Virus record (IMG/VR): IMGVR_UViG_3300025879_000014 | Length of the DNA: 64,000 nt | Source of the DNA: an uncultured virus (IMG/VR IMGVR_UViG_3300025879_000014) | Taxonomy: Duplodnaviria; Heunggongvirae; Uroviricota; Caudoviricetes | Direction: 5' to 3' (one strand) | Part shown: one piece after another, positions 1 to 64,000 of the stretch | How the letters are laid out: every line of letters starts with the position of its first letter | Position numbering within the stretch: position 1 is the stretch's first letter | The notes under the pieces: model-generated | The model's database searches: none | Seen by the model: only the letters and a program-made list of their open reading frames with translations | What the model was told of the DNA's origin: nothing | Translations under genes and position numbers: made by a program

Positions 1-1
1 A

Positions 2-319
2 AGAGAACGTCGTCGGGCGATGATACAAAAGAAAAAAGAAAGACTAGAAATTGCGCTCGGAGCAGTTAACTCGGCATTAATGACTAGCGACGCTGTTGCT
101 AAACATAATGCGTTAATGGCTCTTAGCATAATACCGGAATCATATACAGTACAGACTATTCCTGTAACTACATATGAAGAAACGGTTACATTAGATGGCG
201 GTGAAATACCCGACAACAAGAAGGCAAGAAGAGTGAGTTTTGCGCAACAATTGAAGCATGAACAAATGGTGAATTTACAATATGAACAACTCAATCCTAA
301 AAATAAAGGGGAACAATAA
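2..319 (+). CDS. 5'-truncated hypothetical protein, first visible gene of the plus-strand operon
   Basis: Frame is open from position 2 through the ATG at 20; stop overlaps the next start (TAATG at 317-321). Confidence 0.6.
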   Translation, partial: RERRRAMIQKKKERLEIALGAVNSALMTSDAVAKHNALMALSIIPESYTVQTIPVTTYEETVTLDGGEIPDNKKARRVSFAQQLKHEQMVNLQYEQLNPKNKGEQ

Positions 320-819
320 TGTTCAAAAAATCAGTAATTATCGCATCGGCATTTGTAGCTTCTTTGGCACAAGCTCAAGTCGATGTTCCTATAACGGGTA
401 ATGTGGCATCTAAATGCGTTATCACTACCGACACTCCTGGGGTTTATGGTAACCCAGTTTCAAATAAACTAAGCACATTGCCAGTAGATGGTGGTGTTAT
501 GCCCGTCGTTCGATATGATATTATCGAAGCAGATTCGTATAAAGCACAGATTTCGTGGCCAGAGTCTTTTACAACTTCGCCTGCTCTAACAGACGTTGTT
601 AATTGGACTGGCTTAACTGAAATTGCCGAAGTATCAAATGCTGATATGTCGGCTTGGGAAAATACTAAAGTTGAATGGAACAACGTAACTGAATATGACT
701 TATCACTAGCTGGTTCTATTTGGTTTAAGGTATCTTCTACTGCCGATTACGGTTATGACAAATCGTTTCCAGGCGGAACTTATCGTGCCTCGGTGTTAGC
801 AGAATGTATCGCCAAGTAG
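319..819 (+). CDS. Secreted beta-rich protein, fimbrial pilin-like
   Basis: Signal peptide MFKKSVIIASAFVASLAQA; N-terminal VPITGNVASKC and C-terminal GGTYRASVLAEC resemble chaperone-usher pilin ends; RBS AGGGG. Confidence 0.5.
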   Translation: MFKKSVIIASAFVASLAQAQVDVPITGNVASKCVITTDTPGVYGNPVSNKLSTLPVDGGVMPVVRYDIIEADSYKAQISWPESFTTSPALTDVVNWTGLTEIAEVSNADMSAWENTKVEWNNVTEYDLSLAGSIWFKVSSTADYGYDKSFPGGTYRASVLAECIAK

Positions 820-1184
820 TAGTATTATTGTTGGTGTTCTTTTCTTGGAGTTTAAATGCCCACGAATGGACACCAACATACCCTAAACTTGAACAATCGT
901 TTGTATCGAACGTTCTAGTTGCTAATATGAGTTTGTTCAATAACAGAAAGAATATACGGTATTATGAGATATCTGTATTCGATGCTGATTGGAACCCAGT
1001 CGCATATTCAACTGGAGGCAATTCGATACTGAAGATATCTTACCTTCAGAGGAAGAAGGTCGCCGTCTATATTCGTAAACGAGACAGAAACAAAGCAACA
1101 TATATCTGCTCACGGTCTAAGAGTTTACTCAACGCCGATAGTGTTACATATATTTCTTCAAGGATATGTTCTAAGATAAAGTGA
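804..1184 (+). CDS. Secreted protein, possibly fimbrial chaperone-like Ig fold
   Basis: Signal peptide ending SLNA; TPT..L.N....YEISVFD pattern; C-terminal Cys pair. Confidence 0.4.
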   Translation: MYRQVVVLLLVFFSWSLNAHEWTPTYPKLEQSFVSNVLVANMSLFNNRKNIRYYEISVFDADWNPVAYSTGGNSILKISYLQRKKVAVYIRKRDRNKATYICSRSKSLLNADSVTYISSRICSKIK

Positions 1185-1633
1185 GTACCGACGTGAAATA
1201 TTTACTTGTAATAATGACAATAATATGCTTACCAGCGTTTGGGGATAATAGTTCTCTTAACTTAAATATCCCGACTTCACCGCAGAGTTATGCGTCTGAT
1301 CAGTTTAGGGCTGGCGACATGGATTGCCGTCAAGCTATAGGATCGTCGACTAACCTTGAGTTTGGTGTTGTTGGGGTAATGAATCAGAACGACCAGTTTC
1401 AGTCTAATGTAATAGTTGATCCTAATAGTCAATTTAATTCTAACGACATTATGAAAGATATCGGTGTATATGCTCGTATTACAATTCCTATCGGTGCGCC
1501 AAAAGAACGTATCGATTGTAATGCGTTTTTCCGATTAGAGATGGAGCGTAGAAGGTTAGAGGTTCTTAAACTACAACAAGAATTAACCAATTTACGAAGG
1601 TTACAATTCGAAGGCGATAACGATGACAAATAA
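1181..1633 (+). CDS. Secreted hypothetical protein with C-terminal coiled coil
   Basis: GTG start overlapping the upstream stop; signal peptide (PAFG); two Cys in the mature part; heptad C-terminus. Confidence 0.6.
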   Translation: MSTDVKYLLVIMTIICLPAFGDNSSLNLNIPTSPQSYASDQFRAGDMDCRQAIGSSTNLEFGVVGVMNQNDQFQSNVIVDPNSQFNSNDIMKDIGVYARITIPIGAPKERIDCNAFFRLEMERRRLEVLKLQQELTNLRRLQFEGDNDDK

Positions 1634-2210
1634 AGATTTGGGTCAAATGACCGAGAATGTCGAAGAAGGCATCGAGAATCTAAAAGAAGAAATAGCAAAT
1701 AAAGAGTTTAGATTATTTGGTATTAAAATGACCCCTGCTACTATTATGGGAGCGTTTGCTTTAATTGGTTCTATACTTGGTACTATGTACGCAGGGTTCG
1801 AATCGTATAAAGCGTTCCAAGAAATGGCAGAGAAATTAGCTGTACTGGATATTGAAGCGGTCGAAGCTCGTAACGTTGAGATTGAACGTAAACTCGACGA
1901 TGCTATTGATTATACTCGCGATATAAAGAACGGACTTCGTGACGACCTAATATCAATGGAAGGTCAAGTTGATAGGGTAGAGGACGATATGCGCGAATTA
2001 GAAAATAGGTTGCGTACGATGATACGTGAAGCGCAAACGAGTTTTGATAATAAGCGAGATAGGTTACAAACCGACTACGATTCTAGAGCGCAGAGGTTAC
2101 AGGATAGGTCTGATTCCGAAATAAAGGATCTCAGGGCTGAAATGGATAAACTCCGAAAAGAGCTCGAAGAAAGAATACAGAAAGCCTTGGATAACCCCTT
2201 ATCTGATTAA
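1623..2210 (+). CDS. Membrane-anchored coiled-coil protein
   Basis: One hydrophobic helix (IMGAFALIGSILGTMYAGF) followed by a long charged coiled coil. Confidence 0.65.
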   Translation: MTNKDLGQMTENVEEGIENLKEEIANKEFRLFGIKMTPATIMGAFALIGSILGTMYAGFESYKAFQEMAEKLAVLDIEAVEARNVEIERKLDDAIDYTRDIKNGLRDDLISMEGQVDRVEDDMRELENRLRTMIREAQTSFDNKRDRLQTDYDSRAQRLQDRSDSEIKDLRAEMDKLRKELEERIQKALDNPLSD

Positions 2211-2212
2211 AA

Positions 2213-2335
2213 CTAAGCCCAGTCTTTACACTGGGCTTTTTTATGCTTACTGTAGCCACGTTTGGCTTTGGCTTTACGGTCGTCGTGCTTTAAACACTTA
2301 TTGAATTTATGAGCGTGTTTGGCTACAGGGTTCAT
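2213..2335 (-). CDS. 40-aa basic peptide (MNPVAKHAHKFNK...KRGYSKHK), not in the ORF track
   Basis: Translated by hand; ATG directly after the groES stop; Lys/His-rich. Confidence 0.6.
   Translation of the reverse strand: MNPVAKHAHKFNKCLKHDDRKAKAKRGYSKHKKAQCKDWA
2215..2242 (+). terminator. Intrinsic terminator at the convergence of the plus and minus transcription units
   Basis: AAGCCCAGT-CTTTAC-ACTGGGCTT followed by a T run. Confidence 0.8.
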
Positions 2336-2336
2336 T

Positions 2337-2594
2337 CTACTCATCCATAATAACTAGAATATCGTCTTCCGATAATACAGCTTGCTGCTGTGATCCGATA
2401 TTCAACGGTTTAGCCATTTGCCAATTAGGCAATACCGTATCGCCGACCTTAACTGTTTCAACTTCAGGTCCGACGAACATAACAACTCCCATCTTTACGG
2501 TATCCTTCACTTCAGAAGATAGGATAATACCTGACTGAGTTGTTTTCTTTTTCGCTTCTTGCGCGACTACAATGTTATTCTTTAATGGTCTCAT
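2337..2594 (-). CDS. groES: Co-chaperonin GroES
   Basis: MRPLKNNIVV...TTQSGIIL...GVVMFVGP...VKVGDTV...EDDIL. Confidence 0.9.
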   Translation of the reverse strand: MRPLKNNIVVAQEAKKKTTQSGIILSSEVKDTVKMGVVMFVGPEVETVKVGDTVLPNWQMAKPLNIGSQQQAVLSEDDILVIMDE

Positions 2595-2603
2595 TTCAAT
2601 TCC

Positions 2604-2762
2604 TTACCAATGCCGAACGGCATTTGCTATTATAAACATATTAGTAATTACTGCTTGGGTGATCAAAAACGTTCGAAGCCAAGCAACTTTATCTGCTTCT
2701 TTATCGTCAGGCGATGACTTCTCGCCTAATGCCTTTGCCCACAATCTCCATAACTTTTTCAA
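2604..2762 (-). CDS. 52-aa membrane peptide (MKKLWRLWAKALGEK...ANAVRHW), not in the ORF track
   Basis: TTG start with AAGGA RBS; fills the gap between genes; one hydrophobic helix. Confidence 0.65.
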   Translation of the reverse strand: MKKLWRLWAKALGEKSSPDDKEADKVAWLRTFLITQAVITNMFIIANAVRHW

Positions 2763-2771
2763 GTTAGATCC

Positions 2772-2969
2772 TTACAGATATTTGTCAATCATCTCTAATT
2801 GGTCATGGTATTTAGCCACTAGTTCTAGCTCTTGCTCGATTGCTTCCATCACGTCGGGATGCTCCCCAATACCTGCTGGATTTTCGAGGTAGACCTCAAC
2901 GTTCATTTTATGCTTATTGATATGACCAATAGCATGCGAGCGTAACGACTCGATAATTTTATCTCTCAT
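2772..2969 (-). CDS. Hypothetical protein typical of marine T4-like phages
   Basis: NVEVYLENPAGIGEHPD motif. Confidence 0.7.
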   Translation of the reverse strand: MRDKIIESLRSHAIGHINKHKMNVEVYLENPAGIGEHPDVMEAIEQELELVAKYHDQLEMIDKYL

Positions 2970-2980
2970 TTTAGATTCCC

Positions 2981-3559
2981 TTAATCCGTAATAATGTTAT
3001 ATATATCTTTCCAGTTATTGACTTTGGTTATCCCTTCCGCTTCGAACATACTGTTATGATTGTGTCTCATAAGAATGCTTTCTAAACCAACTCCAGCGCC
3101 AACTTCGGCATTCTCTGGTTTATCTTCTACCCAGTAACAACCAGTTCCGCGATAGACTTCTAACTCCTCGTCTTTATCCGCACCAGTATCAAGGTAGACA
3201 TACTTCTCGAATACCGTAGGTCCAAACAACTCAATCAAGTTTTTTGTACGTAGGTGCTGAGAGTAGTAATCGTTAGATAAAGAAGTAATCGCATGGAATA
3301 CATACCCGTGATCTTCGTGTAACTTCTTAACATACTTAATTGCATCACGTAGAGGTGGCAACTTACGAATAGTCGCACTCTCATTAAACATACGGATAAG
3401 CATTTTACATAACTTCTTATCTATACCATATCTAACGTCCATTTCATAAACGTCCGTACGAGTTTCTTCAAACCCATGACGAGTCATCCATTGCCCAAAG
3501 GCATACTCCCAGTCCAATAGAACTCCATCACAATCTACTAATATCACTTTATCTTTCAT
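2981..3559 (-). CDS. HAD-superfamily hydrolase (5'(3')-deoxyribonucleotidase / T4 gp30.2-like)
   Basis: DCDGVLLDW motif I; WVEDKPEN motif IV. Confidence 0.8.
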   Translation of the reverse strand: MKDKVILVDCDGVLLDWEYAFGQWMTRHGFEETRTDVYEMDVRYGIDKKLCKMLIRMFNESATIRKLPPLRDAIKYVKKLHEDHGYVFHAITSLSNDYYSQHLRTKNLIELFGPTVFEKYVYLDTGADKDEELEVYRGTGCYWVEDKPENAEVGAGVGLESILMRHNHNSMFEAEGITKVNNWKDIYNIITD

Positions 3560-3568
3560 AATAATTCC

Positions 3569-3922
3569 TTACGCTATGCCAGTCCAACGAATGCTATTCG
3601 GCATGTTATCAAATATGTTTCCACGGGCGAAGTTAGTAGCTGGACCAGACCAGCTCGCAGCCATTAGCAAATCGCCAGTTTTAAACTTCTTACTATCTTT
3701 ACGGCATACAAATCCAGCCACAGAACGGTGACTGCCATCTTCGTCCGTTCTAATGATCTTATCATAAGAGCGACCAGTACTTACTACGTACATACCTTCA
3801 GTTTGGGCGAAGGCTTCGTCGAAATCTTTAGTAGAACCATACTCAGAGCGGATAGTAAACAACGCATAATCAGTACGCATTTTAGTAATAACTTCATTTA
3901 TCATTTCAACATAATCATTCAT
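3569..3922 (-). CDS. Early hypothetical protein
   Basis: Directly downstream of a consensus promoter; GDLLMAASW..PA...ARGNI motif; start at 3922 inferred. Confidence 0.65.
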   Translation of the reverse strand: MNDYVEMINEVITKMRTDYALFTIRSEYGSTKDFDEAFAQTEGMYVVSTGRSYDKIIRTDEDGSHRSVAGFVCRKDSKKFKTGDLLMAASWSGPATNFARGNIFDNMPNSIRWTGIA

Positions 3923-3953
3923 AATATATTCTCTCAATCAATTCAATACAAGT

Positions 3954-3982
3954 ATTATATAATAAAAAAAGAGGCAAGTAAA
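3954..3982 (-). promoter_or_regulatory. Sigma70-type phage promoter
   Basis: TTTACT-N17-TATAAT. Confidence 0.85.
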
Positions 3983-3992
3983 GCCTCTTTTT
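3964..3992 (-). terminator. Terminator whose loop contains the -35 hexamer
   Basis: AAAAAGAGGC-TTTACTT-GCCTC-TTTTTTT. Confidence 0.7.
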
Positions 3993-4018
3993 ATACCGAT
4001 TTGCTATATGCTTATAAC

Positions 4019-4651
4019 TTAATCTAATAACTCTAACTGAGTTCCTTCTTCGGGTTTATCTTCTTCGGCTTCCTCTTCAGCCAACTTCATTTGGAGTTTC
4101 TCAGCCTTAACTCGAACTCGGTCAGTAACTTCTTCGCCGTTCATCCATAGGTCTTTGTTATTAAGCATCATTTCGATTTCTTCTTCAGATAGGAAATCTT
4201 CATATACTGTACGGAGCAAGTTCTGTGCCCATTTACTTTCATATTCTAATCGATCTAGCATTTCTCCGCCTTTACCGAACATACCACCAGAGTAGTTATG
4301 GAACATAAACATAGAGTGTTCAGATACTTCTACGATATCAGCCTGTAGGAAAATCATAGTAGCAGCTGACATACATTCGCCTTCTACAGAACAGATAACC
4401 GTAGCCGAAGTTTCCGATAATGCTCGCATCAACTGGATAGTAGTAAGCAAATCGCCACCAGGAGAGTTGATATGAATTTTGATAATATCGTTCTCGGTAC
4501 AGTTACGAATAGTGTTAAACCAATCTACATAATCTTCGGCACTGCCGATCTGATATAGGTAGAACGAATGAACGAATGTCGCGGGAGTTGTAAAATAAGC
4601 TGGACCGCCACGTAGTGCTTTTGTCAAATCAAGGTTTTCATTACTTTTCAT
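4019..4651 (-). CDS. clpP: ClpP-family serine protease
   Basis: IHINSPGG, CMSAAT (catalytic Ser), MFHNY (catalytic His). Confidence 0.85.
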   Translation of the reverse strand: MKSNENLDLTKALRGGPAYFTTPATFVHSFYLYQIGSAEDYVDWFNTIRNCTENDIIKIHINSPGGDLLTTIQLMRALSETSATVICSVEGECMSAATMIFLQADIVEVSEHSMFMFHNYSGGMFGKGGEMLDRLEYESKWAQNLLRTVYEDFLSEEEIEMMLNNKDLWMNGEEVTDRVRVKAEKLQMKLAEEEAEEDKPEEGTQLELLD

Positions 4652-4790
4652 TTAGTTTTTCCTTTAGTTCCTCGATAGTATTTTCGAGGTGTTTAATATA
4701 GTTATACACGTCTTGCTTGTTACATAGTGTTTGGCAACACATACTAAGTTCTTCGTAACAATCTTTACGAATTTCTTCTTCTGAATTCAT
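4641..4790 (-). CDS. Small hypothetical protein
   Basis: MNSEEEIRKDC start; overlaps both neighbours in operon fashion. Confidence 0.5.
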   Translation of the reverse strand: MNSEEEIRKDCYEELSMCCQTLCNKQDVYNYIKHLENTIEELKEKLNEK

Positions 4791-5430
4791 CGATAGTCTC
4801 CAGTAGTTTACCGCTCCAATTATCCCTATGCTCGATAAACACCTGAGGATTATCTGAGTCAACGGCAACGATAGTAACCAATTGAGTTATAGGCATTCCT
4901 GTACGTTCTTCCCATGCTATAGCGTAAAACGTTTCCTGTATGTAGTAGTTGGTGATCCATTCGGATTTCTTAGCTTTCTTTGAAGTCTTAAAGTCAATTA
5001 TAGATAGCTTACCATCAAACTCAGCCACACAATCCACACGACCAGCAACCCCCAAGTGAACCGAGTAAAGGGGAGCCTCTTGCGCATAGACCCGACCAAT
5101 ACGTGAATCCAGAATGCGTTGTAGATCAAGAAAACTAGAAAGAATATCAGGAGTGTATCCATTTTTGAAATCTTCCTCGTTGTTGATGTACTTTTCTATA
5201 ATCTCATGAACGGCTGTACCACGAGTAGCAGCTCTATAAGAAATCCTATCGGCTTCTTCTTCGCCTACTCGTTCGCGCCATTTAGCGATCGATTCTTCAG
5301 AAAGAATAGAGAGTACGGTTGTAATAGAAGGGTATGCTTTACCCTCCGGCGTTAGGTAATGACGCTTCGCAAATTCCGTAGCGTAGTGTAGATCATCATA
5401 ACCAAAATCAGTATCAATATGTGTAAACAT
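4765..5430 (-). CDS. PD-(D/E)XK exonuclease (lambda-exo/Cas4-like)
   Basis: YPSITTVL, RGTAVH, AGRVDC, IIDFKTS, Q...YA motifs. Confidence 0.85.
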   Translation of the reverse strand: MFTHIDTDFGYDDLHYATEFAKRHYLTPEGKAYPSITTVLSILSEESIAKWRERVGEEEADRISYRAATRGTAVHEIIEKYINNEEDFKNGYTPDILSSFLDLQRILDSRIGRVYAQEAPLYSVHLGVAGRVDCVAEFDGKLSIIDFKTSKKAKKSEWITNYYIQETFYAIAWEERTGMPITQLVTIVAVDSDNPQVFIEHRDNWSGKLLETIDEFRRRNS

Positions 5431-6119
5431 TATAGATTAATCTTCATCATTTCTTTGGTCATAATATAGTCGCGAACTATTCCAGAACGAACAATATCTT
5501 GCCAGCCAAACTCAACTACTGAGAATCGGTTTAACTTCTCTACGATAGATAAGAACTTGGTGATACCTTCCCTATCCCCTTGACGATGGAAGTCCGATTG
5601 ATAGTAATCCCCACACATAATCATACGGCAATCAGAACCAAGACGAGTAATAACTGAGTCAAGCTCGTGTCCGTTCAAGTTTTGCATCTCATCTACTACC
5701 ACGATAGCATTAGATAAAGTCACGCCACGAATAAACGAAGTAGACATAAATTGTACTGTATCGAAGTTAGTCAGTTTCAACCATGCCGTAGAATCGTCGA
5801 ATAACTCTGTACAAATACTTTTATATGGACCAGTATATGCTTCTTTCTTTTCTTCCTCGTCTCCTGGCAAAAAGCCAATATCTCGAGTAGGTACGATAGA
5901 ACGAATTACTATGACTTGATCGTATGGAGTAGACTTATCTAACACCTGTTCTAGAGCAAGGTAGATTCCCATAAACGTTTTACCAGTACCTGCCGAACCG
6001 TTTAAGATAAGGTGGTTTCCCTTTTTCCAATCATTAAATGCGATATTCTGATTATCAGTAATCGGTTCAATTTGACGTAGGTTATCAATCTTGAGTTTCT
6101 GCGGTTTGTTTTGCATCAA
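5430..6119 (-). CDS. phoH: PhoH-family ATPase
   Basis: GSAGTGKT Walker A, IGFLPG, RGVT, VDEMQN, GDYYQSD, DIVRS. Confidence 0.92.
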   Translation of the reverse strand: MMQNKPQKLKIDNLRQIEPITDNQNIAFNDWKKGNHLILNGSAGTGKTFMGIYLALEQVLDKSTPYDQVIVIRSIVPTRDIGFLPGDEEEKKEAYTGPYKSICTELFDDSTAWLKLTNFDTVQFMSTSFIRGVTLSNAIVVVDEMQNLNGHELDSVITRLGSDCRMIMCGDYYQSDFHRQGDREGITKFLSIVEKLNRFSVVEFGWQDIVRSGIVRDYIMTKEMMKINL

Positions 6120-6374
6120 TTAGTCTCTAATGTTATTAATCTTATGGGTGTCTTTTACTTTAGAAAGGACTTCGCCCCAACCCGAACCAGCTTTCTTTAA
6201 CGATCCTCCGATCTCAGCATTTAAACCTGGAGCCGAAAGGATAGTTTGGTCTACCGAGCCTTCAGCCTGACAAGCTGGGCAAGGTTCTTCGAGCGGTCGT
6301 TTACGGTCGGCGATCTTACAAATCTTAGTAAAATCGTGTTCACATTCTTTACACTTATACGTATAAGTTGGCAT
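6120..6374 (-). CDS. FmdB-like zinc-ribbon protein
   Basis: MPTYTYKCKECEH...CPAC. Confidence 0.8.
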   Translation of the reverse strand: MPTYTYKCKECEHDFTKICKIADRKRPLEEPCPACQAEGSVDQTILSAPGLNAEIGGSLKKAGSGWGEVLSKVKDTHKINNIRD

Positions 6375-6375
6375 A

Positions 6376-6933
6376 TCAATCTCCTTTGAACCATTCGGGT
6401 ACATCTCTTTTACTCCATACCATATTGAATCGTTGCTGTTTAGTTTTGTAGAATTTGCGATAAGATTCTACTGGGTTAGCTTTATCTATACACTCTGGAT
6501 TAGACCCCATCGCAAGTCTAAATGCCGTTTGGCTTCCAGTGGGTATAGTCTTTGGTTGATCTTTTAGGATATATCGTAGCTTAGTATCGGACAAGTGAGT
6601 TTTGCCGTAACGATATTTGTACTCGTCGCAGAGCGCAACGAAATGCTCATAATGCCATTGGTAATTAGCAGACGACTCCATAGTCCATAGCGTGCATGGG
6701 TGCGCAACGTGTGCTGCTTTATACATTATAGATTCTAGGTTATCGTCTTCCATACGCCAGTACTTGACGTTGGTTTTACCTGACACGGATTTGCGGGTTT
6801 CAACAACACCATCTAGTAGCCTATGCGCAGTAGATAGCATCTGTGCCGATTCTAACACCATCTTAACAATATGCTTATCGCATTGTTCTATGGCTGCTAT
6901 CTTCGGGTTTTCGTTTAGTACGAATATGTTCAT
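6376..6933 (-). CDS. Pyrimidine-dimer DNA glycosylase / endonuclease V-like family protein
   Basis: MNIFVL...CDKHIVKM.LESAQMLSTAH...HPCT.W...EY.YRYGK.H. Confidence 0.75.
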   Translation of the reverse strand: MNIFVLNENPKIAAIEQCDKHIVKMVLESAQMLSTAHRLLDGVVETRKSVSGKTNVKYWRMEDDNLESIMYKAAHVAHPCTLWTMESSANYQWHYEHFVALCDEYKYRYGKTHLSDTKLRYILKDQPKTIPTGSQTAFRLAMGSNPECIDKANPVESYRKFYKTKQQRFNMVWSKRDVPEWFKGD

Positions 6934-6959
6934 AATATAATAATCTCAATTCAAAAAGA

Positions 6960-6987
6960 AAGGATAGGGCAATTATACCCTATCCTT
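6960..6987 (-). terminator. Terminator whose loop contains the -10 hexamer
   Basis: AAGGATAGGG-TATAATTG-CCCTATCCTT then TCTTTTT. Confidence 0.7.
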
Positions 6988-7000
6988 GACACTAAGTAAA
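6972..7000 (-). promoter_or_regulatory. Sigma70-type phage promoter
   Basis: TTTACT-N17-TATAAT. Confidence 0.85.
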
Positions 7001-7007
7001 GCCTTTT

Positions 7008-7166
7008 TTATGCTGCCTCCAGGTCGGAAATGTTAGTAGTCAAGAATTCGTATTTTTGTTTAACCTTCTTGGCTGCTTTAGTTTTTCCTTGCTTCTCCAG
7101 ACGAAAGATATAGTGTTTGGTTTCCTTTGCGTCTTTCTTTAAGCGTTCTAGTTGACTAGGAGTCAT
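7008..7166 (-). CDS. 52-aa basic helical protein (MTPSQLERLKKDAKE...), not in the ORF track
   Basis: Translated by hand; RBS AGAGGA. Confidence 0.65.
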   Translation of the reverse strand: MTPSQLERLKKDAKETKHYIFRLEKQGKTKAAKKVKQKYEFLTTNISDLEAA

Positions 7167-7280
7167 ATTGGTTTCCTCTTATGGTTAAATTGAAAACTCA
7201 TAACGAAGCGTAGACTTTACCTCCTTTTCTTATTGTTATCGCAACTCAATGTTGCCGTTGCTTTTGTTAATGATGTATGG

Positions 7281-7703
7281 TTAACTCTTTATCAAATTAT
7301 CCCATACCCCTTGACAAAGCTTCTTGGTAATCCCTTTATATTTTTGCGCTAGTTGCTTATCTTTAACCCAGATAACAAGTTGCGCATCTTTCGGATGGAT
7401 AGATTCCAATAGCTCTATGAACATTGCTTCACGTTTTGCCGGTGGTAACTTTTCCCCTGGACCGCCTTTAACGAAATATCGTAATGTAGTGGACTTATCC
7501 ATTAACGATGCTTTTGGATTTTCGGCTGGGGTGTAAGGTGGTTCACCTTTAGGCAAAAGTGAAAATTGAATAGAATCGTCATATGCGCCTTTAACAACGT
7601 CCCGAATCGCTAAACAGTTTAGTTCATTTAGAACTTCTGCTTTCTCTACTCGGGTAGGTGCTTCGGCTGCTTTCTGTAGTATCTCAAATACGTGTTTAGT
7701 CAT
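7281..7703 (-). CDS. Conserved hypothetical protein of T4-like phages
   Basis: LPKGEPPY...KREAMFIELLESIHP.DA; late-promoter motif upstream. Confidence 0.75.
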   Translation of the reverse strand: MTKHVFEILQKAAEAPTRVEKAEVLNELNCLAIRDVVKGAYDDSIQFSLLPKGEPPYTPAENPKASLMDKSTTLRYFVKGGPGEKLPPAKREAMFIELLESIHPKDAQLVIWVKDKQLAQKYKGITKKLCQGVWDNLIKS

Positions 7704-7705
7704 TA

Positions 7706-8551
7706 TTAGTGGAACTCCTCAATACACTCAATTAACATTTTCATACGATTCTTAATAAGGTAGTTTAAGATTTTCATCTTAGGTGCCGTTTTCTGGCTTT
7801 CAAAGGTATTTATAATTTCCTGTTTTATGGGTTCAGGAGTTTCCGCAAGGTCTACCATTTTAACATTACGGCAATAGTTGCGGTATACTTCCGGATCCAT
7901 AAAGTTCTTTAGGTCTTCAGCGTTATCGGCATAAGCATCAATCTTCTTCTTAGACATAGGCGATTGACGAATCTTATCCACGAATACGTTATCACCAGAA
8001 AGGACGTTAGGAATACCGTCGCCTGAATCACCCTTTAGAATATGCTCGAACAAATACTTACGAGGGTTAGGGTCGTTTACGAACTTCTTAGTGAATGGTG
8101 AATACTGCTTCACGTTAGGATACTTCTGCAACTGGATAAAGTCTTTATCGGCAGATACAATCATAATCTCTTCGTGATTACCAAACTCTTGACTGTTCTC
8201 AACTAAAGTGCCGATAATATCATCAGCTTCAGCGCCACGAACCTTGATCACCTTATAAGGAAAGTTTGCCTTTATGTCTTCAGTAATTTGGTTTAGCGCT
8301 TTGAATAACTTATCCCAGTCGCGACCGTCGTCTTTCCTATTCTTACGGTTGGCTTTATACTGCGGGAACGATTCCTTTCTCCAAGATCCGCCTTCACAAG
8401 CAACAACAACCTGACCATACTTCTGACGAAACATTTTGTTATACATACGGATATTGTTTAGCACGGTGTGGCGGATAAGGTCTTCTTCCATATCGCCTTT
8501 ATGTGCTAGGACTGCTGCCAAAGCAATACCGTTATAGTCTAATAAAATCAT
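7706..8551 (-). CDS. rnh: RNase H / 5'-3' exonuclease (T4 Rnh)
   Basis: WRK..FPQYKANR, EADDIIG, SADKDFIQL, GDSGDGIPN. Confidence 0.92.
   Translation of the reverse strand: MILLDYNGIALAAVLAHKGDMEEDLIRHTVLNNIRMYNKMFRQKYGQVVVACEGGSWRKESFPQYKANRKNRKDDGRDWDKLFKALNQITEDIKANFPYKVIKVRGAEADDIIGTLVENSQEFGNHEEIMIVSADKDFIQLQKYPNVKQYSPFTKKFVNDPNPRKYLFEHILKGDSGDGIPNVLSGDNVFVDKIRQSPMSKKKIDAYADNAEDLKNFMDPEVYRNYCRNVKMVDLAETPEPIKQEIINTFESQKTAPKMKILNYLIKNRMKMLIECIEEFH
7807..7814 (-). promoter_or_regulatory. T4-type late promoter inside rnh
   Basis: TATAAATA about 100 nt upstream of the 7703 start. Confidence 0.55.
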
Positions 8552-8579
8552 TATAATCTCCAATTATCAATTCAAGGGT

Positions 8580-8608
8580 ATTATACCCTACTTTCTTCAA
8601 GAAGTAAA
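8580..8608 (-). promoter_or_regulatory. Sigma70-type phage promoter (rnh)
   Basis: TTTACT-N17-TATAAT. Confidence 0.85.
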
Positions 8609-9018
8609 GCTTTTAAATGACTTTTTCTTACCCTAACTGATACCCATCCATTATAGTAGTCTTCACGAAGTAACACGTCCCTTTCGAACTGCCACTTAGC
8701 TTCAAAGTAAGAACATTCGGCTTTCGTAGCGCATAGTCTTAGGATAGTTCGTTTGAACCGTTCCTTTCCTCTAGACTTAACTTCTTCGGTGAGTACTTCA
8801 GACGAGCCATAGTAATCCCGCCAGTCAGATTCTACCTTGAGTCTTTTCCTACGCTTTCTTGTTTTTGTTACTGGTAGTACTTTTGATCGCCAGAACAGCT
8901 TCTTACCGATATACTTCATTCCGTTATCGAGGTCTTCGATTTCATAAACAAAGCCATACAAAACTTTCGGATCTAACTCTTCAGGTTCGTATGGCTTATC
9001 TTCATATATCCAATTCAT
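8581..9018 (-). CDS. GIY-YIG family endonuclease-like protein
   Basis: GFVY...KYIGKK, Arg-rich segment, YYGSS, C-terminal E..Q and YYN. Confidence 0.75.
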   Translation of the reverse strand: MNWIYEDKPYEPEELDPKVLYGFVYEIEDLDNGMKYIGKKLFWRSKVLPVTKTRKRRKRLKVESDWRDYYGSSEVLTEEVKSRGKERFKRTILRLCATKAECSYFEAKWQFERDVLLREDYYNGWVSVRVRKSHLKALLLEESRV

Positions 9019-9058
9019 AGGTCGACATTAATTGCTTATTTGCTAATATATAGTCGAC

Positions 9059-9205
9059 CTAATCCTCTTCGTCAAATACTTGTAACGGTCTTTCTTTTTC
9101 CATTTCTTCCCCGCAGAAAGGGCAGTAGTTAACTTCAATACCATCCCTTTCATACGAGTACTCATGTTCAACCTCGAATTCGAGTCCGCAGTTGAAGCAC
9201 TCCAT
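9059..9205 (-). CDS. 48-aa zinc-ribbon protein (MECFNCG...YCPFCG), not in the ORF track
   Basis: Two CxxC motifs; start overlaps the glutaredoxin stop. Confidence 0.7.
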   Translation of the reverse strand: MECFNCGLEFEVEHEYSYERDGIEVNYCPFCGEEMEKERPLQVFDEED

Positions 9206-9465
9206 TATAAAGCGTCCGAGTCGACTTTTTCTTTGAACTCAGTATAACCGCCGATCGTTTCGGTGATCTCACCTTCGGCATTAACCTTTAATATCAAAGG
9301 TAATGAACGAACAGTTTGGAATTGATTCATAAAGTCAATACGGTCGATGTCATGGTTAGCTGTAGGTCCAACTGTCATTTCTTCGTATTCAATTTCAGCG
9401 CTGGCTGCTAACTCTTTTGCCATTGCGCAGTATTTACATGCTTCTTTTGAGTAGATTCTAATCAT
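9205..9465 (-). CDS. Glutaredoxin
   Basis: CKYC active site, SLPLI, IGGY; adjacent to nrdB. Confidence 0.88.
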   Translation of the reverse strand: MIRIYSKEACKYCAMAKELAASAEIEYEEMTVGPTANHDIDRIDFMNQFQTVRSLPLILKVNAEGEITETIGGYTEFKEKVDSDAL

Positions 9466-10583
9466 AGAGATAATCCTTTTAGTGTGTCTTCGTTTACGTC
9501 TTGTTTTACACCACCGATTACATAAGAACTAATCTCAGTTTCTTGCGGTGCTACTTGTACATTACCACCGCCGATCCACTTTTCAGTCCACGGTAGAGGG
9601 TTTGATTTTGATACTTGGTATGGGCATTGTAGACCAATAGACTTCATACGCTTAGACGCAATCCATTCTACATAGTCAGCCAGTAACTTTTCATTAAGAC
9701 CGATCATAGAACCGTCTTTGAATAGGTACTTAGCCCAAGCTTTTTCTTGTTCTACGGCATCTACAAACATAGCCTTTACTTGCTCATCGCATTCTTCTTG
9801 TATCTTAATGAAGTCTGCGTCCTCTTTCACTAGGTTCTTAATAATCTGCTGAGAAGCTGCTAAGTGAGTATTCTCATCGCGAGCAATGAACTTAATGATC
9901 TTGGCATTACCTTCCATTTTCTTCAACTCAGCAAAAGCCCAAGAACAAGCAAATGATACGTAGAAACGAACGCCTTCTAATATATTAACGCTGTTTATAC
10001 ATAACCATAACTTTTTCTTTAAATCGTATTCGTTAATCTCAACTACTTTACTGTTGACCATATGCCTGCCTTCGCCCAGTAATTGATACCAACCTGCATA
10101 CTCGATAAAGTCGTCATAGTACTTAGATATATCTTCGGCACAATCCGTAATCTCTTTAGAATCCGTTAATGTATCAAATACCAAAGTTGGGTTAGAATAT
10201 ACATTACGGATAATATGAGTATACGAACGAGAGTGGATAGTTTCAAAGAACGACCAAGTCTCGACCAACACTTCTAACTCAGGCAGCGAAGTGTGGGGAA
10301 GGAACGCCAAATTAGGCGATCTCCCCTGAACAGAATCTAGAAGAATCTGTCGCTTTAGGTTAGAAGTAAATATATGCTTTTCGTTATCTGTTAATTCGGA
10401 AAAGTCTTTACGGTCTTTTGATACATCGACTTCTTCTGGTCGCCAAAAGAAACCTAGCATCTTATCTGTCAGTTTCTCATACTGACTGTACTTTACCGAG
10501 TCATATCGAGCAATGTCGACCGACTCGTCAAAGAACATATTACTATCTAAATGGGATTTCTCCCTTTTCTTAAATACTGACAT
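9462..10583 (-). CDS. nrdB: Class Ia ribonucleotide reductase beta subunit
   Basis: FFWRPEE, ETIHSRSY, EGVRFYVSF, RDENTH, VAPQETE. Confidence 0.97.
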   Translation of the reverse strand: MSVFKKREKSHLDSNMFFDESVDIARYDSVKYSQYEKLTDKMLGFFWRPEEVDVSKDRKDFSELTDNEKHIFTSNLKRQILLDSVQGRSPNLAFLPHTSLPELEVLVETWSFFETIHSRSYTHIIRNVYSNPTLVFDTLTDSKEITDCAEDISKYYDDFIEYAGWYQLLGEGRHMVNSKVVEINEYDLKKKLWLCINSVNILEGVRFYVSFACSWAFAELKKMEGNAKIIKFIARDENTHLAASQQIIKNLVKEDADFIKIQEECDEQVKAMFVDAVEQEKAWAKYLFKDGSMIGLNEKLLADYVEWIASKRMKSIGLQCPYQVSKSNPLPWTEKWIGGGNVQVAPQETEISSYVIGGVKQDVNEDTLKGLSL

Positions 10584-10591
10584 TATTTTCC

Positions 10592-12886
10592 CTAGATTTT
10601 ACAGCTTTCGCAATCTTCTTCATCCGCATCGACTTGATCTAATTCCGGCAAGTCGTCAGGGTCTTTGTATTCGCCCGCACCATCGAATGTGTTATTATAG
10701 TATAATTGTTTCCCACCGAACTTATAGAAAGTGATAATATCTTTAATTAACTGAGACATTGGCACCTTAGAGTCTTCAAAGTGTTCTGGGTTATAACTAG
10801 TGTTAACAGAGATGCCTTGGTCGATATACTTCTGTAATACCGCACAGACTTTCAAGTAACCTTCCGGCGACTCTTGATCCCATAGTAAATCGTACTTGTT
10901 CTTCAAGTGGTGAATACCTGGAACGACCTGAGCCATAACTCCGTCTTTAGACTGTTTATAACTAACCAAAGCTCGAGGTGGTTCAATACCGTTAGTCGAG
11001 TTAGATATCTGAGCCGAAGTCTCTGCAGGCATCAAAGCCATTAGAGTAGAGTTACGAATACCGCTTTGTATCAATTGATTACGTAGAGCCTTCCAATCCA
11101 TACGGTTTTGCGGTTTAACTAAGTCATCAACATCGCTCTTGTATGTCATATTCGGAGTTATACCGTAGCTGTATTTAGTCTGACTAGTTTTTAAGCAAGC
11201 ACCCTTTTCAATAGCAAGGTCGGCAGAAGTCTTAATTAAGTAATAACTCCAAGCTTCGGCAAACTCATCGATAGTTGCTAAGGCATCGTCGTTATACTTT
11301 AACCCACGCTTCGCTAGGAAATACGCAAAGTTGATAATACCAACGCCAAGAGGTCTACGATCCATAGTAGAACGGTATGCAGCTACAACTGGATAGTCTT
11401 GATAATCTAACAACTCATCCAAAGCACGTACAGCAAGGTCACAATACTTTTCAAAGTCAGAAGGATCCTCAACTAAACCCCAGTTAATTGCAGCTAGAGT
11501 ACATAGGCTGATTTCGCCTTCTTCATCGTCCGCAGAAGATAGAGGTTTGGTAGGTAGATCGATTTCAGCGCAAAGGTTTGACTGACGAATCGGCGCTTCT
11601 TCTGGTACGAAAGAACCGTGTTCGTTAGCGTGATCAACGTTCTGTAGGTAAATACGTCCTGTATCCTTACGTTCAGTAATAAACGCTGTAAACAGTTCCA
11701 TAGCTGGTATGACTTTCTTACGGATAGAAGTCTTACGCTCGTATTTCTCGTATAACTCTTTGAACTTAACTTGGTCTGAATAGAATGCTTCATATAAGTC
11801 AGGAACATCGTCAGGGCTGAATAGAGTAATGTTACCGCCTGTCAGTAGACGTTCGTACATAGTCTTATTAAACTGGAACGCATAATCCATATGACGCACA
11901 CGATTTTCTTCAGTACCTTTATTGTTCTTGAGTACGATTAAGTCTTCAAATTCTAAGTGCCATGCTGGTAAGTATACCGTAGCAGCACCGCCACGAACGC
12001 CACCTTGAGAACAAGACTTGACTGATGCTTGGAACAATTTAAGGAACGGAATCAATCCAGTATGTACTACAGAACCATCGCCGATACGAGAACCAACTGC
12101 ACGAATAGCACCAGCGCCAATACCAATACCTGCTTTCTTAGATATGTATCGAACTACTGAAGTTGATGTACTATTAATTGAGTCCAGAGAGTCGCCAGAT
12201 TCAATAAGGACGCATGAACTGAATTGTCGTGTGGAAGTCCGAACGCCTGCCATGATCGGGGTAGGTAACGAGATATAGAATAGCGATATTGCATCATAAA
12301 ATTCCTTAACATATTTGATTCTGGTTTCAGTTGGGTACTGCGAGAATAAAGTCGCCGCAACCATCATGTAAAGAACCTGCGGAGTTTCAAAGATTTTACC
12401 AGTACTTCTATCTTGTACCAAGTACTTACCACGGAACTGTTCCATAGCAACGAACGTAAACTTAGAGTCTCGTTCGTGTTTGATGTACGATCCCAGCTGC
12501 TGTAATTCTTCTTCAGTATAGTAGTCAAAGACCTTACCATCATACACGCCTTCTTCGACGTTATTCTTAACTATCTGTATAAATTCCGTAGGTTCATATT
12601 GACCATATACTTCTTTACGAAGTTTATAGTTAACAAGATTTGCGGCAACATACTGATAGTTCGGTGTATGTTCTGATATTAGTTCTGCGGCAGACTTGAT
12701 CAACAGGTCGTGGATGTCTGACGCTGGGATCTTATCGTATAGCTGGATGTTGGCTTTCAATTCAATTTCTGAAATAGATACGCCATTTATCTCTTCAGTA
12801 GCCCATTCTAGGACTCGGTGGATCTTGTCTAACTGAAAGAGCTCAGTCGATCCGTCACGCTTTATTACGTTAATTGGTTTATTCAT
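10592..12886 (-). CDS. nrdA: Class Ia ribonucleotide reductase alpha subunit with ATP cone
   Basis: VIKRDG ATP cone, QFSSC, SNLCAE, C-terminal CESC. Confidence 0.97.
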   Translation of the reverse strand: MNKPINVIKRDGSTELFQLDKIHRVLEWATEEINGVSISEIELKANIQLYDKIPASDIHDLLIKSAAELISEHTPNYQYVAANLVNYKLRKEVYGQYEPTEFIQIVKNNVEEGVYDGKVFDYYTEEELQQLGSYIKHERDSKFTFVAMEQFRGKYLVQDRSTGKIFETPQVLYMMVAATLFSQYPTETRIKYVKEFYDAISLFYISLPTPIMAGVRTSTRQFSSCVLIESGDSLDSINSTSTSVVRYISKKAGIGIGAGAIRAVGSRIGDGSVVHTGLIPFLKLFQASVKSCSQGGVRGGAATVYLPAWHLEFEDLIVLKNNKGTEENRVRHMDYAFQFNKTMYERLLTGGNITLFSPDDVPDLYEAFYSDQVKFKELYEKYERKTSIRKKVIPAMELFTAFITERKDTGRIYLQNVDHANEHGSFVPEEAPIRQSNLCAEIDLPTKPLSSADDEEGEISLCTLAAINWGLVEDPSDFEKYCDLAVRALDELLDYQDYPVVAAYRSTMDRRPLGVGIINFAYFLAKRGLKYNDDALATIDEFAEAWSYYLIKTSADLAIEKGACLKTSQTKYSYGITPNMTYKSDVDDLVKPQNRMDWKALRNQLIQSGIRNSTLMALMPAETSAQISNSTNGIEPPRALVSYKQSKDGVMAQVVPGIHHLKNKYDLLWDQESPEGYLKVCAVLQKYIDQGISVNTSYNPEHFEDSKVPMSQLIKDIITFYKFGGKQLYYNNTFDGAGEYKDPDDLPELDQVDADEEDCESCKI

Positions 12887-12915
12887 TTATTACTCCAACT
12901 TTAGTTAAGGAGGGT

Positions 12916-12944
12916 ATTATACTATGGTTTTCTTCATTAGTAAA
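12916..12944 (-). promoter_or_regulatory. Sigma70-type phage promoter (nrdA)
   Basis: TTTACT-N17-TATAAT. Confidence 0.85.
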
Positions 12945-12953
12945 GGAAAAGTT

Positions 12954-13328
12954 TTAATTATTTTCTTCTTTTTTCGGTTCATAGTATTCCCGATATTTGA
13001 TTATAATGACACGCTGGTTATCTATATAGTTTCGGATCTTGGCCATGTTTATAGATAATCTCTCATAGCCACCGTCGGTCAAACCGAACAGAACGAGGTC
13101 TGTACCTTCTTTTTGGAGTTTCGCGAATACGGATTCTGCGTTGTCTGGAGTGATAACTATCCACTTGACGTCTAATGTGTCTAGAGGTAGTAAGTCTGGT
13201 AGGACTAGTGGGGTGCGTTCTACTGGTTTGGATATTACTTTTATCGGTTCAACTTCTTCTCGGCTGAAGTCGAATATAGAGCATCCTGTAACAGATAGAG
13301 CAATAGCAGCAGGGATTAGTAGTTTCAT
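12954..13328 (-). CDS. Outer-membrane spanin (lipoprotein)
   Basis: Lipobox VTGC, Pro-rich segment, overlaps the i-spanin gene. Confidence 0.8.
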   Translation of the reverse strand: MKLLIPAAIALSVTGCSIFDFSREEVEPIKVISKPVERTPLVLPDLLPLDTLDVKWIVITPDNAESVFAKLQKEGTDLVLFGLTDGGYERLSINMAKIRNYIDNQRVIIIKYREYYEPKKEENN

Positions 13329-13819
13329 GGCGTCACCTTAATGTAGTTTGGGTTTGCTAATTCTGGACATTCAGAATTGGCTTGCGACTTAGTAGTAGCA
13401 GCGAGTTCTTTTTCTGTCAGCGGTGAGCCAGATGCGATTTGTAAACAACGCATAGCATTAGCAGTGCCACGGTTGATTAGCTTTTCGATTAGTCTAGGTT
13501 TGCGAGAAGCGATAAATCCAAAGTCTCTTGGGTCGCCGTTTGCGCTTTGATTAAACTTGTCTTGGAGGGTTGATAGTTGCTTTTGTTGATCTTGTACTTT
13601 ATCAAGTAACTCTGAATTTGCTTTTCGGATTGCTTCAGAATCTTGCTTTGCTGCAGTTATAACTGCCTGTTGCGTTTGAATTGATTCTTGAAGTTTCTCT
13701 TGATTATTCTTCGCTACTGCGAGGTCGGCTTGGAGGTTAGATACATAGTATAAACCCCCTGCGATAATAACGACAATAACCAAAGCTGCGAGAGCCTTGA
13801 TTGCGGAAAATATTCCCAT
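13325..13819 (-). CDS. Inner-membrane spanin
   Basis: N-terminal TM helix, long coiled coil, C-terminal Cys pair. Confidence 0.8.
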   Translation of the reverse strand: MGIFSAIKALAALVIVVIIAGGLYYVSNLQADLAVAKNNQEKLQESIQTQQAVITAAKQDSEAIRKANSELLDKVQDQQKQLSTLQDKFNQSANGDPRDFGFIASRKPRLIEKLINRGTANAMRCLQIASGSPLTEKELAATTKSQANSECPELANPNYIKVTP

Positions 13820-13834
13820 AATATACCTTTATGA

Positions 13835-14098
13835 TTACAGTTTGTTTGCGGACTTGCGACGAATCGCACGCATAGCTCCAGTTGTAGAATCCCTCAAAAC
13901 GATAGTGTTCTTTGGCTTCTTCTGTGCGTAATCATATATAGCTTTTTGTTCTTCTTGAGTTAGGTCTAGATATTTCGACCAGCGCTCAAACTTATTTCTT
14001 CCGGTTTCAAACTTACGGAATACATCTCCTGGTACGTCAAACATTTTATACGAAGGCGATACGTCTACAGCACCAGAACCTATATTGTTTGCGATCAT
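13835..14098 (-). CDS. Conserved hypothetical protein
   Basis: KFERWSKYL...IVLRDSTTGAM; coupled to the upstream gene. Confidence 0.65.
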   Translation of the reverse strand: MIANNIGSGAVDVSPSYKMFDVPGDVFRKFETGRNKFERWSKYLDLTQEEQKAIYDYAQKKPKNTIVLRDSTTGAMRAIRRKSANKL

Positions 14099-14667
14099 TT
14101 GGTTAATTCTCCTTGTCCTACAAATACGTATTGTGAAGTTGCTTTGTGATATACTTTATATACATTCTCGCCTAGGATAGTATCTACTGGAGTAGAACCA
14201 ACATCTAGTACAACTTCCGAGCCTTTTGCGCCAATAGACATTCCAGTTGAAGGTAGGATAATCTCTTCAGAAACTACTGTATAAACCCCAGGAGCTAAAT
14301 CTTCTTGTACAGATTCGTTTAACTGGACGCCTTGTTCGTCTAGTAATGTTTCCATTACCATTTGAACGTCAGAGTCAGAAAGGTCGGAGTTTTCTTTAAT
14401 TAAGAATAATGCTGCGGCATAAGAAGCGAACGCAGTCTTACCGAAAGGCAACTTTTGAAGCAATCGACGTAACTTGAACACCAAACGGTGGAACATAGTA
14501 TACGCACCCTTTTCTTCGTTACCTTTCAGCTGAGAAGATTTTTTAAGAGGATTGCCTTCGTCGTCGATAATACCCATCTCATATGCTGGCATATCAGTCC
14601 ACTTCTTAGTCAACAGACGCAAGAAACGGAATGTATAGATTAGGTCTGCGGTTCTGGTAATACTCAT
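14095..14667 (-). CDS. Conserved hypothetical protein of T4-like phages
   Basis: DLIYTFRFLRLL...AYEMGIIDDEG...AYTMFHRLVF...YAAALFLIKE. Confidence 0.75.
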   Translation of the reverse strand: MSITRTADLIYTFRFLRLLTKKWTDMPAYEMGIIDDEGNPLKKSSQLKGNEEKGAYTMFHRLVFKLRRLLQKLPFGKTAFASYAAALFLIKENSDLSDSDVQMVMETLLDEQGVQLNESVQEDLAPGVYTVVSEEIILPSTGMSIGAKGSEVVLDVGSTPVDTILGENVYKVYHKATSQYVFVGQGELTK

Positions 14668-15029
14668 ATTTCCCTCAGTACTTTAATTATAGTCGGATCC
14701 AGTGGAACTTCGACTTTATCGGATTCTGGTAGATAGTTAAGGAATACTAGAAAGGTCTTTAGAGCAGACCAGTATTCCTCTTCCATTTTAAAGAATATCA
14801 TTCGATTACAGCCTTTAATTCCAAACAAGTTATATAGGACGATTATATGGTTTAATATCAACCGTTCCTGTAAGTCTTGATTAACTGTATATCTTTTAAA
14901 TAACCGCTTTAAATACTTGAACCTCTGAAGGTCATTATAGAACTCATCAGAGGATTCACATTGCGGGTTGTCATAGTTTTTAGCTGCGAATAACAGAAAG
15001 TTATCTTCAGTCAGTTCATCAAAGTTCAT
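14664..15029 (-). CDS. Conserved hypothetical protein of T4-like phages
   Basis: NFLLFAAKNYDNPQC...ERLILNHII.LYNLFG. Confidence 0.75.
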   Translation of the reverse strand: MNFDELTEDNFLLFAAKNYDNPQCESSDEFYNDLQRFKYLKRLFKRYTVNQDLQERLILNHIIVLYNLFGIKGCNRMIFFKMEEEYWSALKTFLVFLNYLPESDKVEVPLDPTIIKVLREI

Positions 15030-15066
15030 TTCAATACCATATAGATTATTTATCTAATAGTATTTA

Positions 15067-15816
15067 TTACTCACCTTCGACGGTCTTCTTGATAACGTGC
15101 TTATCTTTAAAGTCTTTCTCGCCTTTAGCTCGTGGCTGTTCTACTTCAGACATAGTCTTTTTCTTAGAACCGCAAGATTCGTGGTATCCTTTGCCTTCGC
15201 AATGATCGCAGCCTTCGCCTTCACATTTAGGGCATTCTTCCTTTGCTTCGGTCTTAGCCTTTTTCTTTTCTAGAGCTTTAGAGATAGTCTTACGGCGTTT
15301 AGCAAGATACTTATCAGATTCGTCCGTATCGCCGTCGTTGTCGATATCGCCATCTTCTTTACCTACTGGGTCAAGTTTAGCTTCTAATAAAGATCCGCGA
15401 CCTTTCTTCAATTCAAACGTAGCTGATTGAGTACGACCTAAACCGTTTGCTCTAAGGTTATTCCCCATCTTAGAAACAGATGCTCCTGGGATAGCAAGTA
15501 CAGCCATTAACCAATCTTCAAGGGATTTGAATGTTTTAGTGGCTTCGTCAAGTTCTTCTTCTTTCATAGAAACGCCAGAACCTTTCTTACCGATAACACC
15601 ACCTTTAGCTTTTACTTTAGCCTTGGCATCTTCTTGGTCTTTCTTATCTTTACTCAACTTCTTATTGATAGTACCACTTAGTGATTCTTCTAAGTCTTGT
15701 GAAGGCTGTTCGACTTCTGGAGCTTCTTCAACAACTTCTTGAGCTGGCTCTTCTTTAGGCTGGTACATTGATGCATACGCAGAAGCGATTGCTTGGGTGA
15801 TTTGTTTATCGTTCAT
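15067..15816 (-). CDS. Modular charged protein, probable internal head protein
   Basis: Short modules separated by LEES/ELDEA/LLEA; Asp-rich DGDIDNDGDTDESD; CxxC motifs. Confidence 0.6.
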   Translation of the reverse strand: MNDKQITQAIASAYASMYQPKEEPAQEVVEEAPEVEQPSQDLEESLSGTINKKLSKDKKDQEDAKAKVKAKGGVIGKKGSGVSMKEEELDEATKTFKSLEDWLMAVLAIPGASVSKMGNNLRANGLGRTQSATFELKKGRGSLLEAKLDPVGKEDGDIDNDGDTDESDKYLAKRRKTISKALEKKKAKTEAKEECPKCEGEGCDHCEGKGYHESCGSKKKTMSEVEQPRAKGEKDFKDKHVIKKTVEGE

Positions 15817-15820
15817 TTGC

Positions 15821-16105
15821 TTATCCTATGAATAGTTTTACTATTGAGCCGACTAAGGCAACTACAACCACGTATGTGATCCTATTTAAAATGTTTATTG
15901 TATGTGCGTTTTCGCGAGTTAGCTTCTCGGTATCTTCGACTCTATCGACTAGTTTTAAAAACCTATCGTATAAGTTAGCTTGCTTTTGCTCAAAGGCAAT
16001 CTGCCTTTCCTCGGCTCTTGCTAGACTTATCATAGCGTCGGATAACTTGTCGATCTTACCTTCGATTCGGTTCAATCGATCGTCTTGGTTGTTGGATTCT
16101 TTCAT
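15821..16105 (-). CDS. Coiled-coil protein with C-terminal TM helix
   Basis: RLNRIEGKIDKL...; hydrophobic C-terminus; late promoter upstream. Confidence 0.65.
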   Translation of the reverse strand: MKESNNQDDRLNRIEGKIDKLSDAMISLARAEERQIAFEQKQANLYDRFLKLVDRVEDTEKLTRENAHTINILNRITYVVVVALVGSIVKLFIG

Positions 16106-16127
16106 GCCAGCCCCATAAATTTAGTTG

Positions 16128-16397
16128 TTAGTATTTATACATTTTTATTATTAGATCAGACTCACCTTTTATAAGCCGATGATATTCCATATCGGGTATA
16201 AAGTAACAACGACCTTCTTGCAGTAGTGTAGGTAAACACCCTTCGTATTGTAATTGCCATCCTTGACCAGATAGGATTTCAATCTTCCTATCCCCGAAGT
16301 CCCTGTGCCAAACATATTCTTCTTGCGATAAGGTAACATCAAATTCTCTGATATCACCATTATCTACATAAGGTCTACCAGAAGAAATTTCCGCCAC
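16128..16397 (-). CDS. Small cupin-like conserved hypothetical protein
   Basis: VWHRD...GWQLQ...YHRLIKG. Confidence 0.65.
   Translation of the reverse strand: MAEISSGRPYVDNGDIREFDVTLSQEEYVWHRDFGDRKIEILSGQGWQLQYEGCLPTLLQEGRCYFIPDMEYHRLIKGESDLIIKMYKY
16132..16139 (-). promoter_or_regulatory. T4-type late promoter
   Basis: TATAAATA 27 nt upstream of the 16105 start. Confidence 0.7.
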
Positions 16398-16746
16398 CTT
16401 TCAATCCCAATTCTTTTGCATATTTTGGTAAACGACAAGCCCAGTATCCTGGAGACATTTTATCTTTCTTCATGTCGCAGTTATGACGAGAGGCAAAGTT
16501 CTTTGCTGCTTCTTTGTCATTAATCTTTGAAGTAAGACCGCCTTTAACGTCGCCGAAATATATCTTTTTAACATTACCTGTTTTCGGATCCCTTACATAA
16601 ACCACATATTTCTTACCCTCGCCAGAGTTTCTTTTTGGTTTATTAAGTTCAGGCTCTTTCTCTTCATCGAGTTCGATCATAGGAGATTCAAGCGGAACCA
16701 TAGACCCTTCGTATTCACCAAAATAACGTTCTTTAAAAGATTCCAT
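16375..16746 (-). CDS. Conserved hypothetical protein with capsid-targeting-like N-terminus
   Basis: MESFKE; KKYVVYV...FGD...FASRHNC...GYWAC. Confidence 0.7.
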   Translation of the reverse strand: MESFKERYFGEYEGSMVPLESPMIELDEEKEPELNKPKRNSGEGKKYVVYVRDPKTGNVKKIYFGDVKGGLTSKINDKEAAKNFASRHNCDMKKDKMSPGYWACRLPKYAKELGLKGGGNFFW

Positions 16747-17156
16747 TAGTTCACCAATTTATATTTCTTACCGTCGATCTTAGAAGCGAGAGTTCTAGCA
16801 TCAACACCATCGATTTGTTTAGAAACTACACTAGCATACCAAACCAAACTATGACGCCATTTGCCTTTATTCTCTTTATACTTTTTACCTAGTATCTTAG
16901 TCAGAAGGTCTTTAGCAAAGTCGTACTTACGCTTTTTGAACGAGATAGCAAGTAGCTTCTCGATATCTTGCATCGTAGTATCTTCTTCGACCTTATCGGG
17001 TAAACCCTTATGTTTGGTTTCTGCGTAATCCACTAGATCTTTCTCCGGTAGCTTAGATAATTCTTTTACCTCGTCCGAAACGTCAGAGACCTCACCACGC
17101 TTATATGCGAGGGCGAGACCGAATAGTTTCTGTTGAGCTTTGGACTTAGCTGGCAT
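16746..17156 (-). CDS. Two-module hypothetical protein (DUF3008-like N-terminus)
   Basis: MPAKSKAQQKLFG...YAETKHKGLPDKVEE then a second module. Confidence 0.65.
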   Translation of the reverse strand: MPAKSKAQQKLFGLALAYKRGEVSDVSDEVKELSKLPEKDLVDYAETKHKGLPDKVEEDTTMQDIEKLLAISFKKRKYDFAKDLLTKILGKKYKENKGKWRHSLVWYASVVSKQIDGVDARTLASKIDGKKYKLVN

Positions 17157-17842
17157 TACATCGGCTCGAGTTCAGAAGGTTTATAATCCATAACCTTACC
17201 GCCATCAACAGCAACTTTTATAAAGTCTTTTCCAACTGTTAATACCTTCCCAGTCTTACCGCTTTTCTTACAGCGAACCTTAGAACCTTCTGGAAATTTA
17301 GAAGATAATTGAGCAATATCTTTGCGTAGAGATTCATCAAGTTCAACAGATTCGTTCTTCGTCTTCTTAATATAGAGTTGCTCGTCCGAATTCCATGTGT
17401 AATTAGTCTTATCAAAACCTTTAAGTTTTTTTGCTTTTTGGTATTCAGCAGAAGAAAGTTTTGATACTTTTAACAGTCTGTTTTCATCTAGTTCAACAGA
17501 TTCGTTCGTTTTAATTACTTCCCACGCACCTTCTGATGGCTTCACTTTTTTGTTTCGAATCGCTGCTTGTTTCTCGGCTTTCTGTTTACTGTCGGCACGA
17601 ACTTCTGCTTCGACTTTACCTTTTTTGTTTCTAAAGACTACAGAGTAAGTTCCCATATCTTTATAACTCTTTTTGAGTTTTTCAGATACAACTTCTTCTT
17701 TAACTTCTTCCCAACCCATCTGCTTATAGGTAGACAATTCGTTTTTGTTTACCATGCGCTCTTTGTCGCCTTTGACAACTTTGATGTTACGCTTTTCGGT
17801 TAGTGCAGACACTTCTTCTAAAAGTGTAAAAAAATCTTTCAT
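17156..17842 (-). CDS. Modular protein with repeated NESVELDE linkers, probable internal head polyprotein
   Basis: Start MKDFFTLLEE after RBS AAGGA; two NESVELDE copies; last module KOW/SH3-like. Confidence 0.65.
   Translation of the reverse strand: MKDFFTLLEEVSALTEKRNIKVVKGDKERMVNKNELSTYKQMGWEEVKEEVVSEKLKKSYKDMGTYSVVFRNKKGKVEAEVRADSKQKAEKQAAIRNKKVKPSEGAWEVIKTNESVELDENRLLKVSKLSSAEYQKAKKLKGFDKTNYTWNSDEQLYIKKTKNESVELDESLRKDIAQLSSKFPEGSKVRCKKSGKTGKVLTVGKDFIKVAVDGGKVMDYKPSELEPM
17333..17507. repeat. 25-bp near-identical direct repeat (17333-17357 and 17483-17507) encoding NESVELDE
   Basis: ttcatc(a/t)agttcaacagattcgttc, one mismatch, 150 nt apart. Confidence 0.85.
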
Positions 17843-17843
17843 T

Positions 17844-19139
17844 TTAGTTTCCTTTATGTTTTTTCCAGAGGTCGGCATCAGTAGTTTTCTGAGTCTTACC
17901 ACCTGTTACAAATGAGTTTACTCGAGCCAAACCCCATTGCTCAGGGGTAGTTCCTGGTCTATGACCTGTACGCCAAGCAGCTACGCCACGGTCGTATACT
18001 TTCTTAAGAATAGAATAAGCCACGCCAGTTTTCTCAGCTTTATTCTTTAGAGCCTTCTTAGTATCTTCAGTCAATACGCCTTCAAAAGACGAGTCATATT
18101 GTTCATAAGATAAGACTTTCTTTTCACCGAACATCTTCTTATACTTCTTAGTGTACTTCGAAGGTTTGGTCTCAGCAGTAGCATCGCCTGGAGCAGGTTT
18201 ATACGCATCCGGATCGTCATCGTCCATCTTAGCACCTTTTTCAAAGTGCGCATCACGAGCCTTCTTAGTAGATTTAGCCTTAATACCAGCCATATATTTC
18301 TTAGGCTGGTCAGTATCTTTGTCTTTTGCTTCTTCGATTACTTTAACGTCAGTAACCCATTTACGAGAACGGATGCCGTCGGCGGATTCAACAATAACAT
18401 AGTTAGCTCCAAGCATAATAACTTGACCAACCTTGTTATCGTATTCTACAACATCACCTTCTGATAGTAAGTCGCCAGCAACATATGCTTCACGTTCTTC
18501 AGATACGGTTTCGAGTTCAACGTGTTGACGGAACATATGAGATTCTTCAAGACCCATACCTTTACGGACGGCATTGAATAGTTCTTTTGCTTCTTTAAAT
18601 CCTGAAGGTAATCCACGTACGAAAGTGTCAAAGGAGTTTTCCGAAGCAGCAGCACGCATTTTAGACGCCGACATACCTGATACGCCTTCAGCGTCTGGAT
18701 CTCGATCGCCAGCAGATACTACAGAAATAGACTGGAAGTCGTACAATCCGTGACGACCTTGTACTCCGTTGTACTTATTAGTTAACGTCTCGAATTCTTT
18801 AACTCGATCAGAACCAACAACCATTGTTACCTTGCTAAACCCTTTATCATGAAGAGATACCATGATATCAAATACGCTCTTAACCTTTTTGTCAAGTATA
18901 ATATTTCGCGCAGCTTTAGGGAACATTTTGCGCATAAACTTAACTTTAGTTTCATAGTCTAGTGGGTTCTTCTTAGAGTCCTGAGACTGTGAAGCATATA
19001 CAAAGTATTTACTACGTCCGGCAACTTTCGCCACTGCGTCAATTAGCTTTTCGTGTCCGACCGTTGGTGGATTGAATCGACCAAACGTGAACACGGCTTC
19101 TTGAGGCGCTTCTGTTACAAATTGCTTAAAGGACTTCAT
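17844..19139 (-). CDS. Cytidylyltransferase-like (HxGH-class) nucleotidyltransferase with C-terminal accessory modules
   Basis: FGRFNPPTVGHEKL, VGSDR, SASKMR; N-terminus MKSFKQFVTEA. Confidence 0.85.
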   Translation of the reverse strand: MKSFKQFVTEAPQEAVFTFGRFNPPTVGHEKLIDAVAKVAGRSKYFVYASQSQDSKKNPLDYETKVKFMRKMFPKAARNIILDKKVKSVFDIMVSLHDKGFSKVTMVVGSDRVKEFETLTNKYNGVQGRHGLYDFQSISVVSAGDRDPDAEGVSGMSASKMRAAASENSFDTFVRGLPSGFKEAKELFNAVRKGMGLEESHMFRQHVELETVSEEREAYVAGDLLSEGDVVEYDNKVGQVIMLGANYVIVESADGIRSRKWVTDVKVIEEAKDKDTDQPKKYMAGIKAKSTKKARDAHFEKGAKMDDDDPDAYKPAPGDATAETKPSKYTKKYKKMFGEKKVLSYEQYDSSFEGVLTEDTKKALKNKAEKTGVAYSILKKVYDRGVAAWRTGHRPGTTPEQWGLARVNSFVTGGKTQKTTDADLWKKHKGN

Positions 19140-19140
19140 A

Positions 19141-19587
19141 TTAACCCTTATTAGCCATACGTTCTTTTTCGTCGGCGCGAACTTTCTTGATTAATTTCTT
19201 AGTCAACTTATTGATAGCACCTTTCTTCTTCTCGACTCTTTTATCTAGGTCTTTACGAGCAGAGAATCCTAAATCAGATTCGTCTCTACCCTTTAGAAGT
19301 TTCTTACGAATTGTATTGATAGCTTGCTTTCTAGCTCGCTTTTCAATAGTCTCTTTATTGGCTTTCTTACCCATAGACTTCTTACGAGCAAGGGCAATTT
19401 TAGCCTTGTTCTTACGCATTGCTTGCTTTAGCTTCAAACGAGCCGATGCGTCAAGAGCTTCATCCACTTCTTCGGTAGAGATACCGTCTAAGTCTGAATG
19501 TTTACGCTTTTGTCGCATATATTCCAGCCATTCATCGTCCGCCATGCGTGGATCAGTTGCCACTATAAAATCTTTAAAGCTGTACAT
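19141..19587 (-). CDS. Highly basic protein, probable internal head/DNA-binding protein
   Basis: MYSFKDF start; EEVDEA linker then Lys/Arg-rich helices. Confidence 0.7.
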   Translation of the reverse strand: MYSFKDFIVATDPRMADDEWLEYMRQKRKHSDLDGISTEEVDEALDASARLKLKQAMRKNKAKIALARKKSMGKKANKETIEKRARKQAINTIRKKLLKGRDESDLGFSARKDLDKRVEKKKGAINKLTKKLIKKVRADEKERMANKG

Positions 19588-19590
19588 TTT

Positions 19591-20832
19591 TTAACCTCTT
19601 GTAGGACTGTCCCAACCCTTGATAACATCAGGGTCGAAATTGTTTGTAGAAAACTCCATACGGTCTACCAGTTTTACTGCTCCGCCTTCAAGACGGTCGA
19701 TAGCAACAAAACCTTCAGCACCTGTCACTTTAAAACCATGACGAGTTTTAACAAACGTATTAATACTATTAAGTTCGTTTAACTTATTTATAATCAATTT
19801 CTTGGCACGTTGAATACTAAGTTGCAACTCAAACATAGCCACGAGGGATGCTTTATTACGTGAAGAGAAGAACGACAAGATAAGATCACGCTTATCGTAC
19901 TGCGCTTGCTTACCCTTTTCGGTCTTACGTTTATCAGCTTCTTTCTGGAACTTATCCTGAATGAACTGGATTAAACCTTCAACGTGAGTTTTAGTATTAG
20001 TGATCTCTTTCTTAGCTCTAACAAACGAGTTATTGTAAGTCTCGATCATACGTGGTAATTCTGATTCTTTTTCTAATTGACGTAACGTATCGCCCGCAAT
20101 CTTACGGAAAGTCTTACCAGCAAAAGTCAACTCTTTATTAAGTTCTTTAGTTTCTGCCGCAGTCAGCGTAGCTTTACCAGATAGATCGTGGTAATCAGCC
20201 GATTGTAACCAACCGTCTTTTGGTAACTTATACTTAGAAAGGTCTACACCAAAGGTTGCTTTCATATCTTCTAAAGTAGCACCAGAATACGTAGTATGTA
20301 GTACGATACCAACCTTTGCTGCCTTTATCTGCTTTGCTTCTTCCGAATCAGCAGGAACCGCATATACAATAGTGTTAGGGTGGAAAGTAACGTATTTCTG
20401 ACCATCAATAGTTTCGGTTTTAAGGTCTTTCTGAGTGAACATAATATCACCCTGAACAATCCCATTTGTAATACCCATTTGAGACATTACATCGAAAGAC
20501 GCCTTTAACTTATCAGCTAGGTCGCCAGAGTTATCCCCTTCTATTTCCTCATGAGACTTATAGACTTTTGGGTTCTTGGCAAATACGCCTTTCTTGGCTA
20601 CGAAGAACTGACCATCACGAGGGTCGATTCCAGCAAATACAGCTGGAGCGCCGTCCCACTTTACAGTTAGGTCAGAACCGGATTTAGCATTACCAGAAAG
20701 CATATCACGAAGGGAGCGAAGTGCCATAATAGCATCCCTCGCACCTTTAACCCCACCGTAGATAACTTGATCTTCGATGTGAGTCATGTGAGTATTTTTT
20801 GATTCCGATAGATATTCTGAGAAGTTTAACAT
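19591..20832 (-). CDS. Ligase-type covalent nucleotidyltransferase-like protein
   Basis: TVKWDG (motif I), VQGD, EGFV (motif IV), VKLV (motif V); start MLNFSEYLSES. Confidence 0.65.
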   Translation of the reverse strand: MLNFSEYLSESKNTHMTHIEDQVIYGGVKGARDAIMALRSLRDMLSGNAKSGSDLTVKWDGAPAVFAGIDPRDGQFFVAKKGVFAKNPKVYKSHEEIEGDNSGDLADKLKASFDVMSQMGITNGIVQGDIMFTQKDLKTETIDGQKYVTFHPNTIVYAVPADSEEAKQIKAAKVGIVLHTTYSGATLEDMKATFGVDLSKYKLPKDGWLQSADYHDLSGKATLTAAETKELNKELTFAGKTFRKIAGDTLRQLEKESELPRMIETYNNSFVRAKKEITNTKTHVEGLIQFIQDKFQKEADKRKTEKGKQAQYDKRDLILSFFSSRNKASLVAMFELQLSIQRAKKLIINKLNELNSINTFVKTRHGFKVTGAEGFVAIDRLEGGAVKLVDRMEFSTNNFDPDVIKGWDSPTRG

Positions 20833-22178
20833 TAAGACACCTTACAATGAACAGATGAGAATTCGTTTTTCTTAAGAGAAGAGAAGTAGCAATCCTTGAG
20901 TATGGAAACGTCCGATGACAATAAAATGTCTAGGTAGTATGTTAGGAATGCACCAGTCTTAAGAGCAAGGATATCATCAACAGGAAAGTCTGAAACGTTA
21001 TCTTGAACATATGGGCTTTTAAGTAAACGAGGGAGGGTTTTGTTTAGGTATGCCATAGGATCGGCAAATATCTTTTTCTTATCGGCTTCGATATTAAAGC
21101 CATTATCAGCTGCCATATCAACAAACGCTTTAGCTGATACCGCACCAAGCTGTACGTTAGAACCTTTCTCGCGACCTTCTAAGTAAACTCTAATCTTACC
21201 TTCATCAGTAACCGATGCAGATTTATAACCTGTACGGATTTGGAATCCAGACGGAGTTCCCTGAGTCATGAAGATAAAGTTCTTAGCGAATGGGTTGAAG
21301 ATAGTAGGTGCTGGTGACAAATCGACGTCAGGAAGATCAGTTGCTTTAACAACTTCGAACTTACCACGTTTACCCTTAGATACTTTCTTAAGACTAACGC
21401 CAATTATCTCTTTTGATTCAAACTTCTTTTCAAGATACGCATTAAACTCGGCGAGAGTCTTCATACCTTTACATTCTGAGATAATCTTCGTTTTACTGAT
21501 AGACATAATCCAAATATCAGCTGGATTCCAGTTATCTTTTAAGTCTTTAAGACCAAGCTTACGAGCCAACTGTATAAGGATATTAGAATCGTTTGTACCA
21601 GAATCTAGGTAAATCTTAGAACCCTTTAACGAACCCATATTAGAATGGAATGCTTTGTACTGTTCTTCAAACGAGTAGTACCAGTTCTCATCAAACCTAT
21701 ACCCAACTTGCTTTGAGATTTCTTCTACGGAAAGTGGCTTTCCTTTCATAGCCGATTCAAAGTATAGGATAGTTCCCATTTCTTGTTCATCAGTTGAAGG
21801 TATCTTGACGTCTTCGCCGACTTTAGGTAATCGACCAGAACCACGCATACCGCCAGAAGGATATAGAGTAACCTTTACTTTTTGACTAGACTTGAAGTTC
21901 TGACCAGCAGGAACAAATCCATAGTCAGCTAGGTAAGGGGATGCGGCAACTTTCTTGATTAACTGAGCATCTGTAACTTTGATAGTAAGGCTCTTATTGC
22001 CTTTACGGTAATCGTACTTCGGCTCGAAATAGAAGAACTCGTCTTCCTTGCCGTAATGCTTTTTGAGTAGTTGTAAAAATTTATAGAGTTCTTTCTCTGT
22101 TCCGGATTTGTTTGGTAGATGTTCTAAACCAAACCAGAGCTTTGTAGCTTCGGAGAGAAATTCTTTGAAAGAGTACAT
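20832..22178 (-). CDS. Restriction-endonuclease-fold (PD-(D/E)XK-like) protein
   Basis: EQE...WNPADIW...IIGVSLKK; start MYSFKEFLSEA at 22178, below a late promoter. Confidence 0.55.
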   Translation of the reverse strand: MYSFKEFLSEATKLWFGLEHLPNKSGTEKELYKFLQLLKKHYGKEDEFFYFEPKYDYRKGNKSLTIKVTDAQLIKKVAASPYLADYGFVPAGQNFKSSQKVKVTLYPSGGMRGSGRLPKVGEDVKIPSTDEQEMGTILYFESAMKGKPLSVEEISKQVGYRFDENWYYSFEEQYKAFHSNMGSLKGSKIYLDSGTNDSNILIQLARKLGLKDLKDNWNPADIWIMSISKTKIISECKGMKTLAEFNAYLEKKFESKEIIGVSLKKVSKGKRGKFEVVKATDLPDVDLSPAPTIFNPFAKNFIFMTQGTPSGFQIRTGYKSASVTDEGKIRVYLEGREKGSNVQLGAVSAKAFVDMAADNGFNIEADKKKIFADPMAYLNKTLPRLLKSPYVQDNVSDFPVDDILALKTGAFLTYYLDILLSSDVSILKDCYFSSLKKNEFSSVHCKVS

Positions 22179-22216
22179 ATCAGATTCCCATTTAATAAAC
22201 TTGACAATTATACTTA

Positions 22217-22224
22217 TATTTATA
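22217..22224 (-). promoter_or_regulatory. T4-type late promoter heading the putative internal-protein block
   Basis: TATAAATA directly after a terminator. Confidence 0.8.
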
Positions 22225-22225
22225 T

Positions 22226-22251
22226 AAAAAGAAAGTCCCACTAGGGGACTT
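22226..22251 (-). terminator. Intrinsic terminator closing the early cassette
   Basis: AAGTCCC-CTAGT-GGGACTT then TCTTTTT. Confidence 0.75.
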
Positions 22252-22252
22252 A

Positions 22253-22477
22253 TTAATCATCAATGGTCAGTATGCCTTTCCCTGCACGGATGGCTTCATT
22301 ACCATCATCGTCAACGTACTTCTCTATAACACCAGAAGATTCTAGGGCAGCGAGCGCTATGGCGATGGAGTCGACTGCTGACAATCTATTTGATTCCTGA
22401 TACCCTTTGGCATATGCCTTCTTCCAAGTAAAGATACAAGAAAGGGCAACCAGTACTATCATTAGTAAGTACTCCAT
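22253..22477 (-). CDS. Small membrane protein
   Basis: N-terminal hydrophobic helix. Confidence 0.6.
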   Translation of the reverse strand: MEYLLMIVLVALSCIFTWKKAYAKGYQESNRLSAVDSIAIALAALESSGVIEKYVDDDGNEAIRAGKGILTIDD

Positions 22478-22668
22478 TAGAATTCCGCCGACTTACGTAG
22501 TTGTACGATTTCATCAACCCCTATATCACCACGTTCAATTTTAGCGTCAAGGATTTCCTTAGAATATACGGTATAACCTTTATTAGTTACAACGTTATGT
22601 ACCCAGTATAGAGATCCAGGCTTTAATTCTTCATTACGACGATCAACAGCTTCATTAGACATATTCAT
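22477..22668 (-). CDS. Early hypothetical protein
   Basis: Promoter plus GAGGA RBS directly upstream. Confidence 0.65.
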   Translation of the reverse strand: MNMSNEAVDRRNEELKPGSLYWVHNVVTNKGYTVYSKEILDAKIERGDIGVDEIVQLRKSAEF

Positions 22669-22691
22669 TTCCTCATTTATTCAATACAAGT

Positions 22692-22720
22692 ATTATAACT
22701 CATTACATTACAAAAGTAAA
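22692..22720 (-). promoter_or_regulatory. Sigma70-type phage promoter
   Basis: TTTACT-N17-TATAAT. Confidence 0.85.
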
Positions 22721-22728
22721 GCTTTTTT

Positions 22729-23325
22729 TTAACTATTTTCTTCGGCGATATACTCTAGATAGCAATCAACCATTTCGTCAAGGTTAAGAGATAACCTAGT
22801 CATGATAAAGTCATAGAAGTTATCAGTAAGTTCTTCTTCAAACACATCATTAAGTTCTTCTGCAGTTGGCTCACCTTCAAGTTCTTGCTGTTCGTTAAAC
22901 TGCTCTAGAATATCGTCAGTGTCCAATTCGTTCATTTCGTCGATACCGTCTTTCGTGATAAGGGCAGAACCGACAAAACAATACGCTTCGTCTTCATAAG
23001 TAATAGTACCATAACAATCAGGATATTGCTCAGATAGAGCTTTAACCATATTGACAACCAGTTCAGTCGGCGGACACCATGCAGAATTCAGAGCTAGGTA
23101 GTTCTCGCCGATATCTTCAATACTACACCATTTGGCTCCGATGTTATCGATATACCAATCCCGAGTATTGACAGTATCTTCGTCAGGTAGATCCACCCCA
23201 AGGAAGTTTAAAACTTCATGAGCGTTATCTAACATCACTTCTTTATCTGTTAATGGACTGAACACATCGAGTGGTTTGCCATCAGAAGTGTAAAGTTGTA
23301 CGTTATTCCAAACATGATTAGCCAT
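22729..23325 (-). CDS. Acidic early protein, DUF1281/YubB ferredoxin-like-fold family
   Basis: MANHVWN...DWYIDNIGAKW...SAWCPP...YEDE. Confidence 0.6.
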   Translation of the reverse strand: MANHVWNNVQLYTSDGKPLDVFSPLTDKEVMLDNAHEVLNFLGVDLPDEDTVNTRDWYIDNIGAKWCSIEDIGENYLALNSAWCPPTELVVNMVKALSEQYPDCYGTITYEDEAYCFVGSALITKDGIDEMNELDTDDILEQFNEQQELEGEPTAEELNDVFEEELTDNFYDFIMTRLSLNLDEMVDCYLEYIAEENS

Positions 23326-23354
23326 TTCTATTTCCTCATTTATTCAATACAAGT

Positions 23355-23383
23355 ATTATAACTCGAGTGGATTTAAAAGTAAA
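23355..23383 (-). promoter_or_regulatory. Sigma70-type phage promoter
   Basis: TTTACT-N17-TATAAT. Confidence 0.85.
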
Positions 23384-23428
23384 GCACTTTCGTTATAATA
23401 CTTTGCTATATCCATATAACGTTAGGTA

Positions 23429-24811
23429 CTATACTTGGATACCAGAGAATGATTTCTTCTCATTGGCACCGAAAGTGCTTAAAGGTTTATCTGGTATATC
23501 AGAATCACCACCTATCAACGATTGCGCAGATTCTTCAACATCATATAGCTTCATCTTAGAACGGTCAACGCCTATCACGAAACGCTTATGCATTCCAGGA
23601 TCGTTGTATCGGTTCTTTAACTGCTTGACCATAATCTGCCCGAGCTTTTCTAATTCTTCAGTAGATATTAACGCAAACATAAAGTCAGCCGTTGCTGGTA
23701 GACCGAATGATTCAGAAGTATCTTCCAAGCCAACATCAGTATTACCATAACCAGATCGTGTAGTTTGAGTAGCAGACATAATAGGAACATCTAGCTCAAC
23801 TGCCAATCCACGTATCTCTTCAGCAATAGACTTGATAAGCGAATATGTATTAACCGTACCACCCATCTTCATACGAGATGAACCGCAAATGTTAAGGTAA
23901 TCGATAAAGATCATATCCGGAACGAAGTTCTTCTTGAGCTTCAATTCATTTACCAACGCTCTAAAGTGACCAACGTGGGCAGACGCAGTAGGATATTCTT
24001 TAACGATTAACTTGCCTTGAGTTTTCTTAGCAAGTTTACGAACCTTATTCTCAAACGTTTCAAGAGGTAACGATTCGAGCTGGTCAATAGGGATATTCAT
24101 TAAGTTGGCATCAATACGTTCGGCGATACGTTCTTCTGCCATTTCCATAGTAATGTATAGGACGTTACGACCTTCCATTAATGAATTAGCAGCACAATGA
24201 CACATAAACAAAGACTTACCAACACCAGTACCCGCAAGAGCAATATTTAGCGTTTTACGTGGAAGTCCACCCTTAGTAATCTTATTAAAGTAATCGAGGT
24301 CGAACGGAATACGATCTTCTACTCTGTGATAGAAGTCATATCGACCTTTAAACCCGTCGATATAATCGTGACCAACATTACGGTCAAAGGTAACACCAAG
24401 AGCCTTAGAAAGAATGTCGGGAAGAGCATTCTTAGTAAGGTCTTTATGTTTGCCGTCTATAATAGAAATAGATTCAAGGATAGCATTATGAATAGCTTTA
24501 TCTTGGCACCATTTCTCGGTGTTTTCCATTAACCAATCTTTATTGACTTCTTCGGGAGTGAAGACAGTCTGAAGTAATTCAGAAACCTCTGACGTATCAA
24601 CTCCCCTCGAATCAGCCTGATCCAGTTCAATCAGAAATGCTTCTTTAGTCGGAAGCGCATTATACTTGGCTACAAATAAGCCAACCTGATTGAATAAGAA
24701 TGCATGAGATTCTGTAAAGTAATCAGCCTTCAGAAACGGTATAACCTGACGAACGTACTGCTCGTTGGTCAGAAGATTCCGAAGTATTGTTGTTTCCAGA
24801 TTTGCTTGCAT
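23429..24811 (-). CDS. gp41: Replicative DnaB-like helicase
   Basis: AGTGVGKS, MEMAEERIAERID, IDYLNIC, SATQT, QLKNRY. Confidence 0.95.
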   Translation of the reverse strand: MQANLETTILRNLLTNEQYVRQVIPFLKADYFTESHAFLFNQVGLFVAKYNALPTKEAFLIELDQADSRGVDTSEVSELLQTVFTPEEVNKDWLMENTEKWCQDKAIHNAILESISIIDGKHKDLTKNALPDILSKALGVTFDRNVGHDYIDGFKGRYDFYHRVEDRIPFDLDYFNKITKGGLPRKTLNIALAGTGVGKSLFMCHCAANSLMEGRNVLYITMEMAEERIAERIDANLMNIPIDQLESLPLETFENKVRKLAKKTQGKLIVKEYPTASAHVGHFRALVNELKLKKNFVPDMIFIDYLNICGSSRMKMGGTVNTYSLIKSIAEEIRGLAVELDVPIMSATQTTRSGYGNTDVGLEDTSESFGLPATADFMFALISTEELEKLGQIMVKQLKNRYNDPGMHKRFVIGVDRSKMKLYDVEESAQSLIGGDSDIPDKPLSTFGANEKKSFSGIQV

Positions 24812-25109
24812 TCTCTTTTTCCTCTACCGCACCCATAATAACATCTGTAAGTATATCACCAATATACACTCCGAACTCCTTCGAGCCTTCCAAAGATTCC
24901 CGAGTAAACGCTTCGGGAAATTCGTGGATATTAAACTCAAAGGAAAGCTTGGCATTTCCGCCTTCGCTTTCGTCAACTTCAGCTACGGAGACTTCACCGT
25001 AACTATATTCAACTCCGGTGTAGGCACCTTTGGTGATACGTATTGCCCAAGAATCGTCAAGCCCTTCACGCTCGACGAGTAGGTAGTTATCCGCATCATG
25101 CCACGCCAT
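24723..25109 (-). CDS. gp40-like head vertex assembly chaperone
   Basis: T4 synteny uvsX-40-41; acidic, about 128 aa. Confidence 0.55.
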   Translation of the reverse strand: MAWHDADNYLLVEREGLDDSWAIRITKGAYTGVEYSYGEVSVAEVDESEGGNAKLSFEFNIHEFPEAFTRESLEGSKEFGVYIGDILTDVIMGAVEEKENASKSGNNNTSESSDQRAVRSSGYTVSEG

Positions 25110-26157
25110 CAGCAACTGCCTCCATATCAATTAGTTCTTCAGCGTCAGAAGCAATACCAAACTGATACTGTTTCTTGATGAACTCTTTAAAGTCGGTTTT
25201 CTCAAAGACAGGATCCCAGAACTCTTTCTCTAGAGTTTCTTTCACCCTAACCTTGCCACCCATTTCTCCAGTTTCTTGGTCAACAACTGCATACCAACCG
25301 TTGGAAGGCTTAACAACGTAGCCACCAGCAATAGCAACGTCCAGCAAACCAGAGTAGTTACATACCCCACCATCAAAAAGAACTTTGATAGGAATAGCAG
25401 ACTTCTCGCGAACATATCGCGACTTCTCAATATTAATGACGAAATCATATCCAATAATACCTGTACTTTCTTTGTTCTGACGACGACCAATGATCCAGAT
25501 ATTATCCGCAGAGTAATAGATACCTGTACCGCCAGAAACAACGTCTTTAGGGAACAAGCCCATCTCTTTGTATGTATGGTTAATAGCTAACAAAGGGATA
25601 TTCTTCATTGTAAGGTATGGAGTCGTCATACGAAACAGACCTTTCAATGCTTTGGCTCGTGACATATCAGCCACCGACTTCTCATTGATAGCATCTTCTA
25701 ATTCTTTCTTAGAAGCCAAGTTACCAATAGAGTCAATTACGATTACGACTTTATCGTCGCGCTCTAGCTCGTTAAGCTGACCAATAAGGTCAAACTTTAA
25801 TTCTTCAACGTCCTTGATAGGTGTATGTAATACTCGAGAGGTGTCAATACCAAACTGCTCAAAGTATGATTGCGGAGAACCAAACTCAGAATCGTAGAAC
25901 AACATAATAGAATCGGGATACTTCTTAAGATAAGCAGCTGCCATCTTTAAAGCAAACGATGTTTTGAAGTGTTTAGACGGACCAGCTAGTACCGTTAGAC
26001 CAGACGTAACACCGCCATCAATATCGCCAGATAAGGCAACATTCATCATAGGAACGTCAGTAGGAATAACGTCCTTCTGATTAAAGAAGGCAGAATCAGC
26101 TAGGGTAGCTGACTCTTTAACCTTCGAGTTTTTCTTTAGTTTAGACATTAAACTCAT
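25096..26157 (-). CDS. uvsX: RecA-like recombinase
   Basis: AGPSKHFKT, YDSEFG, DSIGNLAS, SGGTG. Confidence 0.95.
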   Translation of the reverse strand: MSLMSKLKKNSKVKESATLADSAFFNQKDVIPTDVPMMNVALSGDIDGGVTSGLTVLAGPSKHFKTSFALKMAAAYLKKYPDSIMLFYDSEFGSPQSYFEQFGIDTSRVLHTPIKDVEELKFDLIGQLNELERDDKVVIVIDSIGNLASKKELEDAINEKSVADMSRAKALKGLFRMTTPYLTMKNIPLLAINHTYKEMGLFPKDVVSGGTGIYYSADNIWIIGRRQNKESTGIIGYDFVINIEKSRYVREKSAIPIKVLFDGGVCNYSGLLDVAIAGGYVVKPSNGWYAVVDQETGEMGGKVRVKETLEKEFWDPVFEKTDFKEFIKKQYQFGIASDAEELIDMEAVADGVA

Positions 26158-26186
26158 ATCAAATCTCCAATTAAGTAACAACGCAT

Positions 26187-26215
26187 ATTATACCGCATAA
26201 CAAAGTAAAAGTAAA
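26187..26215 (-). promoter_or_regulatory. Sigma70-type phage promoter (uvsX)
   Basis: TTTACT-N17-TATAAT. Confidence 0.85.
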
Positions 26216-26222
26216 GAACTAT

Positions 26223-26462
26223 TTAAGATTTTTTTATAATAATCTTACGAGCTTCATGAGGGGATAATCCACGTGGTAACGAGATTTCCTTTTCCTTGGC
26301 ATGAGCATATAGTTCTTTGATAGACATTGTACTTAGGTCAACTTCTTTTGGTTTTGGAGCTTTCTTGACTTTAACTTCTACTTCTTCAGTAGTGGTCGTC
26401 TCGACTACAGCCTCAACCTTCTTTGCCTTCGACTTTGCCTTTTTCTTTTTGAAAATAGCCAT
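26223..26462 (-). CDS. Small basic protein with Rho-N/HeH-like domain
   Basis: DLSTMSIKELYAHAKEKEISLP. Confidence 0.6.
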   Translation of the reverse strand: MAIFKKKKAKSKAKKVEAVVETTTTEEVEVKVKKAPKPKEVDLSTMSIKELYAHAKEKEISLPRGLSPHEARKIIIKKS

Positions 26463-26642
26463 TTATACCTCTTTCTTGATTATGTGTATCATGCGGTCTT
26501 TATTGATACGTTGTGGGAGTTTGATCCCGCAGCCTTCAGCGTAATCTCTCAATTCCGCTTTAGTCATACTGGTTAGATCAGGTTTTGGAGCTTCTTCAAA
26601 GAATACACGCTCCATGAAGAACCTTTTGATTGCTTCAAACAT
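26463..26642 (-). CDS. 59-aa protein with Rho-N/HeH-like domain, not in the ORF track
   Basis: Translated by hand: ...DLTSMTKAELRDYAEGCGIKLP...; RBS GAGG. Confidence 0.6.
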   Translation of the reverse strand: MFEAIKRFFMERVFFEEAPKPDLTSMTKAELRDYAEGCGIKLPQRINKDRMIHIIKKEV

Positions 26643-26645
26643 TAT

Positions 26646-27584
26646 TTATACCTCACTGTTTTTATAAGCATAGTTTAGGGCAGAGTTTGCTTCACCAAGT
26701 ATGGGTCGCTTCTCGTACCAATTTCCAGTTTGTAGGTCTAGTTCCCTTGCCAGCTTCTCGAGTTCAATATCCGAGATAGGATATCCGCTTCGAATAGCAT
26801 TAAAAGAAACAGAGACCATAAACTGATACATTTTATGATACCAACCTGTTTCAGTAATAGACTTATACTCATCTAGTATTCGTTTAGAAACGAAAGGGCA
26901 ATCGCGCAAACCAGTCCAAGAATACTTATCCTTATTAGGTAATTGCGATTTGCGATGAGCTATAACCTGTTGCTGAAGTTCAGGTGGCAACCTCTCCAAG
27001 AAAGATTTACTACCGCTTGGCTCGGTAAATGGGTGACGACTCATGAGTTCGGCTGGTTTGATGAACTTACCCTTATTGGTGAATATGAAGTTATCAGCGC
27101 CAGCATAACTTCCAGGGATATAGTACATACGGCTCAGGTCTTTAGTCTGTTTGTCCCCAATAGAGTCTAACTGGGTATTCAGAGCAAACCAAAAATGGCG
27201 TATCTTACCTTGCGGAACTGCTTCTTCGAGCGGAAACACTAGTCTAAACTTTGGTTTCCCTACGGTGCTGCTGGCTGTAGAATAGCAGACAAAATAGTAT
27301 TCACCGTATTTCTCGCACAGTTCCGAACGAAGGTCGCCACCGAACTCATGCTCGTCAACGTCTACTGCAGCCCAACCAGCCCAACAATCAACGTTCTTAT
27401 TCGAACGAGTAGTGTCAGGCTGGTACGTGGCTGGCGAAAACAATTGAGCATCTTTCTTACTTTTATAAGGCAAGGCAGATAGTTTATATAGTAGCTCCTC
27501 GAGTTTATCCCAGCTGTCGAAGTCCATGCGCTTATGCGTTTTGTTATCGAATATGCTTTTAAAGATTGTCAAAGAGTATATCAT
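26646..27584 (-). CDS. Archaeo-eukaryotic primase (prim-pol)-like protein
   Basis: AVDVD (DxD), YSTASS..KPKFRLVFPL, D..TKDLSRMYYIP; helical C-terminal domain. Confidence 0.7.
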   Translation of the reverse strand: MIYSLTIFKSIFDNKTHKRMDFDSWDKLEELLYKLSALPYKSKKDAQLFSPATYQPDTTRSNKNVDCWAGWAAVDVDEHEFGGDLRSELCEKYGEYYFVCYSTASSTVGKPKFRLVFPLEEAVPQGKIRHFWFALNTQLDSIGDKQTKDLSRMYYIPGSYAGADNFIFTNKGKFIKPAELMSRHPFTEPSGSKSFLERLPPELQQQVIAHRKSQLPNKDKYSWTGLRDCPFVSKRILDEYKSITETGWYHKMYQFMVSVSFNAIRSGYPISDIELEKLARELDLQTGNWYEKRPILGEANSALNYAYKNSEV

Positions 27585-27594
27585 AATGTATCCT

Positions 27595-27623
27595 ATTATA
27601 CTATAGAATCGCTTCTAAGTAAA
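27595..27623 (-). promoter_or_regulatory. Sigma70-type phage promoter
   Basis: TTTACT-N17-TATAAT. Confidence 0.8.
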
Positions 27624-27968
27624 GTCTTTTCTTAGAAATTCTTCTAAGTTCATAGCCTTATCGTCAACGTAGTATGTCGAAGAATAAGGTTTACCGAAGA
27701 TAAGTTGGTCATATGGTACAGAGTGTTTATGTAACCAACGCTCTGTCAACTCACCAACATCATCAAGTATCATATCTATATCCCCCTTATGAGTGACCAT
27801 TCGACGAGCCGAGCTTATGATTATGTGATAACCATTTTCTTTCAATTCTCTCATCTTTCGAATGATACTAGAGTTGGGAGCAGCTTCGTAATACTTACTC
27901 ACCGAATCCTTACAATCATGATTAGGGAAACAGATTGTATCATCTAAATCAAATACTATACTTTTCAA
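27615..27968 (-). CDS. HAD phosphatase (EcbF/BcbF-like)
   Basis: VFDLDDTI, SSARRM, FGKPY, YVDDKA; TTG start at 27968 inferred. Confidence 0.8.
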   Translation of the reverse strand: MKSIVFDLDDTICFPNHDCKDSVSKYYEAAPNSSIIRKMRELKENGYHIIISSARRMVTHKGDIDMILDDVGELTERWLHKHSVPYDQLIFGKPYSSTYYVDDKAMNLEEFLRKDFT

Positions 27969-29454
27969 TGTTATCGCCCACGTAGTCAATAAAACGTTCT
28001 TGTCTTCCAGAATCGTCATAGTGTAAAGGAATACAAGTAGCGATCAATAATAAACCGCCACCCAAGATTAGGTCAACTGGCAAACCGTACTCACGGAGTT
28101 TACGAACAAAGATATCTTTAACGTCCTGATTATGAGGAACATTAGAAACCATTGCGTTGTAGCCATGATACAAGTCGTGCGCTAGTTTACACCAGTCATA
28201 TAGGTTGTCACCATATATACCTTCGTGTTCACCGTATCCACCTCGAGGGTCAATTAACCTAATCTGGTCAGTTTGCTGATTGTACAGAATATTGCCAAAA
28301 TGTAAATCGCCATGCATACCAGAAGTAGGACGGCTGTGACGATGACATTCGACAGCAATAGCTATTATACTATCTTTTGTAGAAGAAGTAAAGTAGTTTT
28401 TCTCATCAATTCTACTAACAGTTTTATCGAACCACATAGCTCTAGAAAGTTTAGAGAACTCCCCCAAGAACTCCCTATCTTCACATTTGTCATTAAAGAA
28501 CTTAGTCTTCAATCGGAATAACTTATCAATAATGTATTCCCAAGCTGAAGCAGATAGGTTCTCATATAACATAAGGTCGGATAGTAACGTACCAGACTCA
28601 TACGACATTACAATGTCACATTCAGTATCAAATACTCTAGGGACAAACATAGATTGGTTTTGGTTCAAACATTTATACCAACCTTTCTCTCGATTAATAG
28701 TTGTTACTGATTCTGCGTCATGATAGTCCGGAGACTTACGAACTGTACCAAGCTCAGGATCATATTCCATTGTATTAAACGCACGAGACTTTAGGTTTAA
28801 TAGAGCAGCACAAGTCTTGTAATACGAAGGGAGTTCACCAATATCGTACCACTTGTTAGTCATTACCTTGTTGTAATTCCCAGCATTATAGTTCTCGAGC
28901 GCTTCTGAGATTTCATAACCAGAAGCATAGTTGAATGCCTCTTTAGCTTCTAAACCGTCATTGAAGGAATACAGACCAACAAGAGCATCAGCATTAGCTA
29001 TAGAGTTATCGGGTTTATTGAAGAAGTTACTACCGTCCCACATACACCAGTTAGAATGATCGTCAGCAGACTTAGCCAACAAGAAGTCCGTACCAAAAGG
29101 CATATCTTCTTCAAGGATAATCGCATCACCTAACCAAACAACGAGTGGTAGATCGGGGCAAGATAGTTCGTTAACACCTTTCATAATAGCATGACGTGGA
29201 CCGAGTAGGTCGCCTTGCTTTACGAACTTAATATCCGGATGTTTAACAGAACAGTAATCGCGCACATCATCAAACTGCCCGTCAACGATAACGATCTCGT
29301 TGATGTTAGCAGTCTTACGTGCCTGTTCTACGATATAGTCTAAGCATGGTTTACCGTTTACACGAACCATAATCTTAGAAGTGTTGCTTGATAAAGGGCG
29401 GAGTCGAGTAGCCGACCCTGCCGCAGGAATAACGAGATTAACCAAAGAATTCAT
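27949..29454 (-). CDS. Sugar-phosphate nucleotidyltransferase fused to an APH/choline-kinase-like domain
   Basis: N-terminal VIPAAGSATRLRPLS...K and WYDIG; C-terminal HGDLHFGN, LIDPRG, YDWCKL. Confidence 0.85.
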   Translation of the reverse strand: MNSLVNLVIPAAGSATRLRPLSSNTSKIMVRVNGKPCLDYIVEQARKTANINEIVIVDGQFDDVRDYCSVKHPDIKFVKQGDLLGPRHAIMKGVNELSCPDLPLVVWLGDAIILEEDMPFGTDFLLAKSADDHSNWCMWDGSNFFNKPDNSIANADALVGLYSFNDGLEAKEAFNYASGYEISEALENYNAGNYNKVMTNKWYDIGELPSYYKTCAALLNLKSRAFNTMEYDPELGTVRKSPDYHDAESVTTINREKGWYKCLNQNQSMFVPRVFDTECDIVMSYESGTLLSDLMLYENLSASAWEYIIDKLFRLKTKFFNDKCEDREFLGEFSKLSRAMWFDKTVSRIDEKNYFTSSTKDSIIAIAVECHRHSRPTSGMHGDLHFGNILYNQQTDQIRLIDPRGGYGEHEGIYGDNLYDWCKLAHDLYHGYNAMVSNVPHNQDVKDIFVRKLREYGLPVDLILGGGLLLIATCIPLHYDDSGRQERFIDYVGDNIEKYSI

Positions 29455-30253
29455 CTAATGTAGCTCCAGATCTATCGATAAAAGCTTTCTTCCAACTGAT
29501 AATTGCTTCTACACGAGTAGTAGAACCTTCATCAGTAGTCCAAGAAGCATTTTCTTTCACAGTCAGTTTAACAACTCCAGGGAACTCACGCTGTAACGCT
29601 CGGTAACAAGATTCTTGTAGTTCTCCATTACGAAACGTAGAGTTGCCTCCAGGTTTGCCATGAGGGTGGTTGAACGCATACTTGTATATAACAGCATTCT
29701 TCATTCCAGCCTTCAATAGTGATAGTATAGCGTAAAAATCTTCAAAAAGCTTTATATTTTTATCTTTACTCCACATACCATCAAAGCTGATGTCATTGTC
29801 ATTAAACATCTGAGTGTTAATACCATAACAAGAATATGAACGAGTAATCTCAACTAGATCTTCCTCGATACGGTTGTTACCCGCACGGTCTGAGATACCA
29901 ACCCAAGCATAGTTATCGAGTTCTTCCTCAACCATAGAAAGCATCTCGAACCACTGCTCTTCAGTCTCCATCTTCTTGAGTTTCATTTCTTCGTCACGAT
30001 ACATAAACGTACAGTTGTCGTCAATGATCATAATCTTTTCGCCATTGCCCAGATTAACCAGACGCTGGCGAACATCAGCAATACCATCAGTCATACCGAT
30101 ATCTAGAACATCAGCATCGGGATAGTTTTCTTTCAAAACATCAACTCGGTCAGAACGAGTACACAGAGTGGTTCGCGAACGAACCGACTCCGGCATATTA
30201 TCCCAACAACGTTGATTATCTTCACGCATATATGTAGGAATTAAAATTCTCAT
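29438..30253 (-). CDS. GT-A fold glycosyltransferase (TET-associated type)
   Basis: ILIPTY.R, IMIIDDN, FEDF, KPGGNS; C-terminal TLDEFFG. Confidence 0.8.
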   Translation of the reverse strand: MRILIPTYMREDNQRCWDNMPESVRSRTTLCTRSDRVDVLKENYPDADVLDIGMTDGIADVRQRLVNLGNGEKIMIIDDNCTFMYRDEEMKLKKMETEEQWFEMLSMVEEELDNYAWVGISDRAGNNRIEEDLVEITRSYSCYGINTQMFNDNDISFDGMWSKDKNIKLFEDFYAILSLLKAGMKNAVIYKYAFNHPHGKPGGNSTFRNGELQESCYRALQREFPGVVKLTVKENASWTTDEGSTTRVEAIISWKKAFIDRSGATLDEFFG

Positions 30254-31683
30254 TAAAAGAAGTCCTCCAAACTTGCTTGTTCAACTAAGGCGTCTGGGTC
30301 ATTACGTTCAGCCATTTCCCTACCGCCATTCTCAATTAGGTAATCAAACCACTCTTGGCTATGCCACATTCCAGGAGATACCCCATTCCAACGCTCGCGC
30401 CAGTGAGGATGTTCCTTATTCAATCTACGGTCGTCAACGAACTTACGACGTAGTTGCTCATAATCCCAGTCGCCTAGATTTAACATATCTTCGCGGAAAT
30501 AGAATACAAGAGACATACGTAGTAAGTCATCTTCACCTGATTCGGGAGCATCGATAGGCGTGTTACCGTGGATAACTCTCATATTGTCGATCAGTAGCAA
30601 ATCGCCTGGACGAACATTAATCGCAGCACGAACTTCCGGAGCAACTAAGTAACCACCCTTCCAATCCTTACCTTCAGGAGAGATTACCGTCAAGTTAGAA
30701 AACCCTTCGTTCAAAGAACCAGCGTCGCGATGGCAAGCCATACGAGCATTACGGTCTTTCATAGTAGTGTTAACTGTTACGGTTGTAAAGGTAGTATCTT
30801 CACCAATTAAGAACTTCTTATCAACTTGGTCGGCACACTTCTTCTGAGCTTCATAACGAACTGGCATCAAGTCAGCCATAGTCTTATCTAACTTACGAGC
30901 AAACGGATAGCACTTCTCAAACTCAGTACGGTTATGCTCAACGTGGGAAGTTGCTCGACCATACGGAATACGAGGATAACGACCATAGAAACCAGTAATA
31001 CCAGACCACAACGGCGTAGCATAAGAAGTATCAGAGATCATTGTTTCGTGTAACTTCTTGGCATAGGAGCGAGCATCATTAACATCAAGCTCGGCAAGAC
31101 GTTTCTCGGCAACTGAGAAGAAGTTGTCATAGACCCCAAACTCTGATTCAATCTTAGAGCGAAGCCATACCTCACCACGTGTTTCGTACTGGGCGGTTTT
31201 ATGTTTCTCGATTATCTCTTCGATCGGATCGCCACCCATAACACTTTGAGGCGAACCGTCCATATAGTAATCAAGAAGGTCACGTTGGAAAGGAGTAACC
31301 CAATCACGACCACCAGACTTCTCGGCACGTGGACCCGCAGCCATACCACGGTTATTAGATTCAGCTGCTGCCGAGAATAACCCTTCGAACGCACCGTTCT
31401 GTTCGTCTTGAGTGAACACACCCTTTCTAAACTTGAAAGCAACACGATCTTCGCCGATACAACCAATACATTCATTATTACAATTGGTTGCTTCTGTCAT
31501 ATCACACTCAGGCGGTAAGTAGAAGTCCGCATCGCTATCGATTAAGATATCGTACGAGCCTTCATCGGCATACTTACCTAATAACTCATCTTGGTCGACT
31601 ACGAACATAGCAACGTAGACGTCTTGCCCTTCAGAGCCAACGTACTTTTGCCACTCGTATCCACCAAACTTAACTAATTCCAT
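30253..31683 (-). CDS. TET/JBP-family 2-oxoglutarate-Fe(II) dioxygenase
   Basis: FTTVTVN, ACHRDAG (HxD), GDLLL, IHGNTP (distal His), RMSLVFYFRE (2OG-binding Arg); C-terminal SLEDFF. Confidence 0.85.
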   Translation of the reverse strand: MELVKFGGYEWQKYVGSEGQDVYVAMFVVDQDELLGKYADEGSYDILIDSDADFYLPPECDMTEATNCNNECIGCIGEDRVAFKFRKGVFTQDEQNGAFEGLFSAAAESNNRGMAAGPRAEKSGGRDWVTPFQRDLLDYYMDGSPQSVMGGDPIEEIIEKHKTAQYETRGEVWLRSKIESEFGVYDNFFSVAEKRLAELDVNDARSYAKKLHETMISDTSYATPLWSGITGFYGRYPRIPYGRATSHVEHNRTEFEKCYPFARKLDKTMADLMPVRYEAQKKCADQVDKKFLIGEDTTFTTVTVNTTMKDRNARMACHRDAGSLNEGFSNLTVISPEGKDWKGGYLVAPEVRAAINVRPGDLLLIDNMRVIHGNTPIDAPESGEDDLLRMSLVFYFREDMLNLGDWDYEQLRRKFVDDRRLNKEHPHWRERWNGVSPGMWHSQEWFDYLIENGGREMAERNDPDALVEQASLEDFF

Positions 31684-31708
31684 AATGTTCTCCTGTTTAA
31701 CAGCGCCT

Positions 31709-31737
31709 ATTATACTATACCTATCTGAGAAAGTAAA
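31709..31737 (-). promoter_or_regulatory. Sigma70-type phage promoter heading the DNA-modification operon
   Basis: TTTACT-N17-TATAAT; RBS AGGAG before 31683. Confidence 0.85.
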
Positions 31738-32117
31738 GTCTTTTTTAAGTCCGGTTCTGAATAGTTCGGACCTTTTAATATCTTGCCGTCTTCGCGGTAG
31801 ATAGGTTTGCCGTCTTCACCCAGCTTTGACATATTAGAACGTTGTACTTCACGGAAGCAAGCATCGGCGTCGATACCAAAGGCAGCAGCTGCTCCATACG
31901 TGACATATAGAATATCAGTAATGGCATCGGCAACTTCAACAATATCTTTCTCAGCCATAGCTTCTATCAATTCATCAAGTTCTTCTTTGATAAGGTCAAT
32001 ACGAAGTGCTTGTACTTCAAGAGAAGGAAACTCGGGAGAAGTCTTAACCTCTTGTCCGAATGCGTTCATAAAATTCTTTACTTTCTGGTAGTTTGTTACG
32101 TGTAGGTCTACACTCAT
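31710..32117 (-). CDS. MazG-like all-alpha NTP pyrophosphohydrolase (possible dUTPase)
   Basis: FGQ, LIKEELDE, EVADAITDILYV, EVQRSNMSK, GKILKG. Confidence 0.85.
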   Translation of the reverse strand: MSVDLHVTNYQKVKNFMNAFGQEVKTSPEFPSLEVQALRIDLIKEELDELIEAMAEKDIVEVADAITDILYVTYGAAAAFGIDADACFREVQRSNMSKLGEDGKPIYREDGKILKGPNYSEPDLKKTLLSQIGIV

Positions 32118-34633
32118 GCGAAAAAATCCTCAAGGCTTACTGTTTCTTCTTCGTTCCAACCGATCGCAGCCAATATCGGACGAACAACGTCTAGGAATGC
32201 CTTCTCAAACTGAAGGTCATAGTTAATGTATTTATGGAGCTTCAACTCCTCCGGTAAGTACTCCGGAAACGCAATCACATTCTCCTTGATAGGATTTGGT
32301 GTTTTAAGATAGCAGAACTTAATCTTCTCGCCATCTTGTATCGTCTGATACCGTTTAAGGTTGTTATCAGATAATGCTTTGTTATATAGGATAGCACCAC
32401 GAACGTGAATAGGACACCCTTTCTTATACACGAGAGTCTTATCTTCCCAAGCAGTAACCTTAGAAACCCCACGAGGAAACGCAACCTTTTCGGGAGGAAG
32501 GTTGATAAAGTGTTCCTTGAATTGGGCGATAGCAGTTTGGGTATCTTTCTCAGTGCCAGATACGATTACTTTAAACAACGCCTTCAACGCATCACGGCAA
32601 GACATAGGAGTCGACGACTTAACAGCTTCGATACCCATTATCTTCAGTTTTGGTTTAGAATACTGAACACCTTCGTTGTTGTGTACGTTTAGTATGTATC
32701 GTTTCTTAGCAGTCCAGATACCAGCATCGGCAATAGCTTCACGAGCCATGGCCATCTTATTCTCATATGCGTCCATATACTCAGCAAGCTGTTCATAAGA
32801 ACGTTCTAGCATAGGTTCAAACTGGTCGGAACATACTTTGTCAATCAACTTAACGACATCTTCCTTTGGTTTCTTATCCCAGTTTAAGTGCTTAACCAAC
32901 GGCTCGAAGTCAATGTAGACCGAGTCAGTATCGATAGCGATAACGTGATCTTTACCAGTTACACCTAGTATCTTATTGATGAAATTGTTTACAGCTTTCT
33001 CTGCCCAACGAATAGATAACTGACCAGATAGAGTAATACCTTCAGCAATACGAAGGTCATAGTATCTGAACCAACGATTACCGATAGCACCATAAAGTGA
33101 GTTCATCATGATCTTAAGAGCCATCTGCTCGTTGTCAAGTGTAGTGATAGACTTTTCTAATCGGTAGATTTCTTTCTTATCGTTCTTATCGGCATGCTGT
33201 AGTTCTTGCTCGTATTTGAGCATTTCCTTCTTAACAACCTTACGACCAGCATACATATCTTCAACGAGTTTAGGTATAACTCCACGAACGTCTTTGCGGT
33301 AATGCGAACCGTTAGCAGCCATTGTACAATCAGGTCGAACTGAATCAGGCTTTTGTAGGTTAAGTACATTATCTACAGTAACGCCAGTGGTGGATTCTTG
33401 TACGATAGTCTCAGGACTCATATTATACTGCATAATCAAATGCGGATATAGTGAGTTTAAATCAAAAGAAACTACCCAAGAATGACGACCAACCCGAGGA
33501 GCTTTAACATAACCACCTGGGAAGTCTGCCTTGAAGTTATCTTGTTTAGGTGGCGGAGCTACCTTATCTTCATGTAATACACGATAGATGTAAGTATCCC
33601 AGATACCAGTTGTACCAAATGCTTCAGAATAGTTTACCCCAGCTTTATAAGCCAAAGTCATACAAAGGGTAATCAACCCCATCTTATCTTCCATACGGTC
33701 AACCAACTCAACGTCTTTGATGTTATAGTCGATAAACTTCTGGTGATCTTCTTTGTAAAGAGTATAAAGGTTGCCGTGTTCTTCGTACGATAACTTCTTC
33801 TCGCCGAGTACAACGTGAGCGATATGGTCTAGTTTATACGACTCTTCTGCAGAGTAAGTAAACTTCTTATACAGGTCAAGGTAATCTAGGAGTTCAATAC
33901 CAACCAACTCGAACTTCTGCTCAACTCGGTTCATCAACTTGACTTCTCGCTCGTTGATTTTACCCCAAGGAGATAGTTTCTTAACCATATCATTACCGAT
34001 AATACGAGACATACGGTTTACAAGGTAAGGAATATCAAATAGAGTAGAGTTCCAGCCAGTAACAACGTCGGGCATATTCTTAGGTAAAGACCAATGGTTT
34101 ACGAAGTTCATTAGGAGATGAGCTTCGGACTCGCACTTGTAATAGATTACTTCATAGTCTTTCATCAACGCTTTACTAACATCAAAGTCATCAAGACCCC
34201 AAACATAGTAAACGTTATCAATGTTATTCTTTAAAGCAATAGATATTACAGGATAGTTGGCTTCGCGTGGCTGAGGGAATCCCTCATCTGAAGCAACCTC
34301 GATATCGATAGTTGTTACGTTGATGTTATCTCGGTTAAACTCGATATTTCCTGGGTGTTGTTGCTGGACGTACTGGGCGATGTAGTTAGTATTGCCATAG
34401 ATTTTAAAGTTAGACGTATCGCCATACTGCGCCATGAAGTCTTTTGCTTCGCGCATAGAATCAAGTTCAACAGGAGCAAGCTTAGTACCGTCTAAGGATT
34501 TCCAATCGCCGTTCTCCGATGGGACGAATAGCGTTGGGGCGAAATTGACTCGGTCTTGGAACTTGTGTCCGTTTTTGTAGCCACGAACAAGTAAGCTATT
34601 ACCGAACCTAGACACATTAGTGTAGAATTTCAA
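32114..34633 (-). CDS. gp43: Family B DNA polymerase
   Basis: DIEV exonuclease motif, FDLNSLYP, KIMMNSLYG, IDTDS, KKRY; TTG start; C-terminal SLEDFFA. Confidence 0.97.
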   Translation of the reverse strand: MKFYTNVSRFGNSLLVRGYKNGHKFQDRVNFAPTLFVPSENGDWKSLDGTKLAPVELDSMREAKDFMAQYGDTSNFKIYGNTNYIAQYVQQQHPGNIEFNRDNINVTTIDIEVASDEGFPQPREANYPVISIALKNNIDNVYYVWGLDDFDVSKALMKDYEVIYYKCESEAHLLMNFVNHWSLPKNMPDVVTGWNSTLFDIPYLVNRMSRIIGNDMVKKLSPWGKINEREVKLMNRVEQKFELVGIELLDYLDLYKKFTYSAEESYKLDHIAHVVLGEKKLSYEEHGNLYTLYKEDHQKFIDYNIKDVELVDRMEDKMGLITLCMTLAYKAGVNYSEAFGTTGIWDTYIYRVLHEDKVAPPPKQDNFKADFPGGYVKAPRVGRHSWVVSFDLNSLYPHLIMQYNMSPETIVQESTTGVTVDNVLNLQKPDSVRPDCTMAANGSHYRKDVRGVIPKLVEDMYAGRKVVKKEMLKYEQELQHADKNDKKEIYRLEKSITTLDNEQMALKIMMNSLYGAIGNRWFRYYDLRIAEGITLSGQLSIRWAEKAVNNFINKILGVTGKDHVIAIDTDSVYIDFEPLVKHLNWDKKPKEDVVKLIDKVCSDQFEPMLERSYEQLAEYMDAYENKMAMAREAIADAGIWTAKKRYILNVHNNEGVQYSKPKLKIMGIEAVKSSTPMSCRDALKALFKVIVSGTEKDTQTAIAQFKEHFINLPPEKVAFPRGVSKVTAWEDKTLVYKKGCPIHVRGAILYNKALSDNNLKRYQTIQDGEKIKFCYLKTPNPIKENVIAFPEYLPEELKLHKYINYDLQFEKAFLDVVRPILAAIGWNEEETVSLEDFFA

Positions 34634-34666
34634 AAGTGTTCAACCTCGTTTCATTATCAATAGGGT

Positions 34667-34695
34667 ATTATACTATATCTAGAGCAGAAAGTAAA
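34667..34695 (-). promoter_or_regulatory. Sigma70-type phage promoter (gp43)
   Basis: GTTTACT-N17-TATAAT. Confidence 0.85.
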
Positions 34696-34715
34696 CCCCT
34701 CGAGGAGAGGGGTTT
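34693..34715 (-). terminator. Terminator-like hairpin abutting the -35 box
   Basis: AAACCCCTC-5nt-GAGGGGTTT then ACTTT. Confidence 0.65.
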
Positions 34716-34735
34716 GTATTTATTTTTGAAAGAAG

Positions 34736-34876
34736 TTATTCTTCCTCATCATTTTGGTTAAGGGATTCGGTCAACTCTTCTTGATGCTCGCACATCTCTT
34801 TATATGAATTGTATTCACCCTCCTCGCAACCGCATTGACTAAGGCTGTCATTTTCTTCCTTGGTATATGGCCACAT
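34736..34876 (-). CDS. 46-aa acidic peptide (MWPYTKEE...), not in the ORF track
   Basis: Translated by hand; RBS AAGGA. Confidence 0.5.
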   Translation of the reverse strand: MWPYTKEENDSLSQCGCEEGEYNSYKEMCEHQEELTESLNQNDEEE

Positions 34877-34879
34877 AGA

Positions 34880-35101
34880 TTAATCCTTCTTAGAAACGAA
34901 CGAATACATTTCCTTTGCTTTGTCCATAAGCTCATCCATAGTATATGGAGTCATTGCTTCCCTTAGTTCTTCGGCGTTCTTCTGGCCAACTTCGAATAGC
35001 TTGGTTGTAATCTCAAGGTTCATTTGAGTTTGTTTATCAAGGTAATCTTTAGCCATAGATAGGATTTCTGTGCGGATTTCAAATGGGTTTTTGTTTGACA
35101 T
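34880..35101 (-). CDS. Conserved hypothetical protein
   Basis: NPFEIRTEILSMAKD...AKEMYSFV. Confidence 0.7.
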   Translation of the reverse strand: MSNKNPFEIRTEILSMAKDYLDKQTQMNLEITTKLFEVGQKNAEELREAMTPYTMDELMDKAKEMYSFVSKKD

Positions 35102-35219
35102 AATAGTGTCCTTCGTATGTTTGTGTGTGTAATAGTTTTGGTCTTGCGCTGGTTCCAGTAACCAAGCAAGTGGCTGATAGTATTAGTACCAGCCATAGCT
35201 TATAGTCCTTTATTTAACC

Positions 35220-35309
35220 TTAAAGCAATGGTTGGAAAGCAAAAAGCACTCCAACCATAGTTAGGGTTATTAATCCGATTTCGCCATACTTATCTAAGCG
35301 AGTCTTCAT
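35220..35309 (-). CDS. 29-aa membrane peptide (MKTRLDKYGEIGLITLTMVGVLFAFQPLL)
   Basis: Translated by hand; G-rich RBS; one hydrophobic helix. Confidence 0.45.
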   Translation of the reverse strand: MKTRLDKYGEIGLITLTMVGVLFAFQPLL

Positions 35310-35333
35310 TAATAACCCCCCTTGCTTGTAGGG

Positions 35334-35816
35334 TTAGTTTCCTGTTTCTCGTAGAAACTCTGGGTCTTTTGTTTGATAGTCATTAGTAATTCCTCGACTG
35401 TTTGAATTGATATCAATTTGACGAGGACGCTTTTCTTCTGGGACGATTACCTTCAACTCTATGGCAAGGATTCCGTCTGTTAGATTAGCTCCATTGACTT
35501 CCACGTACTCCGACAATCGGAAGGTGCGGTTAAATTTCTTAGCAGATATTCCTTTATGAATATACTCCCGACCCCTATTCTTATGTTCACCGCGAACGTA
35601 TAGAGAGCGATCCTTCACTTCTATTTGTAACTCATTCTCAGCAAAACCAGCAACTGCTAATTCGACGTGATAAGTCGTATCGTCGAACTTGACGATATTG
35701 TGAGGAGGGTAGTTATCGTTTGCGTGCCTTGCGACTCGGTCTAGCTCATCGAATAGATGATCGAATCCAACAAAAGCTGAACGTGGGAATAGTGATTTGA
35801 CATTTACGTTAGTCAT
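35334..35816 (-). CDS. hsp20: Small heat-shock protein (IbpA-like)
   Basis: NYPPHNI, ELAVAGF, HKGIS...F.RTF, DGILAIEL. Confidence 0.93.
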   Translation of the reverse strand: MTNVNVKSLFPRSAFVGFDHLFDELDRVARHANDNYPPHNIVKFDDTTYHVELAVAGFAENELQIEVKDRSLYVRGEHKNRGREYIHKGISAKKFNRTFRLSEYVEVNGANLTDGILAIELKVIVPEEKRPRQIDINSNSRGITNDYQTKDPEFLRETGN

Positions 35817-35822
35817 TGTGTA

Positions 35823-35884
35823 TCTCCTTAATATTAAAGCAAGATTGAGAATTATGAACCCGAACCATTCGGCATTCTTTCTCA
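35823..35884 (-). promoter_or_regulatory. ROSE-like RNA thermometer in the hsp20 5' UTR
   Basis: UCUUGCUUUAAUAUUAAGGAGA: UUGCU pairs with the SD with a bulged G; longer hairpin upstream. Confidence 0.7.
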
Positions 35885-35947
35885 GTTAAGTTGTAGTGAG
35901 TAGTTTGGGAGCATACTCAGGCTCGATCCCAAGGTAGTGGGACTAAA

Positions 35948-36154
35948 CTATTTATATCGTGTCATAGACTTCTTAAGGTCTACGACAGCTTCGATTAGGT
36001 AGAATGCACAATATCCAAACGAAACGATAGAAGCGAAGACCAGATACCATGGGGCAGCGCCGAGGTCTAATCTAGCCCGAAATGTCTCGAAGATAATAGA
36101 TACTGCTACTACAAAAAGCATACCTAATACAAATTCTTTACGTGTACCATTCAT
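35948..36154 (-). CDS. Small two-TM membrane protein
   Basis: Two hydrophobic helices; has its own promoter. Confidence 0.65.
   Translation of the reverse strand: MNGTRKEFVLGMLFVVAVSIIFETFRARLDLGAAPWYLVFASIVSFGYCAFYLIEAVVDLKKSMTRYK
35949..35956 (-). promoter_or_regulatory. T4-type late promoter (hsp20)
   Basis: TATAAATA. Confidence 0.7.
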
Positions 36155-36184
36155 AATATATTCCTATTTATCAAATAAGGTTCA

Positions 36185-36213
36185 ATTATAACCTACTTCA
36201 ATCAAGAAGTAAA
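36185..36213 (-). promoter_or_regulatory. Sigma70-type phage promoter
   Basis: TTTACT-N17-TATAAT. Confidence 0.85.
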
Positions 36214-36216
36214 GCT

Positions 36217-36633
36217 TTATTTTACATTTCCGATATTATATTTAGGGCAAAGTTCCCATTCACACTTTTCTCTATGAGGGATAACCTTAACCTGACGCAG
36301 AGGAGCAACGTTATTAACCTGCTCTTTATCAAGCACGGTTATTAATCCCCAATCCGACAACAATGTCGCGATTGTGTTTCTACGTTGAATATCGTTCTCT
36401 AGCAGGTTAGAAGGTTTGCCGTCAAGTAAGAACAATTCTTTAAAGTGAACGATGAAGTATCGTCCTTGCTTATGTAGAATATGACAAGACTGAAATAGCT
36501 TGTTTTCTTTCTTAGACGCTACACCCATACGAGTTAGTGTTTCTCTAACTTTCAGGAAATCGTCAGGTTCGTTGAGTAGCACTTCAAGCATTACCGCTGG
36601 CGTCCACTCAATTTGTTGGTTTTCTTGTTCCAC
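36217..36633 (-). CDS. regA: Translational repressor RegA
   Basis: DDFLKVRETLTRMG, QSCHILHKQGRYFIVHFKELF. Confidence 0.95.
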   Translation of the reverse strand: MEQENQQIEWTPAVMLEVLLNEPDDFLKVRETLTRMGVASKKENKLFQSCHILHKQGRYFIVHFKELFLLDGKPSNLLENDIQRRNTIATLLSDWGLITVLDKEQVNNVAPLRQVKVIPHREKCEWELCPKYNIGNVK

Positions 36634-37006
36634 CTTTATACACCCTTTTCTTCAATTCAATAAGTTGGTCATTAGTTAGTAATTTAAGAACATCACGAGC
36701 TTTTTCGTCGCTATATCCATAATATTCTTTTACCAATTCGATATCCTGGTTATCATCGGCTTTCGCCCATTTTCCCCAGAGTTTCTTCTTTCTAATACTA
36801 TTTATAAGATATTGAAATTGAAGAGAACCGTCCAAGTGGTGGTTTATGTTCATCTCATTTGCGTGTAAAATGGTTTCTAAGTGTTGACTCAATCCACGGT
36901 TTACCATGAAGGCAACTTTCTTGTAGTTCTTATCGCCGTTAGGGTCTTCGCTTAATAGGTCTTTCTTAGATTGAGTCACCGCAGTTATATAATCAAATGG
37001 ACTCAT
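36608..37006 (-). CDS. gp62: Clamp loader small subunit
   Basis: FMVNRGLS, ANEMN, VKEYYGYS..KA; synteny with regA. Confidence 0.88.
   Translation of the reverse strand: MSPFDYITAVTQSKKDLLSEDPNGDKNYKKVAFMVNRGLSQHLETILHANEMNINHHLDGSLQFQYLINSIRKKKLWGKWAKADDNQDIELVKEYYGYSDEKARDVLKLLTNDQLIELKKRVYKGGTRKPTN
36799..36806 (-). promoter_or_regulatory. Possible late promoter inside gp62, upstream of regA
   Basis: TATAAATA. Confidence 0.45.
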
Positions 37007-37007
37007 A

Positions 37008-37601
37008 TTAACCTCGTAGAGCTTGAGCCAAGGACTGCATACGCATAACATCCATTACGATATCATGACGGCAATCGTGGGCAATGAACTTTTCTTCCAA
37101 GCCTTCAGGAATAAAGGTGTTCTTTATCTTATGACCAAAAGCCATACCGTCGATAGTAGAACGTGTATCCCTAACAATCCAGAAAGGGAATGGGTCTTTC
37201 TCACCAACTGCTTCTAGTAGTTCGCGAAGCAAGATAGGATCAAAAGTATTACCACGAGTATATGCTCTCTTAAGAGTTGTAAAGTTAATGTTATCAAACA
37301 AGAACTGGTTGAACTCTGTAATAGACTTATCTTCATCAGAAGGTTTAAGTACAGCACGAGCTTCGGCTGGTTGCTTTGACCACCAAGCAAGGGTATCCGG
37401 ATCAATCTTACGGTTGTAGATTTCTACCTGCTCTTCAACATCAAATTTGATATATCGAGTTTCACGTAGAAGTTCTTCGTAGTCGTACGGATTATCAGAA
37501 TACAAACGAGTTTCGTCGTAAGATAGTAATGCCAAGTTAATAGCAGCACCTCTGATAGGATCCTGACTTAATGTTTCAAAGTCGTAAATGATAGTATCCA
37601 T
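37008..37601 (-). CDS. dexA: DEDD 3'-5' exonuclease (DexA-like)
   Basis: IYDFETL, TLAWW, RGNTFD, RDTRS, HDCRHD. Confidence 0.82.
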   Translation of the reverse strand: MDTIIYDFETLSQDPIRGAAINLALLSYDETRLYSDNPYDYEELLRETRYIKFDVEEQVEIYNRKIDPDTLAWWSKQPAEARAVLKPSDEDKSITEFNQFLFDNINFTTLKRAYTRGNTFDPILLRELLEAVGEKDPFPFWIVRDTRSTIDGMAFGHKIKNTFIPEGLEEKFIAHDCRHDIVMDVMRMQSLAQALRG

Positions 37602-38542
37602 TACACCCACTCCGCATCGATCATAATTTCGGTTAAACAAGCAACTGTATTTAGTTCGTGGTCAGAAACAAACGCATCTTGATACTGGTAACGACCAAGG
37701 ATTAATACAGTAGCAGCTACAGACTCAGCTGACATAAAGTCCTTACACTGGTCAAATATCTTACGAAATATAACCGATGAATCTAGGTCAGAATTGTTAG
37801 CAACCCAAGAACGCATACCTTTGAAGTTCTTTGCTTTCAGATAACCCATAAGAGTTTTGAAGTTATCGTCAGCTAGGTTTACAAGGATACCCGCATCAAT
37901 CTTACCTGATAAGGAATAGCGCTGAATCTCGTTAAGTACTCGACGGAAATCCGGAAAGTGCTTTTGTACCAATTCAACAACAGCTTTCTTATCATACTCA
38001 ATAGATTCAGTCTCAAGGATATGACAAACACGCTTGAAGATCTCACCGGCAATAGCAGGCTTTTCTTCTTTAGGGATACCGAACTCATATACTGAACAAC
38101 GAGAGTGTAGCGGTTCAATGATCTTATTCTTGAAGTTACAAGTAAGAATGAAACGGCAGTTGTTAGAGAACTCTTCGATAAAGGCACGAAGTGCTGGCTG
38201 AGTAGATTGGGCATTTAGATAATCAGCCTCATCCAGGATAACTACCTTATAACCACCTTGTAAAGATACAGAAGAAGCAAACTGTCTGATCTTATTACGA
38301 AGTGTATCGATGTTGCCATCTTCTGAAGCATTGACAATGATATAGTCAAGTTCAAGTTCATTACATAAGGCTTTGGCAACTGTAGTTTTACCTACACCAG
38401 CCGTTCCTGAGAATATCATATTAGGGAGTTCTTCACCCTTAACAATCTCAGAGAAGGTTTTGTTTAACGATTTCGGGAGAATCGTTTCAGAAATAGTTCT
38501 AGGGCGGTACTTTTCAACGAATAAGAATTCTTGGTTTGACAT
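37601..38542 (-). CDS. gp44: Clamp loader ATPase subunit
   Basis: EKYRP, GTAGVGKTT, DEAD, SRC. Confidence 0.95.
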   Translation of the reverse strand: MSNQEFLFVEKYRPRTISETILPKSLNKTFSEIVKGEELPNMIFSGTAGVGKTTVAKALCNELELDYIIVNASEDGNIDTLRNKIRQFASSVSLQGGYKVVILDEADYLNAQSTQPALRAFIEEFSNNCRFILTCNFKNKIIEPLHSRCSVYEFGIPKEEKPAIAGEIFKRVCHILETESIEYDKKAVVELVQKHFPDFRRVLNEIQRYSLSGKIDAGILVNLADDNFKTLMGYLKAKNFKGMRSWVANNSDLDSSVIFRKIFDQCKDFMSAESVAATVLILGRYQYQDAFVSDHELNTVACLTEIMIDAEWV

Positions 38543-38802
38543 TCACTTTCTCCATTATTTAAAAACATTTCTAACGTATTGGTCGGCTCGTAGGAATACT
38601 TCTCCAACCGAACCTTTCCGTTGTTAGCAAGATAACAATCTTTACAACCAGAACTTTGGCGAATATCTCCTGGGAACTTTCGATCCCGAGGAGACTTCAA
38701 GTAGAACTGATCCCTCGGCTTCCACGATGAGCACTTATCGCAAAAGCAGAGGTCGGGTGTATCTTGATTTAACAAGTTGTTCATATTATACCCCATAATC
38801 AT
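38464..38802 (-). CDS. Zinc-binding hypothetical protein (possible endonuclease remnant)
   Basis: CDKC...F Y...CKDC; overlaps gp44 by 79 nt. Confidence 0.45.
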   Translation of the reverse strand: MIMGYNMNNLLNQDTPDLCFCDKCSSWKPRDQFYLKSPRDRKFPGDIRQSSGCKDCYLANNGKVRLEKYSYEPTNTLEMFLNNGESECQTKNSYSLKSTALELFLKRFSRNR

Positions 38803-38813
38803 AATAAAGTAAA
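38785..38813 (-). promoter_or_regulatory. Sigma70-type phage promoter
   Basis: TTTACT-N17-TATAAT. Confidence 0.8.
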
Positions 38814-38821
38814 GTATTATT

Positions 38822-39088
38822 TTAAATAATAATACCCGAAGTTGCTTGGCGATAAGCTTTCTGCACTTCCATATTTGTGTCTACTACAAACACAAACTGA
38901 CCGAAAGTCACTTCGCGAGGGTCAGCTTCACCAGTTACAGCGATACCAGCTGCAAACCCCATACCACTTTCGTTGGTGATTAACATACGAGGATCTTCTA
39001 ATGTAATAGTCCCATCAGTAGAAGATTTGTATTTACCTACGTACTCGCCAGAGATAGCGACGACTGTTACGATATCATTTAATTCCAT
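38822..39088 (-). CDS. Conserved hypothetical protein (Sm-like beta fold suspected)
   Basis: SGEYVGK...LEDP...YRQATSGII. Confidence 0.65.
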   Translation of the reverse strand: MELNDIVTVVAISGEYVGKYKSSTDGTITLEDPRMLITNESGMGFAAGIAVTGEADPREVTFGQFVFVVDTNMEVQKAYRQATSGIII

Positions 39089-39609
39089 TATTGTGCTCCT
39101 TTTAAGTATTCTATTACATATTCTGGCGAAGAGATTTCGTACGGATCCGCAGGGCAGTTATCCATAATACCATCTTCTTCAAAGTAGTTTACGACTTCTA
39201 GATTATCAACAACTACAGCATATCTCCATGAACGTTTACCAAACCCAAGATTAGATTTGTCGACCAATACGCCCATACCTGCAGCGAATTCGCCATTACC
39301 GTCAGGGAGCATACGAACATTCTTGATACCTTGACTTTGCGCCCACTGGTACATAGTAAAAGAATCATTTACCGAAGTACAATAGATTTCGTCAATACCT
39401 AATTCTAGGAATTGGTTGTACATAGCTTCATAACCTGGAAGCTGAGAGTTAGAACAAGTAGGAGTAAATGCTCCTGGTAATCCGAAGATTAAAACTTTCT
39501 TGCCCGCAAATAGGTCTTTAGAGGTATTGTATACCCACTTAAAAGGGTTATCGCCTTCGATTGTTTCATCACGCTCGCGCATGTAAAATGTAATATCTGG
39601 TAGTAACAT
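39088..39609 (-). CDS. Peroxiredoxin (Prx5 type)
   Basis: LPGAFTPTCS, SVND, DGNGEF, RSWRYA. Confidence 0.92.
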   Translation of the reverse strand: MLLPDITFYMRERDETIEGDNPFKWVYNTSKDLFAGKKVLIFGLPGAFTPTCSNSQLPGYEAMYNQFLELGIDEIYCTSVNDSFTMYQWAQSQGIKNVRMLPDGNGEFAAGMGVLVDKSNLGFGKRSWRYAVVVDNLEVVNYFEEDGIMDNCPADPYEISSPEYVIEYLKGAQ

Positions 39610-39618
39610 AATATATCC

Positions 39619-39879
39619 TTACTCATTAACAATTTTGTTTAGAAGGTCTTCAAACTGATCCACCTTCTCAACTCGGTTTGGCCAATAGATATAATCCTTT
39701 TCGGGATTCTTCTTTAGGTTAGATAACAGTGGTAATATCGTGTTATATAACTTATTGACTTTCTCTTCCAACTCAGTTGCCGTCGAAGACGTTTCGTTGG
39801 CAACTTGTTGGGCTTGCTGTACTGCTTCTAATTCGGTCTCGTCTACAGCGGTAAAGCCGAAGTCGAAGATATCGCTCAC
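39619..39879 (-). CDS. Conserved hypothetical protein
   Basis: FDFGFTAVDE...PLL.NLKKNPEKDYIYWPNR. Confidence 0.7.
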   Translation of the reverse strand: MSDIFDFGFTAVDETELEAVQQAQQVANETSSTATELEEKVNKLYNTILPLLSNLKKNPEKDYIYWPNRVEKVDQFEDLLNKIVNE

Positions 39880-40133
39880 TTAACGATTTCCTCATAAAGG
39901 GTTTCAAAACCTTCGTTCTCTTCCTGTACATTTACGAACGTTTGCTTGTGATATACAGTAGCAAGTTTCTTAAGATACTTAGGGTCTAAGCCAATTTCGT
40001 CTTTAATCTTTGCGCAGATTTCCTTCTGGAGATCACGCTCTGACTCAGTACGTAGCATAGATGAAGAGATTTCGGTTACAGCGTCACGGATTTTCTTACG
40101 ATCGGCTTCAGATGTTGGGACTACAATGCTCAT
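39876..40133 (-). CDS. dsDNA-binding protein (T4 DsbA-like)
   Basis: Helical, about 85 aa; LKKLATVYHKQTF...FETLYE. Confidence 0.7.
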   Translation of the reverse strand: MSIVVPTSEADRKKIRDAVTEISSSMLRTESERDLQKEICAKIKDEIGLDPKYLKKLATVYHKQTFVNVQEENEGFETLYEEIVK

Positions 40134-40170
40134 AATAAACTCCTAATATGGGGAAAGGTAAAGCTACGGA

Positions 40171-40398
40171 TTATTCCGCAGCTTCTTCAGTTACTTCTTC
40201 AGTTTCAGCTTGTTCTTCTTGCTCGGCATTTGCTTGTAAGAAAGCAACAAAACGAGAACGAACAGCACCAACTTGCTCTAATTCAGCACCTTCAAAGGCA
40301 CCACGTTTTGAACAGATATCGATAATCTGTACCGCAGCTGCTAGGTCTTGAACACCTAGTTGGATTTCTTGTTGTGCTTCTTGGTTTACTTCACTCAT
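40171..40398 (-). CDS. Conserved hypothetical protein
   Basis: QDL...IIDICSKRGAF...EL..VG. Confidence 0.7.
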   Translation of the reverse strand: MSEVNQEAQQEIQLGVQDLAAAVQIIDICSKRGAFEGAELEQVGAVRSRFVAFLQANAEQEEQAETEEVTEEAAE

Positions 40399-40416
40399 GA
40401 TATTTTCCTATTTAAG

Positions 40417-40602
40417 TTAGAGTTTTAAAGTTACTGTTACGAGATAATCTTCATATCCCATTGCTTTTGCGATTTTGATGAACGCATTTTCTAAATCTTC
40501 AGCGTCAGCCACCGCTGTACGATGAGAGATATCTGCCCATTCAGCATCACCATAATCGGTATCTGCCGTTTCAGCATTAAGTGCGAGAATATATTTAGTC
40601 AT
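40417..40602 (-). CDS. Small hypothetical protein
   Basis: ATG just after the gp45 stop with GGAG RBS. Confidence 0.55.
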   Translation of the reverse strand: MTKYILALNAETADTDYGDAEWADISHRTAVADAEDLENAFIKIAKAMGYEDYLVTVTLKL

Positions 40603-40606
40603 AGTA

Positions 40607-41293
40607 TTACGCTCCGAAAGTTGATGTCTTTTCAAGGGCAACCCAATATGTCGCTTTCGCATCGTCGTTTTTGAACTCAGAGATGAGCTTAGACGATACG
40701 GAAATATCGAAGTTTCCTGGCAAGAACTTAAAGTTATTGATATTGAATACTAGTTTGAATGCTTCGTCAGGACGAGCAGCAATCGTACCAAGTTTCATTT
40801 TAAAGGTGTTGGCAGTAGATACTTTAACATCAGTTACTTCAACAGTTGCTTCAGTAGAACCTTCTTCACCAATAATCACCACATCCGTACAAGCAATAGC
40901 AGTAGCTGCTTTACGAATAGCTGCCATCTGAGAGTCGGTCAAAGTAAACTTCACTACACTAGGTGGCATAGTAATGTCTTTAGACGGACTGGTCAAGATA
41001 GAGGCATCCGAGAAGAAATACTCAAAAGACTGCGAACCGTCATCATTAGAAATGGTGACAGAGCTTTCGTTAAAAGTAAACTCCGGATCATCAATCATAC
41101 CTGCAACGGTTAAGAAAGAGTTTAAGTCATAGATACCAAATTCTTGAGGGAACACGTCCGGAACTTCAGCAGAAGAAAGGACTGTCTTACTCTCGGCAAT
41201 GGTTTTAATAGTAGAACCTTCACGGACTACTAAGTTTGGATTAATGCTTGCGAAGTTGCGAAGCACGTTAAAGGTTTCATTTGATAGTTTCAT
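40607..41293 (-). CDS. gp45: Sliding clamp
   Basis: MKLSNET...NFASIN, FGIYDLNSFL, YWVALE. Confidence 0.93.
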   Translation of the reverse strand: MKLSNETFNVLRNFASINPNLVVREGSTIKTIAESKTVLSSAEVPDVFPQEFGIYDLNSFLTVAGMIDDPEFTFNESSVTISNDDGSQSFEYFFSDASILTSPSKDITMPPSVVKFTLTDSQMAAIRKAATAIACTDVVIIGEEGSTEATVEVTDVKVSTANTFKMKLGTIAARPDEAFKLVFNINNFKFLPGNFDISVSSKLISEFKNDDAKATYWVALEKTSTFGA

Positions 41294-41319
41294 TACAATC
41301 TCCTAATTTCAATACAAGT

Positions 41320-41348
41320 ATTATACTATACTACATCACTAAAGTAAA
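41320..41348 (-). promoter_or_regulatory. Sigma70-type phage promoter (gp45)
   Basis: TTTACT-N17-TATAAT plus ACTTGTATTGAA leader. Confidence 0.85.
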
Positions 41349-41359
41349 GCTTTATTCTC

Positions 41360-41704
41360 TTATTTTTTAAAATAATTTTGAACAGTTTCTTCACATTCAC
41401 GCTCGGCAGAATCTAAGGCATCAGTTCCTTTGTGTAATCTGTCGTGCTCATATAACGAAAGTAATCCATAGTGTATTACCTTCAATAGATCCTTTCGATA
41501 ATCTTCGATACTACCCTTCTGACCATAACGGTTAGAGTATTTATCCACGTTACCAAGGAAGAATCCCATCCCTCGACCTCGGTCTACAATAACCTCCGAG
41601 GTCTGAATCTTACTACCACCATAGTGGGCTCCATAAGTAGAGTCGATGTATTTCTTAATTTCATCAAGCAACTCATCTTCTCTAAACTTATAATCAATGC
41701 TCAT
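41360..41704 (-). CDS. Conserved hypothetical protein (DUF3310-like)
   Basis: YIDSTY..HY...GFFLGN..KY..RYG.K...DLLKVIHY. Confidence 0.7.
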   Translation of the reverse strand: MSIDYKFREDELLDEIKKYIDSTYGAHYGGSKIQTSEVIVDRGRGMGFFLGNVDKYSNRYGQKGSIEDYRKDLLKVIHYGLLSLYEHDRLHKGTDALDSAERECEETVQNYFKK

Positions 41705-41713
41705 ATAATCTCC

Positions 41714-42886
41714 TTAGAAAATGTCATTTATAATATCGTCAACTGAAGTGGTACTTTCTTGACCAGCTTCGGGGACAGGGTTCCCAACGCTCGCATCAAC
41801 CTTTGAGTATAGGTCTTTGAAAGCTTCTTTTGTATCTTCATCAAAACGGCTGATACAAAGGTCAATCGCTTTCTCTTTATCTTTAAAGATAGCGAAAGTT
41901 TGAACAATGTGGCATAGGCGACGAGTAGAAATAACTTCATCAACACCACCGTCAACGTAGGTCTTGCGAATAATATCCGACCAAGTGGTCAGGTTAACAG
42001 CAAAGTCTTCGTCCTTGCGACCATACTTATCCATATGGTTCAGGACGATTTTCTTTTCAATCGCAGTTGAAGGATAAGGCTGTTCAACCGTAATCGAGAA
42101 ACGCTCAAGGAACGCTTCGTCAATAATAGTAGCAGATACGAACTTACCATCATCAGAACCTTGTCCCTTTGTATTCGCAGTAGCAATAATATTGAACCCG
42201 TCTTTAGGCTTAACAACTTCGCCAGTCTTTTTAATCAGAACTGGTTTACCTTCTAGAACGCCTTGTAAAGCCATTAAGCGATTAGAAGAACGATCGATCT
42301 CATCGATCAGTAGGATAGCACCTGCTTCCATTGCTTTGATAACCGGACCTTTAACAAAAACAGTTTCGCCATTAATTAGGCGGAATCCACCAATCAAATC
42401 GTCTTCGTCAGTTTCGGGAGTTACCTGAACACGAACATACTCGCGATTCAGTTTAGCGCATGCCTGTTCAACCATCATTGTTTTACCATTACCAGATAGA
42501 CCAGTAATAAAGGTCGGGTAGAACATACGAGATTCAATAATCATTCGAAGGTCTTTAAAGTTGCCCCAAGAAACATAAGTAGGATCAGTTTCTGGGATAT
42601 AGATTTCATCGTTCGAGATAGATTGAACAGAAGAAGTCATAGCAGGGGCAGGAGCTGTTTCGAAAGCGCGACCACCTTCGATTCGGCGGAAAGGTGCCAA
42701 CTTAGATTCTAGGTTCCAGACGCCACGAGAGATACGATCAGTCGTTTTATCAAGCATCTTATCGTATATTGATCCATTGGTATACCCAAGAGCTTTGGCT
42801 ACAATGTTCATCTCAGCATTACGGAAAGTGGTCTGGTCAGGGTAACGAGCAGCAAGTTCTTTTAGAAACGGAGTAAAGTTATTCAT
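41714..42886 (-). CDS. MoxR/CobS-like AAA+ ATPase
   Basis: GLSGNGKT, LLIDEID, ATANTKGQG, AFLERF, ISTRRL. Confidence 0.9.
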   Translation of the reverse strand: MNNFTPFLKELAARYPDQTTFRNAEMNIVAKALGYTNGSIYDKMLDKTTDRISRGVWNLESKLAPFRRIEGGRAFETAPAPAMTSSVQSISNDEIYIPETDPTYVSWGNFKDLRMIIESRMFYPTFITGLSGNGKTMMVEQACAKLNREYVRVQVTPETDEDDLIGGFRLINGETVFVKGPVIKAMEAGAILLIDEIDRSSNRLMALQGVLEGKPVLIKKTGEVVKPKDGFNIIATANTKGQGSDDGKFVSATIIDEAFLERFSITVEQPYPSTAIEKKIVLNHMDKYGRKDEDFAVNLTTWSDIIRKTYVDGGVDEVISTRRLCHIVQTFAIFKDKEKAIDLCISRFDEDTKEAFKDLYSKVDASVGNPVPEAGQESTTSVDDIINDIF

Positions 42887-42919
42887 AATGTATATTCTCT
42901 CAATCAATTCAATACAGGT

Positions 42920-42948
42920 ATTATACTACAAAAGGAACGGTATGTAAA
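42920..42948 (-). promoter_or_regulatory. Sigma70-type phage promoter
   Basis: TTTACA-N17-TATAAT. Confidence 0.85.
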
Positions 42949-42984
42949 GTCTTTTTTAAAACTTTTTTATACCGTTTTGTTATA

Positions 42985-45066
42985 TCAAGCCACGATTTCC
43001 GCGAATTTAGTAGTAAGGACTCGGTTGGTTTTCTTAGAGCCAGTAAACTTCTTAAACTGTCGAGTCAACTCCCCTTTCTTAGCGCCAGACTTCACTTCAA
43101 AGTCTTCATTATCTGTATCAAGGTTCTTACCACCTTTCAATAGAAACATACGATCATATCCAGGGCATTCATCAACAACGGCAGATTTATTTCTCATAGC
43201 CAACCGAGCCAGAGTATCCGCTTCAAACCAATCAGCACCAACGATTCTTCTATAGAAGTCTAACGCATGAGAACGACGTTCGGCAACATAGTAACCAATA
43301 ACTGTAGAACCAGTCGCTTCTTTATAGTACTTCATCAGAGGTGGCGTTTCTCTATGACGTTTACCTATCTCAATTCTCTTACCAGAATCATATACGTACT
43401 GCGTGGAACCGTAACCAACCCAAGAGTTTTGAAGCTCAATCTCTTGACTAGCGCCGTCTGTTAGGAATATGGTGTTTAGTCTATCAAGGTTATACTTCGC
43501 TCTGAACTGTTGACCAATACGAACTGCTGCAAGGATAACGGTATTTAACGGAGTTCCGCCCATTTGCTCATACTCAGAAGAGTAGTGATAGCGTTCGTAT
43601 GAATCACGACCCGAAAGAATAAACAAATCGGAAATAGCACGGTTGAAGTCTTTACGGTTCATGTCAGAAGTGACTAGTTCGAATAGAGCAACACTTCTTA
43701 GATCAATATTAGTCTTTACATTACTAAAATCTCTTCTGGAATGGTTATTAGTAAACCCCATAACTCTGAAAGGAATTGACACTTTCTTACAGAATGTAGC
43801 TAGGTTTATAACCTGACGAAGTACCGATCCTATAGTATCCCCCATAGAACCAGAGTAATCAACATACATAATCATACCGTGGTTCTTGGCATCAGCCATA
43901 ACTAAGTTACGAGCAAAGATATCGTCATTATACTTGTAAGAGTGAACCTTATCCATAGCCAAAGAACCTGAACGAGATACCTTGGCACGAGAGTATCGAA
44001 ACGCAGCTTTCTTCATTTCAAACTCTTTTGCCATTACCGCTACAGTTCTATCAGTCTCTTTCATGAACTTAGAGAAACTTTCTTTAAATCCGGATTCTTG
44101 AGTTGGGTGAGGGATTCTATAGTGAGTGAGCACTTCCTTAGCCTTCTCGTCGCGAGAAGCAAAGACTTCTTTATAACCGACTACAAGTTGTTCTACATCA
44201 GAGAAAGATATCCCATTGATAACAGTCTTACTTTCGTCAGGCTTATCGAGTAGTTCTTTTTCGTTAGAGCGAAAGGCATCGTCAGTTTCAACTGAAGGCT
44301 CGTCAAAGCTGTCGCTGCCTGTTACATCAACTTCTTCTTCAACTTCCGAATCATTTTCTTCAGAAGTAAGATCGCCATTTGATTCAATATCCATAGATTT
44401 AGAATCAATACTATCGTTTTCACTTTCATCAGACTCAGCAGTTTCTTGACTTTCAGTTTCAGGCTCGTCAACAGTTGGCTCATAGTTGTTATCCTCTTGA
44501 GTAGTTTCTGGTTTGCTATTCTTAGTGAACTCGTAGAGCGCACGAGCTGCTTCAACAACTTCTTCCCAAGTATCGACTGAGAAACATTGCTTAACAACTT
44601 CGGTTTCTTTAGATTCAAAATCAACATTCACAAGGTCGTTCAATTTGGCTTTAACATTGATGCGGTCCGGAAGACCGTACTTGTTAAGGTCGCGATCCGC
44701 AGTGCCAAAGAAGTTCTCGTCGAACAATACCTTATATCCACGCTTAAAAGAACCAACTAAGCCAGGATAGGTTTTCTGTATCATACGCTCGATACGGATA
44801 TCTTCAATTATGTTTAGAAATGCGCGAGGGATACCTTCAACACTAGTAGCAGCATCATGCCAACCGTCAGCAGGAGTATATAGTGCATGTCCTACTTCGT
44901 GACCGATTAGAAGGTCTTTAACGTCTTTACCCATATCCTTCCACATAGGAATGCGAAGGACTCGGTTTACTACATCGAAAGAAGCAGTTGAGTATTCGCC
45001 TTCAACCACGTCAATGTTTTCTTTAGCAAGTAACCGAGCAAGAGTAGATTTAGAATTATTAAGCAT
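42985..45066 (-). CDS. HExxH metallopeptidase-like + vWA domain protein (MoxR partner)
   Basis: HEVGHALYT, NIIEDIRIE, acidic linker, MIDAS DYSGSM, GGTPL, FLTDG. Confidence 0.85.
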   Translation of the reverse strand: MLNNSKSTLARLLAKENIDVVEGEYSTASFDVVNRVLRIPMWKDMGKDVKDLLIGHEVGHALYTPADGWHDAATSVEGIPRAFLNIIEDIRIERMIQKTYPGLVGSFKRGYKVLFDENFFGTADRDLNKYGLPDRINVKAKLNDLVNVDFESKETEVVKQCFSVDTWEEVVEAARALYEFTKNSKPETTQEDNNYEPTVDEPETESQETAESDESENDSIDSKSMDIESNGDLTSEENDSEVEEEVDVTGSDSFDEPSVETDDAFRSNEKELLDKPDESKTVINGISFSDVEQLVVGYKEVFASRDEKAKEVLTHYRIPHPTQESGFKESFSKFMKETDRTVAVMAKEFEMKKAAFRYSRAKVSRSGSLAMDKVHSYKYNDDIFARNLVMADAKNHGMIMYVDYSGSMGDTIGSVLRQVINLATFCKKVSIPFRVMGFTNNHSRRDFSNVKTNIDLRSVALFELVTSDMNRKDFNRAISDLFILSGRDSYERYHYSSEYEQMGGTPLNTVILAAVRIGQQFRAKYNLDRLNTIFLTDGASQEIELQNSWVGYGSTQYVYDSGKRIEIGKRHRETPPLMKYYKEATGSTVIGYYVAERRSHALDFYRRIVGADWFEADTLARLAMRNKSAVVDECPGYDRMFLLKGGKNLDTDNEDFEVKSGAKKGELTRQFKKFTGSKKTNRVLTTKFAEIVA

Positions 45067-45091
45067 AAGCACCTCATCAATTTATACAGGT

Positions 45092-45120
45092 ATTATACCG
45101 CATATCGGGTTCCGAGTAAA
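45092..45120 (-). promoter_or_regulatory. Sigma70-type phage promoter
   Basis: TTTACT-N17-TATAAT. Confidence 0.85.
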
Positions 45121-45146
45121 GCGTTATTTTAACTTTTTATAAACCA

Positions 45147-45168
45147 ATTTGCTATATGCTTATAACTT
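45147..45168. repeat. 22-bp upstream element identical to 3999-4020
   Basis: atttgctatatgcttataactt at both sites. Confidence 0.8.
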
Positions 45169-45185
45169 TCGAGTATAAGGGGCGA

Positions 45186-46910
45186 CTATGCAGCCGACCC
45201 CTTGATTTTGCTGAAGTTTCTTTCCTTAACAAACTCTATCTTGTTTCGGAACTTAGAGTCAAGCACGTCACCTTTGTGAGAGATGATGAATGTATTCGTG
45301 CCTTCCTCTAGGGTCGATAGTATCTTGAGTAGGTTCTCGATACCATCATTATCTAACGAAGAATCAAACGTTTCGTCAAGAATCAGCAGGTTAGTTGCAG
45401 CCGAGTTCTTCATACGAGCGACCTGTCGCCAAGTGAATAGTAACGCAAGATCAATACGTTGCTTTTCGCCTTCGGAGAACGACGCATAGTTAAACGCATC
45501 ACGATACCGAGATTTGATAGTTTCTTGAAACGACTCGTCTAGATTAAACGAAACATAGAAGTCCATAACTTGTAAGTAACTATTAATTAACTTATTCATA
45601 ACTGGAAGATATTGCTTGATAACCTTGGTTTTGATACCAGTATCTTTTAACATCTCACCAATCACGTCATAGTAGTTTCGTTTGTCGATTAGCTCCAATT
45701 TTTGCTCAGTTAAAGTATCACGTTCCCCTTGAAGCGTAGCCAAGTTAGAGTTTGCTTCAGTAAGGTTTGTAGATACCTGTAACTTATCTATCTCTGCTTC
45801 TAGCTTCTCGATTTGTCCTTGAAAGTTCGAGATAGAAGCATTGTTAACAGAAATTGTAGTTTGTCTATCGTTAAGTTTAGTTAAGGATTCAGTAGCTCTT
45901 TCTATTGAGGATTGAGCTCCTTCGATTTGAGTTGCGCACTGTGACATGCCTTCCTGTAACTCGCTCGCCTTCGTCTTTGCTTCATTAAGCTTCTTTTCTT
46001 TAAACTCATCTTCTATCTCCTGTTCGCATGTTGGACAAGTAGTATTAGTTTCAAAGAACTTAGCTTCATCAACTAGTCGCTTAATCCCCGAAGTAATACC
46101 GACTTCATATTTCTCTAACTTGGATTTCTTACTATTCAACCCAGCGAGTTCGGCAGTAACTGATGCCAATGACTCTGTAAGGTTATCGCTCAGGTCGGTG
46201 TTAACTTTCTGAATCTTGTCGATCTTACCTCGTATTTCCGAAATAGATTCACGCTTTTCTTTAACCTGTTCGGTAGAAAGTGATTCAACTTCTCGGATAT
46301 ACTTCTTAGCGATTTCTATCTTATGCTTTACGATATCTACAGCTGAAGAAGATTCTTTAATATCTTCGCGGATACGTTGATTACGTTCCCGAAGCAACTG
46401 CCCCATTTTACCGAATACTTGGATATCGAGTAGGTCTTCGATAACTTCGCGACGGTGGTTAGTAGGTAGCTGCATGAAAGGAATGAATGAAGACGACCCC
46501 AGGACTACGACCTGATGAAACGACTTGTGGTTCAACTTCATGATATTCTTTTCTAGGTATGCTTGGTAATCGCGAACGGATGCTTCTTGGTTTAGCATAT
46601 TACCGTTTTGATAGATCTCAAACTTATTAGGTTTAATACCACGGAATACACGAAACTCTTGATTGCCAATAGAAAAGCCAACTTCAACTTCGGTATTCTT
46701 ATTGTTAACCGAGTTGACTAGCTGGTTCTTTTTGATATCGCGATGCGGTTTACCAAATAGACCAAACGACAATGCGTCTAGGATAGTCGATTTACCAGCA
46801 CCATTATGCCCGATAATCAGAGTAGACGGCGAACGGTCTAGCTGAATCTCGGTGTAGTTATTCCCAGTAGATAGGAAATTCTTATACTTAACATATTTAA
46901 AGTTAATCAT
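45186..46910 (-). CDS. gp46: Rad50/SbcC-like recombination endonuclease subunit
   Basis: GHNGAGKST, CPTC zinc hook, FSEGE, LDETFD. Confidence 0.95.
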   Translation of the reverse strand: MINFKYVKYKNFLSTGNNYTEIQLDRSPSTLIIGHNGAGKSTILDALSFGLFGKPHRDIKKNQLVNSVNNKNTEVEVGFSIGNQEFRVFRGIKPNKFEIYQNGNMLNQEASVRDYQAYLEKNIMKLNHKSFHQVVVLGSSSFIPFMQLPTNHRREVIEDLLDIQVFGKMGQLLRERNQRIREDIKESSSAVDIVKHKIEIAKKYIREVESLSTEQVKEKRESISEIRGKIDKIQKVNTDLSDNLTESLASVTAELAGLNSKKSKLEKYEVGITSGIKRLVDEAKFFETNTTCPTCEQEIEDEFKEKKLNEAKTKASELQEGMSQCATQIEGAQSSIERATESLTKLNDRQTTISVNNASISNFQGQIEKLEAEIDKLQVSTNLTEANSNLATLQGERDTLTEQKLELIDKRNYYDVIGEMLKDTGIKTKVIKQYLPVMNKLINSYLQVMDFYVSFNLDESFQETIKSRYRDAFNYASFSEGEKQRIDLALLFTWRQVARMKNSAATNLLILDETFDSSLDNDGIENLLKILSTLEEGTNTFIISHKGDVLDSKFRNKIEFVKERNFSKIKGSAA

Positions 46911-47971
46911 CAAACAATCTCATAATTTTGAGCTTCAACATATAGCTCTCGGATTACAGTCTTAATACGGTCTTTGTCAAGGTCAGTATCAACTGCTTCA
47001 ACATAAGTATCTAGCAACTCGGTAGTTTCTTCGAGCGATACTTTATCATCGTCAATACTTTCACCAGAGAACTCCTCAAACGTTTCGGCAATCTTCATCT
47101 CGTGAGTTTCGACGTCTTGTAACTTATCTATAAAGCGATCGAATGTAAACGGATCCTTCTTGTTAGTCACCAATACTTTTATAAACTTGTTAGAGTACTG
47201 GTCAACGTCGGGGTTAGTGTAGTCCGTTGTTTCGTCGTCGTAATAGATCTTCTCAAACATAGTTATAGGGTTTCTTACTGGGGTAATCTCGCGAGTATCA
47301 GTATCGATAACGTGGAAGAACTTATTGTCATCACAGTCAGCCCAAGTAAACTCCATTTGCGAACCAAGATACATAATGTTCCCTTGAGTCGATTTAGTAT
47401 GGAAGTGACCAGAGAATACAGTTTCAAAACGTTTAAAGGTAGAAGGTTGCATTCCGTGGGGGTTTGGGATACCCTTATGCATTTCAAAACCTTCTATCTC
47501 AAAGTGTCCACCAAGCATAGATGCGTCACAGGTATTGATAAAGTTAATCGACTCGGCATAGTTCTCAGAGTTAATCCAAGGTACAACACCAACCTTTAGC
47601 CCATCATAATCTAATACCTTCGGCTCCATTATGATGTTAACATTAGAGGTATAGTAACCCAACAACTCTTTCAATGAGCATAGCTCGTTTGTGTTCTTAA
47701 AGAATACGTCGTGGTTCCCAGGAATAATATCCATAACCATACCATTATCTTTAAGGTGCTGAAGGAAGTGTTTCCGGTTAGCGTTCAAAGCTTTGAAGTT
47801 TACGAACTTACGGTGCTCATAGTAATCACCTAGATGAAGTACAGTTTTGATACCGTTCTCAATACAATACGGGAAGAAAACTTCTTCGTAGAATTTACGT
47901 TGATATTCAATGAATACATCAGAGCTATTACGAGCGCCACAATGCGTGTCGTTTAAGATAGCAACTTTCAT
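46910..47971 (-). CDS. gp47: Mre11/SbcD-like recombination endonuclease subunit
   Basis: DTHCG, LGD, GNHD, SGHFH. Confidence 0.95.
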   Translation of the reverse strand: MKVAILNDTHCGARNSSDVFIEYQRKFYEEVFFPYCIENGIKTVLHLGDYYEHRKFVNFKALNANRKHFLQHLKDNGMVMDIIPGNHDVFFKNTNELCSLKELLGYYTSNVNIIMEPKVLDYDGLKVGVVPWINSENYAESINFINTCDASMLGGHFEIEGFEMHKGIPNPHGMQPSTFKRFETVFSGHFHTKSTQGNIMYLGSQMEFTWADCDDNKFFHVIDTDTREITPVRNPITMFEKIYYDDETTDYTNPDVDQYSNKFIKVLVTNKKDPFTFDRFIDKLQDVETHEMKIAETFEEFSGESIDDDKVSLEETTELLDTYVEAVDTDLDKDRIKTVIRELYVEAQNYEIV

Positions 47972-48537
47972 TATTCGTCATCTCCCATAAAGTTCTCTAG
48001 GGATTTCTTTTCCTTTTCCTTTTTCTCAAAGTCCTTTATGATCTTATCAGAATCCTTAACTCGAGTAATACGCTCGCGAAGTTCATCAACAAAGTTCTGT
48101 TCGATAAAACCTTCACCCACGCCATCAGAAGTCATGAACTCTTCGAATCCAGCTTCGTCAATATACTTCATCTTCACGTCAAACTGCTTCTTTTCTTTCT
48201 GTATACGACGAAGAAACGCATAGAAGCAAATCTGAGTAAAGTAAGAGAAAGCGTTAGGAGTACCTGTACGAGTCTTAGTAGTTATGTCATAGTTCTTAAC
48301 TGCCTTTAAGCAATTCTCAACTGCGTCCATTACCATTTCTTCTCGGTACGTGTATCTAATGAAGTTAGGTCGGTGGGATAGTCCTTCGGCAATACGTAGG
48401 AAGCACCGAGCAATATACTCTGGTACAATAGGAGTGTCTTTACCTTCTGCATGCGCAGAATTAACAGAGTTAACGTACTCTACAACAGACTGAGAGAACT
48501 TCTTGTTATCGACATAGTGGGGTTTATTTTGCGACAT
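47971..48537 (-). CDS. gp55: Late-transcription sigma factor
   Basis: HYVDNK, IAEGLSHRPNF..Y, NAFSYFTQI; C-terminal SLENFM. Confidence 0.93.
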   Translation of the reverse strand: MSQNKPHYVDNKKFSQSVVEYVNSVNSAHAEGKDTPIVPEYIARCFLRIAEGLSHRPNFIRYTYREEMVMDAVENCLKAVKNYDITTKTRTGTPNAFSYFTQICFYAFLRRIQKEKKQFDVKMKYIDEAGFEEFMTSDGVGEGFIEQNFVDELRERITRVKDSDKIIKDFEKKEKEKKSLENFMGDDE

Positions 48538-48580
48538 TATCGCTCCTCCGGTGGGTTAGTAATCAATTAATCAATAAGGT

Positions 48581-48609
48581 ATTATACTATAAAAGAGAGG
48601 ATAAGTAAA
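48581..48609 (-). promoter_or_regulatory. Sigma70-type phage promoter (gp55)
   Basis: TTTACT-N17-TATAAT. Confidence 0.85.
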
Positions 48610-48643
48610 GGATTATTTTATTTTAATTTATTTCCGAAAAGGC

Positions 48644-48672
48644 TTTACTTTTGAGAGAAAGTATAGTATAAT
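48644..48672 (+). promoter_or_regulatory. Divergent consensus promoter firing antisense into 48708-49064 and uvsW
   Basis: TTTACT-N17-TATAAT on the plus strand. Confidence 0.7.
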
Positions 48673-48707
48673 CAAGATGCCGCCGGAGGAGTAGGGATAT
48701 GACCTTT

Positions 48708-49064
48708 TTAGTGTATGATAGTAGGATCAGGTTCATAATCATATTCATATTCATCACCAAAGTTGTCATTGACTTCAGGCGAAGCCTGAGAGTCCGCCGT
48801 TACTGTCTTTATATAGTATTCCTTTACGGTGTCCGTGCACTCAGCAAAGGTTATTACCGAAGAATGACTTAGGAATAGAGGTTGCTTGAAGTCGCACATA
48901 TTCATCCAGTTTGTAAACCAATACCCAGTCTTTTCCCTATCATAAGATACAGTAACAGGACGTTCTAGTACGAACCCTTCTTCTTCCACGCCTTGTACAT
49001 ACGCCACGATATCTTCGCCGGACGATAACTTGAATTGCTTTACTGTAATCTCTTCATAGCTCAT
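48708..49064 (-). CDS. Conserved hypothetical protein (Sm-like)
   Basis: QFKLSSGEDIV; synteny between uvsW and gp55. Confidence 0.7.
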   Translation of the reverse strand: MSYEEITVKQFKLSSGEDIVAYVQGVEEEGFVLERPVTVSYDREKTGYWFTNWMNMCDFKQPLFLSHSSVITFAECTDTVKEYYIKTVTADSQASPEVNDNFGDEYEYDYEPDPTIIH

Positions 49065-50572
49065 AGGTCAATCTCATATATTTTATAGTCGAATTTCTCT
49101 TTAGAGTATATCTTAATGCGTTCTGCCGCATGAGTCAGTGTGTAGTTCTTCTTTGCTTTCCAGTGTAAGTCATCGGCAATATCATAAAGGTTAGTCCCTT
49201 TGCCGTCATCGCTTTTACGTAAACCACGACCAATAGATTGTAGTATCTTTATCTGCGACTTAGAAGGCGAAGCAAATATAACGTTATTAAGGTTGCGAAT
49301 ATTGACACCAGTCGAGAACGTTCCCAACGAAGCAACTATAATAGCGTCCTTTTCTTTCTCGGTCAACTGTCGAATACGTTCCCTGTCGTCAACGTCAGTT
49401 TCCCCAGCTACAAAGAATATCTTACGACTTCCATGAGCTTTTTCTTTAATCATATTATATAGTGGCTTCCCGTGCTTCTCTACGTAGTTGAATAACACGA
49501 GCGTATTACCGTCTTGATCTAAGGCAAGATTACGGATAAATGTATTACGCTTTTCGTGCCTTACAATAAAGTCCACTTCCTCAGGATACTTAGCTCCTTT
49601 CATCGAGAGGCAAGTATTATCGTCATACTTCAACAGTAGAATCTGTATCTTTAAGTCAGCCAAAGCGCCAGAATCCATTAGGTCTTTAGTTGATGTTACT
49701 TTAAAGGTTGAACCAAAATGCCCTTCTAATACTAGCTTATGAGTTTGAGTTCCGTCCAAAGTACCAGTTGCGCCGATACGGTATTCCGCCTCTTTTAACT
49801 TAGACATAATAGAACCAAGAGATTTAGCTTTGAAGTTATGAGCTTCATCGCCGATAACCATACCAAAGTTCTCAAACCACTCAACACCAAGTTTGTAGAT
49901 AGATTGCCAAGTAGTTATAACGATACGTTGACCGTCTGGCACTTTAGGTCGTCCGGAATATATCTTATGTATTTCTTTCTCTGCGTCAAAGTTATCGTCC
50001 CAGCGAGAATAGTCCGCAAAGTCCGATGACATCTGTTCTACAAGAGAAGTAGTAGGTACAACAATCAAAACGTCCTTGTCGCGAGTCTCTAAGAAATACC
50101 GCATAGTACAGTAAATGATAAGAGACTTACCCGAAGCAGTTGGGGATAGTAGTAACGCACGTCTATTCTCTAGCGCATGACTAATCGCAGTCATTTGGTA
50201 GTCGCGAGGTTCTATTTTCTTATCGCCAGCAGTAAGGTTAAGTGACGATATAAACTTGATAAAAGTTTCGTAATCGATAGGTTCTGACGAATCAGGTCGA
50301 CCATAATATGGATTATGCTCTACTTCAAGTTTATAGTCACGAACGCCACAGAACTCAGTAAGGTAAGGGAATAGTCCTATAGGAAGTTCTTTAGTCCTAG
50401 GGTCATAAAGTCGAATCTTGCCGTCCCAAACCTTGTTCTTGTACGCAGGCATGAACTTGTATCCTGGAACGAAGAAGCAGAAAAAATCAGATAATTCTAC
50501 TTCAATCGCAGGGTCTGTAGCAACAGTAAGGTAAGCATGATTCTTCTTTTTAACGCTTAGGACTTCGGACAT
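49061..50572 (-). CDS. uvsW: SF2 DNA helicase UvsW
   Basis: PRDYQ, SPTASGKS, DEAH, TGT, QSIGRGLR. Confidence 0.95.
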   Translation of the reverse strand: MSEVLSVKKKNHAYLTVATDPAIEVELSDFFCFFVPGYKFMPAYKNKVWDGKIRLYDPRTKELPIGLFPYLTEFCGVRDYKLEVEHNPYYGRPDSSEPIDYETFIKFISSLNLTAGDKKIEPRDYQMTAISHALENRRALLLSPTASGKSLIIYCTMRYFLETRDKDVLIVVPTTSLVEQMSSDFADYSRWDDNFDAEKEIHKIYSGRPKVPDGQRIVITTWQSIYKLGVEWFENFGMVIGDEAHNFKAKSLGSIMSKLKEAEYRIGATGTLDGTQTHKLVLEGHFGSTFKVTSTKDLMDSGALADLKIQILLLKYDDNTCLSMKGAKYPEEVDFIVRHEKRNTFIRNLALDQDGNTLVLFNYVEKHGKPLYNMIKEKAHGSRKIFFVAGETDVDDRERIRQLTEKEKDAIIVASLGTFSTGVNIRNLNNVIFASPSKSQIKILQSIGRGLRKSDDGKGTNLYDIADDLHWKAKKNYTLTHAAERIKIYSKEKFDYKIYEIDL

Positions 50573-50617
50573 TTTATATTCTCTTTTTACAATTATCAAA
50601 GTGCCATCTTGTCATAA

Positions 50618-51064
50618 TCACACACCGTTAGTAAACTTGGTCCATTCAATTATATTCCGGATTGTTTGGTGACGCCATTTAAGGGTATCCATAATCTCAG
50701 ATAGAGTAGTTATGATTTCTTCAATTAAGTCAATTTTTGCTGATAGTTCGTGAAGGTCTTTATCTTCTTTGAAGTAATGATCCACTTCGCCTTTCAAGAT
50801 TTTTACACCGTCAGTTGGGTCAACGTTCCAGCCGAGACGATTAATTTCGTCTACTGACATCCGACCCATATAGTATCTATACTTCTTAGACTGAAGCATT
50901 TCGAGTTGGGATTCAAAGTATCGCTTTTCTAATCGCGACTTAGTCACCATCTCGAGATACTTAGCGTGTAGCTTTGCTGTGTTGCGGGAAGATTCGTCAA
51001 GCTTTAGTTGATCGATTTCTGCTTCGTTTTTCCACTCTTCAAGTATCTTTTCAATATTGTACAT
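50618..51064 (-). CDS. uvsY: Recombination mediator UvsY
   Basis: LHAKYL, YYMG, RHQTIRNIIEW; synteny. Confidence 0.85.
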   Translation of the reverse strand: MYNIEKILEEWKNEAEIDQLKLDESSRNTAKLHAKYLEMVTKSRLEKRYFESQLEMLQSKKYRYYMGRMSVDEINRLGWNVDPTDGVKILKGEVDHYFKEDKDLHELSAKIDLIEEIITTLSEIMDTLKWRHQTIRNIIEWTKFTNGV

Positions 51065-51079
51065 AATATCTCCATTATA

Positions 51080-51541
51080 TTAGTCTAAGGTCATATTACT
51101 GAATCGGAATGTAACCTCTGATGTTAAGTATGTAGTAGCAGTAGCCGAGGAGTCAAAATCCAACGATCCGACCGAAGTAGGGAATGCGTTATGGAAAGTG
51201 AACGTCTTCGTCTTATTGTTATGGGAGTTAGTCACGACAACTGATATGTCAGACATTACTGCAGATATGTCGTTAGAGTTTAACGTACAGTCTTTAATCC
51301 AATCGAACACTTCTGTATAAGCCTTCATATCTTCATCAACTAGTATAGAAACTGTTAAACTATCGAAAGTCAACTTATCTGCCAGCATAGGCAACGACGT
51401 TTGACGGTAGCCAACGTTAGCTTCGTTGACAGTAATAGTTGGTATAGAAACCCCTTTACAGAAGAACTGTACGTTAGGAATCTTTTCGATCAACAGCTTA
51501 AATGAAGTTGACTCAAGGTAGTTAATGTTTTCTGGTGTCAT
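51080..51541 (-). CDS. gp3: Tail completion / sheath stabilizer
   Basis: NYL, FFC, VDEDM..Y.EV..W, AFPTS. Confidence 0.85.
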   Translation of the reverse strand: MTPENINYLESTSFKLLIEKIPNVQFFCKGVSIPTITVNEANVGYRQTSLPMLADKLTFDSLTVSILVDEDMKAYTEVFDWIKDCTLNSNDISAVMSDISVVVTNSHNNKTKTFTFHNAFPTSVGSLDFDSSATATTYLTSEVTFRFSNMTLD

Positions 51542-51559
51542 AGCTTTACCCAATCTTAT

Positions 51560-51588
51560 ATTATAACTCTATTTAGTCGGAAAGTAAA
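51560..51588 (-). promoter_or_regulatory. Sigma70-type phage promoter directly after the gp23 terminator
   Basis: TTTACT-N17-TATAAT. Confidence 0.8.
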
Positions 51589-51592
51589 GTCC

Positions 51593-51620
51593 AAAAAAAA
51601 GGGGAACCCGAAGGCTCCCC
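51593..51620 (-). terminator. gp23 terminator with cUUCGg tetraloop
   Basis: GGGGAGCC-TTCG-GGTTCCCC then TTTTTTTT. Confidence 0.92.
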
Positions 51621-51648
51621 AATAGCATAGCTTTTATTCTTATTAGAA

Positions 51649-52986
51649 TTAAGCAGCAGCCAATACGTTCTTAACACCAAAGATGCGGAAGTATTGGTTA
51701 GCACGGTTAGTACCTAGCTCGCTAGAACCAGCACCAGTTGCGAATGGGTTAGCAACCATACCGTAACGAGTCTTGAAGCCGATTTTCGGTTGGAAAGTCT
51801 GCTCGCCAACTGCTTTAACCATAGTTAATGGAACGTATGGGCAGTAGAACATACCAGCGTCATAAGGGTTAGAACCACGGTAGCCAACAGTTACATAGTT
51901 AACAGTTGCATACGGGTCAATATAAACTTTCATACGACCGTTAAGAACACCAGCAAAAGTATTACCAGTATCGTCAACTTGTAAGTTAGTAGAAAGAGCT
52001 GGAGTGTAGTCTAATAGACCAGCAGCTGCAAGAGCAGAAGCAACGTCAGAAGAACAGATGATGAAGTTACCTTTACCACGACGAGTGTCTTTAGCGATAG
52101 CATTCGCTTCAAGTTCAATCTTCATGATTAATGCTTTATACTTCTCAACAGACCAACGACCATCAGTATCAGCGTCTAAGTCGAATTGACCAGCGATAGC
52201 ACCAGTACCATTAGGAGCAGAAGCTAATTTAGCTTTGATGTTAACAGTACGAACTACTTCGCGGTTGATTTCAGCAAGGATCTCAGCAGACAAGATGTTA
52301 GCAAGTTCAGTTTCAGCGTCTAAGCCGTGAACGTTCTTAAGATCTTGAGCAAGTTCCATTGTGTACTCTGCTTTCAATGCGCGAGTCTTAGCTGTTACGC
52401 TTGTACGCTCGATTGAGAAAGCCATTTCGTTGAAGCCAGCAGCGCCAACACCTAACTGTTCGCCAGTTGCAGTAGCCATACCAGTACCGATACCGAAAGC
52501 AGCGTCTAAATCGATGTTACCATCGCCAGCACCAGTGTTTTCGTCGTCATCAGCGAACGCTGGATCTAAGCTTGAGCTGTTACCGCCATGAGCAGAAGAA
52601 CCGTTTGAAGCAACGCCAGAGAAACCAGAATCAGCTTCGCCGAATAACGCTTCGTCACCGTCTTGTGCAGAGTAGTGTGATTTCATCGCAAAGATCAAAC
52701 CAGTAGGTTGAGTCATTGGCTGAACACCAGCAATATCGTATGCCATTAAGTTAGGCATTGCACGACGTACTAAGCTGATTAATACTGGGTCGAAACCAGC
52801 AGCACCGCCAGCAACGTTAGTAGTTTCTGTCATGAAAGACTGTTGAGCTTTTTCTTCTTGAAGAGCTTTCTCAGTGTTTTCTAACAATTGAGCAGTTACA
52901 GCTTTCTTGTGCGCATCTTTAATTTGAGGTGCACCTTCAGCTTCTAGGACTGGAGTCCATTTTTCGTTTAGTTGTTCATTGAACAT
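51649..52986 (-). CDS. gp23: Major capsid protein
   Basis: FDPVLISLVRR, GVQPM, ELAQDLK..HGLDAE, FQPKIGFKTRYG. Confidence 0.98.
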   Translation of the reverse strand: MFNEQLNEKWTPVLEAEGAPQIKDAHKKAVTAQLLENTEKALQEEKAQQSFMTETTNVAGGAAGFDPVLISLVRRAMPNLMAYDIAGVQPMTQPTGLIFAMKSHYSAQDGDEALFGEADSGFSGVASNGSSAHGGNSSSLDPAFADDDENTGAGDGNIDLDAAFGIGTGMATATGEQLGVGAAGFNEMAFSIERTSVTAKTRALKAEYTMELAQDLKNVHGLDAETELANILSAEILAEINREVVRTVNIKAKLASAPNGTGAIAGQFDLDADTDGRWSVEKYKALIMKIELEANAIAKDTRRGKGNFIICSSDVASALAAAGLLDYTPALSTNLQVDDTGNTFAGVLNGRMKVYIDPYATVNYVTVGYRGSNPYDAGMFYCPYVPLTMVKAVGEQTFQPKIGFKTRYGMVANPFATGAGSSELGTNRANQYFRIFGVKNVLAAA

Positions 52987-53013
52987 TTTAAATCTCCTAA
53001 GGGATGTATTTTT

Positions 53014-54099
53014 CTATTTAGATTTTAGGGCTTTTAGATACGCAGCCATTACAGGTGATACTGTCTTCTCTTGCGTACCTTCTTGAAGTTCTTCTTGGAC
53101 TTCAGCGTTTTTAACTTTAAAGTAAGATTCTTTAACAGTATCCACTTTCGCTTGGAAAGATTCAACGTCATCGAAATCTAGGTTCTCAGTTAAAGAACGA
53201 AGCTTTTCAACTTCTGTTTCTGCCATACCAACTGTAGCTTCACGGATAATTTCCGCTCGGGCAAAGCCAGCAACTTTCTCGGTCAATTCGATATTTGATT
53301 CGACAGCTTTATTTAGGCTCTCTTCGAGTTCCTCAACATTTTCAGCCAACGCATCAACCAAATCAACTTTAGCTTCAGGCACGTCGATGTAGTTCTCAAC
53401 GAAAACTGTTTGTAGAGACTGAATGAAGTTTTCAGCGATTTCGGTACGTAGACCGTTAGTAACCGCAACTTCGTTCTGTTCCATCCAGCTTTCAACTACA
53501 TAGTTTAAGTAACCATCAACCTTTTCTACAAGATCACTTTGAACAGATTGTACTTGCTCGGCAAGTTTCTCTTCGTAGCTTTCTTCTAGTTTTTCTACTT
53601 CCGCAGAAAGTTTCGATTTAACAGCAGTTTCAAAGATAACAGCAGCTTTGTCTTTAAATCCTTCAGTTAAGTCGGCTTCTTCAGATACTAGTGCATCTAA
53701 GTCTTCGTCGAAATTAACTTCAAGTTCTACAGATTCTTCTACCGCTTCTTCAGCCATAAGTTTAGTGTAGGCTGTCGTCAAGTCGTCTTTACTCATTTCA
53801 GACAAAGAATCGTACATAGCAGAGATAATACCAGCTTTAGTGCTAGGCATTTCTACGCTTTCTTTTTTGTACTTTTTCTTTTCTTCTACTTCTTCTTCAT
53901 CGTCTTCGTCATCTTCGACCTCGCCTTCTTCGTCGTCTACTTCGACTTCAGCTTCATCAGACTCTTCGTCTTTGGCTTCTTTCTTAGCAGCTTCGGCAAG
54001 TTCCTCGTCAACTTCAACGTCTTCCGCAACCATTTCTAGTTGCTCTTCATTTGTGTCTTCAATGAGATCAAGCTCTTGATCATTAATTGTATCAGACAT
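53014..54099 (-). CDS. gp22: Prohead core scaffold protein
   Basis: Acidic; FKDKAAVIFETAV, VDGYLNYVVESW; synteny. Confidence 0.9.
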   Translation of the reverse strand: MSDTINDQELDLIEDTNEEQLEMVAEDVEVDEELAEAAKKEAKDEESDEAEVEVDDEEGEVEDDEDDEEEVEEKKKYKKESVEMPSTKAGIISAMYDSLSEMSKDDLTTAYTKLMAEEAVEESVELEVNFDEDLDALVSEEADLTEGFKDKAAVIFETAVKSKLSAEVEKLEESYEEKLAEQVQSVQSDLVEKVDGYLNYVVESWMEQNEVAVTNGLRTEIAENFIQSLQTVFVENYIDVPEAKVDLVDALAENVEELEESLNKAVESNIELTEKVAGFARAEIIREATVGMAETEVEKLRSLTENLDFDDVESFQAKVDTVKESYFKVKNAEVQEELQEGTQEKTVSPVMAAYLKALKSK

Positions 54100-54118
54100 G
54101 TTCACTCCTTACAAAGTG

Positions 54119-54760
54119 TTAAAGTTTCGAGAGGAAATCTTCGAACACACGAATCTGGGCTTCTGCCAGTTCCGCTTTAGATGCTCGTTTGATCTCAGTC
54201 TCATACTTTTCAATTTCTTGTGCTTTGAGAATACCATTATCCCAAACCCAATCAACACCTTCCATTATGCCATTGACAAATGCTTCCGGTGCGCTGGGGT
54301 CTTGTACGATGTCGACTGTAGAAAGCATAAAATCTTCCTTAACATACATCGCACCTTCGCGACGCTCAAGACTACCCATACCACGACTTGAGACGCCTAA
54401 CTGACATCCGCCTTCGACAAGACCTTTTACAATCTTACCCATAGGAGTATCTAGTATCAACGCCTTTCCGATCACATTACTACCTTCAATACGAAGTTCA
54501 GTAATACGATGCGAAACTTTATCTAGGTTCACAGTTGGACCATCGGGATGGTTTAATTCGCCAACTGCGCGACCTTTCATAACTTGTTCTTTATTATACT
54601 TTTCTACAGCAGGACCGAGTACGCTCATAGGGTATACTCGACCATTACGGTTCTTCTTATCGCCCTGCATAAAGATGCCTTCGATATAGACTTCTTTGCC
54701 TTTACCAGTAGCTTCTGTAATGTAGTTTAATTCTTCTACGTGTTCTGTAATTAGCTTCAT
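54119..54760 (-). CDS. gp21: Prohead protease
   Basis: NRNGRVY, GELNHP, GVSSRG, DPSAP. Confidence 0.95.
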   Translation of the reverse strand: MKLITEHVEELNYITEATGKGKEVYIEGIFMQGDKKNRNGRVYPMSVLGPAVEKYNKEQVMKGRAVGELNHPDGPTVNLDKVSHRITELRIEGSNVIGKALILDTPMGKIVKGLVEGGCQLGVSSRGMGSLERREGAMYVKEDFMLSTVDIVQDPSAPEAFVNGIMEGVDWVWDNGILKAQEIEKYETEIKRASKAELAEAQIRVFEDFLSKL

Positions 54761-54761
54761 C

Positions 54762-54995
54762 TTATTTACCCATTAGTTCGGCGAATTCGTTAGCAGATTT
54801 CTCGGCTTCTTTTTCCGATTTAAACTCATCCAACTTAGTGCCGTCGATGTAAACGATGAACTTAGAGCCTTTCTTAGTAAGTAATGCGTCTAGCTTAGAC
54901 TTACCAATCTTAAACTCTTTTACTTTTTTCTCTCCAGAAGGAATCTTATTCTTCGCTTCCGAGAGGTTCAACATCATTTGTTTGAACGTCAACAT
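54762..54995 (-). CDS. Small prohead core protein (gp68 position)
   Basis: Synteny 20-67-68-21; N-terminus MLTFKQM..NLSEA. Confidence 0.55.
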   Translation of the reverse strand: MLTFKQMMLNLSEAKNKIPSGEKKVKEFKIGKSKLDALLTKKGSKFIVYIDGTKLDEFKSEKEAEKSANEFAELMGK

Positions 54996-55164
54996 CTACT
55001 TGGTCACCTATATTTGTGTTATTATACATAGACGACGCAACTTCGATTCTTTTAGCGTTTAACGCATCAGTGACTTTACTAGCCATAACTGCGTTGAATA
55101 CACTTTGTGTTGCTTCGTCATCTCCAGCTTGTAAGCTGTTAATTAAATCAATTGTATTACTCAT
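54946..55164 (-). CDS. Small prohead core protein (gp67 position)
   Basis: Synteny; late promoter upstream. Confidence 0.6.
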   Translation of the reverse strand: MSNTIDLINSLQAGDDEATQSVFNAVMASKVTDALNAKRIEVASSMYNNTNIGDQVDVDVQTNDVEPLGSEE

Positions 55165-55183
55165 AACTATTCACCTTTGCTTA

Positions 55184-55191
55184 TATTTATA
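55184..55191 (-). promoter_or_regulatory. T4-type late promoter
   Basis: TATAAATA. Confidence 0.8.
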
Positions 55192-55203
55192 CGATTAGAT
55201 TTT

Positions 55204-56688
55204 TTAGAAATCTTCTTCGTCGTCGTACTTACCCTTCTCGTCTTCAATCTGCTTATCGATTTCTTCTACTTCTTCATCGGTTTGCATTAAGATATTACGA
55301 CGGACATACTGTACCGAGTAGTACTTACCTACATATTCGTCAAGTTCGCGAAGGGTATTAATACGCTCGCGAAGGATTTCTGCTTCTTTAAGTTCGGCAA
55401 AATAAGACTCTTGTTTAAAGTCGATAGAGATATCCGAACGCATCCAGTTCCAATCTTCTCGAGTAGCAATACCTTTAAGTACAAGCTGAATCTTAAGAGC
55501 TTGGTAAAACATATCTGAAAACTTGTTACGAAGTTTTGCTACGAATCTAGCAAACTTAACTTCGTCTCGAGTGATCTCAGAAGTACGACCAAGACTAAAT
55601 TGAGCTTCTTGTTCTAATCGACTAGAAGGAACGTTTAATGCTTTATATAGCTTCTTCTGGAAGTAAACTATATCGTCAATCTGTCCAAGGTTTTCGCCAC
55701 CTGGAAGTGTAGAAATCTCAGTACCTCGACCGCCTTCTCGACGTGGCAACCAGAAGTCCTCTAGCATTGACATATTTTTACGATCGTCTCCGACTTCACC
55801 AGTCTGAGCGTCATACACCATTTTGTTACGGTAGTTGCTCATGATAGAACGTAGGTATTCTTCTGCTTTACCTTTCGGCAAGTTACCAACATCAATATAG
55901 AATACTCGACGTTCTGGCGCACGAGACATACGGTATATAACCAACGCATCTTCCATCATTCGAAGTTGATTAGCTGGCTTCATAGCTTTATCTAAGTACG
56001 ATATAACTCGGTCTTTACCTGGAGATAGAAGTCCAGAAGGTACGTACAAAATAGAATCTTTAGAAATCTTAAGACCTTGACCTGATTTATTCAATCCTGA
56101 ATCTTGGTAAATGTAGTATTCTTCTACACCAGTTACTATATTGGCTCCGGTCTTAGGATCTTTCTCTTCTTTTACTTCTTTAACCTTTCGGATTCTCGTT
56201 GGGTCAATAGGACGTAGTTCTTGAATCCCTTTCTTAGGATTTCGTTCGTCTATTACGATATGGAAATACATACGTCCGTCAATGTACCAGCGACGGAATA
56301 AATCGTGACCTGTAGCAGAGAAGTTTAACAACGAGATTATAGAATCAAATTCTTCTCGTATCATTTTCTTAATTCTGTCTGGTTGATCTAATCTATCTAA
56401 AGAAAGATTTACAACTTCGTTATCGTCACCGACAACAACAGATTCGTTAACTATATCTTCAATAGCAGCGTCGACTTCAGGGTATTGGGCGACCTCACGA
56501 TACTTACCGATAAGTTCGTTTTCGTTCTTGGCTTGACCGCCAGACATATCCACATATTGACCGAAATGACCGCCAGCCTTTATGACTCCGGTACCATCGT
56601 CTTCCATTGGAGCAACAAACGACTTCTTCGCTTCTTGTTCCTTTTTATCATCTTTTCGCTTTATTTCAAAGCCAAATAAGTCTGCCAT
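55204..56688 (-). CDS. gp20: Portal protein
   Basis: RAPERRVFYIDVGNLPK, EDFWLPRREGGRGTEI. Confidence 0.97.
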   Translation of the reverse strand: MADLFGFEIKRKDDKKEQEAKKSFVAPMEDDGTGVIKAGGHFGQYVDMSGGQAKNENELIGKYREVAQYPEVDAAIEDIVNESVVVGDDNEVVNLSLDRLDQPDRIKKMIREEFDSIISLLNFSATGHDLFRRWYIDGRMYFHIVIDERNPKKGIQELRPIDPTRIRKVKEVKEEKDPKTGANIVTGVEEYYIYQDSGLNKSGQGLKISKDSILYVPSGLLSPGKDRVISYLDKAMKPANQLRMMEDALVIYRMSRAPERRVFYIDVGNLPKGKAEEYLRSIMSNYRNKMVYDAQTGEVGDDRKNMSMLEDFWLPRREGGRGTEISTLPGGENLGQIDDIVYFQKKLYKALNVPSSRLEQEAQFSLGRTSEITRDEVKFARFVAKLRNKFSDMFYQALKIQLVLKGIATREDWNWMRSDISIDFKQESYFAELKEAEILRERINTLRELDEYVGKYYSVQYVRRNILMQTDEEVEEIDKQIEDEKGKYDDEEDF

Positions 56689-56756
56689 TTTTCACCCTAC
56701 TATTGAAGATACAGTTAATGGGGGAGAGATTCCCCCATAACCGTTAAACATAATTA

Positions 56757-56764
56757 TATTTATA
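56757..56764 (-). promoter_or_regulatory. T4-type late promoter
   Basis: TATAAATA. Confidence 0.8.
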
Positions 56765-56769
56765 CGACC

Positions 56770-57294
56770 TTATGAAGTCGTATTTGATTCCCAATACTGT
56801 ACTTGTAACTCTACAGTGAACTCTTCAATAGCGTTTTCAGAATCATAAGATACTTCGATTGCCGATACGTTAGTTGGGAAACAACCACGGAAATCGTAAT
56901 TCTTAAGAACTGAACCGTCTTTGTCGAGTTGTTGAACTGCTAAGTCAGCCATATAAGAAGATGGGTTTACAAGACCATCGCCTGATGTGTGACCGTTGAT
57001 AGCGTTCATCCACTGCTCAAAAGAGTCGCGGACTGCAAAGTTAGTATCATTAATAATTGTAATTGTCCAAGGTTCAAACGTTCTGTCGCCAGCAATTTGA
57101 AGCTGACGTCCACGGAACGGAATAGTAATTGGAGCAATAATCGATGCAGGCAACTGAGCAGCTTTACACATGAATGAAGACAATTCATTATTGCCACCAA
57201 TCCCTGCGCCGTAGTTTACAATTGCTTTGAACAAGTTAGCACGAGCACCGCCACCAGTCAATTTGCCTTTAAAATCGTCGATACGTAATGACAT
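56770..57294 (-). CDS. gp19: Tail tube protein
   Basis: GGARANLF, GDRTFEPWTITI.ND, IEEFTV. Confidence 0.95.
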   Translation of the reverse strand: MSLRIDDFKGKLTGGGARANLFKAIVNYGAGIGGNNELSSFMCKAAQLPASIIAPITIPFRGRQLQIAGDRTFEPWTITIINDTNFAVRDSFEQWMNAINGHTSGDGLVNPSSYMADLAVQQLDKDGSVLKNYDFRGCFPTNVSAIEVSYDSENAIEEFTVELQVQYWESNTTS

Positions 57295-57298
57295 TGTA

Positions 57299-59329
57299 TT
57301 AACCTCCTACAATTTCAGAGAACTCAACACCAGTACGAGTGGCAATGAAGTTCAACGTAATAAAGTTGATAGAACGAGCAGGTTTGATGTAGATATCAGC
57401 TACGAAACGATTTGTATCGATAACCTGTCCAGTGTTGTTAGTTTCGTCACATACAACTCGGAAGTCTGTAATACCACGACGACCCTGAACATCACGTAAG
57501 AACGGTTCTACTAAGTTGCGGAACTGAGCACGTGTAAATTCGTCATTGAATTCGAACAATGAGAAACGTGAAGAAGTAGCAATTGCTTTTTCTAATACGA
57601 TGAATAGACGACGAACGTTAATACGATCGAATGCAGAAGGTTTAGCCAACGCAGTCTTATCACCAAACAATACAGTACCTTCACCTGGGAATGAAACTAG
57701 AGGGTTGATACGAGCTTTATAAAGCGTATCGCGCTCAGCTTGCTTCGGATTCCAAGCTAGTTTAACTACACCACGTAATTGACCACGGTTTAATCCAGCT
57801 GGAGAGAACCATGCATCAGCAACTTGGTCAGTGTTAGCACATAGACCAGCAATAGTACCTGCAGCAGAGATCCAACGATATGTGTCGTTGTACTTATCGT
57901 AAACGTAGATAGCGCCAGAATCAAATACACCATAAGAAGATGAATTGATTGCGTCAGCCCAAGTCTTAACAGAGTCTACATCACGAGCAGAGATTGGAGG
58001 AGAAACAAATGCGATTGCGTCTTTACGACCTTCAGCAATTTCAACAATAGCTTGCGCATCAGCAGAATCTAGGCTTGAACCAATGATTAGGTTAATATCT
58101 AGAGTATCGGCATCAGAGAAGATATCGTATCCGCCAGCAGTATCGTTTGAGTCAGCGATAGTGTTAGTACCACCAGCTAGGTTATACTCAAGCGCAACAG
58201 TAGAAGATAACAAAGTAGTATCAGCTTCGCCGAACCACAAGTAATCTGAAGTTCCGTTAATTACGTCAACATAGTAGTTGTTAGTTCCGTCTTCTTTCTT
58301 AGTACCAGATACAGTTGAAACGTAAGCAAACGATTCTAATACAGTATTAGCAGTACCAGTGAATCCGCCGTCTACGTCTAGAACTACAATATGGATTTCG
58401 TTCGCCAAAGGAGCAGAATCGAAAACGCCACGGTAGTCGTCAAAAGAAGTATCAGCAAAAGAAGTAGTGTTCGCTACGATTACTTTGATAGAGTTACCTA
58501 AGTCGCCAGGACAACGAGCAATCCAGTTACCTGCGCCAGCTAGAATTAGGTCTTCATAGTGTTCTTCGTTTTTAACTAAGAAACCAGCAGATGCTACAGT
58601 AACGTCACCAACTGCATTACCATCAAGGTCTACAGTAGGAGCAGTCGTATAGCCAGAACCACCATTAGTAATAGTGACAGCATTTACGCCAAGATCTAAG
58701 TCAACTTCTAGACCAGTACCAGTATTTGAAGTAAGAGCAACGTCTGATAAAGAAGCAGAAATACCAGTGTAAGAACCACCAGATACTACTTGTACAGAAG
58801 CTACACCACCACCAGTACCGACTGATGCTATACGAAGTACAGCTTCGACACCAGAACCGATGTTAAGCGTAAATGTATCGCCGACTACATAGTCTGAACC
58901 AGCAGTTGCGATACTAGCAGTAACTACTTTTGCAGTAGCAGTTGCAGTTGCGCCTGAACCACCGCCACCAGTAAATGATACTGTCGGGATTGTTGAGTAA
59001 CCAGAACCAGCTGAAGTTACTTCAACAGAAGATACTGAGTCAGTTGCGGATGTTGCGTTTTTGAGACCAGTTGTATTGATTCGAGCTACACGCAAGTCGT
59101 CGCCATAAGACAAGAACTGCGCAGCGTTAAAGAATGATCCAGCGGTCGCATCGTTTGGTGCGCCGAACTTAGATACTAAATCTTTTTCGCTTGTAACTTG
59201 AACAACTTGTTCGACTGGACCCCATTGGAATGAACCAGCAATCGCACCAATAGAGGTGGATACAGCTGGAACAACGTTGGTTAGGTCAATTTCTTTGACC
59301 TGAACTCCAGGAGATACTAGAAAAGCCAT
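57299..59329 (-). CDS. gp18: Contractile tail sheath protein with inserted beta-rich repeats
   Basis: SPGVQVKEIDL, WFSPAG, RINVRRLF, KPARSINFI. Confidence 0.96.
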   Translation of the reverse strand: MAFLVSPGVQVKEIDLTNVVPAVSTSIGAIAGSFQWGPVEQVVQVTSEKDLVSKFGAPNDATAGSFFNAAQFLSYGDDLRVARINTTGLKNATSATDSVSSVEVTSAGSGYSTIPTVSFTGGGGSGATATATAKVVTASIATAGSDYVVGDTFTLNIGSGVEAVLRIASVGTGGGVASVQVVSGGSYTGISASLSDVALTSNTGTGLEVDLDLGVNAVTITNGGSGYTTAPTVDLDGNAVGDVTVASAGFLVKNEEHYEDLILAGAGNWIARCPGDLGNSIKVIVANTTSFADTSFDDYRGVFDSAPLANEIHIVVLDVDGGFTGTANTVLESFAYVSTVSGTKKEDGTNNYYVDVINGTSDYLWFGEADTTLLSSTVALEYNLAGGTNTIADSNDTAGGYDIFSDADTLDINLIIGSSLDSADAQAIVEIAEGRKDAIAFVSPPISARDVDSVKTWADAINSSSYGVFDSGAIYVYDKYNDTYRWISAAGTIAGLCANTDQVADAWFSPAGLNRGQLRGVVKLAWNPKQAERDTLYKARINPLVSFPGEGTVLFGDKTALAKPSAFDRINVRRLFIVLEKAIATSSRFSLFEFNDEFTRAQFRNLVEPFLRDVQGRRGITDFRVVCDETNNTGQVIDTNRFVADIYIKPARSINFITLNFIATRTGVEFSEIVGG

Positions 59330-59402
59330 TTGTTATTCCTCATTAAATTATTTACAAGACACATTACAAGGTATTTATTCATCACTGGTACTATTTAGTA
59401 AT

Positions 59403-61013
59403 TTAGAAAAGTCCAGTGTTACTTTCTGTAGTCCACGCATTACCTTCGGCGTCGACTTCATATTCTGGTCCTAACCCATCGTCTGTAAATCCAAACGGAG
59501 TTAGTTCGTTTTCTATAGCAGCGATTTGTTCCCTGTACATCATGTCTTTTATATCGATATCCGTCATCTCGTTAAAGAAGGGCGAAGATACAAACCAACC
59601 AAACATAACTAAGTTCATAACTAAGTCATCGTGGTTATTGTCGCTCGCCTCAAAAGAAGAACCCCTAGCAACAAAGGTAGAAAGTTCAATAATAGTATCA
59701 GAGTCGACAAGTTCTACCTTATCTTGCTCTATTAAATCTTTTAAGTTGGAACAACCGATCCGCTTAACTTTACGGTTCATTGTCATTCCGATAGCGCCAG
59801 CCTTCACCATAGATTCGACGTGGGTGTTTTCGTATTCTAAATCATAGTATAAACCGTTCGCAACCACAGCACCCTGATCGTTCGATTCGATTACAACATA
59901 CGCTTCGTTATACGTGTTAGCATATTTATATATTATATCAGGGAACAATAATGGGGATATCATATTGTTCCGATATACGGCAACTTGTTTGAACGGTCTT
60001 TCAGTTATATCGAATATATTAAAGGTGGAGTAATCTTGCCCCCTGCCCTTTGCCACGTCGACGAACATTAAGTATTCGTGTTTCTCTATTGGTTTAGTAT
60101 AGACCGCAACACCTTCTTGACGATATAAAGGATTCCCCGACTTCAGTTGAAGTAGTTTATCCCCTGATATAAGGGTGTTGCCGTTACCCATGAAGGTGTT
60201 TCCAAATTCTTGGTCAAACTGTAGCTCTGAAGTATTAGAAATAGTCTGTCGTTTCCATTCTTCGTCTCGCCCAGGAACATCCCACCAGTCGACTCGGAAA
60301 GGTTTAAATTCGTTTGTTTCTTGAACAGCACCTTCCCACAGTTTATGATATATGTTACCAATACCATTCGCCGTTGATGTTATTATTACTCGAGAAGTTT
60401 TACCAGAAGATACTACCGGATAAGTCGAAGTATAGAACTCGCCAGCGTTTTCCACGAAAGCGAATTCGTCTAAGAATAGTAAGTTAACCGATAGACCACG
60501 AATCGAAGAACCAGAAGTCGCAGCTGCTAATATTCTAGAGTTGTTTGAGAACTCAATAGAACCTTTGTTTAGAGACTTACATCCAGGTTGTAGAAAGAAA
60601 GGTAGGTTCTCGAGCATAAGGGTAATACGAGAAAGCATTTCCCTCGCCGTAGCACCTTTGTTGGCAAGTATCGCGATAGTCTTTTCTGGGTTGAATAATG
60701 CGTACCATAATAGATAGGCAACGGAAGAAATAGACTTACCTGACTGTCTACAAGCTAGAACAATTGAAAACCTATTATCTTCAAAATGCTTGAACATATC
60801 TTTCTGATACGGATATAGGTTAAAAGGCACTAGACCCCTATCGAGGTTTACCACCTTTAGATAGTTCTCGGCGAAGTAAGAAGCGTCGTTCATACACTTG
60901 GCATATTCACGAACTTCGTCAGCAGTCCATTCCTGTTCTATCCCGTCGCGCTTGACATTCGGATTGCCGAGATAGCCGAGATCGCTATTCTTTATCTTCT
61001 GCATCTGCGGCAA
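59403..61013 (-). CDS. gp17: Terminase large subunit
   Basis: RQSGKS, LDEFAF, TSTANG, DVAKG, HDDLV. Confidence 0.96.
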   Translation of the reverse strand: MPQMQKIKNSDLGYLGNPNVKRDGIEQEWTADEVREYAKCMNDASYFAENYLKVVNLDRGLVPFNLYPYQKDMFKHFEDNRFSIVLACRQSGKSISSVAYLLWYALFNPEKTIAILANKGATAREMLSRITLMLENLPFFLQPGCKSLNKGSIEFSNNSRILAAATSGSSIRGLSVNLLFLDEFAFVENAGEFYTSTYPVVSSGKTSRVIITSTANGIGNIYHKLWEGAVQETNEFKPFRVDWWDVPGRDEEWKRQTISNTSELQFDQEFGNTFMGNGNTLISGDKLLQLKSGNPLYRQEGVAVYTKPIEKHEYLMFVDVAKGRGQDYSTFNIFDITERPFKQVAVYRNNMISPLLFPDIIYKYANTYNEAYVVIESNDQGAVVANGLYYDLEYENTHVESMVKAGAIGMTMNRKVKRIGCSNLKDLIEQDKVELVDSDTIIELSTFVARGSSFEASDNNHDDLVMNLVMFGWFVSSPFFNEMTDIDIKDMMYREQIAAIENELTPFGFTDDGLGPEYEVDAEGNAWTTESNTGLF

Positions 61014-61344
61014 TCACCTTTTCGTCTTTCTTACTATGGAGCATCTTTTGAAGATCGGTAGCAGAACCAACGAATACATTATTTTGAGTTAGTTGAGGAG
61101 TAGATTGCATTTGATCAGGTACGGCAAGAACGTCCTTTTTCTTTTTCTGTAGGTCCATTAACCTATCCGCAATCTCGGCATTCTGTTTCATCATAGTAGA
61201 TAAAACTTCAAATGCCCTTGGGTGTTCACTTTCCCTCGCAAGATCAAGCATCATTTCAATCGCTTCCTCACCCTTCTCTACTAGATTGTAATAATTAGCT
61301 CTAGCAAAATCATAATCGTCATCGATATGTTCATTGTCACTCAT
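60985..61344 (-). CDS. gp16: Terminase small subunit
   Basis: DYDFAR, HPRAFEV, NNVFVGS..DL. Confidence 0.9.
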   Translation of the reverse strand: MSDNEHIDDDYDFARANYYNLVEKGEEAIEMMLDLARESEHPRAFEVLSTMMKQNAEIADRLMDLQKKKKDVLAVPDQMQSTPQLTQNNVFVGSATDLQKMLHSKKDEKVIAADAEDKE

Positions 61345-62319
61345 TTAATTCACCGTATAAGAATCTACCGTAACTTGATCCGAAGATACAAGACCAGTAA
61401 CAGTTTCTCCAATTTGATAATATCCGTCGAGGTTATCGACTGTTATAGTTAGCGTTTGATTAACGGAATCAAAAGATTTCGATGATATGGTACCGCCAAC
61501 TCCAGAATCTTCCCCGACTATAAATTCGCCAAGGGTTAATACTTCTTCGGTCGAATCAATTACCATAGTAATACTACTATTTGGAGAAACGAAATTGAAG
61601 TCTGTAGTAATCGTATGCGGTTCGTCCTCATTAGATTCGAATGGTTCTACTTTAGACACAATATTCTCTAGAGACCTTTCTTGATCTTGTAGTATATGTA
61701 CGTGCGCCAATTTAATTACTGGGCGAGATCCAGGTTTACCATAGAAACGAGTCTTTAATGTAAAGTCTAGAGTATATATTAGAACTCTTCGACTTTCTAG
61801 GTCACCTTCATAGTCATCTTGAATAGAAACAGAGTTAAGTGTAACTGGAATATCGACTGGGTTAACCCCTTCGACCAAGTTAGCTGCTACTGTATATGTC
61901 GGGGGAAATAACGGTAGTATTTGCTCTAATATTTGTAGACCATCGTCTTGGTTCTTAACAAGTATATTAAGTTGCATTCCAACGTTATAGTTTACAAAGT
62001 TAACAGTTTCTCTAGAACCATCGCCTTCTGATATAGTAACTGTATTAAACTTATTACCAATAGTTTCAGAGTCGTAGTCTATAGAAGTAATCTCAAAAGA
62101 CATCCTTGGTAGTTTAATAGCAATCCTATTGTTTTCTAACGAAGGCTGTTCGTCTATACGGGAAAGGAACTTTTGCTTCGGTCCATAGGCAAGTGGAACT
62201 TTATTGACTGAACCCTCGCCTGAGTTATGTTTCTTGATAATGTTAATATCATTAAACAAAGTTCCAAATACTGCTACTGTCTTTCTAAGTATAGCGTTAT
62301 AGTGATGTCCACCAAACAT
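61345..62319 (-). CDS. gp15: Tail sheath stabilizer / completion protein with C-terminal extension
   Basis: FGTLFN, VPLAYGPKQKF, LPRMSFE, QILEQILP. Confidence 0.9.
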   Translation of the reverse strand: MFGGHHYNAILRKTVAVFGTLFNDINIIKKHNSGEGSVNKVPLAYGPKQKFLSRIDEQPSLENNRIAIKLPRMSFEITSIDYDSETIGNKFNTVTISEGDGSRETVNFVNYNVGMQLNILVKNQDDGLQILEQILPLFPPTYTVAANLVEGVNPVDIPVTLNSVSIQDDYEGDLESRRVLIYTLDFTLKTRFYGKPGSRPVIKLAHVHILQDQERSLENIVSKVEPFESNEDEPHTITTDFNFVSPNSSITMVIDSTEEVLTLGEFIVGEDSGVGGTISSKSFDSVNQTLTITVDNLDGYYQIGETVTGLVSSDQVTVDSYTVN

Positions 62320-62321
62320 AA

Positions 62322-63227
62322 TTAATCTCCGTTAGGTTCGCCGAATGGGTTGCTTTCTGAGAAGTCCAGAATAGTATCCGCCATCGATTCAATATTGGTA
62401 TTTTGAGCAAACGGATCATACACGCTACTCCCGTCGTTACCTTCGTCTACGTTTATGTTAGTGATTTCTCCAGTAATTCCAGATTCGAATTCTATTTCGC
62501 CTTCTGTGAACTCGGCATAAGTGGCGTCCGAAGTGAATATATTGACTACAGCAATCTCAGCAATCGTATTAGAACGTTTTTCTACGGAAACTACTTCAGC
62601 CGAAATACTAACACCAGAAGGTAGATCCTGTTGTATACGGTCGCCCAATTGTATTAGGTTCGAAGAAAGGTTGCCGATTACTAATACATTCTGATAATCT
62701 AACGCATCTAATCTATCTATCTCAGCCACGCCAGTACTAAACATCTCTTCTGACATTTCGAATGAAGAGCATTGTAACTTATATGTAGGCAAGTTTTGTA
62801 AGTGGTAAAATGGTTGTTCGTGTTCGACTTTATCTATTTGAAAGAACGCATTAGATAAAGGTAAGAATATCACGTCGCCTTCTACTGGTCGATCGGGAGC
62901 ATCTTCCGGATTCCATAGACCGATAACTTTACGCCAGCGACGTTTGGCTACAATAAAGGTTGCTGTATCGCGAATCTCTAAGCCAAACTTTGACATAAGG
63001 TCGCCATCCCCACCAAACCCTTCGGTGTTTTCTATATACATCTCAATAGTATACGCATCGTCAAATTGAGATTCTACTGATTCATTCAGAATATAGTCGC
63101 GTTGTAATACGGTACGTGGAAGATAATACGTATCTTGTCCGTACATTTTGAGAGACTCAATAATCAAGTCTTCATATAGGTCTTGTTCCGTACCTACTTT
63201 TGATGAGAAATATACATTAGTGGCCAT
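62322..63227 (-). CDS. gp14: Neck protein
   Basis: EQDLYEDLIIES, YYLPR, SKFGL, DFSESNPFG. Confidence 0.9.
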   Translation of the reverse strand: MATNVYFSSKVGTEQDLYEDLIIESLKMYGQDTYYLPRTVLQRDYILNESVESQFDDAYTIEMYIENTEGFGGDGDLMSKFGLEIRDTATFIVAKRRWRKVIGLWNPEDAPDRPVEGDVIFLPLSNAFFQIDKVEHEQPFYHLQNLPTYKLQCSSFEMSEEMFSTGVAEIDRLDALDYQNVLVIGNLSSNLIQLGDRIQQDLPSGVSISAEVVSVEKRSNTIAEIAVVNIFTSDATYAEFTEGEIEFESGITGEITNINVDEGNDGSSVYDPFAQNTNIESMADTILDFSESNPFGEPNGD

Positions 63228-63230
63228 TAC

Positions 63231-63980
63231 TTACCCCATAAAGAAATTAACAGGCAGTTCGTGAGATAAACGCATCTCTTCTTCAATACGCTGTATTTCT
63301 TCATTCGCTTCGTCAAACATTTGTTGCCCATTAATAGTAACTCCTCCAGGAAGGGTCATACCGTCGAACTTCTTAATGTTAATTGCCCATTGACGTTTGA
63401 TAAGGGCAGTAGAGTATTTCTTAAGATACATATCATTATATACTTTAGGAAATGAATCTGGGTCGATAATAGAATGAGCTTTAACCACGATAACGCTACC
63501 GACGATTAAATCTTCTTTATCTATTTGAAGGTATAGTCTATTTTCATGACGTTCGAATTGAGAGAATTCCGTAAGACCAGAACCTATCTTCATATCATAC
63601 ATAGCAAGGTTTTGTTGAACCTGCTCATAGTATGCTAGGTTGCCTAGATTACCAAGGTGATACACATCATTTAAGTGTAATTGGTAATTGACATCAAACA
63701 TATTTACTGAGCTGTTTTCAGAAGATAGTGGTAAGATTCGTTCTACAAACAATATCTGATCTGATAACGGTAAGTACATGTTATCAATATCGTCTTGTGT
63801 TATAGTGTGTACATAGAATACACGTTTAGTTGCTTCGTAATTATACTCTTGATAGAATTGAAGTGCTTCTTCGATCCTATCGTTGAGTTGGTCTGGGTCA
63901 ACATTGACCTCGATGACTGGCTCGCCCAACGAGCGTAGGCAGTAATCAATCAGTTCTTGTCTTGTACTTGGGATAGCCAT
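63231..63980 (-). CDS. gp13: Neck protein
   Basis: LIDYCLRSLG.PVIEVNV, KRQW..N..KF....LPGGV. Confidence 0.92.
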   Translation of the reverse strand: MAIPSTRQELIDYCLRSLGEPVIEVNVDPDQLNDRIEEALQFYQEYNYEATKRVFYVHTITQDDIDNMYLPLSDQILFVERILPLSSENSSVNMFDVNYQLHLNDVYHLGNLGNLAYYEQVQQNLAMYDMKIGSGLTEFSQFERHENRLYLQIDKEDLIVGSVIVVKAHSIIDPDSFPKVYNDMYLKKYSTALIKRQWAINIKKFDGMTLPGGVTINGQQMFDEANEEIQRIEEEMRLSHELPVNFFMG

Positions 63981-64000
63981 AAAAATAGTCCTACAGATTA

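What the first reader, a model, noticed from the sequence alone, without database searches (positions are those of the whole stretch)
27615..32117. Self-contained DNA hypermodification operon: TET/JBP oxygenase + glycosyltransferase + its own NDP-sugar pathway, next to the DNA polymerase
Seen: one promoter (31709-31737) heads four overlapping genes. These are a 2OG-Fe(II) dioxygenase (HRD...H...RxS), a GT-A glycosyltransferase, a nucleotidyltransferase fused to an APH-like kinase, and an EcbF/BcbF-like HAD phosphatase. A MazG-like pyrophosphatase and gp43 lie just upstream. Established: phage TET/JBP enzymes oxidise the 5-methyl group of 5mC or T in DNA and associated glycosyltransferases add sugars, whereas classical T4 instead modifies dCMP before replication. 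Inference: this T4-like phage modifies DNA after replication and makes its own unusual activated sugar rather than using host UDP-glucose. No C5-methyltransferase or dCMP hydroxymethylase is visible in this window, so the target could be thymine (base-J-like) or 5mC made by a gene elsewhere.
Basis: partly seen in the sequence, partly recalled or inferred. Interest (0 to 1): 0.88.

Follow-up and report, generated by a model that had tools for sequence, protein, structure and literature searches.

The report
Phage thymine-to-sugar DNA modification cassette
A T4-like phage carries four adjacent genes that most likely oxidise thymine in its own DNA, attach a sugar to it, and make the activated sugar themselves; each part is of a recently published kind, but this combination is not described in the papers I read.

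Summary
Between the gp43 DNA polymerase and a primase-like gene lie four overlapping minus-strand genes. They are a TET/JBP (5mYOX) dioxygenase, a TET-associated glycosyltransferase (TAGT), a nucleotidyltransferase/APH-kinase fusion and a small HAD phosphatase.

The target is most likely thymine:
- No C5-methyltransferase was found in the window or in three complete related phage genomes.
- In 78 related viral loci the same oxygenase mostly sits beside genes of the 5hmU pathway (ADDT in 44, P-loop kinase in 34).
- Phage thymine dioxygenases are now in print (O'Toole 2026).

The fusion and the HAD are distant homologues (about 25% identity, same architecture and gene order) of AfhE and AfhF. 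That published pair makes UDP-arabinose by way of a sugar 1,5-bisphosphate. The sugar here is unknown, and no arabinose-5-phosphate isomerase was found.

All four genes recur in the cultured Stenotrophomonas phage DLP6, whose DNA is reported to resist restriction enzymes.

The oxygenase and TAGT end in the same SLEDFF-type tail as gp43, whereas the sugar-activating enzymes do not. This suggests that the two DNA-acting enzymes are held on the sliding clamp. Earlier runs of this scan noted such tails on other phage DNA.

Verdict: a new variant of a known kind, of moderate interest.

The parts
31709..31737 (-). Promoter-like site TTTACT-N17-TATAAT, ending 25 nt upstream of the oxygenase start codon
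   Evidence: one of 19 window matches against 1.23 expected. The same motif lies before the orthologous gene in L004.
30253..31683 (-). Long-form TET/JBP (5mYOX) 2OG/Fe(II) dioxygenase, 476 aa; probable thymine dioxygenase (T to 5hmU in DNA)
   Evidence: PF12851, 59.1 bits; phrog_24024, E 1e-138. The HxD...H...RxS residues are invariant. The top structural matches are CMD1, TET2, NgTET1 and CcTet. Gene context in 78 loci supports the role.
30256..30273 (-). C-terminal tail SLEDFF of the oxygenase, the same motif as the gp43 C-terminus
   Evidence: 77 of 78 orthologues carry the tail.
29438..30253 (-). TET-associated glycosyltransferase (TAGT), 271 aa, with invariant D78-D79; its tail TLDEFFG is encoded at 29441-29461
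   Evidence: PF20691, 32.8 bits against 27.5; phrog_842, E 4e-44. It is 49% identical to the DLP6 TAGT. Invariant columns are and the tail.
28810..29454 (-). N-terminal sugar-1-phosphate nucleotidyltransferase domain of the 501-aa fusion (AfhE-like NTD)
   Evidence: PF00483. The P-A-A-G-x-A-T-R...K signature is invariant. Structural matches: RmlA Z 23.7, MurU 20.9, LicC 20.5.
27952..28806 (-). C-terminal APH-fold small-molecule kinase domain of the fusion (AfhE-like CTD)
   Evidence: PF01636. H381-G-D383...N388 and D402 are invariant. Structural matches: APH(2'') Z 17.2, methylthioribose kinase 16.6, LicA 15.6. The protein is 25% identical to HY126 AfhE over 454 columns, E 8e-17.
28364..28392 (-). 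Second promoter-like motif, inside the fusion gene, about 345 nt upstream of the HAD start
   Evidence: It is conserved at the matching place in the 82% relative, L004 position 13271.
27615..28019 (-). HAD phosphatase, 134 aa, AfhF-like, with the DLDDT motif; the true start may be downstream of 28019
   Evidence: TIGR01689, E 4.8e-24. PDB 1xpj, E 4e-17. It is 27% identical to HY126 AfhF, E 6e-7, and 51% identical to an unannotated DLP6 ORF.
32114..34633 (-). gp43 family-B DNA polymerase, ending in SLEDFFA (context; source of the tail comparison)
   Evidence: 18 of 18 gp43 orthologues carry the tail.
31710..32117 (-). MazG/PRA-PH-type NTP pyrophosphohydrolase; adjacent, but not shown to belong to the cassette
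   Evidence: PF01503. It lies upstream of the oxygenase in 9 of 78 loci and has no tail (0 of 9).
40607..41293 (-). gp45 sliding clamp, the presumed docking partner of the tails
   Evidence: PF09116 gp45-slide_C.
47971..48537 (-). gp55 late sigma factor, ending in SLENFMGDDE; an internal positive control for the tail motif
   Evidence: phrog_234, E 3e-55; found by the relaxed tail scan.

Best explanation
This is a promoter-headed cassette for hypermodifying thymine in DNA at the polymer level.

Step 1 (inferred): the 476-aa 5mYOX dioxygenase hydroxylates thymine in phage DNA to 5-hydroxymethyluracil.

Step 2 (inferred): TAGT transfers a sugar from an NDP-sugar onto the new hydroxyl. The product is a base-J-like 5-(glycosyloxymethyl)uracil.

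Step 3 (inferred from the published AfhE/AfhF mechanism): the phage makes the donor itself.
- The kinase domain of the fusion phosphorylates C1 of a host sugar phosphate.
- The HAD removes the original phosphate.
- The nucleotidyltransferase domain converts the sugar-1-phosphate into the NDP-sugar.
- Kinase plus phosphatase thus stand in for a phosphomutase.

Step 4 (inferred from sequence only): the oxygenase and TAGT carry the polymerase's C-terminal clamp-docking tail. They would therefore work on clamp-loaded, newly made DNA, while the two donor-making enzymes are soluble.

The likely purpose is protection of phage DNA from host nucleases.
For: **Family identity and catalytic residues.**

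**Fold.**
- The best four of 48,161 PDB chains for the oxygenase are TET-type DNA dioxygenases.
- The fusion model is good (pLDDT 88.8). It splits into a nucleotidyltransferase domain and an APH-fold kinase domain.

**Thymine as the target.**
- PF00145 was found in 0 of 5 records, including the complete genomes of C48C1, DLP6 and Cr30. The control search hit 12 of 14 genomes.
- None was found in the window's 85 ORFs.
- In 78 viral loci with an orthologue (59-100% identity; 80 loci fetched), the neighbours are ADDT in 44, GATase in 36 and P-loop kinase 3 in 34. TAGT occurs in 14 and GT1 in 7.
- No C5-methyltransferase or ParBc family appeared among 52 cluster representatives.
- Phage 5mYOX enzymes with such neighbours were shown to be thymine dioxygenases (PMC13229309, sections 5, 6, 11-13 read).

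**Donor synthesis.**
- AfhE (nucleotidyltransferase NTD plus kinase CTD) and AfhF (a 1xpj-like HAD) make UDP-arabinose by way of Ara-1,5-bisphosphate (PMC13326640, passages read).
- The window proteins align to HY126 AfhE (25%, E 8e-17) and AfhF (27%, E 6e-7).
- They have the same gene order and the same position between gp43 and uvsX.

**Cassette conservation.**
- DLP6 has TAGT (49%), HAD (51%), the fusion (24%) and TET (50%) side by side.
- DLP6 DNA is listed as restriction-enzyme resistant (PMC8228603, table).
- The HAD and fusion also travel together in another T4-like contig, L096.

**Tails.**
- L[DE][DE]FF occurs 3 times in all six frames of the window. Each is at the C-terminus of gp43, TET or TAGT.
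- Across loci the relaxed tail is present on TET 77/78, gp43 18/18, TAGT 14/14 and GT1 7/7.
- It is absent from the fusion (0/4), HAD (0/4), GLF (0/5), epimerase (0/6) and GATase (0/36).
- In the window the relaxed motif also picks out gp55.
- T4 alpha-glucosyltransferase binds gp45 (PMC13216743, passages read).
Against: - No biochemistry exists for this long-form subfamily.
- O'Toole et al. state that some clade-C1 enzymes without ParB showed no activity on 5mC or T in an earlier screen. I could not place this protein in their clades.
- The window is 64 kb of a larger genome that is not held. A methyltransferase could lie elsewhere in it.
- The characterised phage enzymes also oxidise 5mC in vitro (abstract).
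- The oxygenase model is poor (pLDDT 63.2), and Foldseek gave no match at E <= 0.001.
- The fusion is only 24-25% identical to AfhE and to the DLP6 fusion.
- No SIS-type arabinose-5-phosphate isomerase was found in the complete DLP6 genome, the nearest held fragment (G001), two fragments of the 82% relative, or the window's ORFs. HY126, the positive control, has one.
- The P-loop kinase must act on DNA yet mostly lacks the tail (4/34). Absence of a tail therefore does not prove action on metabolites.
- Clamp binding rests on motif likeness alone.
Confidence: 0.6

Rival explanations
1. The oxygenase acts on 5-methylcytosine. The 5mC would be made by a C5-methyltransferase elsewhere in the unseen part of the genome, or by a host enzyme. 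The product would then be a glycosylated 5hmC, as in the clade A/B phage TET systems.
For: Phage TETs of clades A and B oxidise 5mC next to a C5-methyltransferase (PMC8256090, passages read). The characterised thymine dioxygenases also oxidise 5mC in vitro. Only 64 kb of the genome is visible. A related HAD-plus-fusion pair lies beside a C5-methylase-like gene in L096.
Against: PF00145 was found in 0 of 5 related records, including 3 complete genomes with an orthologous oxygenase. None was found among the window's 85 ORFs or among 52 neighbour-cluster representatives. The commonest partners (ADDT, P-loop kinase 3) belong to the 5hmU pathway.
Confidence: 0.12
2. TAGT uses a host donor such as UDP-glucose. 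The fusion and HAD do something other than make the donor: they further decorate the DNA-bound sugar by phosphorylation or nucleotidylation, or they serve a target that is not DNA.
For: A preprint (10.1101/2023.12.21.572611, section 9 read) lists APH phosphotransferase among 'additional sugar modifying enzymes'. The HAD's best Pfam hit is the PNKP DNA 3'-phosphatase domain. The best sequence match of the nucleotidyltransferase domain in the PDB is LicC, which activates phosphocholine and not a sugar.
Against: The same architecture and gene order are shown biochemically to make UDP-arabinose in HY126. Neither protein carries the tail found on the DNA-acting enzymes (0/4 each). The pair co-occurs with DNA glycosyltransferases in three different contexts.
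Confidence: 0.12
3. The oxygenase does not act on DNA bases at all. It acts on free nucleotides, RNA or a protein, and its place beside TAGT is incidental.
For: The NCBIfam hits are weak matches to amino-acid hydroxylases. phrog_6059 is annotated as a tRNA enzyme. The AF2 model is poor.
Against: The Pfam Tet_JBP score is above the cut-off. The top four structural matches are all DNA 5-methylpyrimidine dioxygenases. The partners are strictly DNA-modifying enzymes in 78 loci. The protein carries the polymerase-type tail.
Confidence: 0.04

Closest known systems
Phage thymine dioxygenases (5mYOX clades C1/C2; O'Toole et al., PNAS 2026, PMC13229309; TET89 in Burke et al. 2021, PMC8256090)
   Same: Both are TET/JBP-family enzymes with no adjacent C5-methyltransferase. 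Both neighbour glycosyltransferases (as in C2) or AADT, P-loop kinase and GATase (as in C1). The proposed reaction is oxidation of T to 5hmU on the DNA polymer.
   Different: - This enzyme is 476 aa, against about 290-300 aa for the tested ParB-independent enzymes.
- Short forms align only to residues of about 205-425.
- No ParB was found nearby.
- It carries a gp43-like C-terminal tail that is not mentioned in that paper or its supplements.
- APH and HAD neighbours are tallied there in only 0.33% and 0.63% of contigs and are not discussed.
AfhE/AfhF UDP-arabinose pathway of phages HY126, RB69 (gp52:53 + gp51) and DLP3 (gp82 + gp81) (PMC13326640, passages read; primary work by He et al. not held)
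   Same: Both have a fusion with an N-terminal nucleotidyltransferase and a C-terminal kinase, followed directly by a 1xpj-like HAD. Both lie between gp43 and uvsX of a T4-like genome. Pairwise homology is detectable.
   Different: - Identity is only about 25-27%.
- No arabinose-5-phosphate isomerase was found.
- The acceptor there is 5-hydroxycytosine, made before replication by a ThyA homologue, and the transferases match glycosyltransferases such as sucrose-phosphate synthase and BshA.
- Here the base is made on the polymer by a 5mYOX enzyme and the transferase is a TAGT.
Base J synthesis in kinetoplastids (JBP1/2 plus a base-J glucosyltransferase related to TAGT; the relationship is recalled from Iyer et al. 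2013, not read here)
   Same: The two-step logic is the same: a TET/JBP enzyme hydroxylates thymine, and a TAGT-family enzyme then glycosylates it.
   Different: - No J-binding or SNF2 domain was found; only Tet_JBP and TauD matched.
- The donor is probably made by the phage and may not be UDP-glucose.
- The setting is a phage replication module.
T4 alpha-glucosyltransferase, which binds gp45 (Sommer 2004, as cited and confirmed in PMC13216743)
   Same: It is a DNA glycosyltransferase of a T4-type phage that associates with the sliding clamp.
   Different: - It belongs to a different fold and family (PF11440).
- Its acceptor is hmC incorporated during replication.
- No polymerase-like tail is reported in the passages I read.

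Membership tests
TET/JBP 5-methylpyrimidine dioxygenases (PF12851) | Profile score above Pfam's gathering threshold | tested here: met
   59.1 bits against 34.9, residues 250-398.
TET/JBP 5-methylpyrimidine dioxygenases (PF12851) | HxD...H iron triad and a 2OG-binding arginine | tested here: met
   H318, D320, H372, R389 and S391 are invariant in 24 sequences.
TET/JBP 5-methylpyrimidine dioxygenases (PF12851) | Fold closest to TET-type enzymes and not to other 2OG oxygenases | tested here: met
   VIA-wide ranks 1-4 are CMD1 (Z 10.2, 280 aligned, rmsd 4.7), TET2 (9.9), NgTET1 (9.2) and CcTet (9.0); the next is FTO at 7.2. The model is poor (pLDDT 63.2), and the best relevant Foldseek match was only E 0.13.
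TET/JBP 5-methylpyrimidine dioxygenases (PF12851) | Oxidises T or 5mC in DNA | not testable with these tools
   This needs expression and nucleoside LC-MS.
ParB-dependent phage T-dioxygenases (clade C1) | A co-located ParB-like activator gene | tested here: not met
   No ParBc hit was found in the window's 85 ORFs or in 52 neighbour-cluster representatives. A very divergent ParB cannot be excluded.
ParB-independent phage T-dioxygenases (clade C2) | Length of about 290-300 aa and placement in clade C2 | tested here: inconclusive
   The length is 476 aa. The association with a glycosyltransferase fits. The paper's sequences were not found as text in its supplements, so no tree could be made.
TET-associated glycosyltransferase (PF20691) | Profile score above threshold and a conserved acidic (DxD-type) motif | tested here: met
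   32.8 bits against 27.5. D78-D79 are invariant in 9 sequences down to 17% identity.
TET-associated glycosyltransferase (PF20691) | GT-A fold | tested here: inconclusive
A PDB profile search gave nothing below E 0.3. The GT-A assignment is recalled from the literature.
AfhE (bifunctional sugar-phosphate 1-kinase / NDP-sugar pyrophosphorylase) | Nucleotidyltransferase NTD plus APH-fold kinase CTD, with intact catalytic motifs | tested here: met
AfhE (bifunctional sugar-phosphate 1-kinase / NDP-sugar pyrophosphorylase) | Sequence homology to HY126 AfhE across both domains | tested here: met
   25% identity over 454 columns, E 8e-17. The tblastn search found 185 phage records, and 172 of them cover at least 80% of the query.
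AfhE (bifunctional sugar-phosphate 1-kinase / NDP-sugar pyrophosphorylase) | A companion arabinose-5-phosphate isomerase, and arabinose as the sugar | tested here: not met
   PF01380 was found in HY126 only. It was absent from the complete DLP6 genome, G001 and two fragments of the 82% relative, and from the window's ORFs. A host isomerase could still supply Ara5P.
AfhF (HAD phosphatase of the pair) | HAD DxDxT motif, likeness to 1xpj, adjacency to the fusion | tested here: met
   The DLDDT motif is present. PDB 1xpj matches at E 4e-17. Identity to HY126 AfhF is 27%, E 6e-7. The gene lies directly downstream of the fusion.
EcbF/BcbF capsule phosphatase (TIGR01689) | Score above NCBIfam's curated cut-off | tested here: not met
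   84.7 bits against 162. The protein is related to this family but not a member by that rule.
T4-type pre-replicative hmC pathway | A dCMP hydroxymethylase (thymidylate synthase family) | tested here: not met
   No PF00303 hit among the window's ORFs. Among 5 related records only Cr30 has one, at 373 bits. The rest of this genome is unseen.

The most novel reading that the evidence does not exclude
In T4-like phages the gp45 sliding clamp is the loading factor for thymine dioxygenases and their DNA transferases, docked through the polymerase's own C-terminal tail. It would play the role that the clamp-forming ParB plays for the ParB-dependent subclass. Hypermodification would then be coupled to the replication fork and not be merely post-replicative. 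The product here would be a base not yet described: a phage-made pentosyl (for example arabinosyl) or other non-glucose glycosyl-oxymethyl-uracil.
Probability: 0.3. Interest if true: 0.7.

Novelty: new variant of a known kind. Interest (0 to 1): 0.5.

Why it matters
This cassette joins two pathways published in 2026: phage thymine dioxygenases and AfhE/AfhF sugar activation. The join predicts a new sugar-bearing thymine derivative.

Because the same four genes occur in the cultured phage DLP6, whose DNA is reported to resist restriction enzymes, the prediction can be tested directly.

Across the related loci examined, the split between tailed and untailed enzymes largely followed DNA-acting versus metabolite-acting roles. 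The P-loop kinase is the main exception. If clamp binding is confirmed, the tail could serve as a sequence cue for telling the two groups apart in hypermodification clusters.

The clamp idea also offers a reason why some ParB-less enzymes were inactive when expressed alone in E. coli. Modified phage DNA bears on restriction and CRISPR evasion and on enzymes used for DNA labelling.

Tried and rejected
- **Megablast of the locus against phage records:** no match.
- **Own genome:** not held.
- **AF2 model of the oxygenase:** built from 24 sequences and poor (pLDDT 63.2). Foldseek gave no match at E <= 0.001. Only the VIA-wide search gave a usable ranking.
- **Sugar specificity from structure:** not resolved. 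The nucleotidyltransferase domain matches RmlA, GalU, GlmU, MurU, LicC and IPCT about equally. The kinase domain matches APH, methylthioribose kinase, PsiK and LicA about equally.
- **PDB profile searches:** the fusion profile hit only the nucleotidyltransferase domain. The TAGT profile gave nothing below E 0.3.
- **Scan of 185,579 species genomes with the fusion profile:** one hit, a phage contig binned in a MAG. No cellular counterpart was found that could name the sugar.
- **Complex prediction of gp45 with the oxygenase tail:** Clamp binding is untested.
- **Atlas search with residues 1-205 of the oxygenase:** only other Tet_JBP clusters, all scoring below 0.8. No separate N-terminal domain could be named.
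- **Supplements of PMC13229309:** searched for the family's motifs, the tail and the contig numbers; nothing found.
- **MazG as part of the pathway:** considered and set aside. It is present in 9 of 78 loci and has no tail.
- **LicCA-like CDP-choline reading of the fusion:** considered and ranked low after the AfhE/AfhF match.

Full report
**Observation**

The window is a T4-like phage. It encodes gp23, gp20, gp18, the terminase, gp43, gp45, gp44/62, UvsX/W/Y, RegA and ribonucleotide reductase, almost all on the minus strand.

- PRA-PH/MazG, 31710-32117.
- Tet_JBP oxygenase, 30253-31683: 59.1 bits against a cut-off of 34.9.
- TAGT, 29438-30253: 32.8 bits against 27.5; phrog_842, E 4e-44.
- NTP_transferase + APH fusion, 27949-29454.
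- HAD, 27615-28019: TIGR01689, E 4.8e-24, but below the curated score.

The oxygenase's HRD, H and RxS residues are invariant in 24 homologues. The fusion keeps the nucleotidyltransferase glycine-rich signature, the kinase HxDxxxxN motif and the Mg-binding aspartate. The HAD has a DLDDT motif.

The site at 31709-31737 is one of 19 copies of TTTACT-N17-TATAAT, against 1.23 expected, and 18 of them are on the coding strand. A further copy lies inside the fusion gene at 28364-28392. It is conserved in an 82%-identical relative. The HAD may therefore have its own promoter.

**Which base is the target?**

The window's own genome is not held, so I used relatives.

The oxygenase has full-length orthologues in three sequenced phages: C48C1 (63% identity), Stenotrophomonas phage DLP6 (50%) and Caulobacter phage Cr30 (39%). 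None of these three complete genomes, nor two related fragments, has a PF00145 C5-methyltransferase. The control search found the family in 12 of 14 genomes. A thymidylate-synthase-family gene occurs only in Cr30.

The family is large:
- 2,509 proteins at E <= 1e-5, with nearly all of the best 120 between 463 and 497 aa (three shorter, 444-450).
- 1,003 clusters at 50% identity with E <= 0.001.

I fetched 80 viral loci (445 candidate stretches had been confirmed as relatives). In 78 of them I could call the oxygenase ORF, and I clustered 829 neighbouring ORFs within 5 kb.

The oxygenase is the constant element, and the cassette beside it varies:

| Neighbour | Loci (of 78) |
|---|---|
| ADDT (amino acid:DNA transferase) | 44 |
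| GATase | 36 |
| P-loop kinase 3 | 34 |
| GNAT (two clusters) | 21 and 17 |
| TAGT | 14 |
| GT1 with a GmrSD_N protein | 7-8 |
| Epimerase with UDP-galactopyranose mutase | 5-6 |
| NT/APH fusion with HAD | 4 |

The four loci with the fusion and HAD represent two phages: the window's own and an 82% relative. Some of the 80 loci are duplicates of one phage.

No C5-methyltransferase and no ParBc family appeared among the 52 cluster representatives scanned. ADDT and the P-loop kinase act on 5hmU in DNA, as cited in PMC8256090 and PMC13229309.

O'Toole et al. (PNAS 2026, PMC13229309; abstract and sections 5, 6, 11, 12 and 13 read) showed in vivo and in vitro that phage 5mYOX enzymes lacking a neighbouring methyltransferase are thymine dioxygenases. 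Thymine is therefore the best-supported target. 5mC remains possible, because only 64 kb of this genome is visible and the characterised enzymes also oxidise 5mC in vitro.

**Is it a DNA oxygenase?**

The AF2 model is poor (pLDDT 63.2), and Foldseek found nothing at E <= 0.001. An all-against-all structural search of 48,161 chains nevertheless ranked four TET-type DNA dioxygenases first: CMD1 (Z 10.2), TET2 (9.9), NgTET1 (9.2) and CcTet (9.0). FTO followed at 7.2.

Proteins of about 300 aa align only to residues of about 205-425. This is a long form with extra N-terminal sequence and a C-terminal extension. The tested ParB-independent enzymes are about 290-300 aa. I could not place the protein in the paper's clades.

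**The donor module**

The fusion model is good (pLDDT 88.8).
- Residues 1 to about 220 match sugar-1-phosphate nucleotidyltransferases: RmlA Z 23.7, MurU 20.9, LicC 20.5.
- Residues 217-501 match APH-fold small-molecule kinases: APH(2'') 17.2, methylthioribose kinase 16.6, LicA 15.6.
- The HAD matches the PDB entry 1xpj, E 4e-17.

Passages of PMC13326640 (NAR 2026) describe this architecture:
- The AfhE kinase domain converts Ara5P to Ara-1,5-bisphosphate.
- The 1xpj-like HAD AfhF removes the 5-phosphate.
- The AfhE nucleotidyltransferase domain makes UDP-arabinose.

The window proteins align to HY126 AfhE (25% over 454 columns, E 8e-17) and AfhF (27%, E 6e-7). In HY126 the pair has the same order and lies between gp43 and uvsX. 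By tblastn, 185 phage records hold a relative of the fusion.

The sugar is not settled. HY126 encodes an arabinose-5-phosphate isomerase. The complete DLP6 genome, the nearest held fragment (G001), two fragments of the 82% relative and the window's ORFs do not. The window's fusion is only 24% identical to the DLP6 fusion.

A scan of 185,579 species genomes found one relative of the fusion. It is a T4-like phage contig binned in a MAG. There the HAD and fusion sit with a ThyA-like gene, a dCMP deaminase and a C5-methylase-like gene. The pair is therefore a portable, phage-borne donor module.

**A cultured counterpart**

DLP6 carries, side by side:
- TAGT (49% identity).
- An unannotated HAD ORF (51%).
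- The fusion (24%).
- The oxygenase (50%).

A review table lists DLP6 DNA as restriction-enzyme resistant (PMC8228603). The primary paper used 18 enzymes, though the passage I saw is garbled (PMC5349666).

**Clamp tails**

Earlier notes of this scan, made on other genomes, reported polymerase-like tails on TET and glycosyltransferase proteins. I tested the idea here.

*In the window*
- L[DE][DE]FF occurs three times in all six reading frames. Each time it is at the very end of gp43 (SLEDFFA), the oxygenase (SLEDFF) or TAGT (TLDEFFG).
- A relaxed motif picks 5 of 89 ORFs: those three, the gp55 late sigma factor (phrog_234, E 3e-55) and one plus-strand ORF that is probably not a gene.
- That gp43 and gp55 bind gp45 by their C-termini is recalled knowledge.
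- The RB69-type polymerase of HY126 ends in KKASLFDMFDF. I recall this as the peptide crystallised with the clamp; an entry with such a title appeared.

*Across the related loci*

| Protein | Tail present |
|---|---|
| Oxygenase | 77/78 |
| gp43 | 18/18 |
| TAGT | 14/14 |
| GT1 | 7/7 |
| ADDT | 30/44 |
| GNAT (two clusters) | 13/21 and 13/17 |
| P-loop kinase | 4/34 |
| Fusion | 0/4 |
| HAD | 0/4 |
| GLF | 0/5 |
| Epimerase | 0/6 |
| CTP-transferase | 0/4 |
| GATase | 0/36 |
| gp46 | 0/33 |
| gp47 | 0/28 |

DLP6 and C48C1 show the tail too.

T4 alpha-glucosyltransferase binds gp45 (PMC13216743). Two literature searches and one search of supplements found no paper that links 5mYOX enzymes to the gp45 clamp.

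**Verdict**

Each part belongs to a published kind. The combination of a thymine-type 5mYOX, TAGT and an AfhE/AfhF-like donor module is not described in the papers I read. The same holds for the long, tailed form of the oxygenase.

In O'Toole's mining table, APH neighbours appear in 75 of 23,070 contigs and HAD neighbours in 145, without comment.

This scan has already reported related clamp-tailed TET-plus-glycosyltransferase modules, and a self-made-sugar hmC cluster, on other DNA. That does not change the evidence, but it shows the module is common in T4-like phages.

Supplements of bioRxiv preprints were not available. The primary HY126 paper is not in the library.

Noticed in passing
window 3954-51588 (19 sites; e.g. 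34667-34695, 27595-27623, 26187-26215): TTTACT-N17-TATAAT occurs 19 times against 1.23 expected. Eighteen copies are on the coding strand, mostly just upstream of genes, so this is probably the phage's early promoter consensus. One copy lies inside the fusion gene and is conserved in an 82% relative.
   Followed up: partly
L013 (DLP6, KU682439.2), record 25136-25468 and AAY80_029/030: The DLP6 record leaves a HAD ORF unannotated between AAY80_028 and AAY80_029. AAY80_029, called ModA ADP-ribosyltransferase in the paper, scans as NTP_transferase + APH. AAY80_030, annotated 'SNF2 DNA repair protein', is the TET/JBP oxygenase.
   Followed up: partly
L014 (Caulobacter phage Cr30) 10021-13468: About 1.7 kb downstream of its oxygenase gene, Cr30 has ADDT (E 1e-52), a weak TAGT-like gene and a myo-inositol-1-phosphate synthase. 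This hints at a different, possibly inositol-linked, thymine modification.
   Followed up: no
L096 (contig binned in a Flavobacteriaceae MAG) 4232-10678: This is a T4-like phage contig placed inside a bacterial MAG. It carries a ThyA-like gene, a dCMP deaminase, DUF1599, a 415-aa unknown, the HAD, the fusion and a C5-methylase-like gene ending in LQLDEFMV. There is no oxygenase in the stretch seen.
   Followed up: partly
L026-L028, L032, L036, L067, L072 (downstream of the oxygenase): In 6 of these 7 loci a GT1-type glycosyltransferase with a clamp-type tail is followed by a protein with a GmrSD_N domain (the N-terminal domain of a type IV restriction enzyme); L072 has the transferase but not that protein. 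This may be a nuclease that spares the phage's own modified DNA.
   Followed up: no
window 31459-31506 (oxygenase residues 60-75): Four cysteines (C60, C68, C72, C75) are present in the majority consensus of the family, but not in 90% of sequences. They may form a metal site in the N-terminal extension.
   Followed up: no
window 17844-19139 and 2981-3559: A 431-aa protein combines a cytidylyltransferase-like domain with DUF5824, and there is an NT5C-type deoxyribonucleotidase. These are further nucleotide-metabolism genes with no shown link to the cassette.
   Followed up: no
L001 (phage C48C1), L023/L024, L091/L093/L095: Another cassette beside the same oxygenase holds an epimerase, a ~349-aa protein of no known family (344 aa in C48C1) and a UDP-galactopyranose mutase, with a small cytidylyltransferase in three of the five IMG/VR loci (L091, L093, L095). 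The C48C1 locus shows only the unknown protein and the mutase. This suggests a galactofuranose-type decoration.
   Followed up: no

Follow-up and report, generated by a model that had tools for sequence, protein, structure and literature searches.

Clamp-binding-type C-terminal tails on a Tet_JBP dioxygenase and a glycosyltransferase of a marine T4-like phage suggest clamp-coupled DNA modification

We asked why two putative DNA-modifying enzymes of a marine T4-like phage (IMGVR_UViG_3300025879_000014) share a short C-terminal peptide with the phage DNA polymerase. The window, a 64-kb stretch of a larger genome, encodes four proteins with C-termini of the form (S/T)L(D/E)(D/E/N)F(F/M): gp43, gp55, a Tet_JBP dioxygenase, and a TAGT glycosyltransferase (Table 1). 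The original prediction had read these ends as VSLEDFFA, KSLENFMGDDE, ASLEDFF, and ATLDEFFG, respectively, each directly before the stop codon, and translation confirmed all four readings.

Table 1. Positions of the tails, the tailed proteins, the clamp machinery, and neighboring features in the window.
Feature	Position	Strand	Basis
TAGT glycosyltransferase, GT-A fold, 271 aa	29438..30253	-	Pfam PF20691, PHROG 842
Glycosyltransferase C-terminal tail ATLDEFFG	29441..29464	-	translation
Tet_JBP / 5mYOX 2OG-Fe(II) DNA-base dioxygenase, 476 aa	30253..31683	-	Pfam PF12851
Dioxygenase C-terminal tail ASLEDFF	30256..30276	-	translation
MazG/PRA-PH-like pyrophosphohydrolase, untailed	31710..32117	-	Pfam PF01503, E 6.5e-23; ends SQIGIV
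gp43 family B DNA polymerase, 839 aa	32114..34633	-	Pfam DNA_pol_B + exonuclease domain
gp43 C-terminal tail VSLEDFFA	32117..32140	-	HMMER alignment to T4 gp43
gp55 late sigma factor, end KSLENFMGDDE (tail 47974-48006)	47971..48537	-	PHROG 234, E 3e-55
gp45 sliding clamp, proposed docking partner	40607..41293	-	Pfam PF09116 + PF02916
gp44 clamp-loader large subunit	37601..38542	-	Pfam AAA + Gp44_lid
gp62 clamp-loader small subunit	36608..37051	-	PHROG 225, E 1e-41
NTP-transferase + APH-type kinase fusion, untailed, ends IEKYSI	27949..29454	-	Pfam PF00483 + PF01636
HAD-family phosphatase, no clamp tail	27615..28019	-	Pfam HAD_PNKP
Promoter-like site TTTACT-N17-TATAAT, directly upstream of dioxygenase gene	31709..31737	-	pattern search
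ClpP-like protease	4019-4651		PHROG 1827

A strict form of the motif, [ST]L[DEN][DEN]F[FLMYW], was searched in all six reading frames of the window (212 ORFs of ≥50 aa) and gave four matches, all at the extreme C-terminus; no match was found inside the ORFs of at least 80 aa. The number of C-terminal matches expected by chance from the residue composition of the 92 non-overlapping ORFs (20,262 residues) was 0.0018, and at least one match occurred in 43 of 20,000 resamplings. The motif is followed by no residue in the oxygenase, by one in the glycosyltransferase and in gp43, and by four in gp55. SLEDFF is identical in the oxygenase and gp43, and the glycosyltransferase version is TLDEFF. The same tail residues are encoded by different codons across the four genes, so the tails were not duplicated from a single DNA segment.

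The window gp45 matched T4 gp45 (1czd) and RB69 gp45 (1b77) with E values of about 1e-18, and gp43 matched the T4 and RB69 gp43 structures with an E value of 2e-127. In the HMMER alignment, 'eetvsledff' of the gp43 tail was paired with 'eekasldflf' at residues 888–897/898 of T4 gp43 (chain 9e5y). The tail thus corresponds by homology to the end through which T4 gp43 binds the clamp, as the original prediction had supposed. The available text of a review (PMC2988020) states that gp43, gp55, and gp33 carry interchangeable gp45-binding epitopes at their C-termini, and the accessible part of a T4 ligase peptide structure report (PMC6212786) gives an internal LDFLF loop as the gp45-binding peptide of the ligase and only three sites on the gp45 trimer. 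The window tails resemble the T4/RB69 epitopes in being short hydrophobic-acidic peptides that follow a variable linker and close the protein, in a phage that has gp45, gp44, and gp62. They differ in that the window motif is LxxFF-like, whereas the T4 gp43 end reads sldflf (a point against docking), and in that the putative clients here are base-modifying enzymes rather than replication or transcription proteins. We consider it likely that both the dioxygenase and the glycosyltransferase close, over their last 7–8 residues, with a short linear motif that docks on the phage gp45 in the manner of the gp43 and gp55 C-termini.

The dioxygenase scored 59.1 bits against PF12851 (cutoff, 34.9), and H318, D320, H372, and R389, corresponding to the HxD...H iron triad and the 2OG arginine, were invariant in 25 sequences. 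The best Foldseek match of its model was CcTet (8jkk, E 6.5e-07), followed by NgTET1, TET2, and CMD1, with TM-scores of only 0.3–0.4 and a model pLDDT of 71. In the same 25 sequences, L472, F475, and F476 of the tail were at least 90% conserved. In regards to the glycosyltransferase, the PF20691 score was 32.8 bits (cutoff, 27.5), the PHROG 842 E value was 4e-44, and D78 and D79, an acidic DxD-type pair, were invariant. Its AF2 model (pLDDT 92.4) gave the GT-A enzymes TarS, RmlT, and TarP as the top Foldseek matches. Assignment to the T4 α-glucosyltransferase family (PF11440) was rejected, because Pfam gave TAGT only and the enzyme folds as a GT-A rather than a GT-B protein. Across residues 261–271 of the glycosyltransferase model, which include a short helix at 266–270, the pLDDT drops from >90 first to 58 and finally to 48; in the oxygenase model it falls to 51 across the final residues. 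The linkers before the tails are variable columns of differing length in both alignments. The tail appears in these models as a low-confidence appendix behind a confidently folded core, which would fit a flexible linker carrying a motif.

No C5-methyltransferase was found by PHROG annotation of the window. Since none lies nearby and a rule of thumb in the available text of PMC13229309 links this arrangement to thymine, the substrate of the dioxygenase is probably thymine rather than 5mC, and the product is probably 5hmU and then glycosyl-5hmU. The same text describes phage T-dioxygenases (5mYOX) in which a Tet_JBP enzyme lies beside a glycosyltransferase without a neighboring C5-methyltransferase and is predicted to give post-replicative 5hmU. 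The NTP-transferase/kinase fusion likely supplies the sugar-nucleotide donor. As a separate observation, its start codon falls within the codons of the glycosyltransferase tail. The trypanosome pair of JBP1/2 and the base-J glucosyltransferase is mentioned in PMC13229309. There, TET/JBP hydroxylation precedes glycosyl transfer on thymine in DNA, which is the likeness to the window pair; the trypanosome system is, however, eukaryotic and has no sliding-clamp peptide, and the homology is distant.

We examined the tail among relatives, counting distinct sequences from IMG/VR loci for each family. Tails were present in 79/90 oxygenases, 25/34 glycosyltransferases, 17/18 gp43, and 16/33 gp55 sequences, and the conservation in oxygenase and glycosyltransferase homologues agrees with the original prediction. 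That prediction had also held that the sugar-pathway enzymes and the MazG-like protein lack the tail, which is borne out by their C-termini and by the homologues of the NTP-transferase/kinase (0/22 tailed) and MazG (0/7). No tail was found among gp45 (0/25), gp44 (0/18), gp62 (0/15), RegA (0/15), UvsX (0/12), and gp41 (0/15) sequences. Among ORFs of at least 80 aa, 167/1396 were tailed on the gene strand and 0/774 on the opposite strand. Of the IMG/VR oxygenase loci examined, 80/80 ended in LxxF[FL]. Among the best 120 oxygenase homologues, 50 carried the strict motif, and the remaining 70, except P0100 and P0093, ended in a close xLxxFF variant. In phage Cr30, the oxygenase end is GATLF and the gp43 end, ADLSSLFD, is a weak match, which counts against docking. 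In locus L134, whose record encodes gp45, the oxygenase is untailed although the glycosyltransferase is tailed, which also counts against it; the glycosyltransferase ends in VESVSLF and gp43 in EEQVSLF, and this co-variation of the two ends was counted in favour.

The end of the HAD phosphatase, MNLEEFLRKDFT, was considered as a further clamp tail and rejected as a loose likeness only. A HAD homologue in the clamp-less phage S-CBWM1 retains MDWREFLV, so this end most likely belongs to the folded domain and is no tail. The tail pattern was matched by 1/27 HAD sequences; it comes from L132, a ParB-type locus on a ~50% complete record that shows no gp45.

Tails also occur on other enzymes of the relatives: GT-B Glycos_transf_1 proteins, other TAGTs, GNAT acetyltransferases, amino-acid:DNA transferases (PF18724), one HNH endonuclease, and one methyltransferase-like protein. 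In phage C48C1, a D12-class N6-adenine DNA methylase (Dam-like) is tailed, and the strict tail in this complete genome is confined to gp43, the methylase, and the oxygenase; in the complete genome of DLP6, it is confined to gp43, the oxygenase, the TAGT, and one 61-aa ORF. The original scope, the oxygenase and the glycosyltransferase, was too narrow, as unrelated DNA-modifying enzymes of relatives are tailed as well. The same tail on unrelated enzyme folds suggests convergent acquisition, which we counted in favour of docking.

These data bear on whether the resemblance is functionless, arising by chance or as inherited C-terminal sequence, for example by recombination between neighboring genes. 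Such an origin would suit adjacent genes and a short motif, but it is very improbable given the chance expectation, the differing codons, the retention of the tail among homologues of 39–88% identity although the linker varies, the tails on unrelated folds, and the joint loss from both enzymes in clamp-less phages described below. The functionless reading is already contradicted by the conservation seen in the aligned homologues.

A second possibility is that the tails bind gp45 with a mainly regulatory effect, competing with gp43 and gp55 for the clamp so that late transcription and replication are coupled to DNA modification or wait for it. Because gp55 uses the same class of site, the trimer has just three sites (accessible part of PMC6212786), and the tether adds little to modification levels in T4 (available text of PMC13216743), this idea has some appeal. 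It is nevertheless improbable, since DNA as substrate is the only common feature of the at least six unrelated catalytic families that carry the tail, which fits delivery of enzymes better, and since gp55 is untailed in many relatives whose oxygenase keeps the tail.

The original prediction proposed that the tail should be confined to homologues from clamp-encoding phages. This held: homologues from clamp-less phages were untailed. Among 32 distinct pairs of glycosyltransferase and oxygenase, both enzymes were tailed in 25 and neither in 7. A ParB gene was found upstream of the untailed pair in 4 of the 4 tested, and the ParB HMM gave 10 matches, in untailed loci only, with no match on tailed loci, including the copies of the window region (L007, L008, L097, and L098). 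One ParB-type untailed record, a complete 54-kb genome, lacks gp45, and both gp43 and gp45 are missing from S-CBWM1 and HTVC112P, whose oxygenases are untailed. In the loci examined, ParB and the clamp tail were mutually exclusive. The TAGT of T6 is untailed although T6 has gp45, which indicates that the tail is no requirement of the TAGT family and was counted against docking. Both ParB-dependent and ParB-independent phage T-dioxygenases are described in the available text of PMC13229309; the ParB-dependent 5mYOX subclass was rejected for the window dioxygenase, which has no adjoining ParB homologue.

The distribution also bears on the idea that the tailed proteins share a partner that is not the clamp. 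It could be a different protein of the replisome, or the tail could serve for degradation or timing, recognized by a protease or chaperone specific for hydrophobic-acidic C-termini. Proteases are known to be addressed through C-terminal tags, and the phage has a ClpP-like protease. Even so, we regard this as improbable, slightly more so than the regulatory role: the motif is found on gp43, where it is aligned to the T4 clamp-binding end, and on gp55, the tail is missing exactly where gp45 is missing, and one would expect a degron to occur beyond DNA-acting enzymes.

Docking on gp45 thus remains our preferred interpretation, and the best reading of the locus is post-replicative DNA hypermodification through a clamp tether. 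In the proposed mechanism, gp44/62 would load clamps onto replicating phage DNA, and a clamp would carry the dioxygenase, which most likely converts thymine to 5-hydroxymethyluracil. The same or another clamp would carry the GT-A glycosyltransferase, which would place a sugar from the adjacent untailed kinase/nucleotidyltransferase and phosphatase onto the new hydroxyl. The tether would change a three-dimensional search into one-dimensional scanning and limit the enzymes to clamp-loaded, i.e. replicating, phage DNA. The rationale of the original prediction, that the enzymes modify behind the fork and narrow the period of exposure to restriction, is an inference, to be set against the T4 promoter-swapping result described below. 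On the whole, the original interpretation is partly supported.

Recruitment of a DNA-modifying enzyme to newly replicated DNA is known from eukaryotic DNMT1, which uses a PCNA-interacting peptide. The clamp, the motif position, and the chemistry differ there, and the closest phage analogue is the tailed Dam-like methylase of C48C1. The nearest phage precedent is T4 α-glucosyltransferase, which binds gp45 and co-purifies with it (Sommer et al. 2004, as cited and confirmed in the available text of PMC13216743; the association is also cited in the accessible part of PMC6024577). As predicted here, a phage DNA glycosyltransferase associates with the sliding clamp, which was taken as coupling of glycosylation to replication. 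The T4 enzyme, however, is a GT-B protein (PF11440) acting on 5hmC incorporated before polymerization, whereas the window enzyme is a GT-A TAGT, and in the window the upstream dioxygenase is tailed too. Promoter swapping in T4 showed that the ratio of α to β glucosylation depends mostly on how strongly the enzymes are expressed and not on clamp binding (available text of PMC13216743). Since clamp binding of the α-glucosyltransferase is not what chiefly determines the extent of α-glucosylation there, a tether of this kind may have only a modest functional effect. The original remark that no such description was known for a TET/GT pair agrees with our literature searches, which found none for TET/JBP enzymes; the idea of a clamp-bound DNA glycosyltransferase is not new. 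In its available text, PMC13229309 proposes that a DNA-bound accessory protein helps 5mYOX to stay on DNA, and ties sliding clamps to ParB and KorB only, not gp45; no ParB was found in the window by PHROG annotation.

A broader reading, which we rate about as likely to be right as wrong, is that gp45 serves T4-like phages as a general tool-belt for post-replicative hypermodification, that many enzymes (dioxygenases, GT-A and GT-B glycosyltransferases, acetyltransferases, amino-acid:DNA transferases, and adenine methylases) acquired the peptide independently, and that clamp-less phages use a ParB-type protein instead. Phage 5mYOX would then split into clamp-dependent, ParB-dependent, and free-standing classes, and the exclusivity of ParB and the clamp tail would connect two accessory systems not previously discussed together. 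Docking would add DNA-masking enzymes to the clients of phage sliding clamps, beyond replication and transcription proteins. It would also provide a sequence mark that distinguishes DNA-acting glycosyltransferases, acetyltransferases, and other transferases from those acting on small molecules or cell-wall precursors, and suggests a route to complete post-replicative modification limited to phage DNA. Some phage TET/5mYOX clades showed no activity when expressed alone in E. coli (available text of PMC8256090 and PMC13229309); a need for the clamp could explain such inactivity in heterologous assays, which is relevant to their application as enzymatic tools.

The promoter-like element TTTACT-N17-TATAAT occurs 18 times in the window (0.02 expected). 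At the dioxygenase gene, it is followed by AGGAG just 5' of the ATG. The same form precedes gp43, gp45, and gp55, and this sharing was counted as expression support for the clamp tether.

Translation of the window gave the four C-termini that the original prediction had written for gp43, the oxygenase (a Tet_JBP dioxygenase), the TET-associated glycosyltransferase (TAGT, hereafter GT) and gp55 (...KSLENFMGDDE). MazG, the NTP-transferase/kinase and the HAD phosphatase carried no such tail, as had been said of the sugar-pathway enzymes and the MazG-like protein. The strict motif, defined as [ST]L[DEN][DEN]F[FLMYW], occurred four times among the 212 window ORFs of at least 50 aa, each time at the extreme end, and was found internally in no window ORF of at least 80 aa. 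The number of C-terminal matches expected by chance was 0.0018, calculated on the residue frequencies of 92 ORFs (20,262 residues), and 43 of 20,000 runs in which the composition of the window ORFs was resampled yielded even one C-terminal match. The four tails are encoded by differing codons, which indicates that no single stretch of DNA was duplicated to give them.

Two further candidates were considered, and the first of them was rejected. The HAD phosphatase has a loosely similar LEEFL five residues from its end (MNLEEFLRKDFT); in S-CBWM1, a phage that has no clamp, the corresponding end is retained as MDWREFLV, and we therefore take the HAD end as part of the fold. An 86-aa ORF beside the DsbA-like gene, at the place that gene 33 takes in T4, was considered as a tailed gp33, and its end did not match the motif; the ORF also had no family match. 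The CobS-like AAA protein, which adjoins a CobT-like protein of 695 aa, is hydrophobic and acidic at its C-terminus, in a pattern that differs from the tail motif.

The window comes from a marine myovirus of the T4 type. Almost all of its genes are on the minus strand, and they include gp43, gp45 (the sliding clamp), gp44 and gp62 (the clamp loader), gp55, gp41, UvsX, UvsY, UvsW, gp46/47, RegA, NrdAB, and T4-type head and tail genes. The modification genes stand in a tight run with gp43, in which the gp43 stop and the MazG start overlap as ATGA and the dioxygenase stop and the GT start overlap as TAATG. The NTP-transferase/kinase start codon lies inside the tail codons of the GT (a 17-nt overlap), so this tail-coding DNA is read in two frames. 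The NTP-transferase/kinase and HAD genes also follow the GT in many related loci and probably make up a pathway of the salvage type that yields an activated sugar. A megablast search of window positions 27000-35000 against phage records gave no match.

Positions of the features in the window and, where a locus (L-number, IMG/VR or phage locus) is named, in relatives
Feature	Position	Strand	Length	C-terminal end or remark
gp43	first gene of the run 34633-27615	-		...VSLEDFFA
MazG/PRA-PH-like pyrophosphohydrolase	same run, between gp43 and the oxygenase	-		
Tet_JBP dioxygenase	30253-31683, third gene of the run	-	476 aa	...ASLEDFF
TAGT	29438-30253, directly after the dioxygenase	-	271 aa	...ATLDEFFG
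GT tail codons	29438-29464			
NTP-transferase/APH-type kinase fusion	within 27615-29454, directly after the GT	-	501 aa	
HAD phosphatase	within 27615-29454, last gene of the run	-		
ORF considered as gp33	39619-39879		86 aa	FEDLLNKIVNE
CobS-like AAA protein	41714-42907		397 aa	SVDDIINDIF
Host-like auxiliary genes	4019-4651, 5430-6119, 35334-35816, 39088-39609			ClpP-like protease, PhoH, Hsp20, peroxiredoxin
TTTACT-N17-TATAAT (examples)	34667-34695, 31709-31737, 41320-41348, 48581-48609			
GT of L134	L134:10001-10825			VESVSLF
gp43 of L134	L134:13125-15692			EEQVSLF
HNH endonuclease	L054:8887-9375			STLEEFLA
P-loop protein	L029:12911-13459		182 aa	NDLSSFF
D12-class N6-adenine DNA methyltransferase, phage C48C1	L147:14480-15364 (record 33480-34364)			STLDAFFG

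HMMER aligned the window gp43 end, eetvsledff, with eekasldflf of T4 gp43 (residues 888-897 of 898). A review describes the motifs at the C-termini of gp43, gp55 and gp33 as the epitopes that bind the sliding clamp, calls them mutually interchangeable, and states that the gp55 motif is conserved in T4-related phages (PMC2988020). A study of T4 ligase shows an LDFLF peptide in a hydrophobic pocket of gp45, with binding of the ligase peptide at about 10.7 µM (PMC6212786); the RB69 polymerase peptide likewise occupies a hydrophobic pocket (1B8H). The window gp45 matches the T4 and RB69 gp45 structures, and a loader is also encoded. On this basis, the gp43 and gp55 tails are assigned by homology as putative clamp-binding peptides, and those of the oxygenase and GT are assigned as such by motif identity, given as SLEDFF, with the phage's own gp43. 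In structural models the tail appears as an appendix outside the fold of both enzymes. The GT model (pLDDT 92.4) is confident to about residue 260, and its last 11 residues, a short helix included, fall to 58 and then 48; among solved structures, its fold is closest to those of the GT-A enzymes TarS, RmlT and TarP. The model of the oxygenase has moderate confidence (pLDDT 71, last residues 51), with CcTet, NgTET1, TET2 and CMD1 as the best structural matches, and H318, D320, H372 and R389 are invariant in an alignment of 25 sequences.

We examined the conservation of the tail among homologues, which the original prediction had made a point on which it could fail. The tail was present on the oxygenase in all 80 IMG/VR loci retrieved with the oxygenase alignment, and gp43, where present on the same locus, bears the same kind of tail. 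A search at E ≤ 1e-5 gave 2509 oxygenase homologues; among the best 120 of these, 50 fit the strict pattern, and of the remaining 70 all but 2 have a near variant of the form xLxxFF at the C-terminus (SLEGFF or SLESFF, for example), the two exceptions being the shorter homologues P0100 and P0093 (the latter ending STLENWFCD). In the 25-sequence alignment, conservation reaches 90% or more at L472, F475 and F476, and the preceding linker is variable. Among the 150 best representatives of oxygenase clusters at 50% identity, 26 are tailed (13/26 in the 420-520 aa class and 7/80 in the 270-419 aa class), which indicates that the tail is a property of the clade around the window oxygenase, not of the superfamily. 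In regards to the GT, 25 of 84 homologues fit the strict pattern and most others carry a variant; short homologues (256-265 aa) end just past the conserved WKKAY.

The distribution of the tail among protein families was determined by counting distinct sequences from two locus sets, one oxygenase-based and one GT-based. The tail was found on the oxygenase (79/90), the GT (25/34), gp43 (17/18) and gp55 (16/33), and was absent from the NTP-transferase/kinase (0/22), MazG (0/7), gp45 (0/25), gp44 (0/18), gp62 (0/15), RegA (0/15), UvsX (0/12), gp41 (0/15), primase-like proteins (0/10) and DsbA (0/7). One of 27 HAD proteins was tailed; it sits in the ParB-type locus L132, whose record is about 50% complete and shows no gp45. 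Tails were carried by 167 of the 1396 gene-strand ORFs that reach 80 aa, compared with 0 of 774 on the opposite strand, where the ORFs are mostly non-coding. The gp55 of many relatives (L016, L021-L034, L063 and L139) has a basic end without the clamp motif, such as KKKKKIVHEE or EKAKMKKVVK, and the oxygenase keeps its tail in the same loci.

The tail was also limited to homologues from clamp-encoding phages, a restriction that the original prediction had proposed to check. Phage records with an oxygenase homologue split by clamp: C48C1, DLP6 and Cr30 have gp43, gp45 and a tailed oxygenase (a weak match in Cr30, with GATLF in the oxygenase versus ADLSSLFD at the gp43 end), and S-CBWM1 and HTVC112P have neither gp43 nor gp45 and an untailed oxygenase. 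The 36-kb phage P12024L, whose oxygenase is untailed, stands outside this comparison. The GT-based loci contained 32 distinct GT-oxygenase pairs, 25 with both enzymes tailed and seven with neither tailed by the search pattern. Six of the seven combine a short oxygenase (305-326 aa) with a GT of 260-264 aa, and a ParB_N protein was encoded upstream of the oxygenase in all four untailed pairs tested. An HMM of these ParBs gave ten matches, all in untailed loci including HTVC112P, and no match in tailed loci; ParB and the tail never co-occurred in the loci examined. Untailed cassettes of ParB, short Tet_JBP oxygenase and TAGT were present in L104, L124, L125, L127-L132 and L005. One record with such a cassette, a complete 54-kb genome with terminal repeats, has no gp45, and none was seen in three fragments. 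The seventh pair belongs to L134, a 145-kb record that encodes gp45; its oxygenase is untailed, and the VSLF end of its GT and gp43 is, judged by sequence, a variant tail common to both. The TAGT homologues of three non-T4-like phages have no tail, and neither does the T6 TAGT, although T6 has gp45.

The first locus set contained 40 tailed ORFs outside the reference families, and Pfam was run on 22 representatives. These included GT-B Glycos_transf_1 proteins of 447-450 aa encoded directly downstream of the oxygenase (3/3 tested), further TAGTs (3/3), GNAT acetyltransferases of about 213 aa (seven matches), amino-acid:DNA transferases (PF18724, two), an HNH endonuclease, a methyltransferase-like protein, a P-loop protein, and several tailed proteins without a Pfam family. 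Genome-wide listing of tails was performed in the complete genomes of phages C48C1 and DLP6. Among the C48C1 ORFs that reach 60 aa, three and no others had the strict tail: gp43, the oxygenase and, encoded immediately after gp43, a D12-class N6-adenine DNA methyltransferase. The cultivable Stenotrophomonas phage DLP6 had the strict tail on gp43, the oxygenase and the TAGT, and also on a 61-aa ORF that is unlikely to be a real gene. These results indicate that the same end was acquired by unrelated folds that share only their DNA substrate. The C48C1 methyltransferase is a Dam-like enzyme with a tail of the clamp type. Relaxed-motif matches in both genomes were left out of the count; most lay in short opposite-strand ORFs, and the exceptions were in a primase fragment and in a baseplate hub protein whose end reads GIDDFF.

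What was observed is a motif that is specific, conserved, modular in position and associated with genomes encoding gp45. In the mechanism proposed, gp45 clamps loaded on replicating phage DNA would carry the dioxygenase and GT along the duplex, and the sugar donor would come from the untailed kinase/nucleotidyltransferase and phosphatase. The clamp-tail reading is well supported by sequence comparison, and gp45 binding itself is predicted. The enzymes might work immediately behind the fork or, alternatively, from clamps that remain on the DNA. The likely substrate of the oxygenase is thymine, because no C5-methyltransferase was seen within the 64-kb window; such enzymes are treated as T-dioxygenases in PMC13229309. 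In T4, the share of alpha-glucosylation is reported to be set mostly by promoter strength and not by clamp binding (PMC13216743), and the effect of the tether may therefore be modest. Clamp-binding peptides and the interaction of T4 alpha-GT with gp45 are already in print, as are phage TET/5mYOX enzymes, their GTs and the ParB-dependent class. In the full-text literature searched, in which most subscription journals are missing, no paper was found to describe a tail of the gp45 type on TET/JBP enzymes, on TAGT or on other enzymes of hypermodification, and within that scope the view that such a tail is undescribed for a TET/GT pair stands.

The promoter-like element TTTACT-N17-TATAAT occurred at 18 window sites, compared with 0.02 expected, and 17 of the 18 were on the gene strand. 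One copy lies just upstream of the dioxygenase start and is followed by AGGAG, others precede gp43, gp45 and gp55, and most are just upstream of early or replication genes. This consensus match is probably the early or middle promoter class of the phage, and as a putative promoter it points to joint activation of the modification genes and the replication genes.
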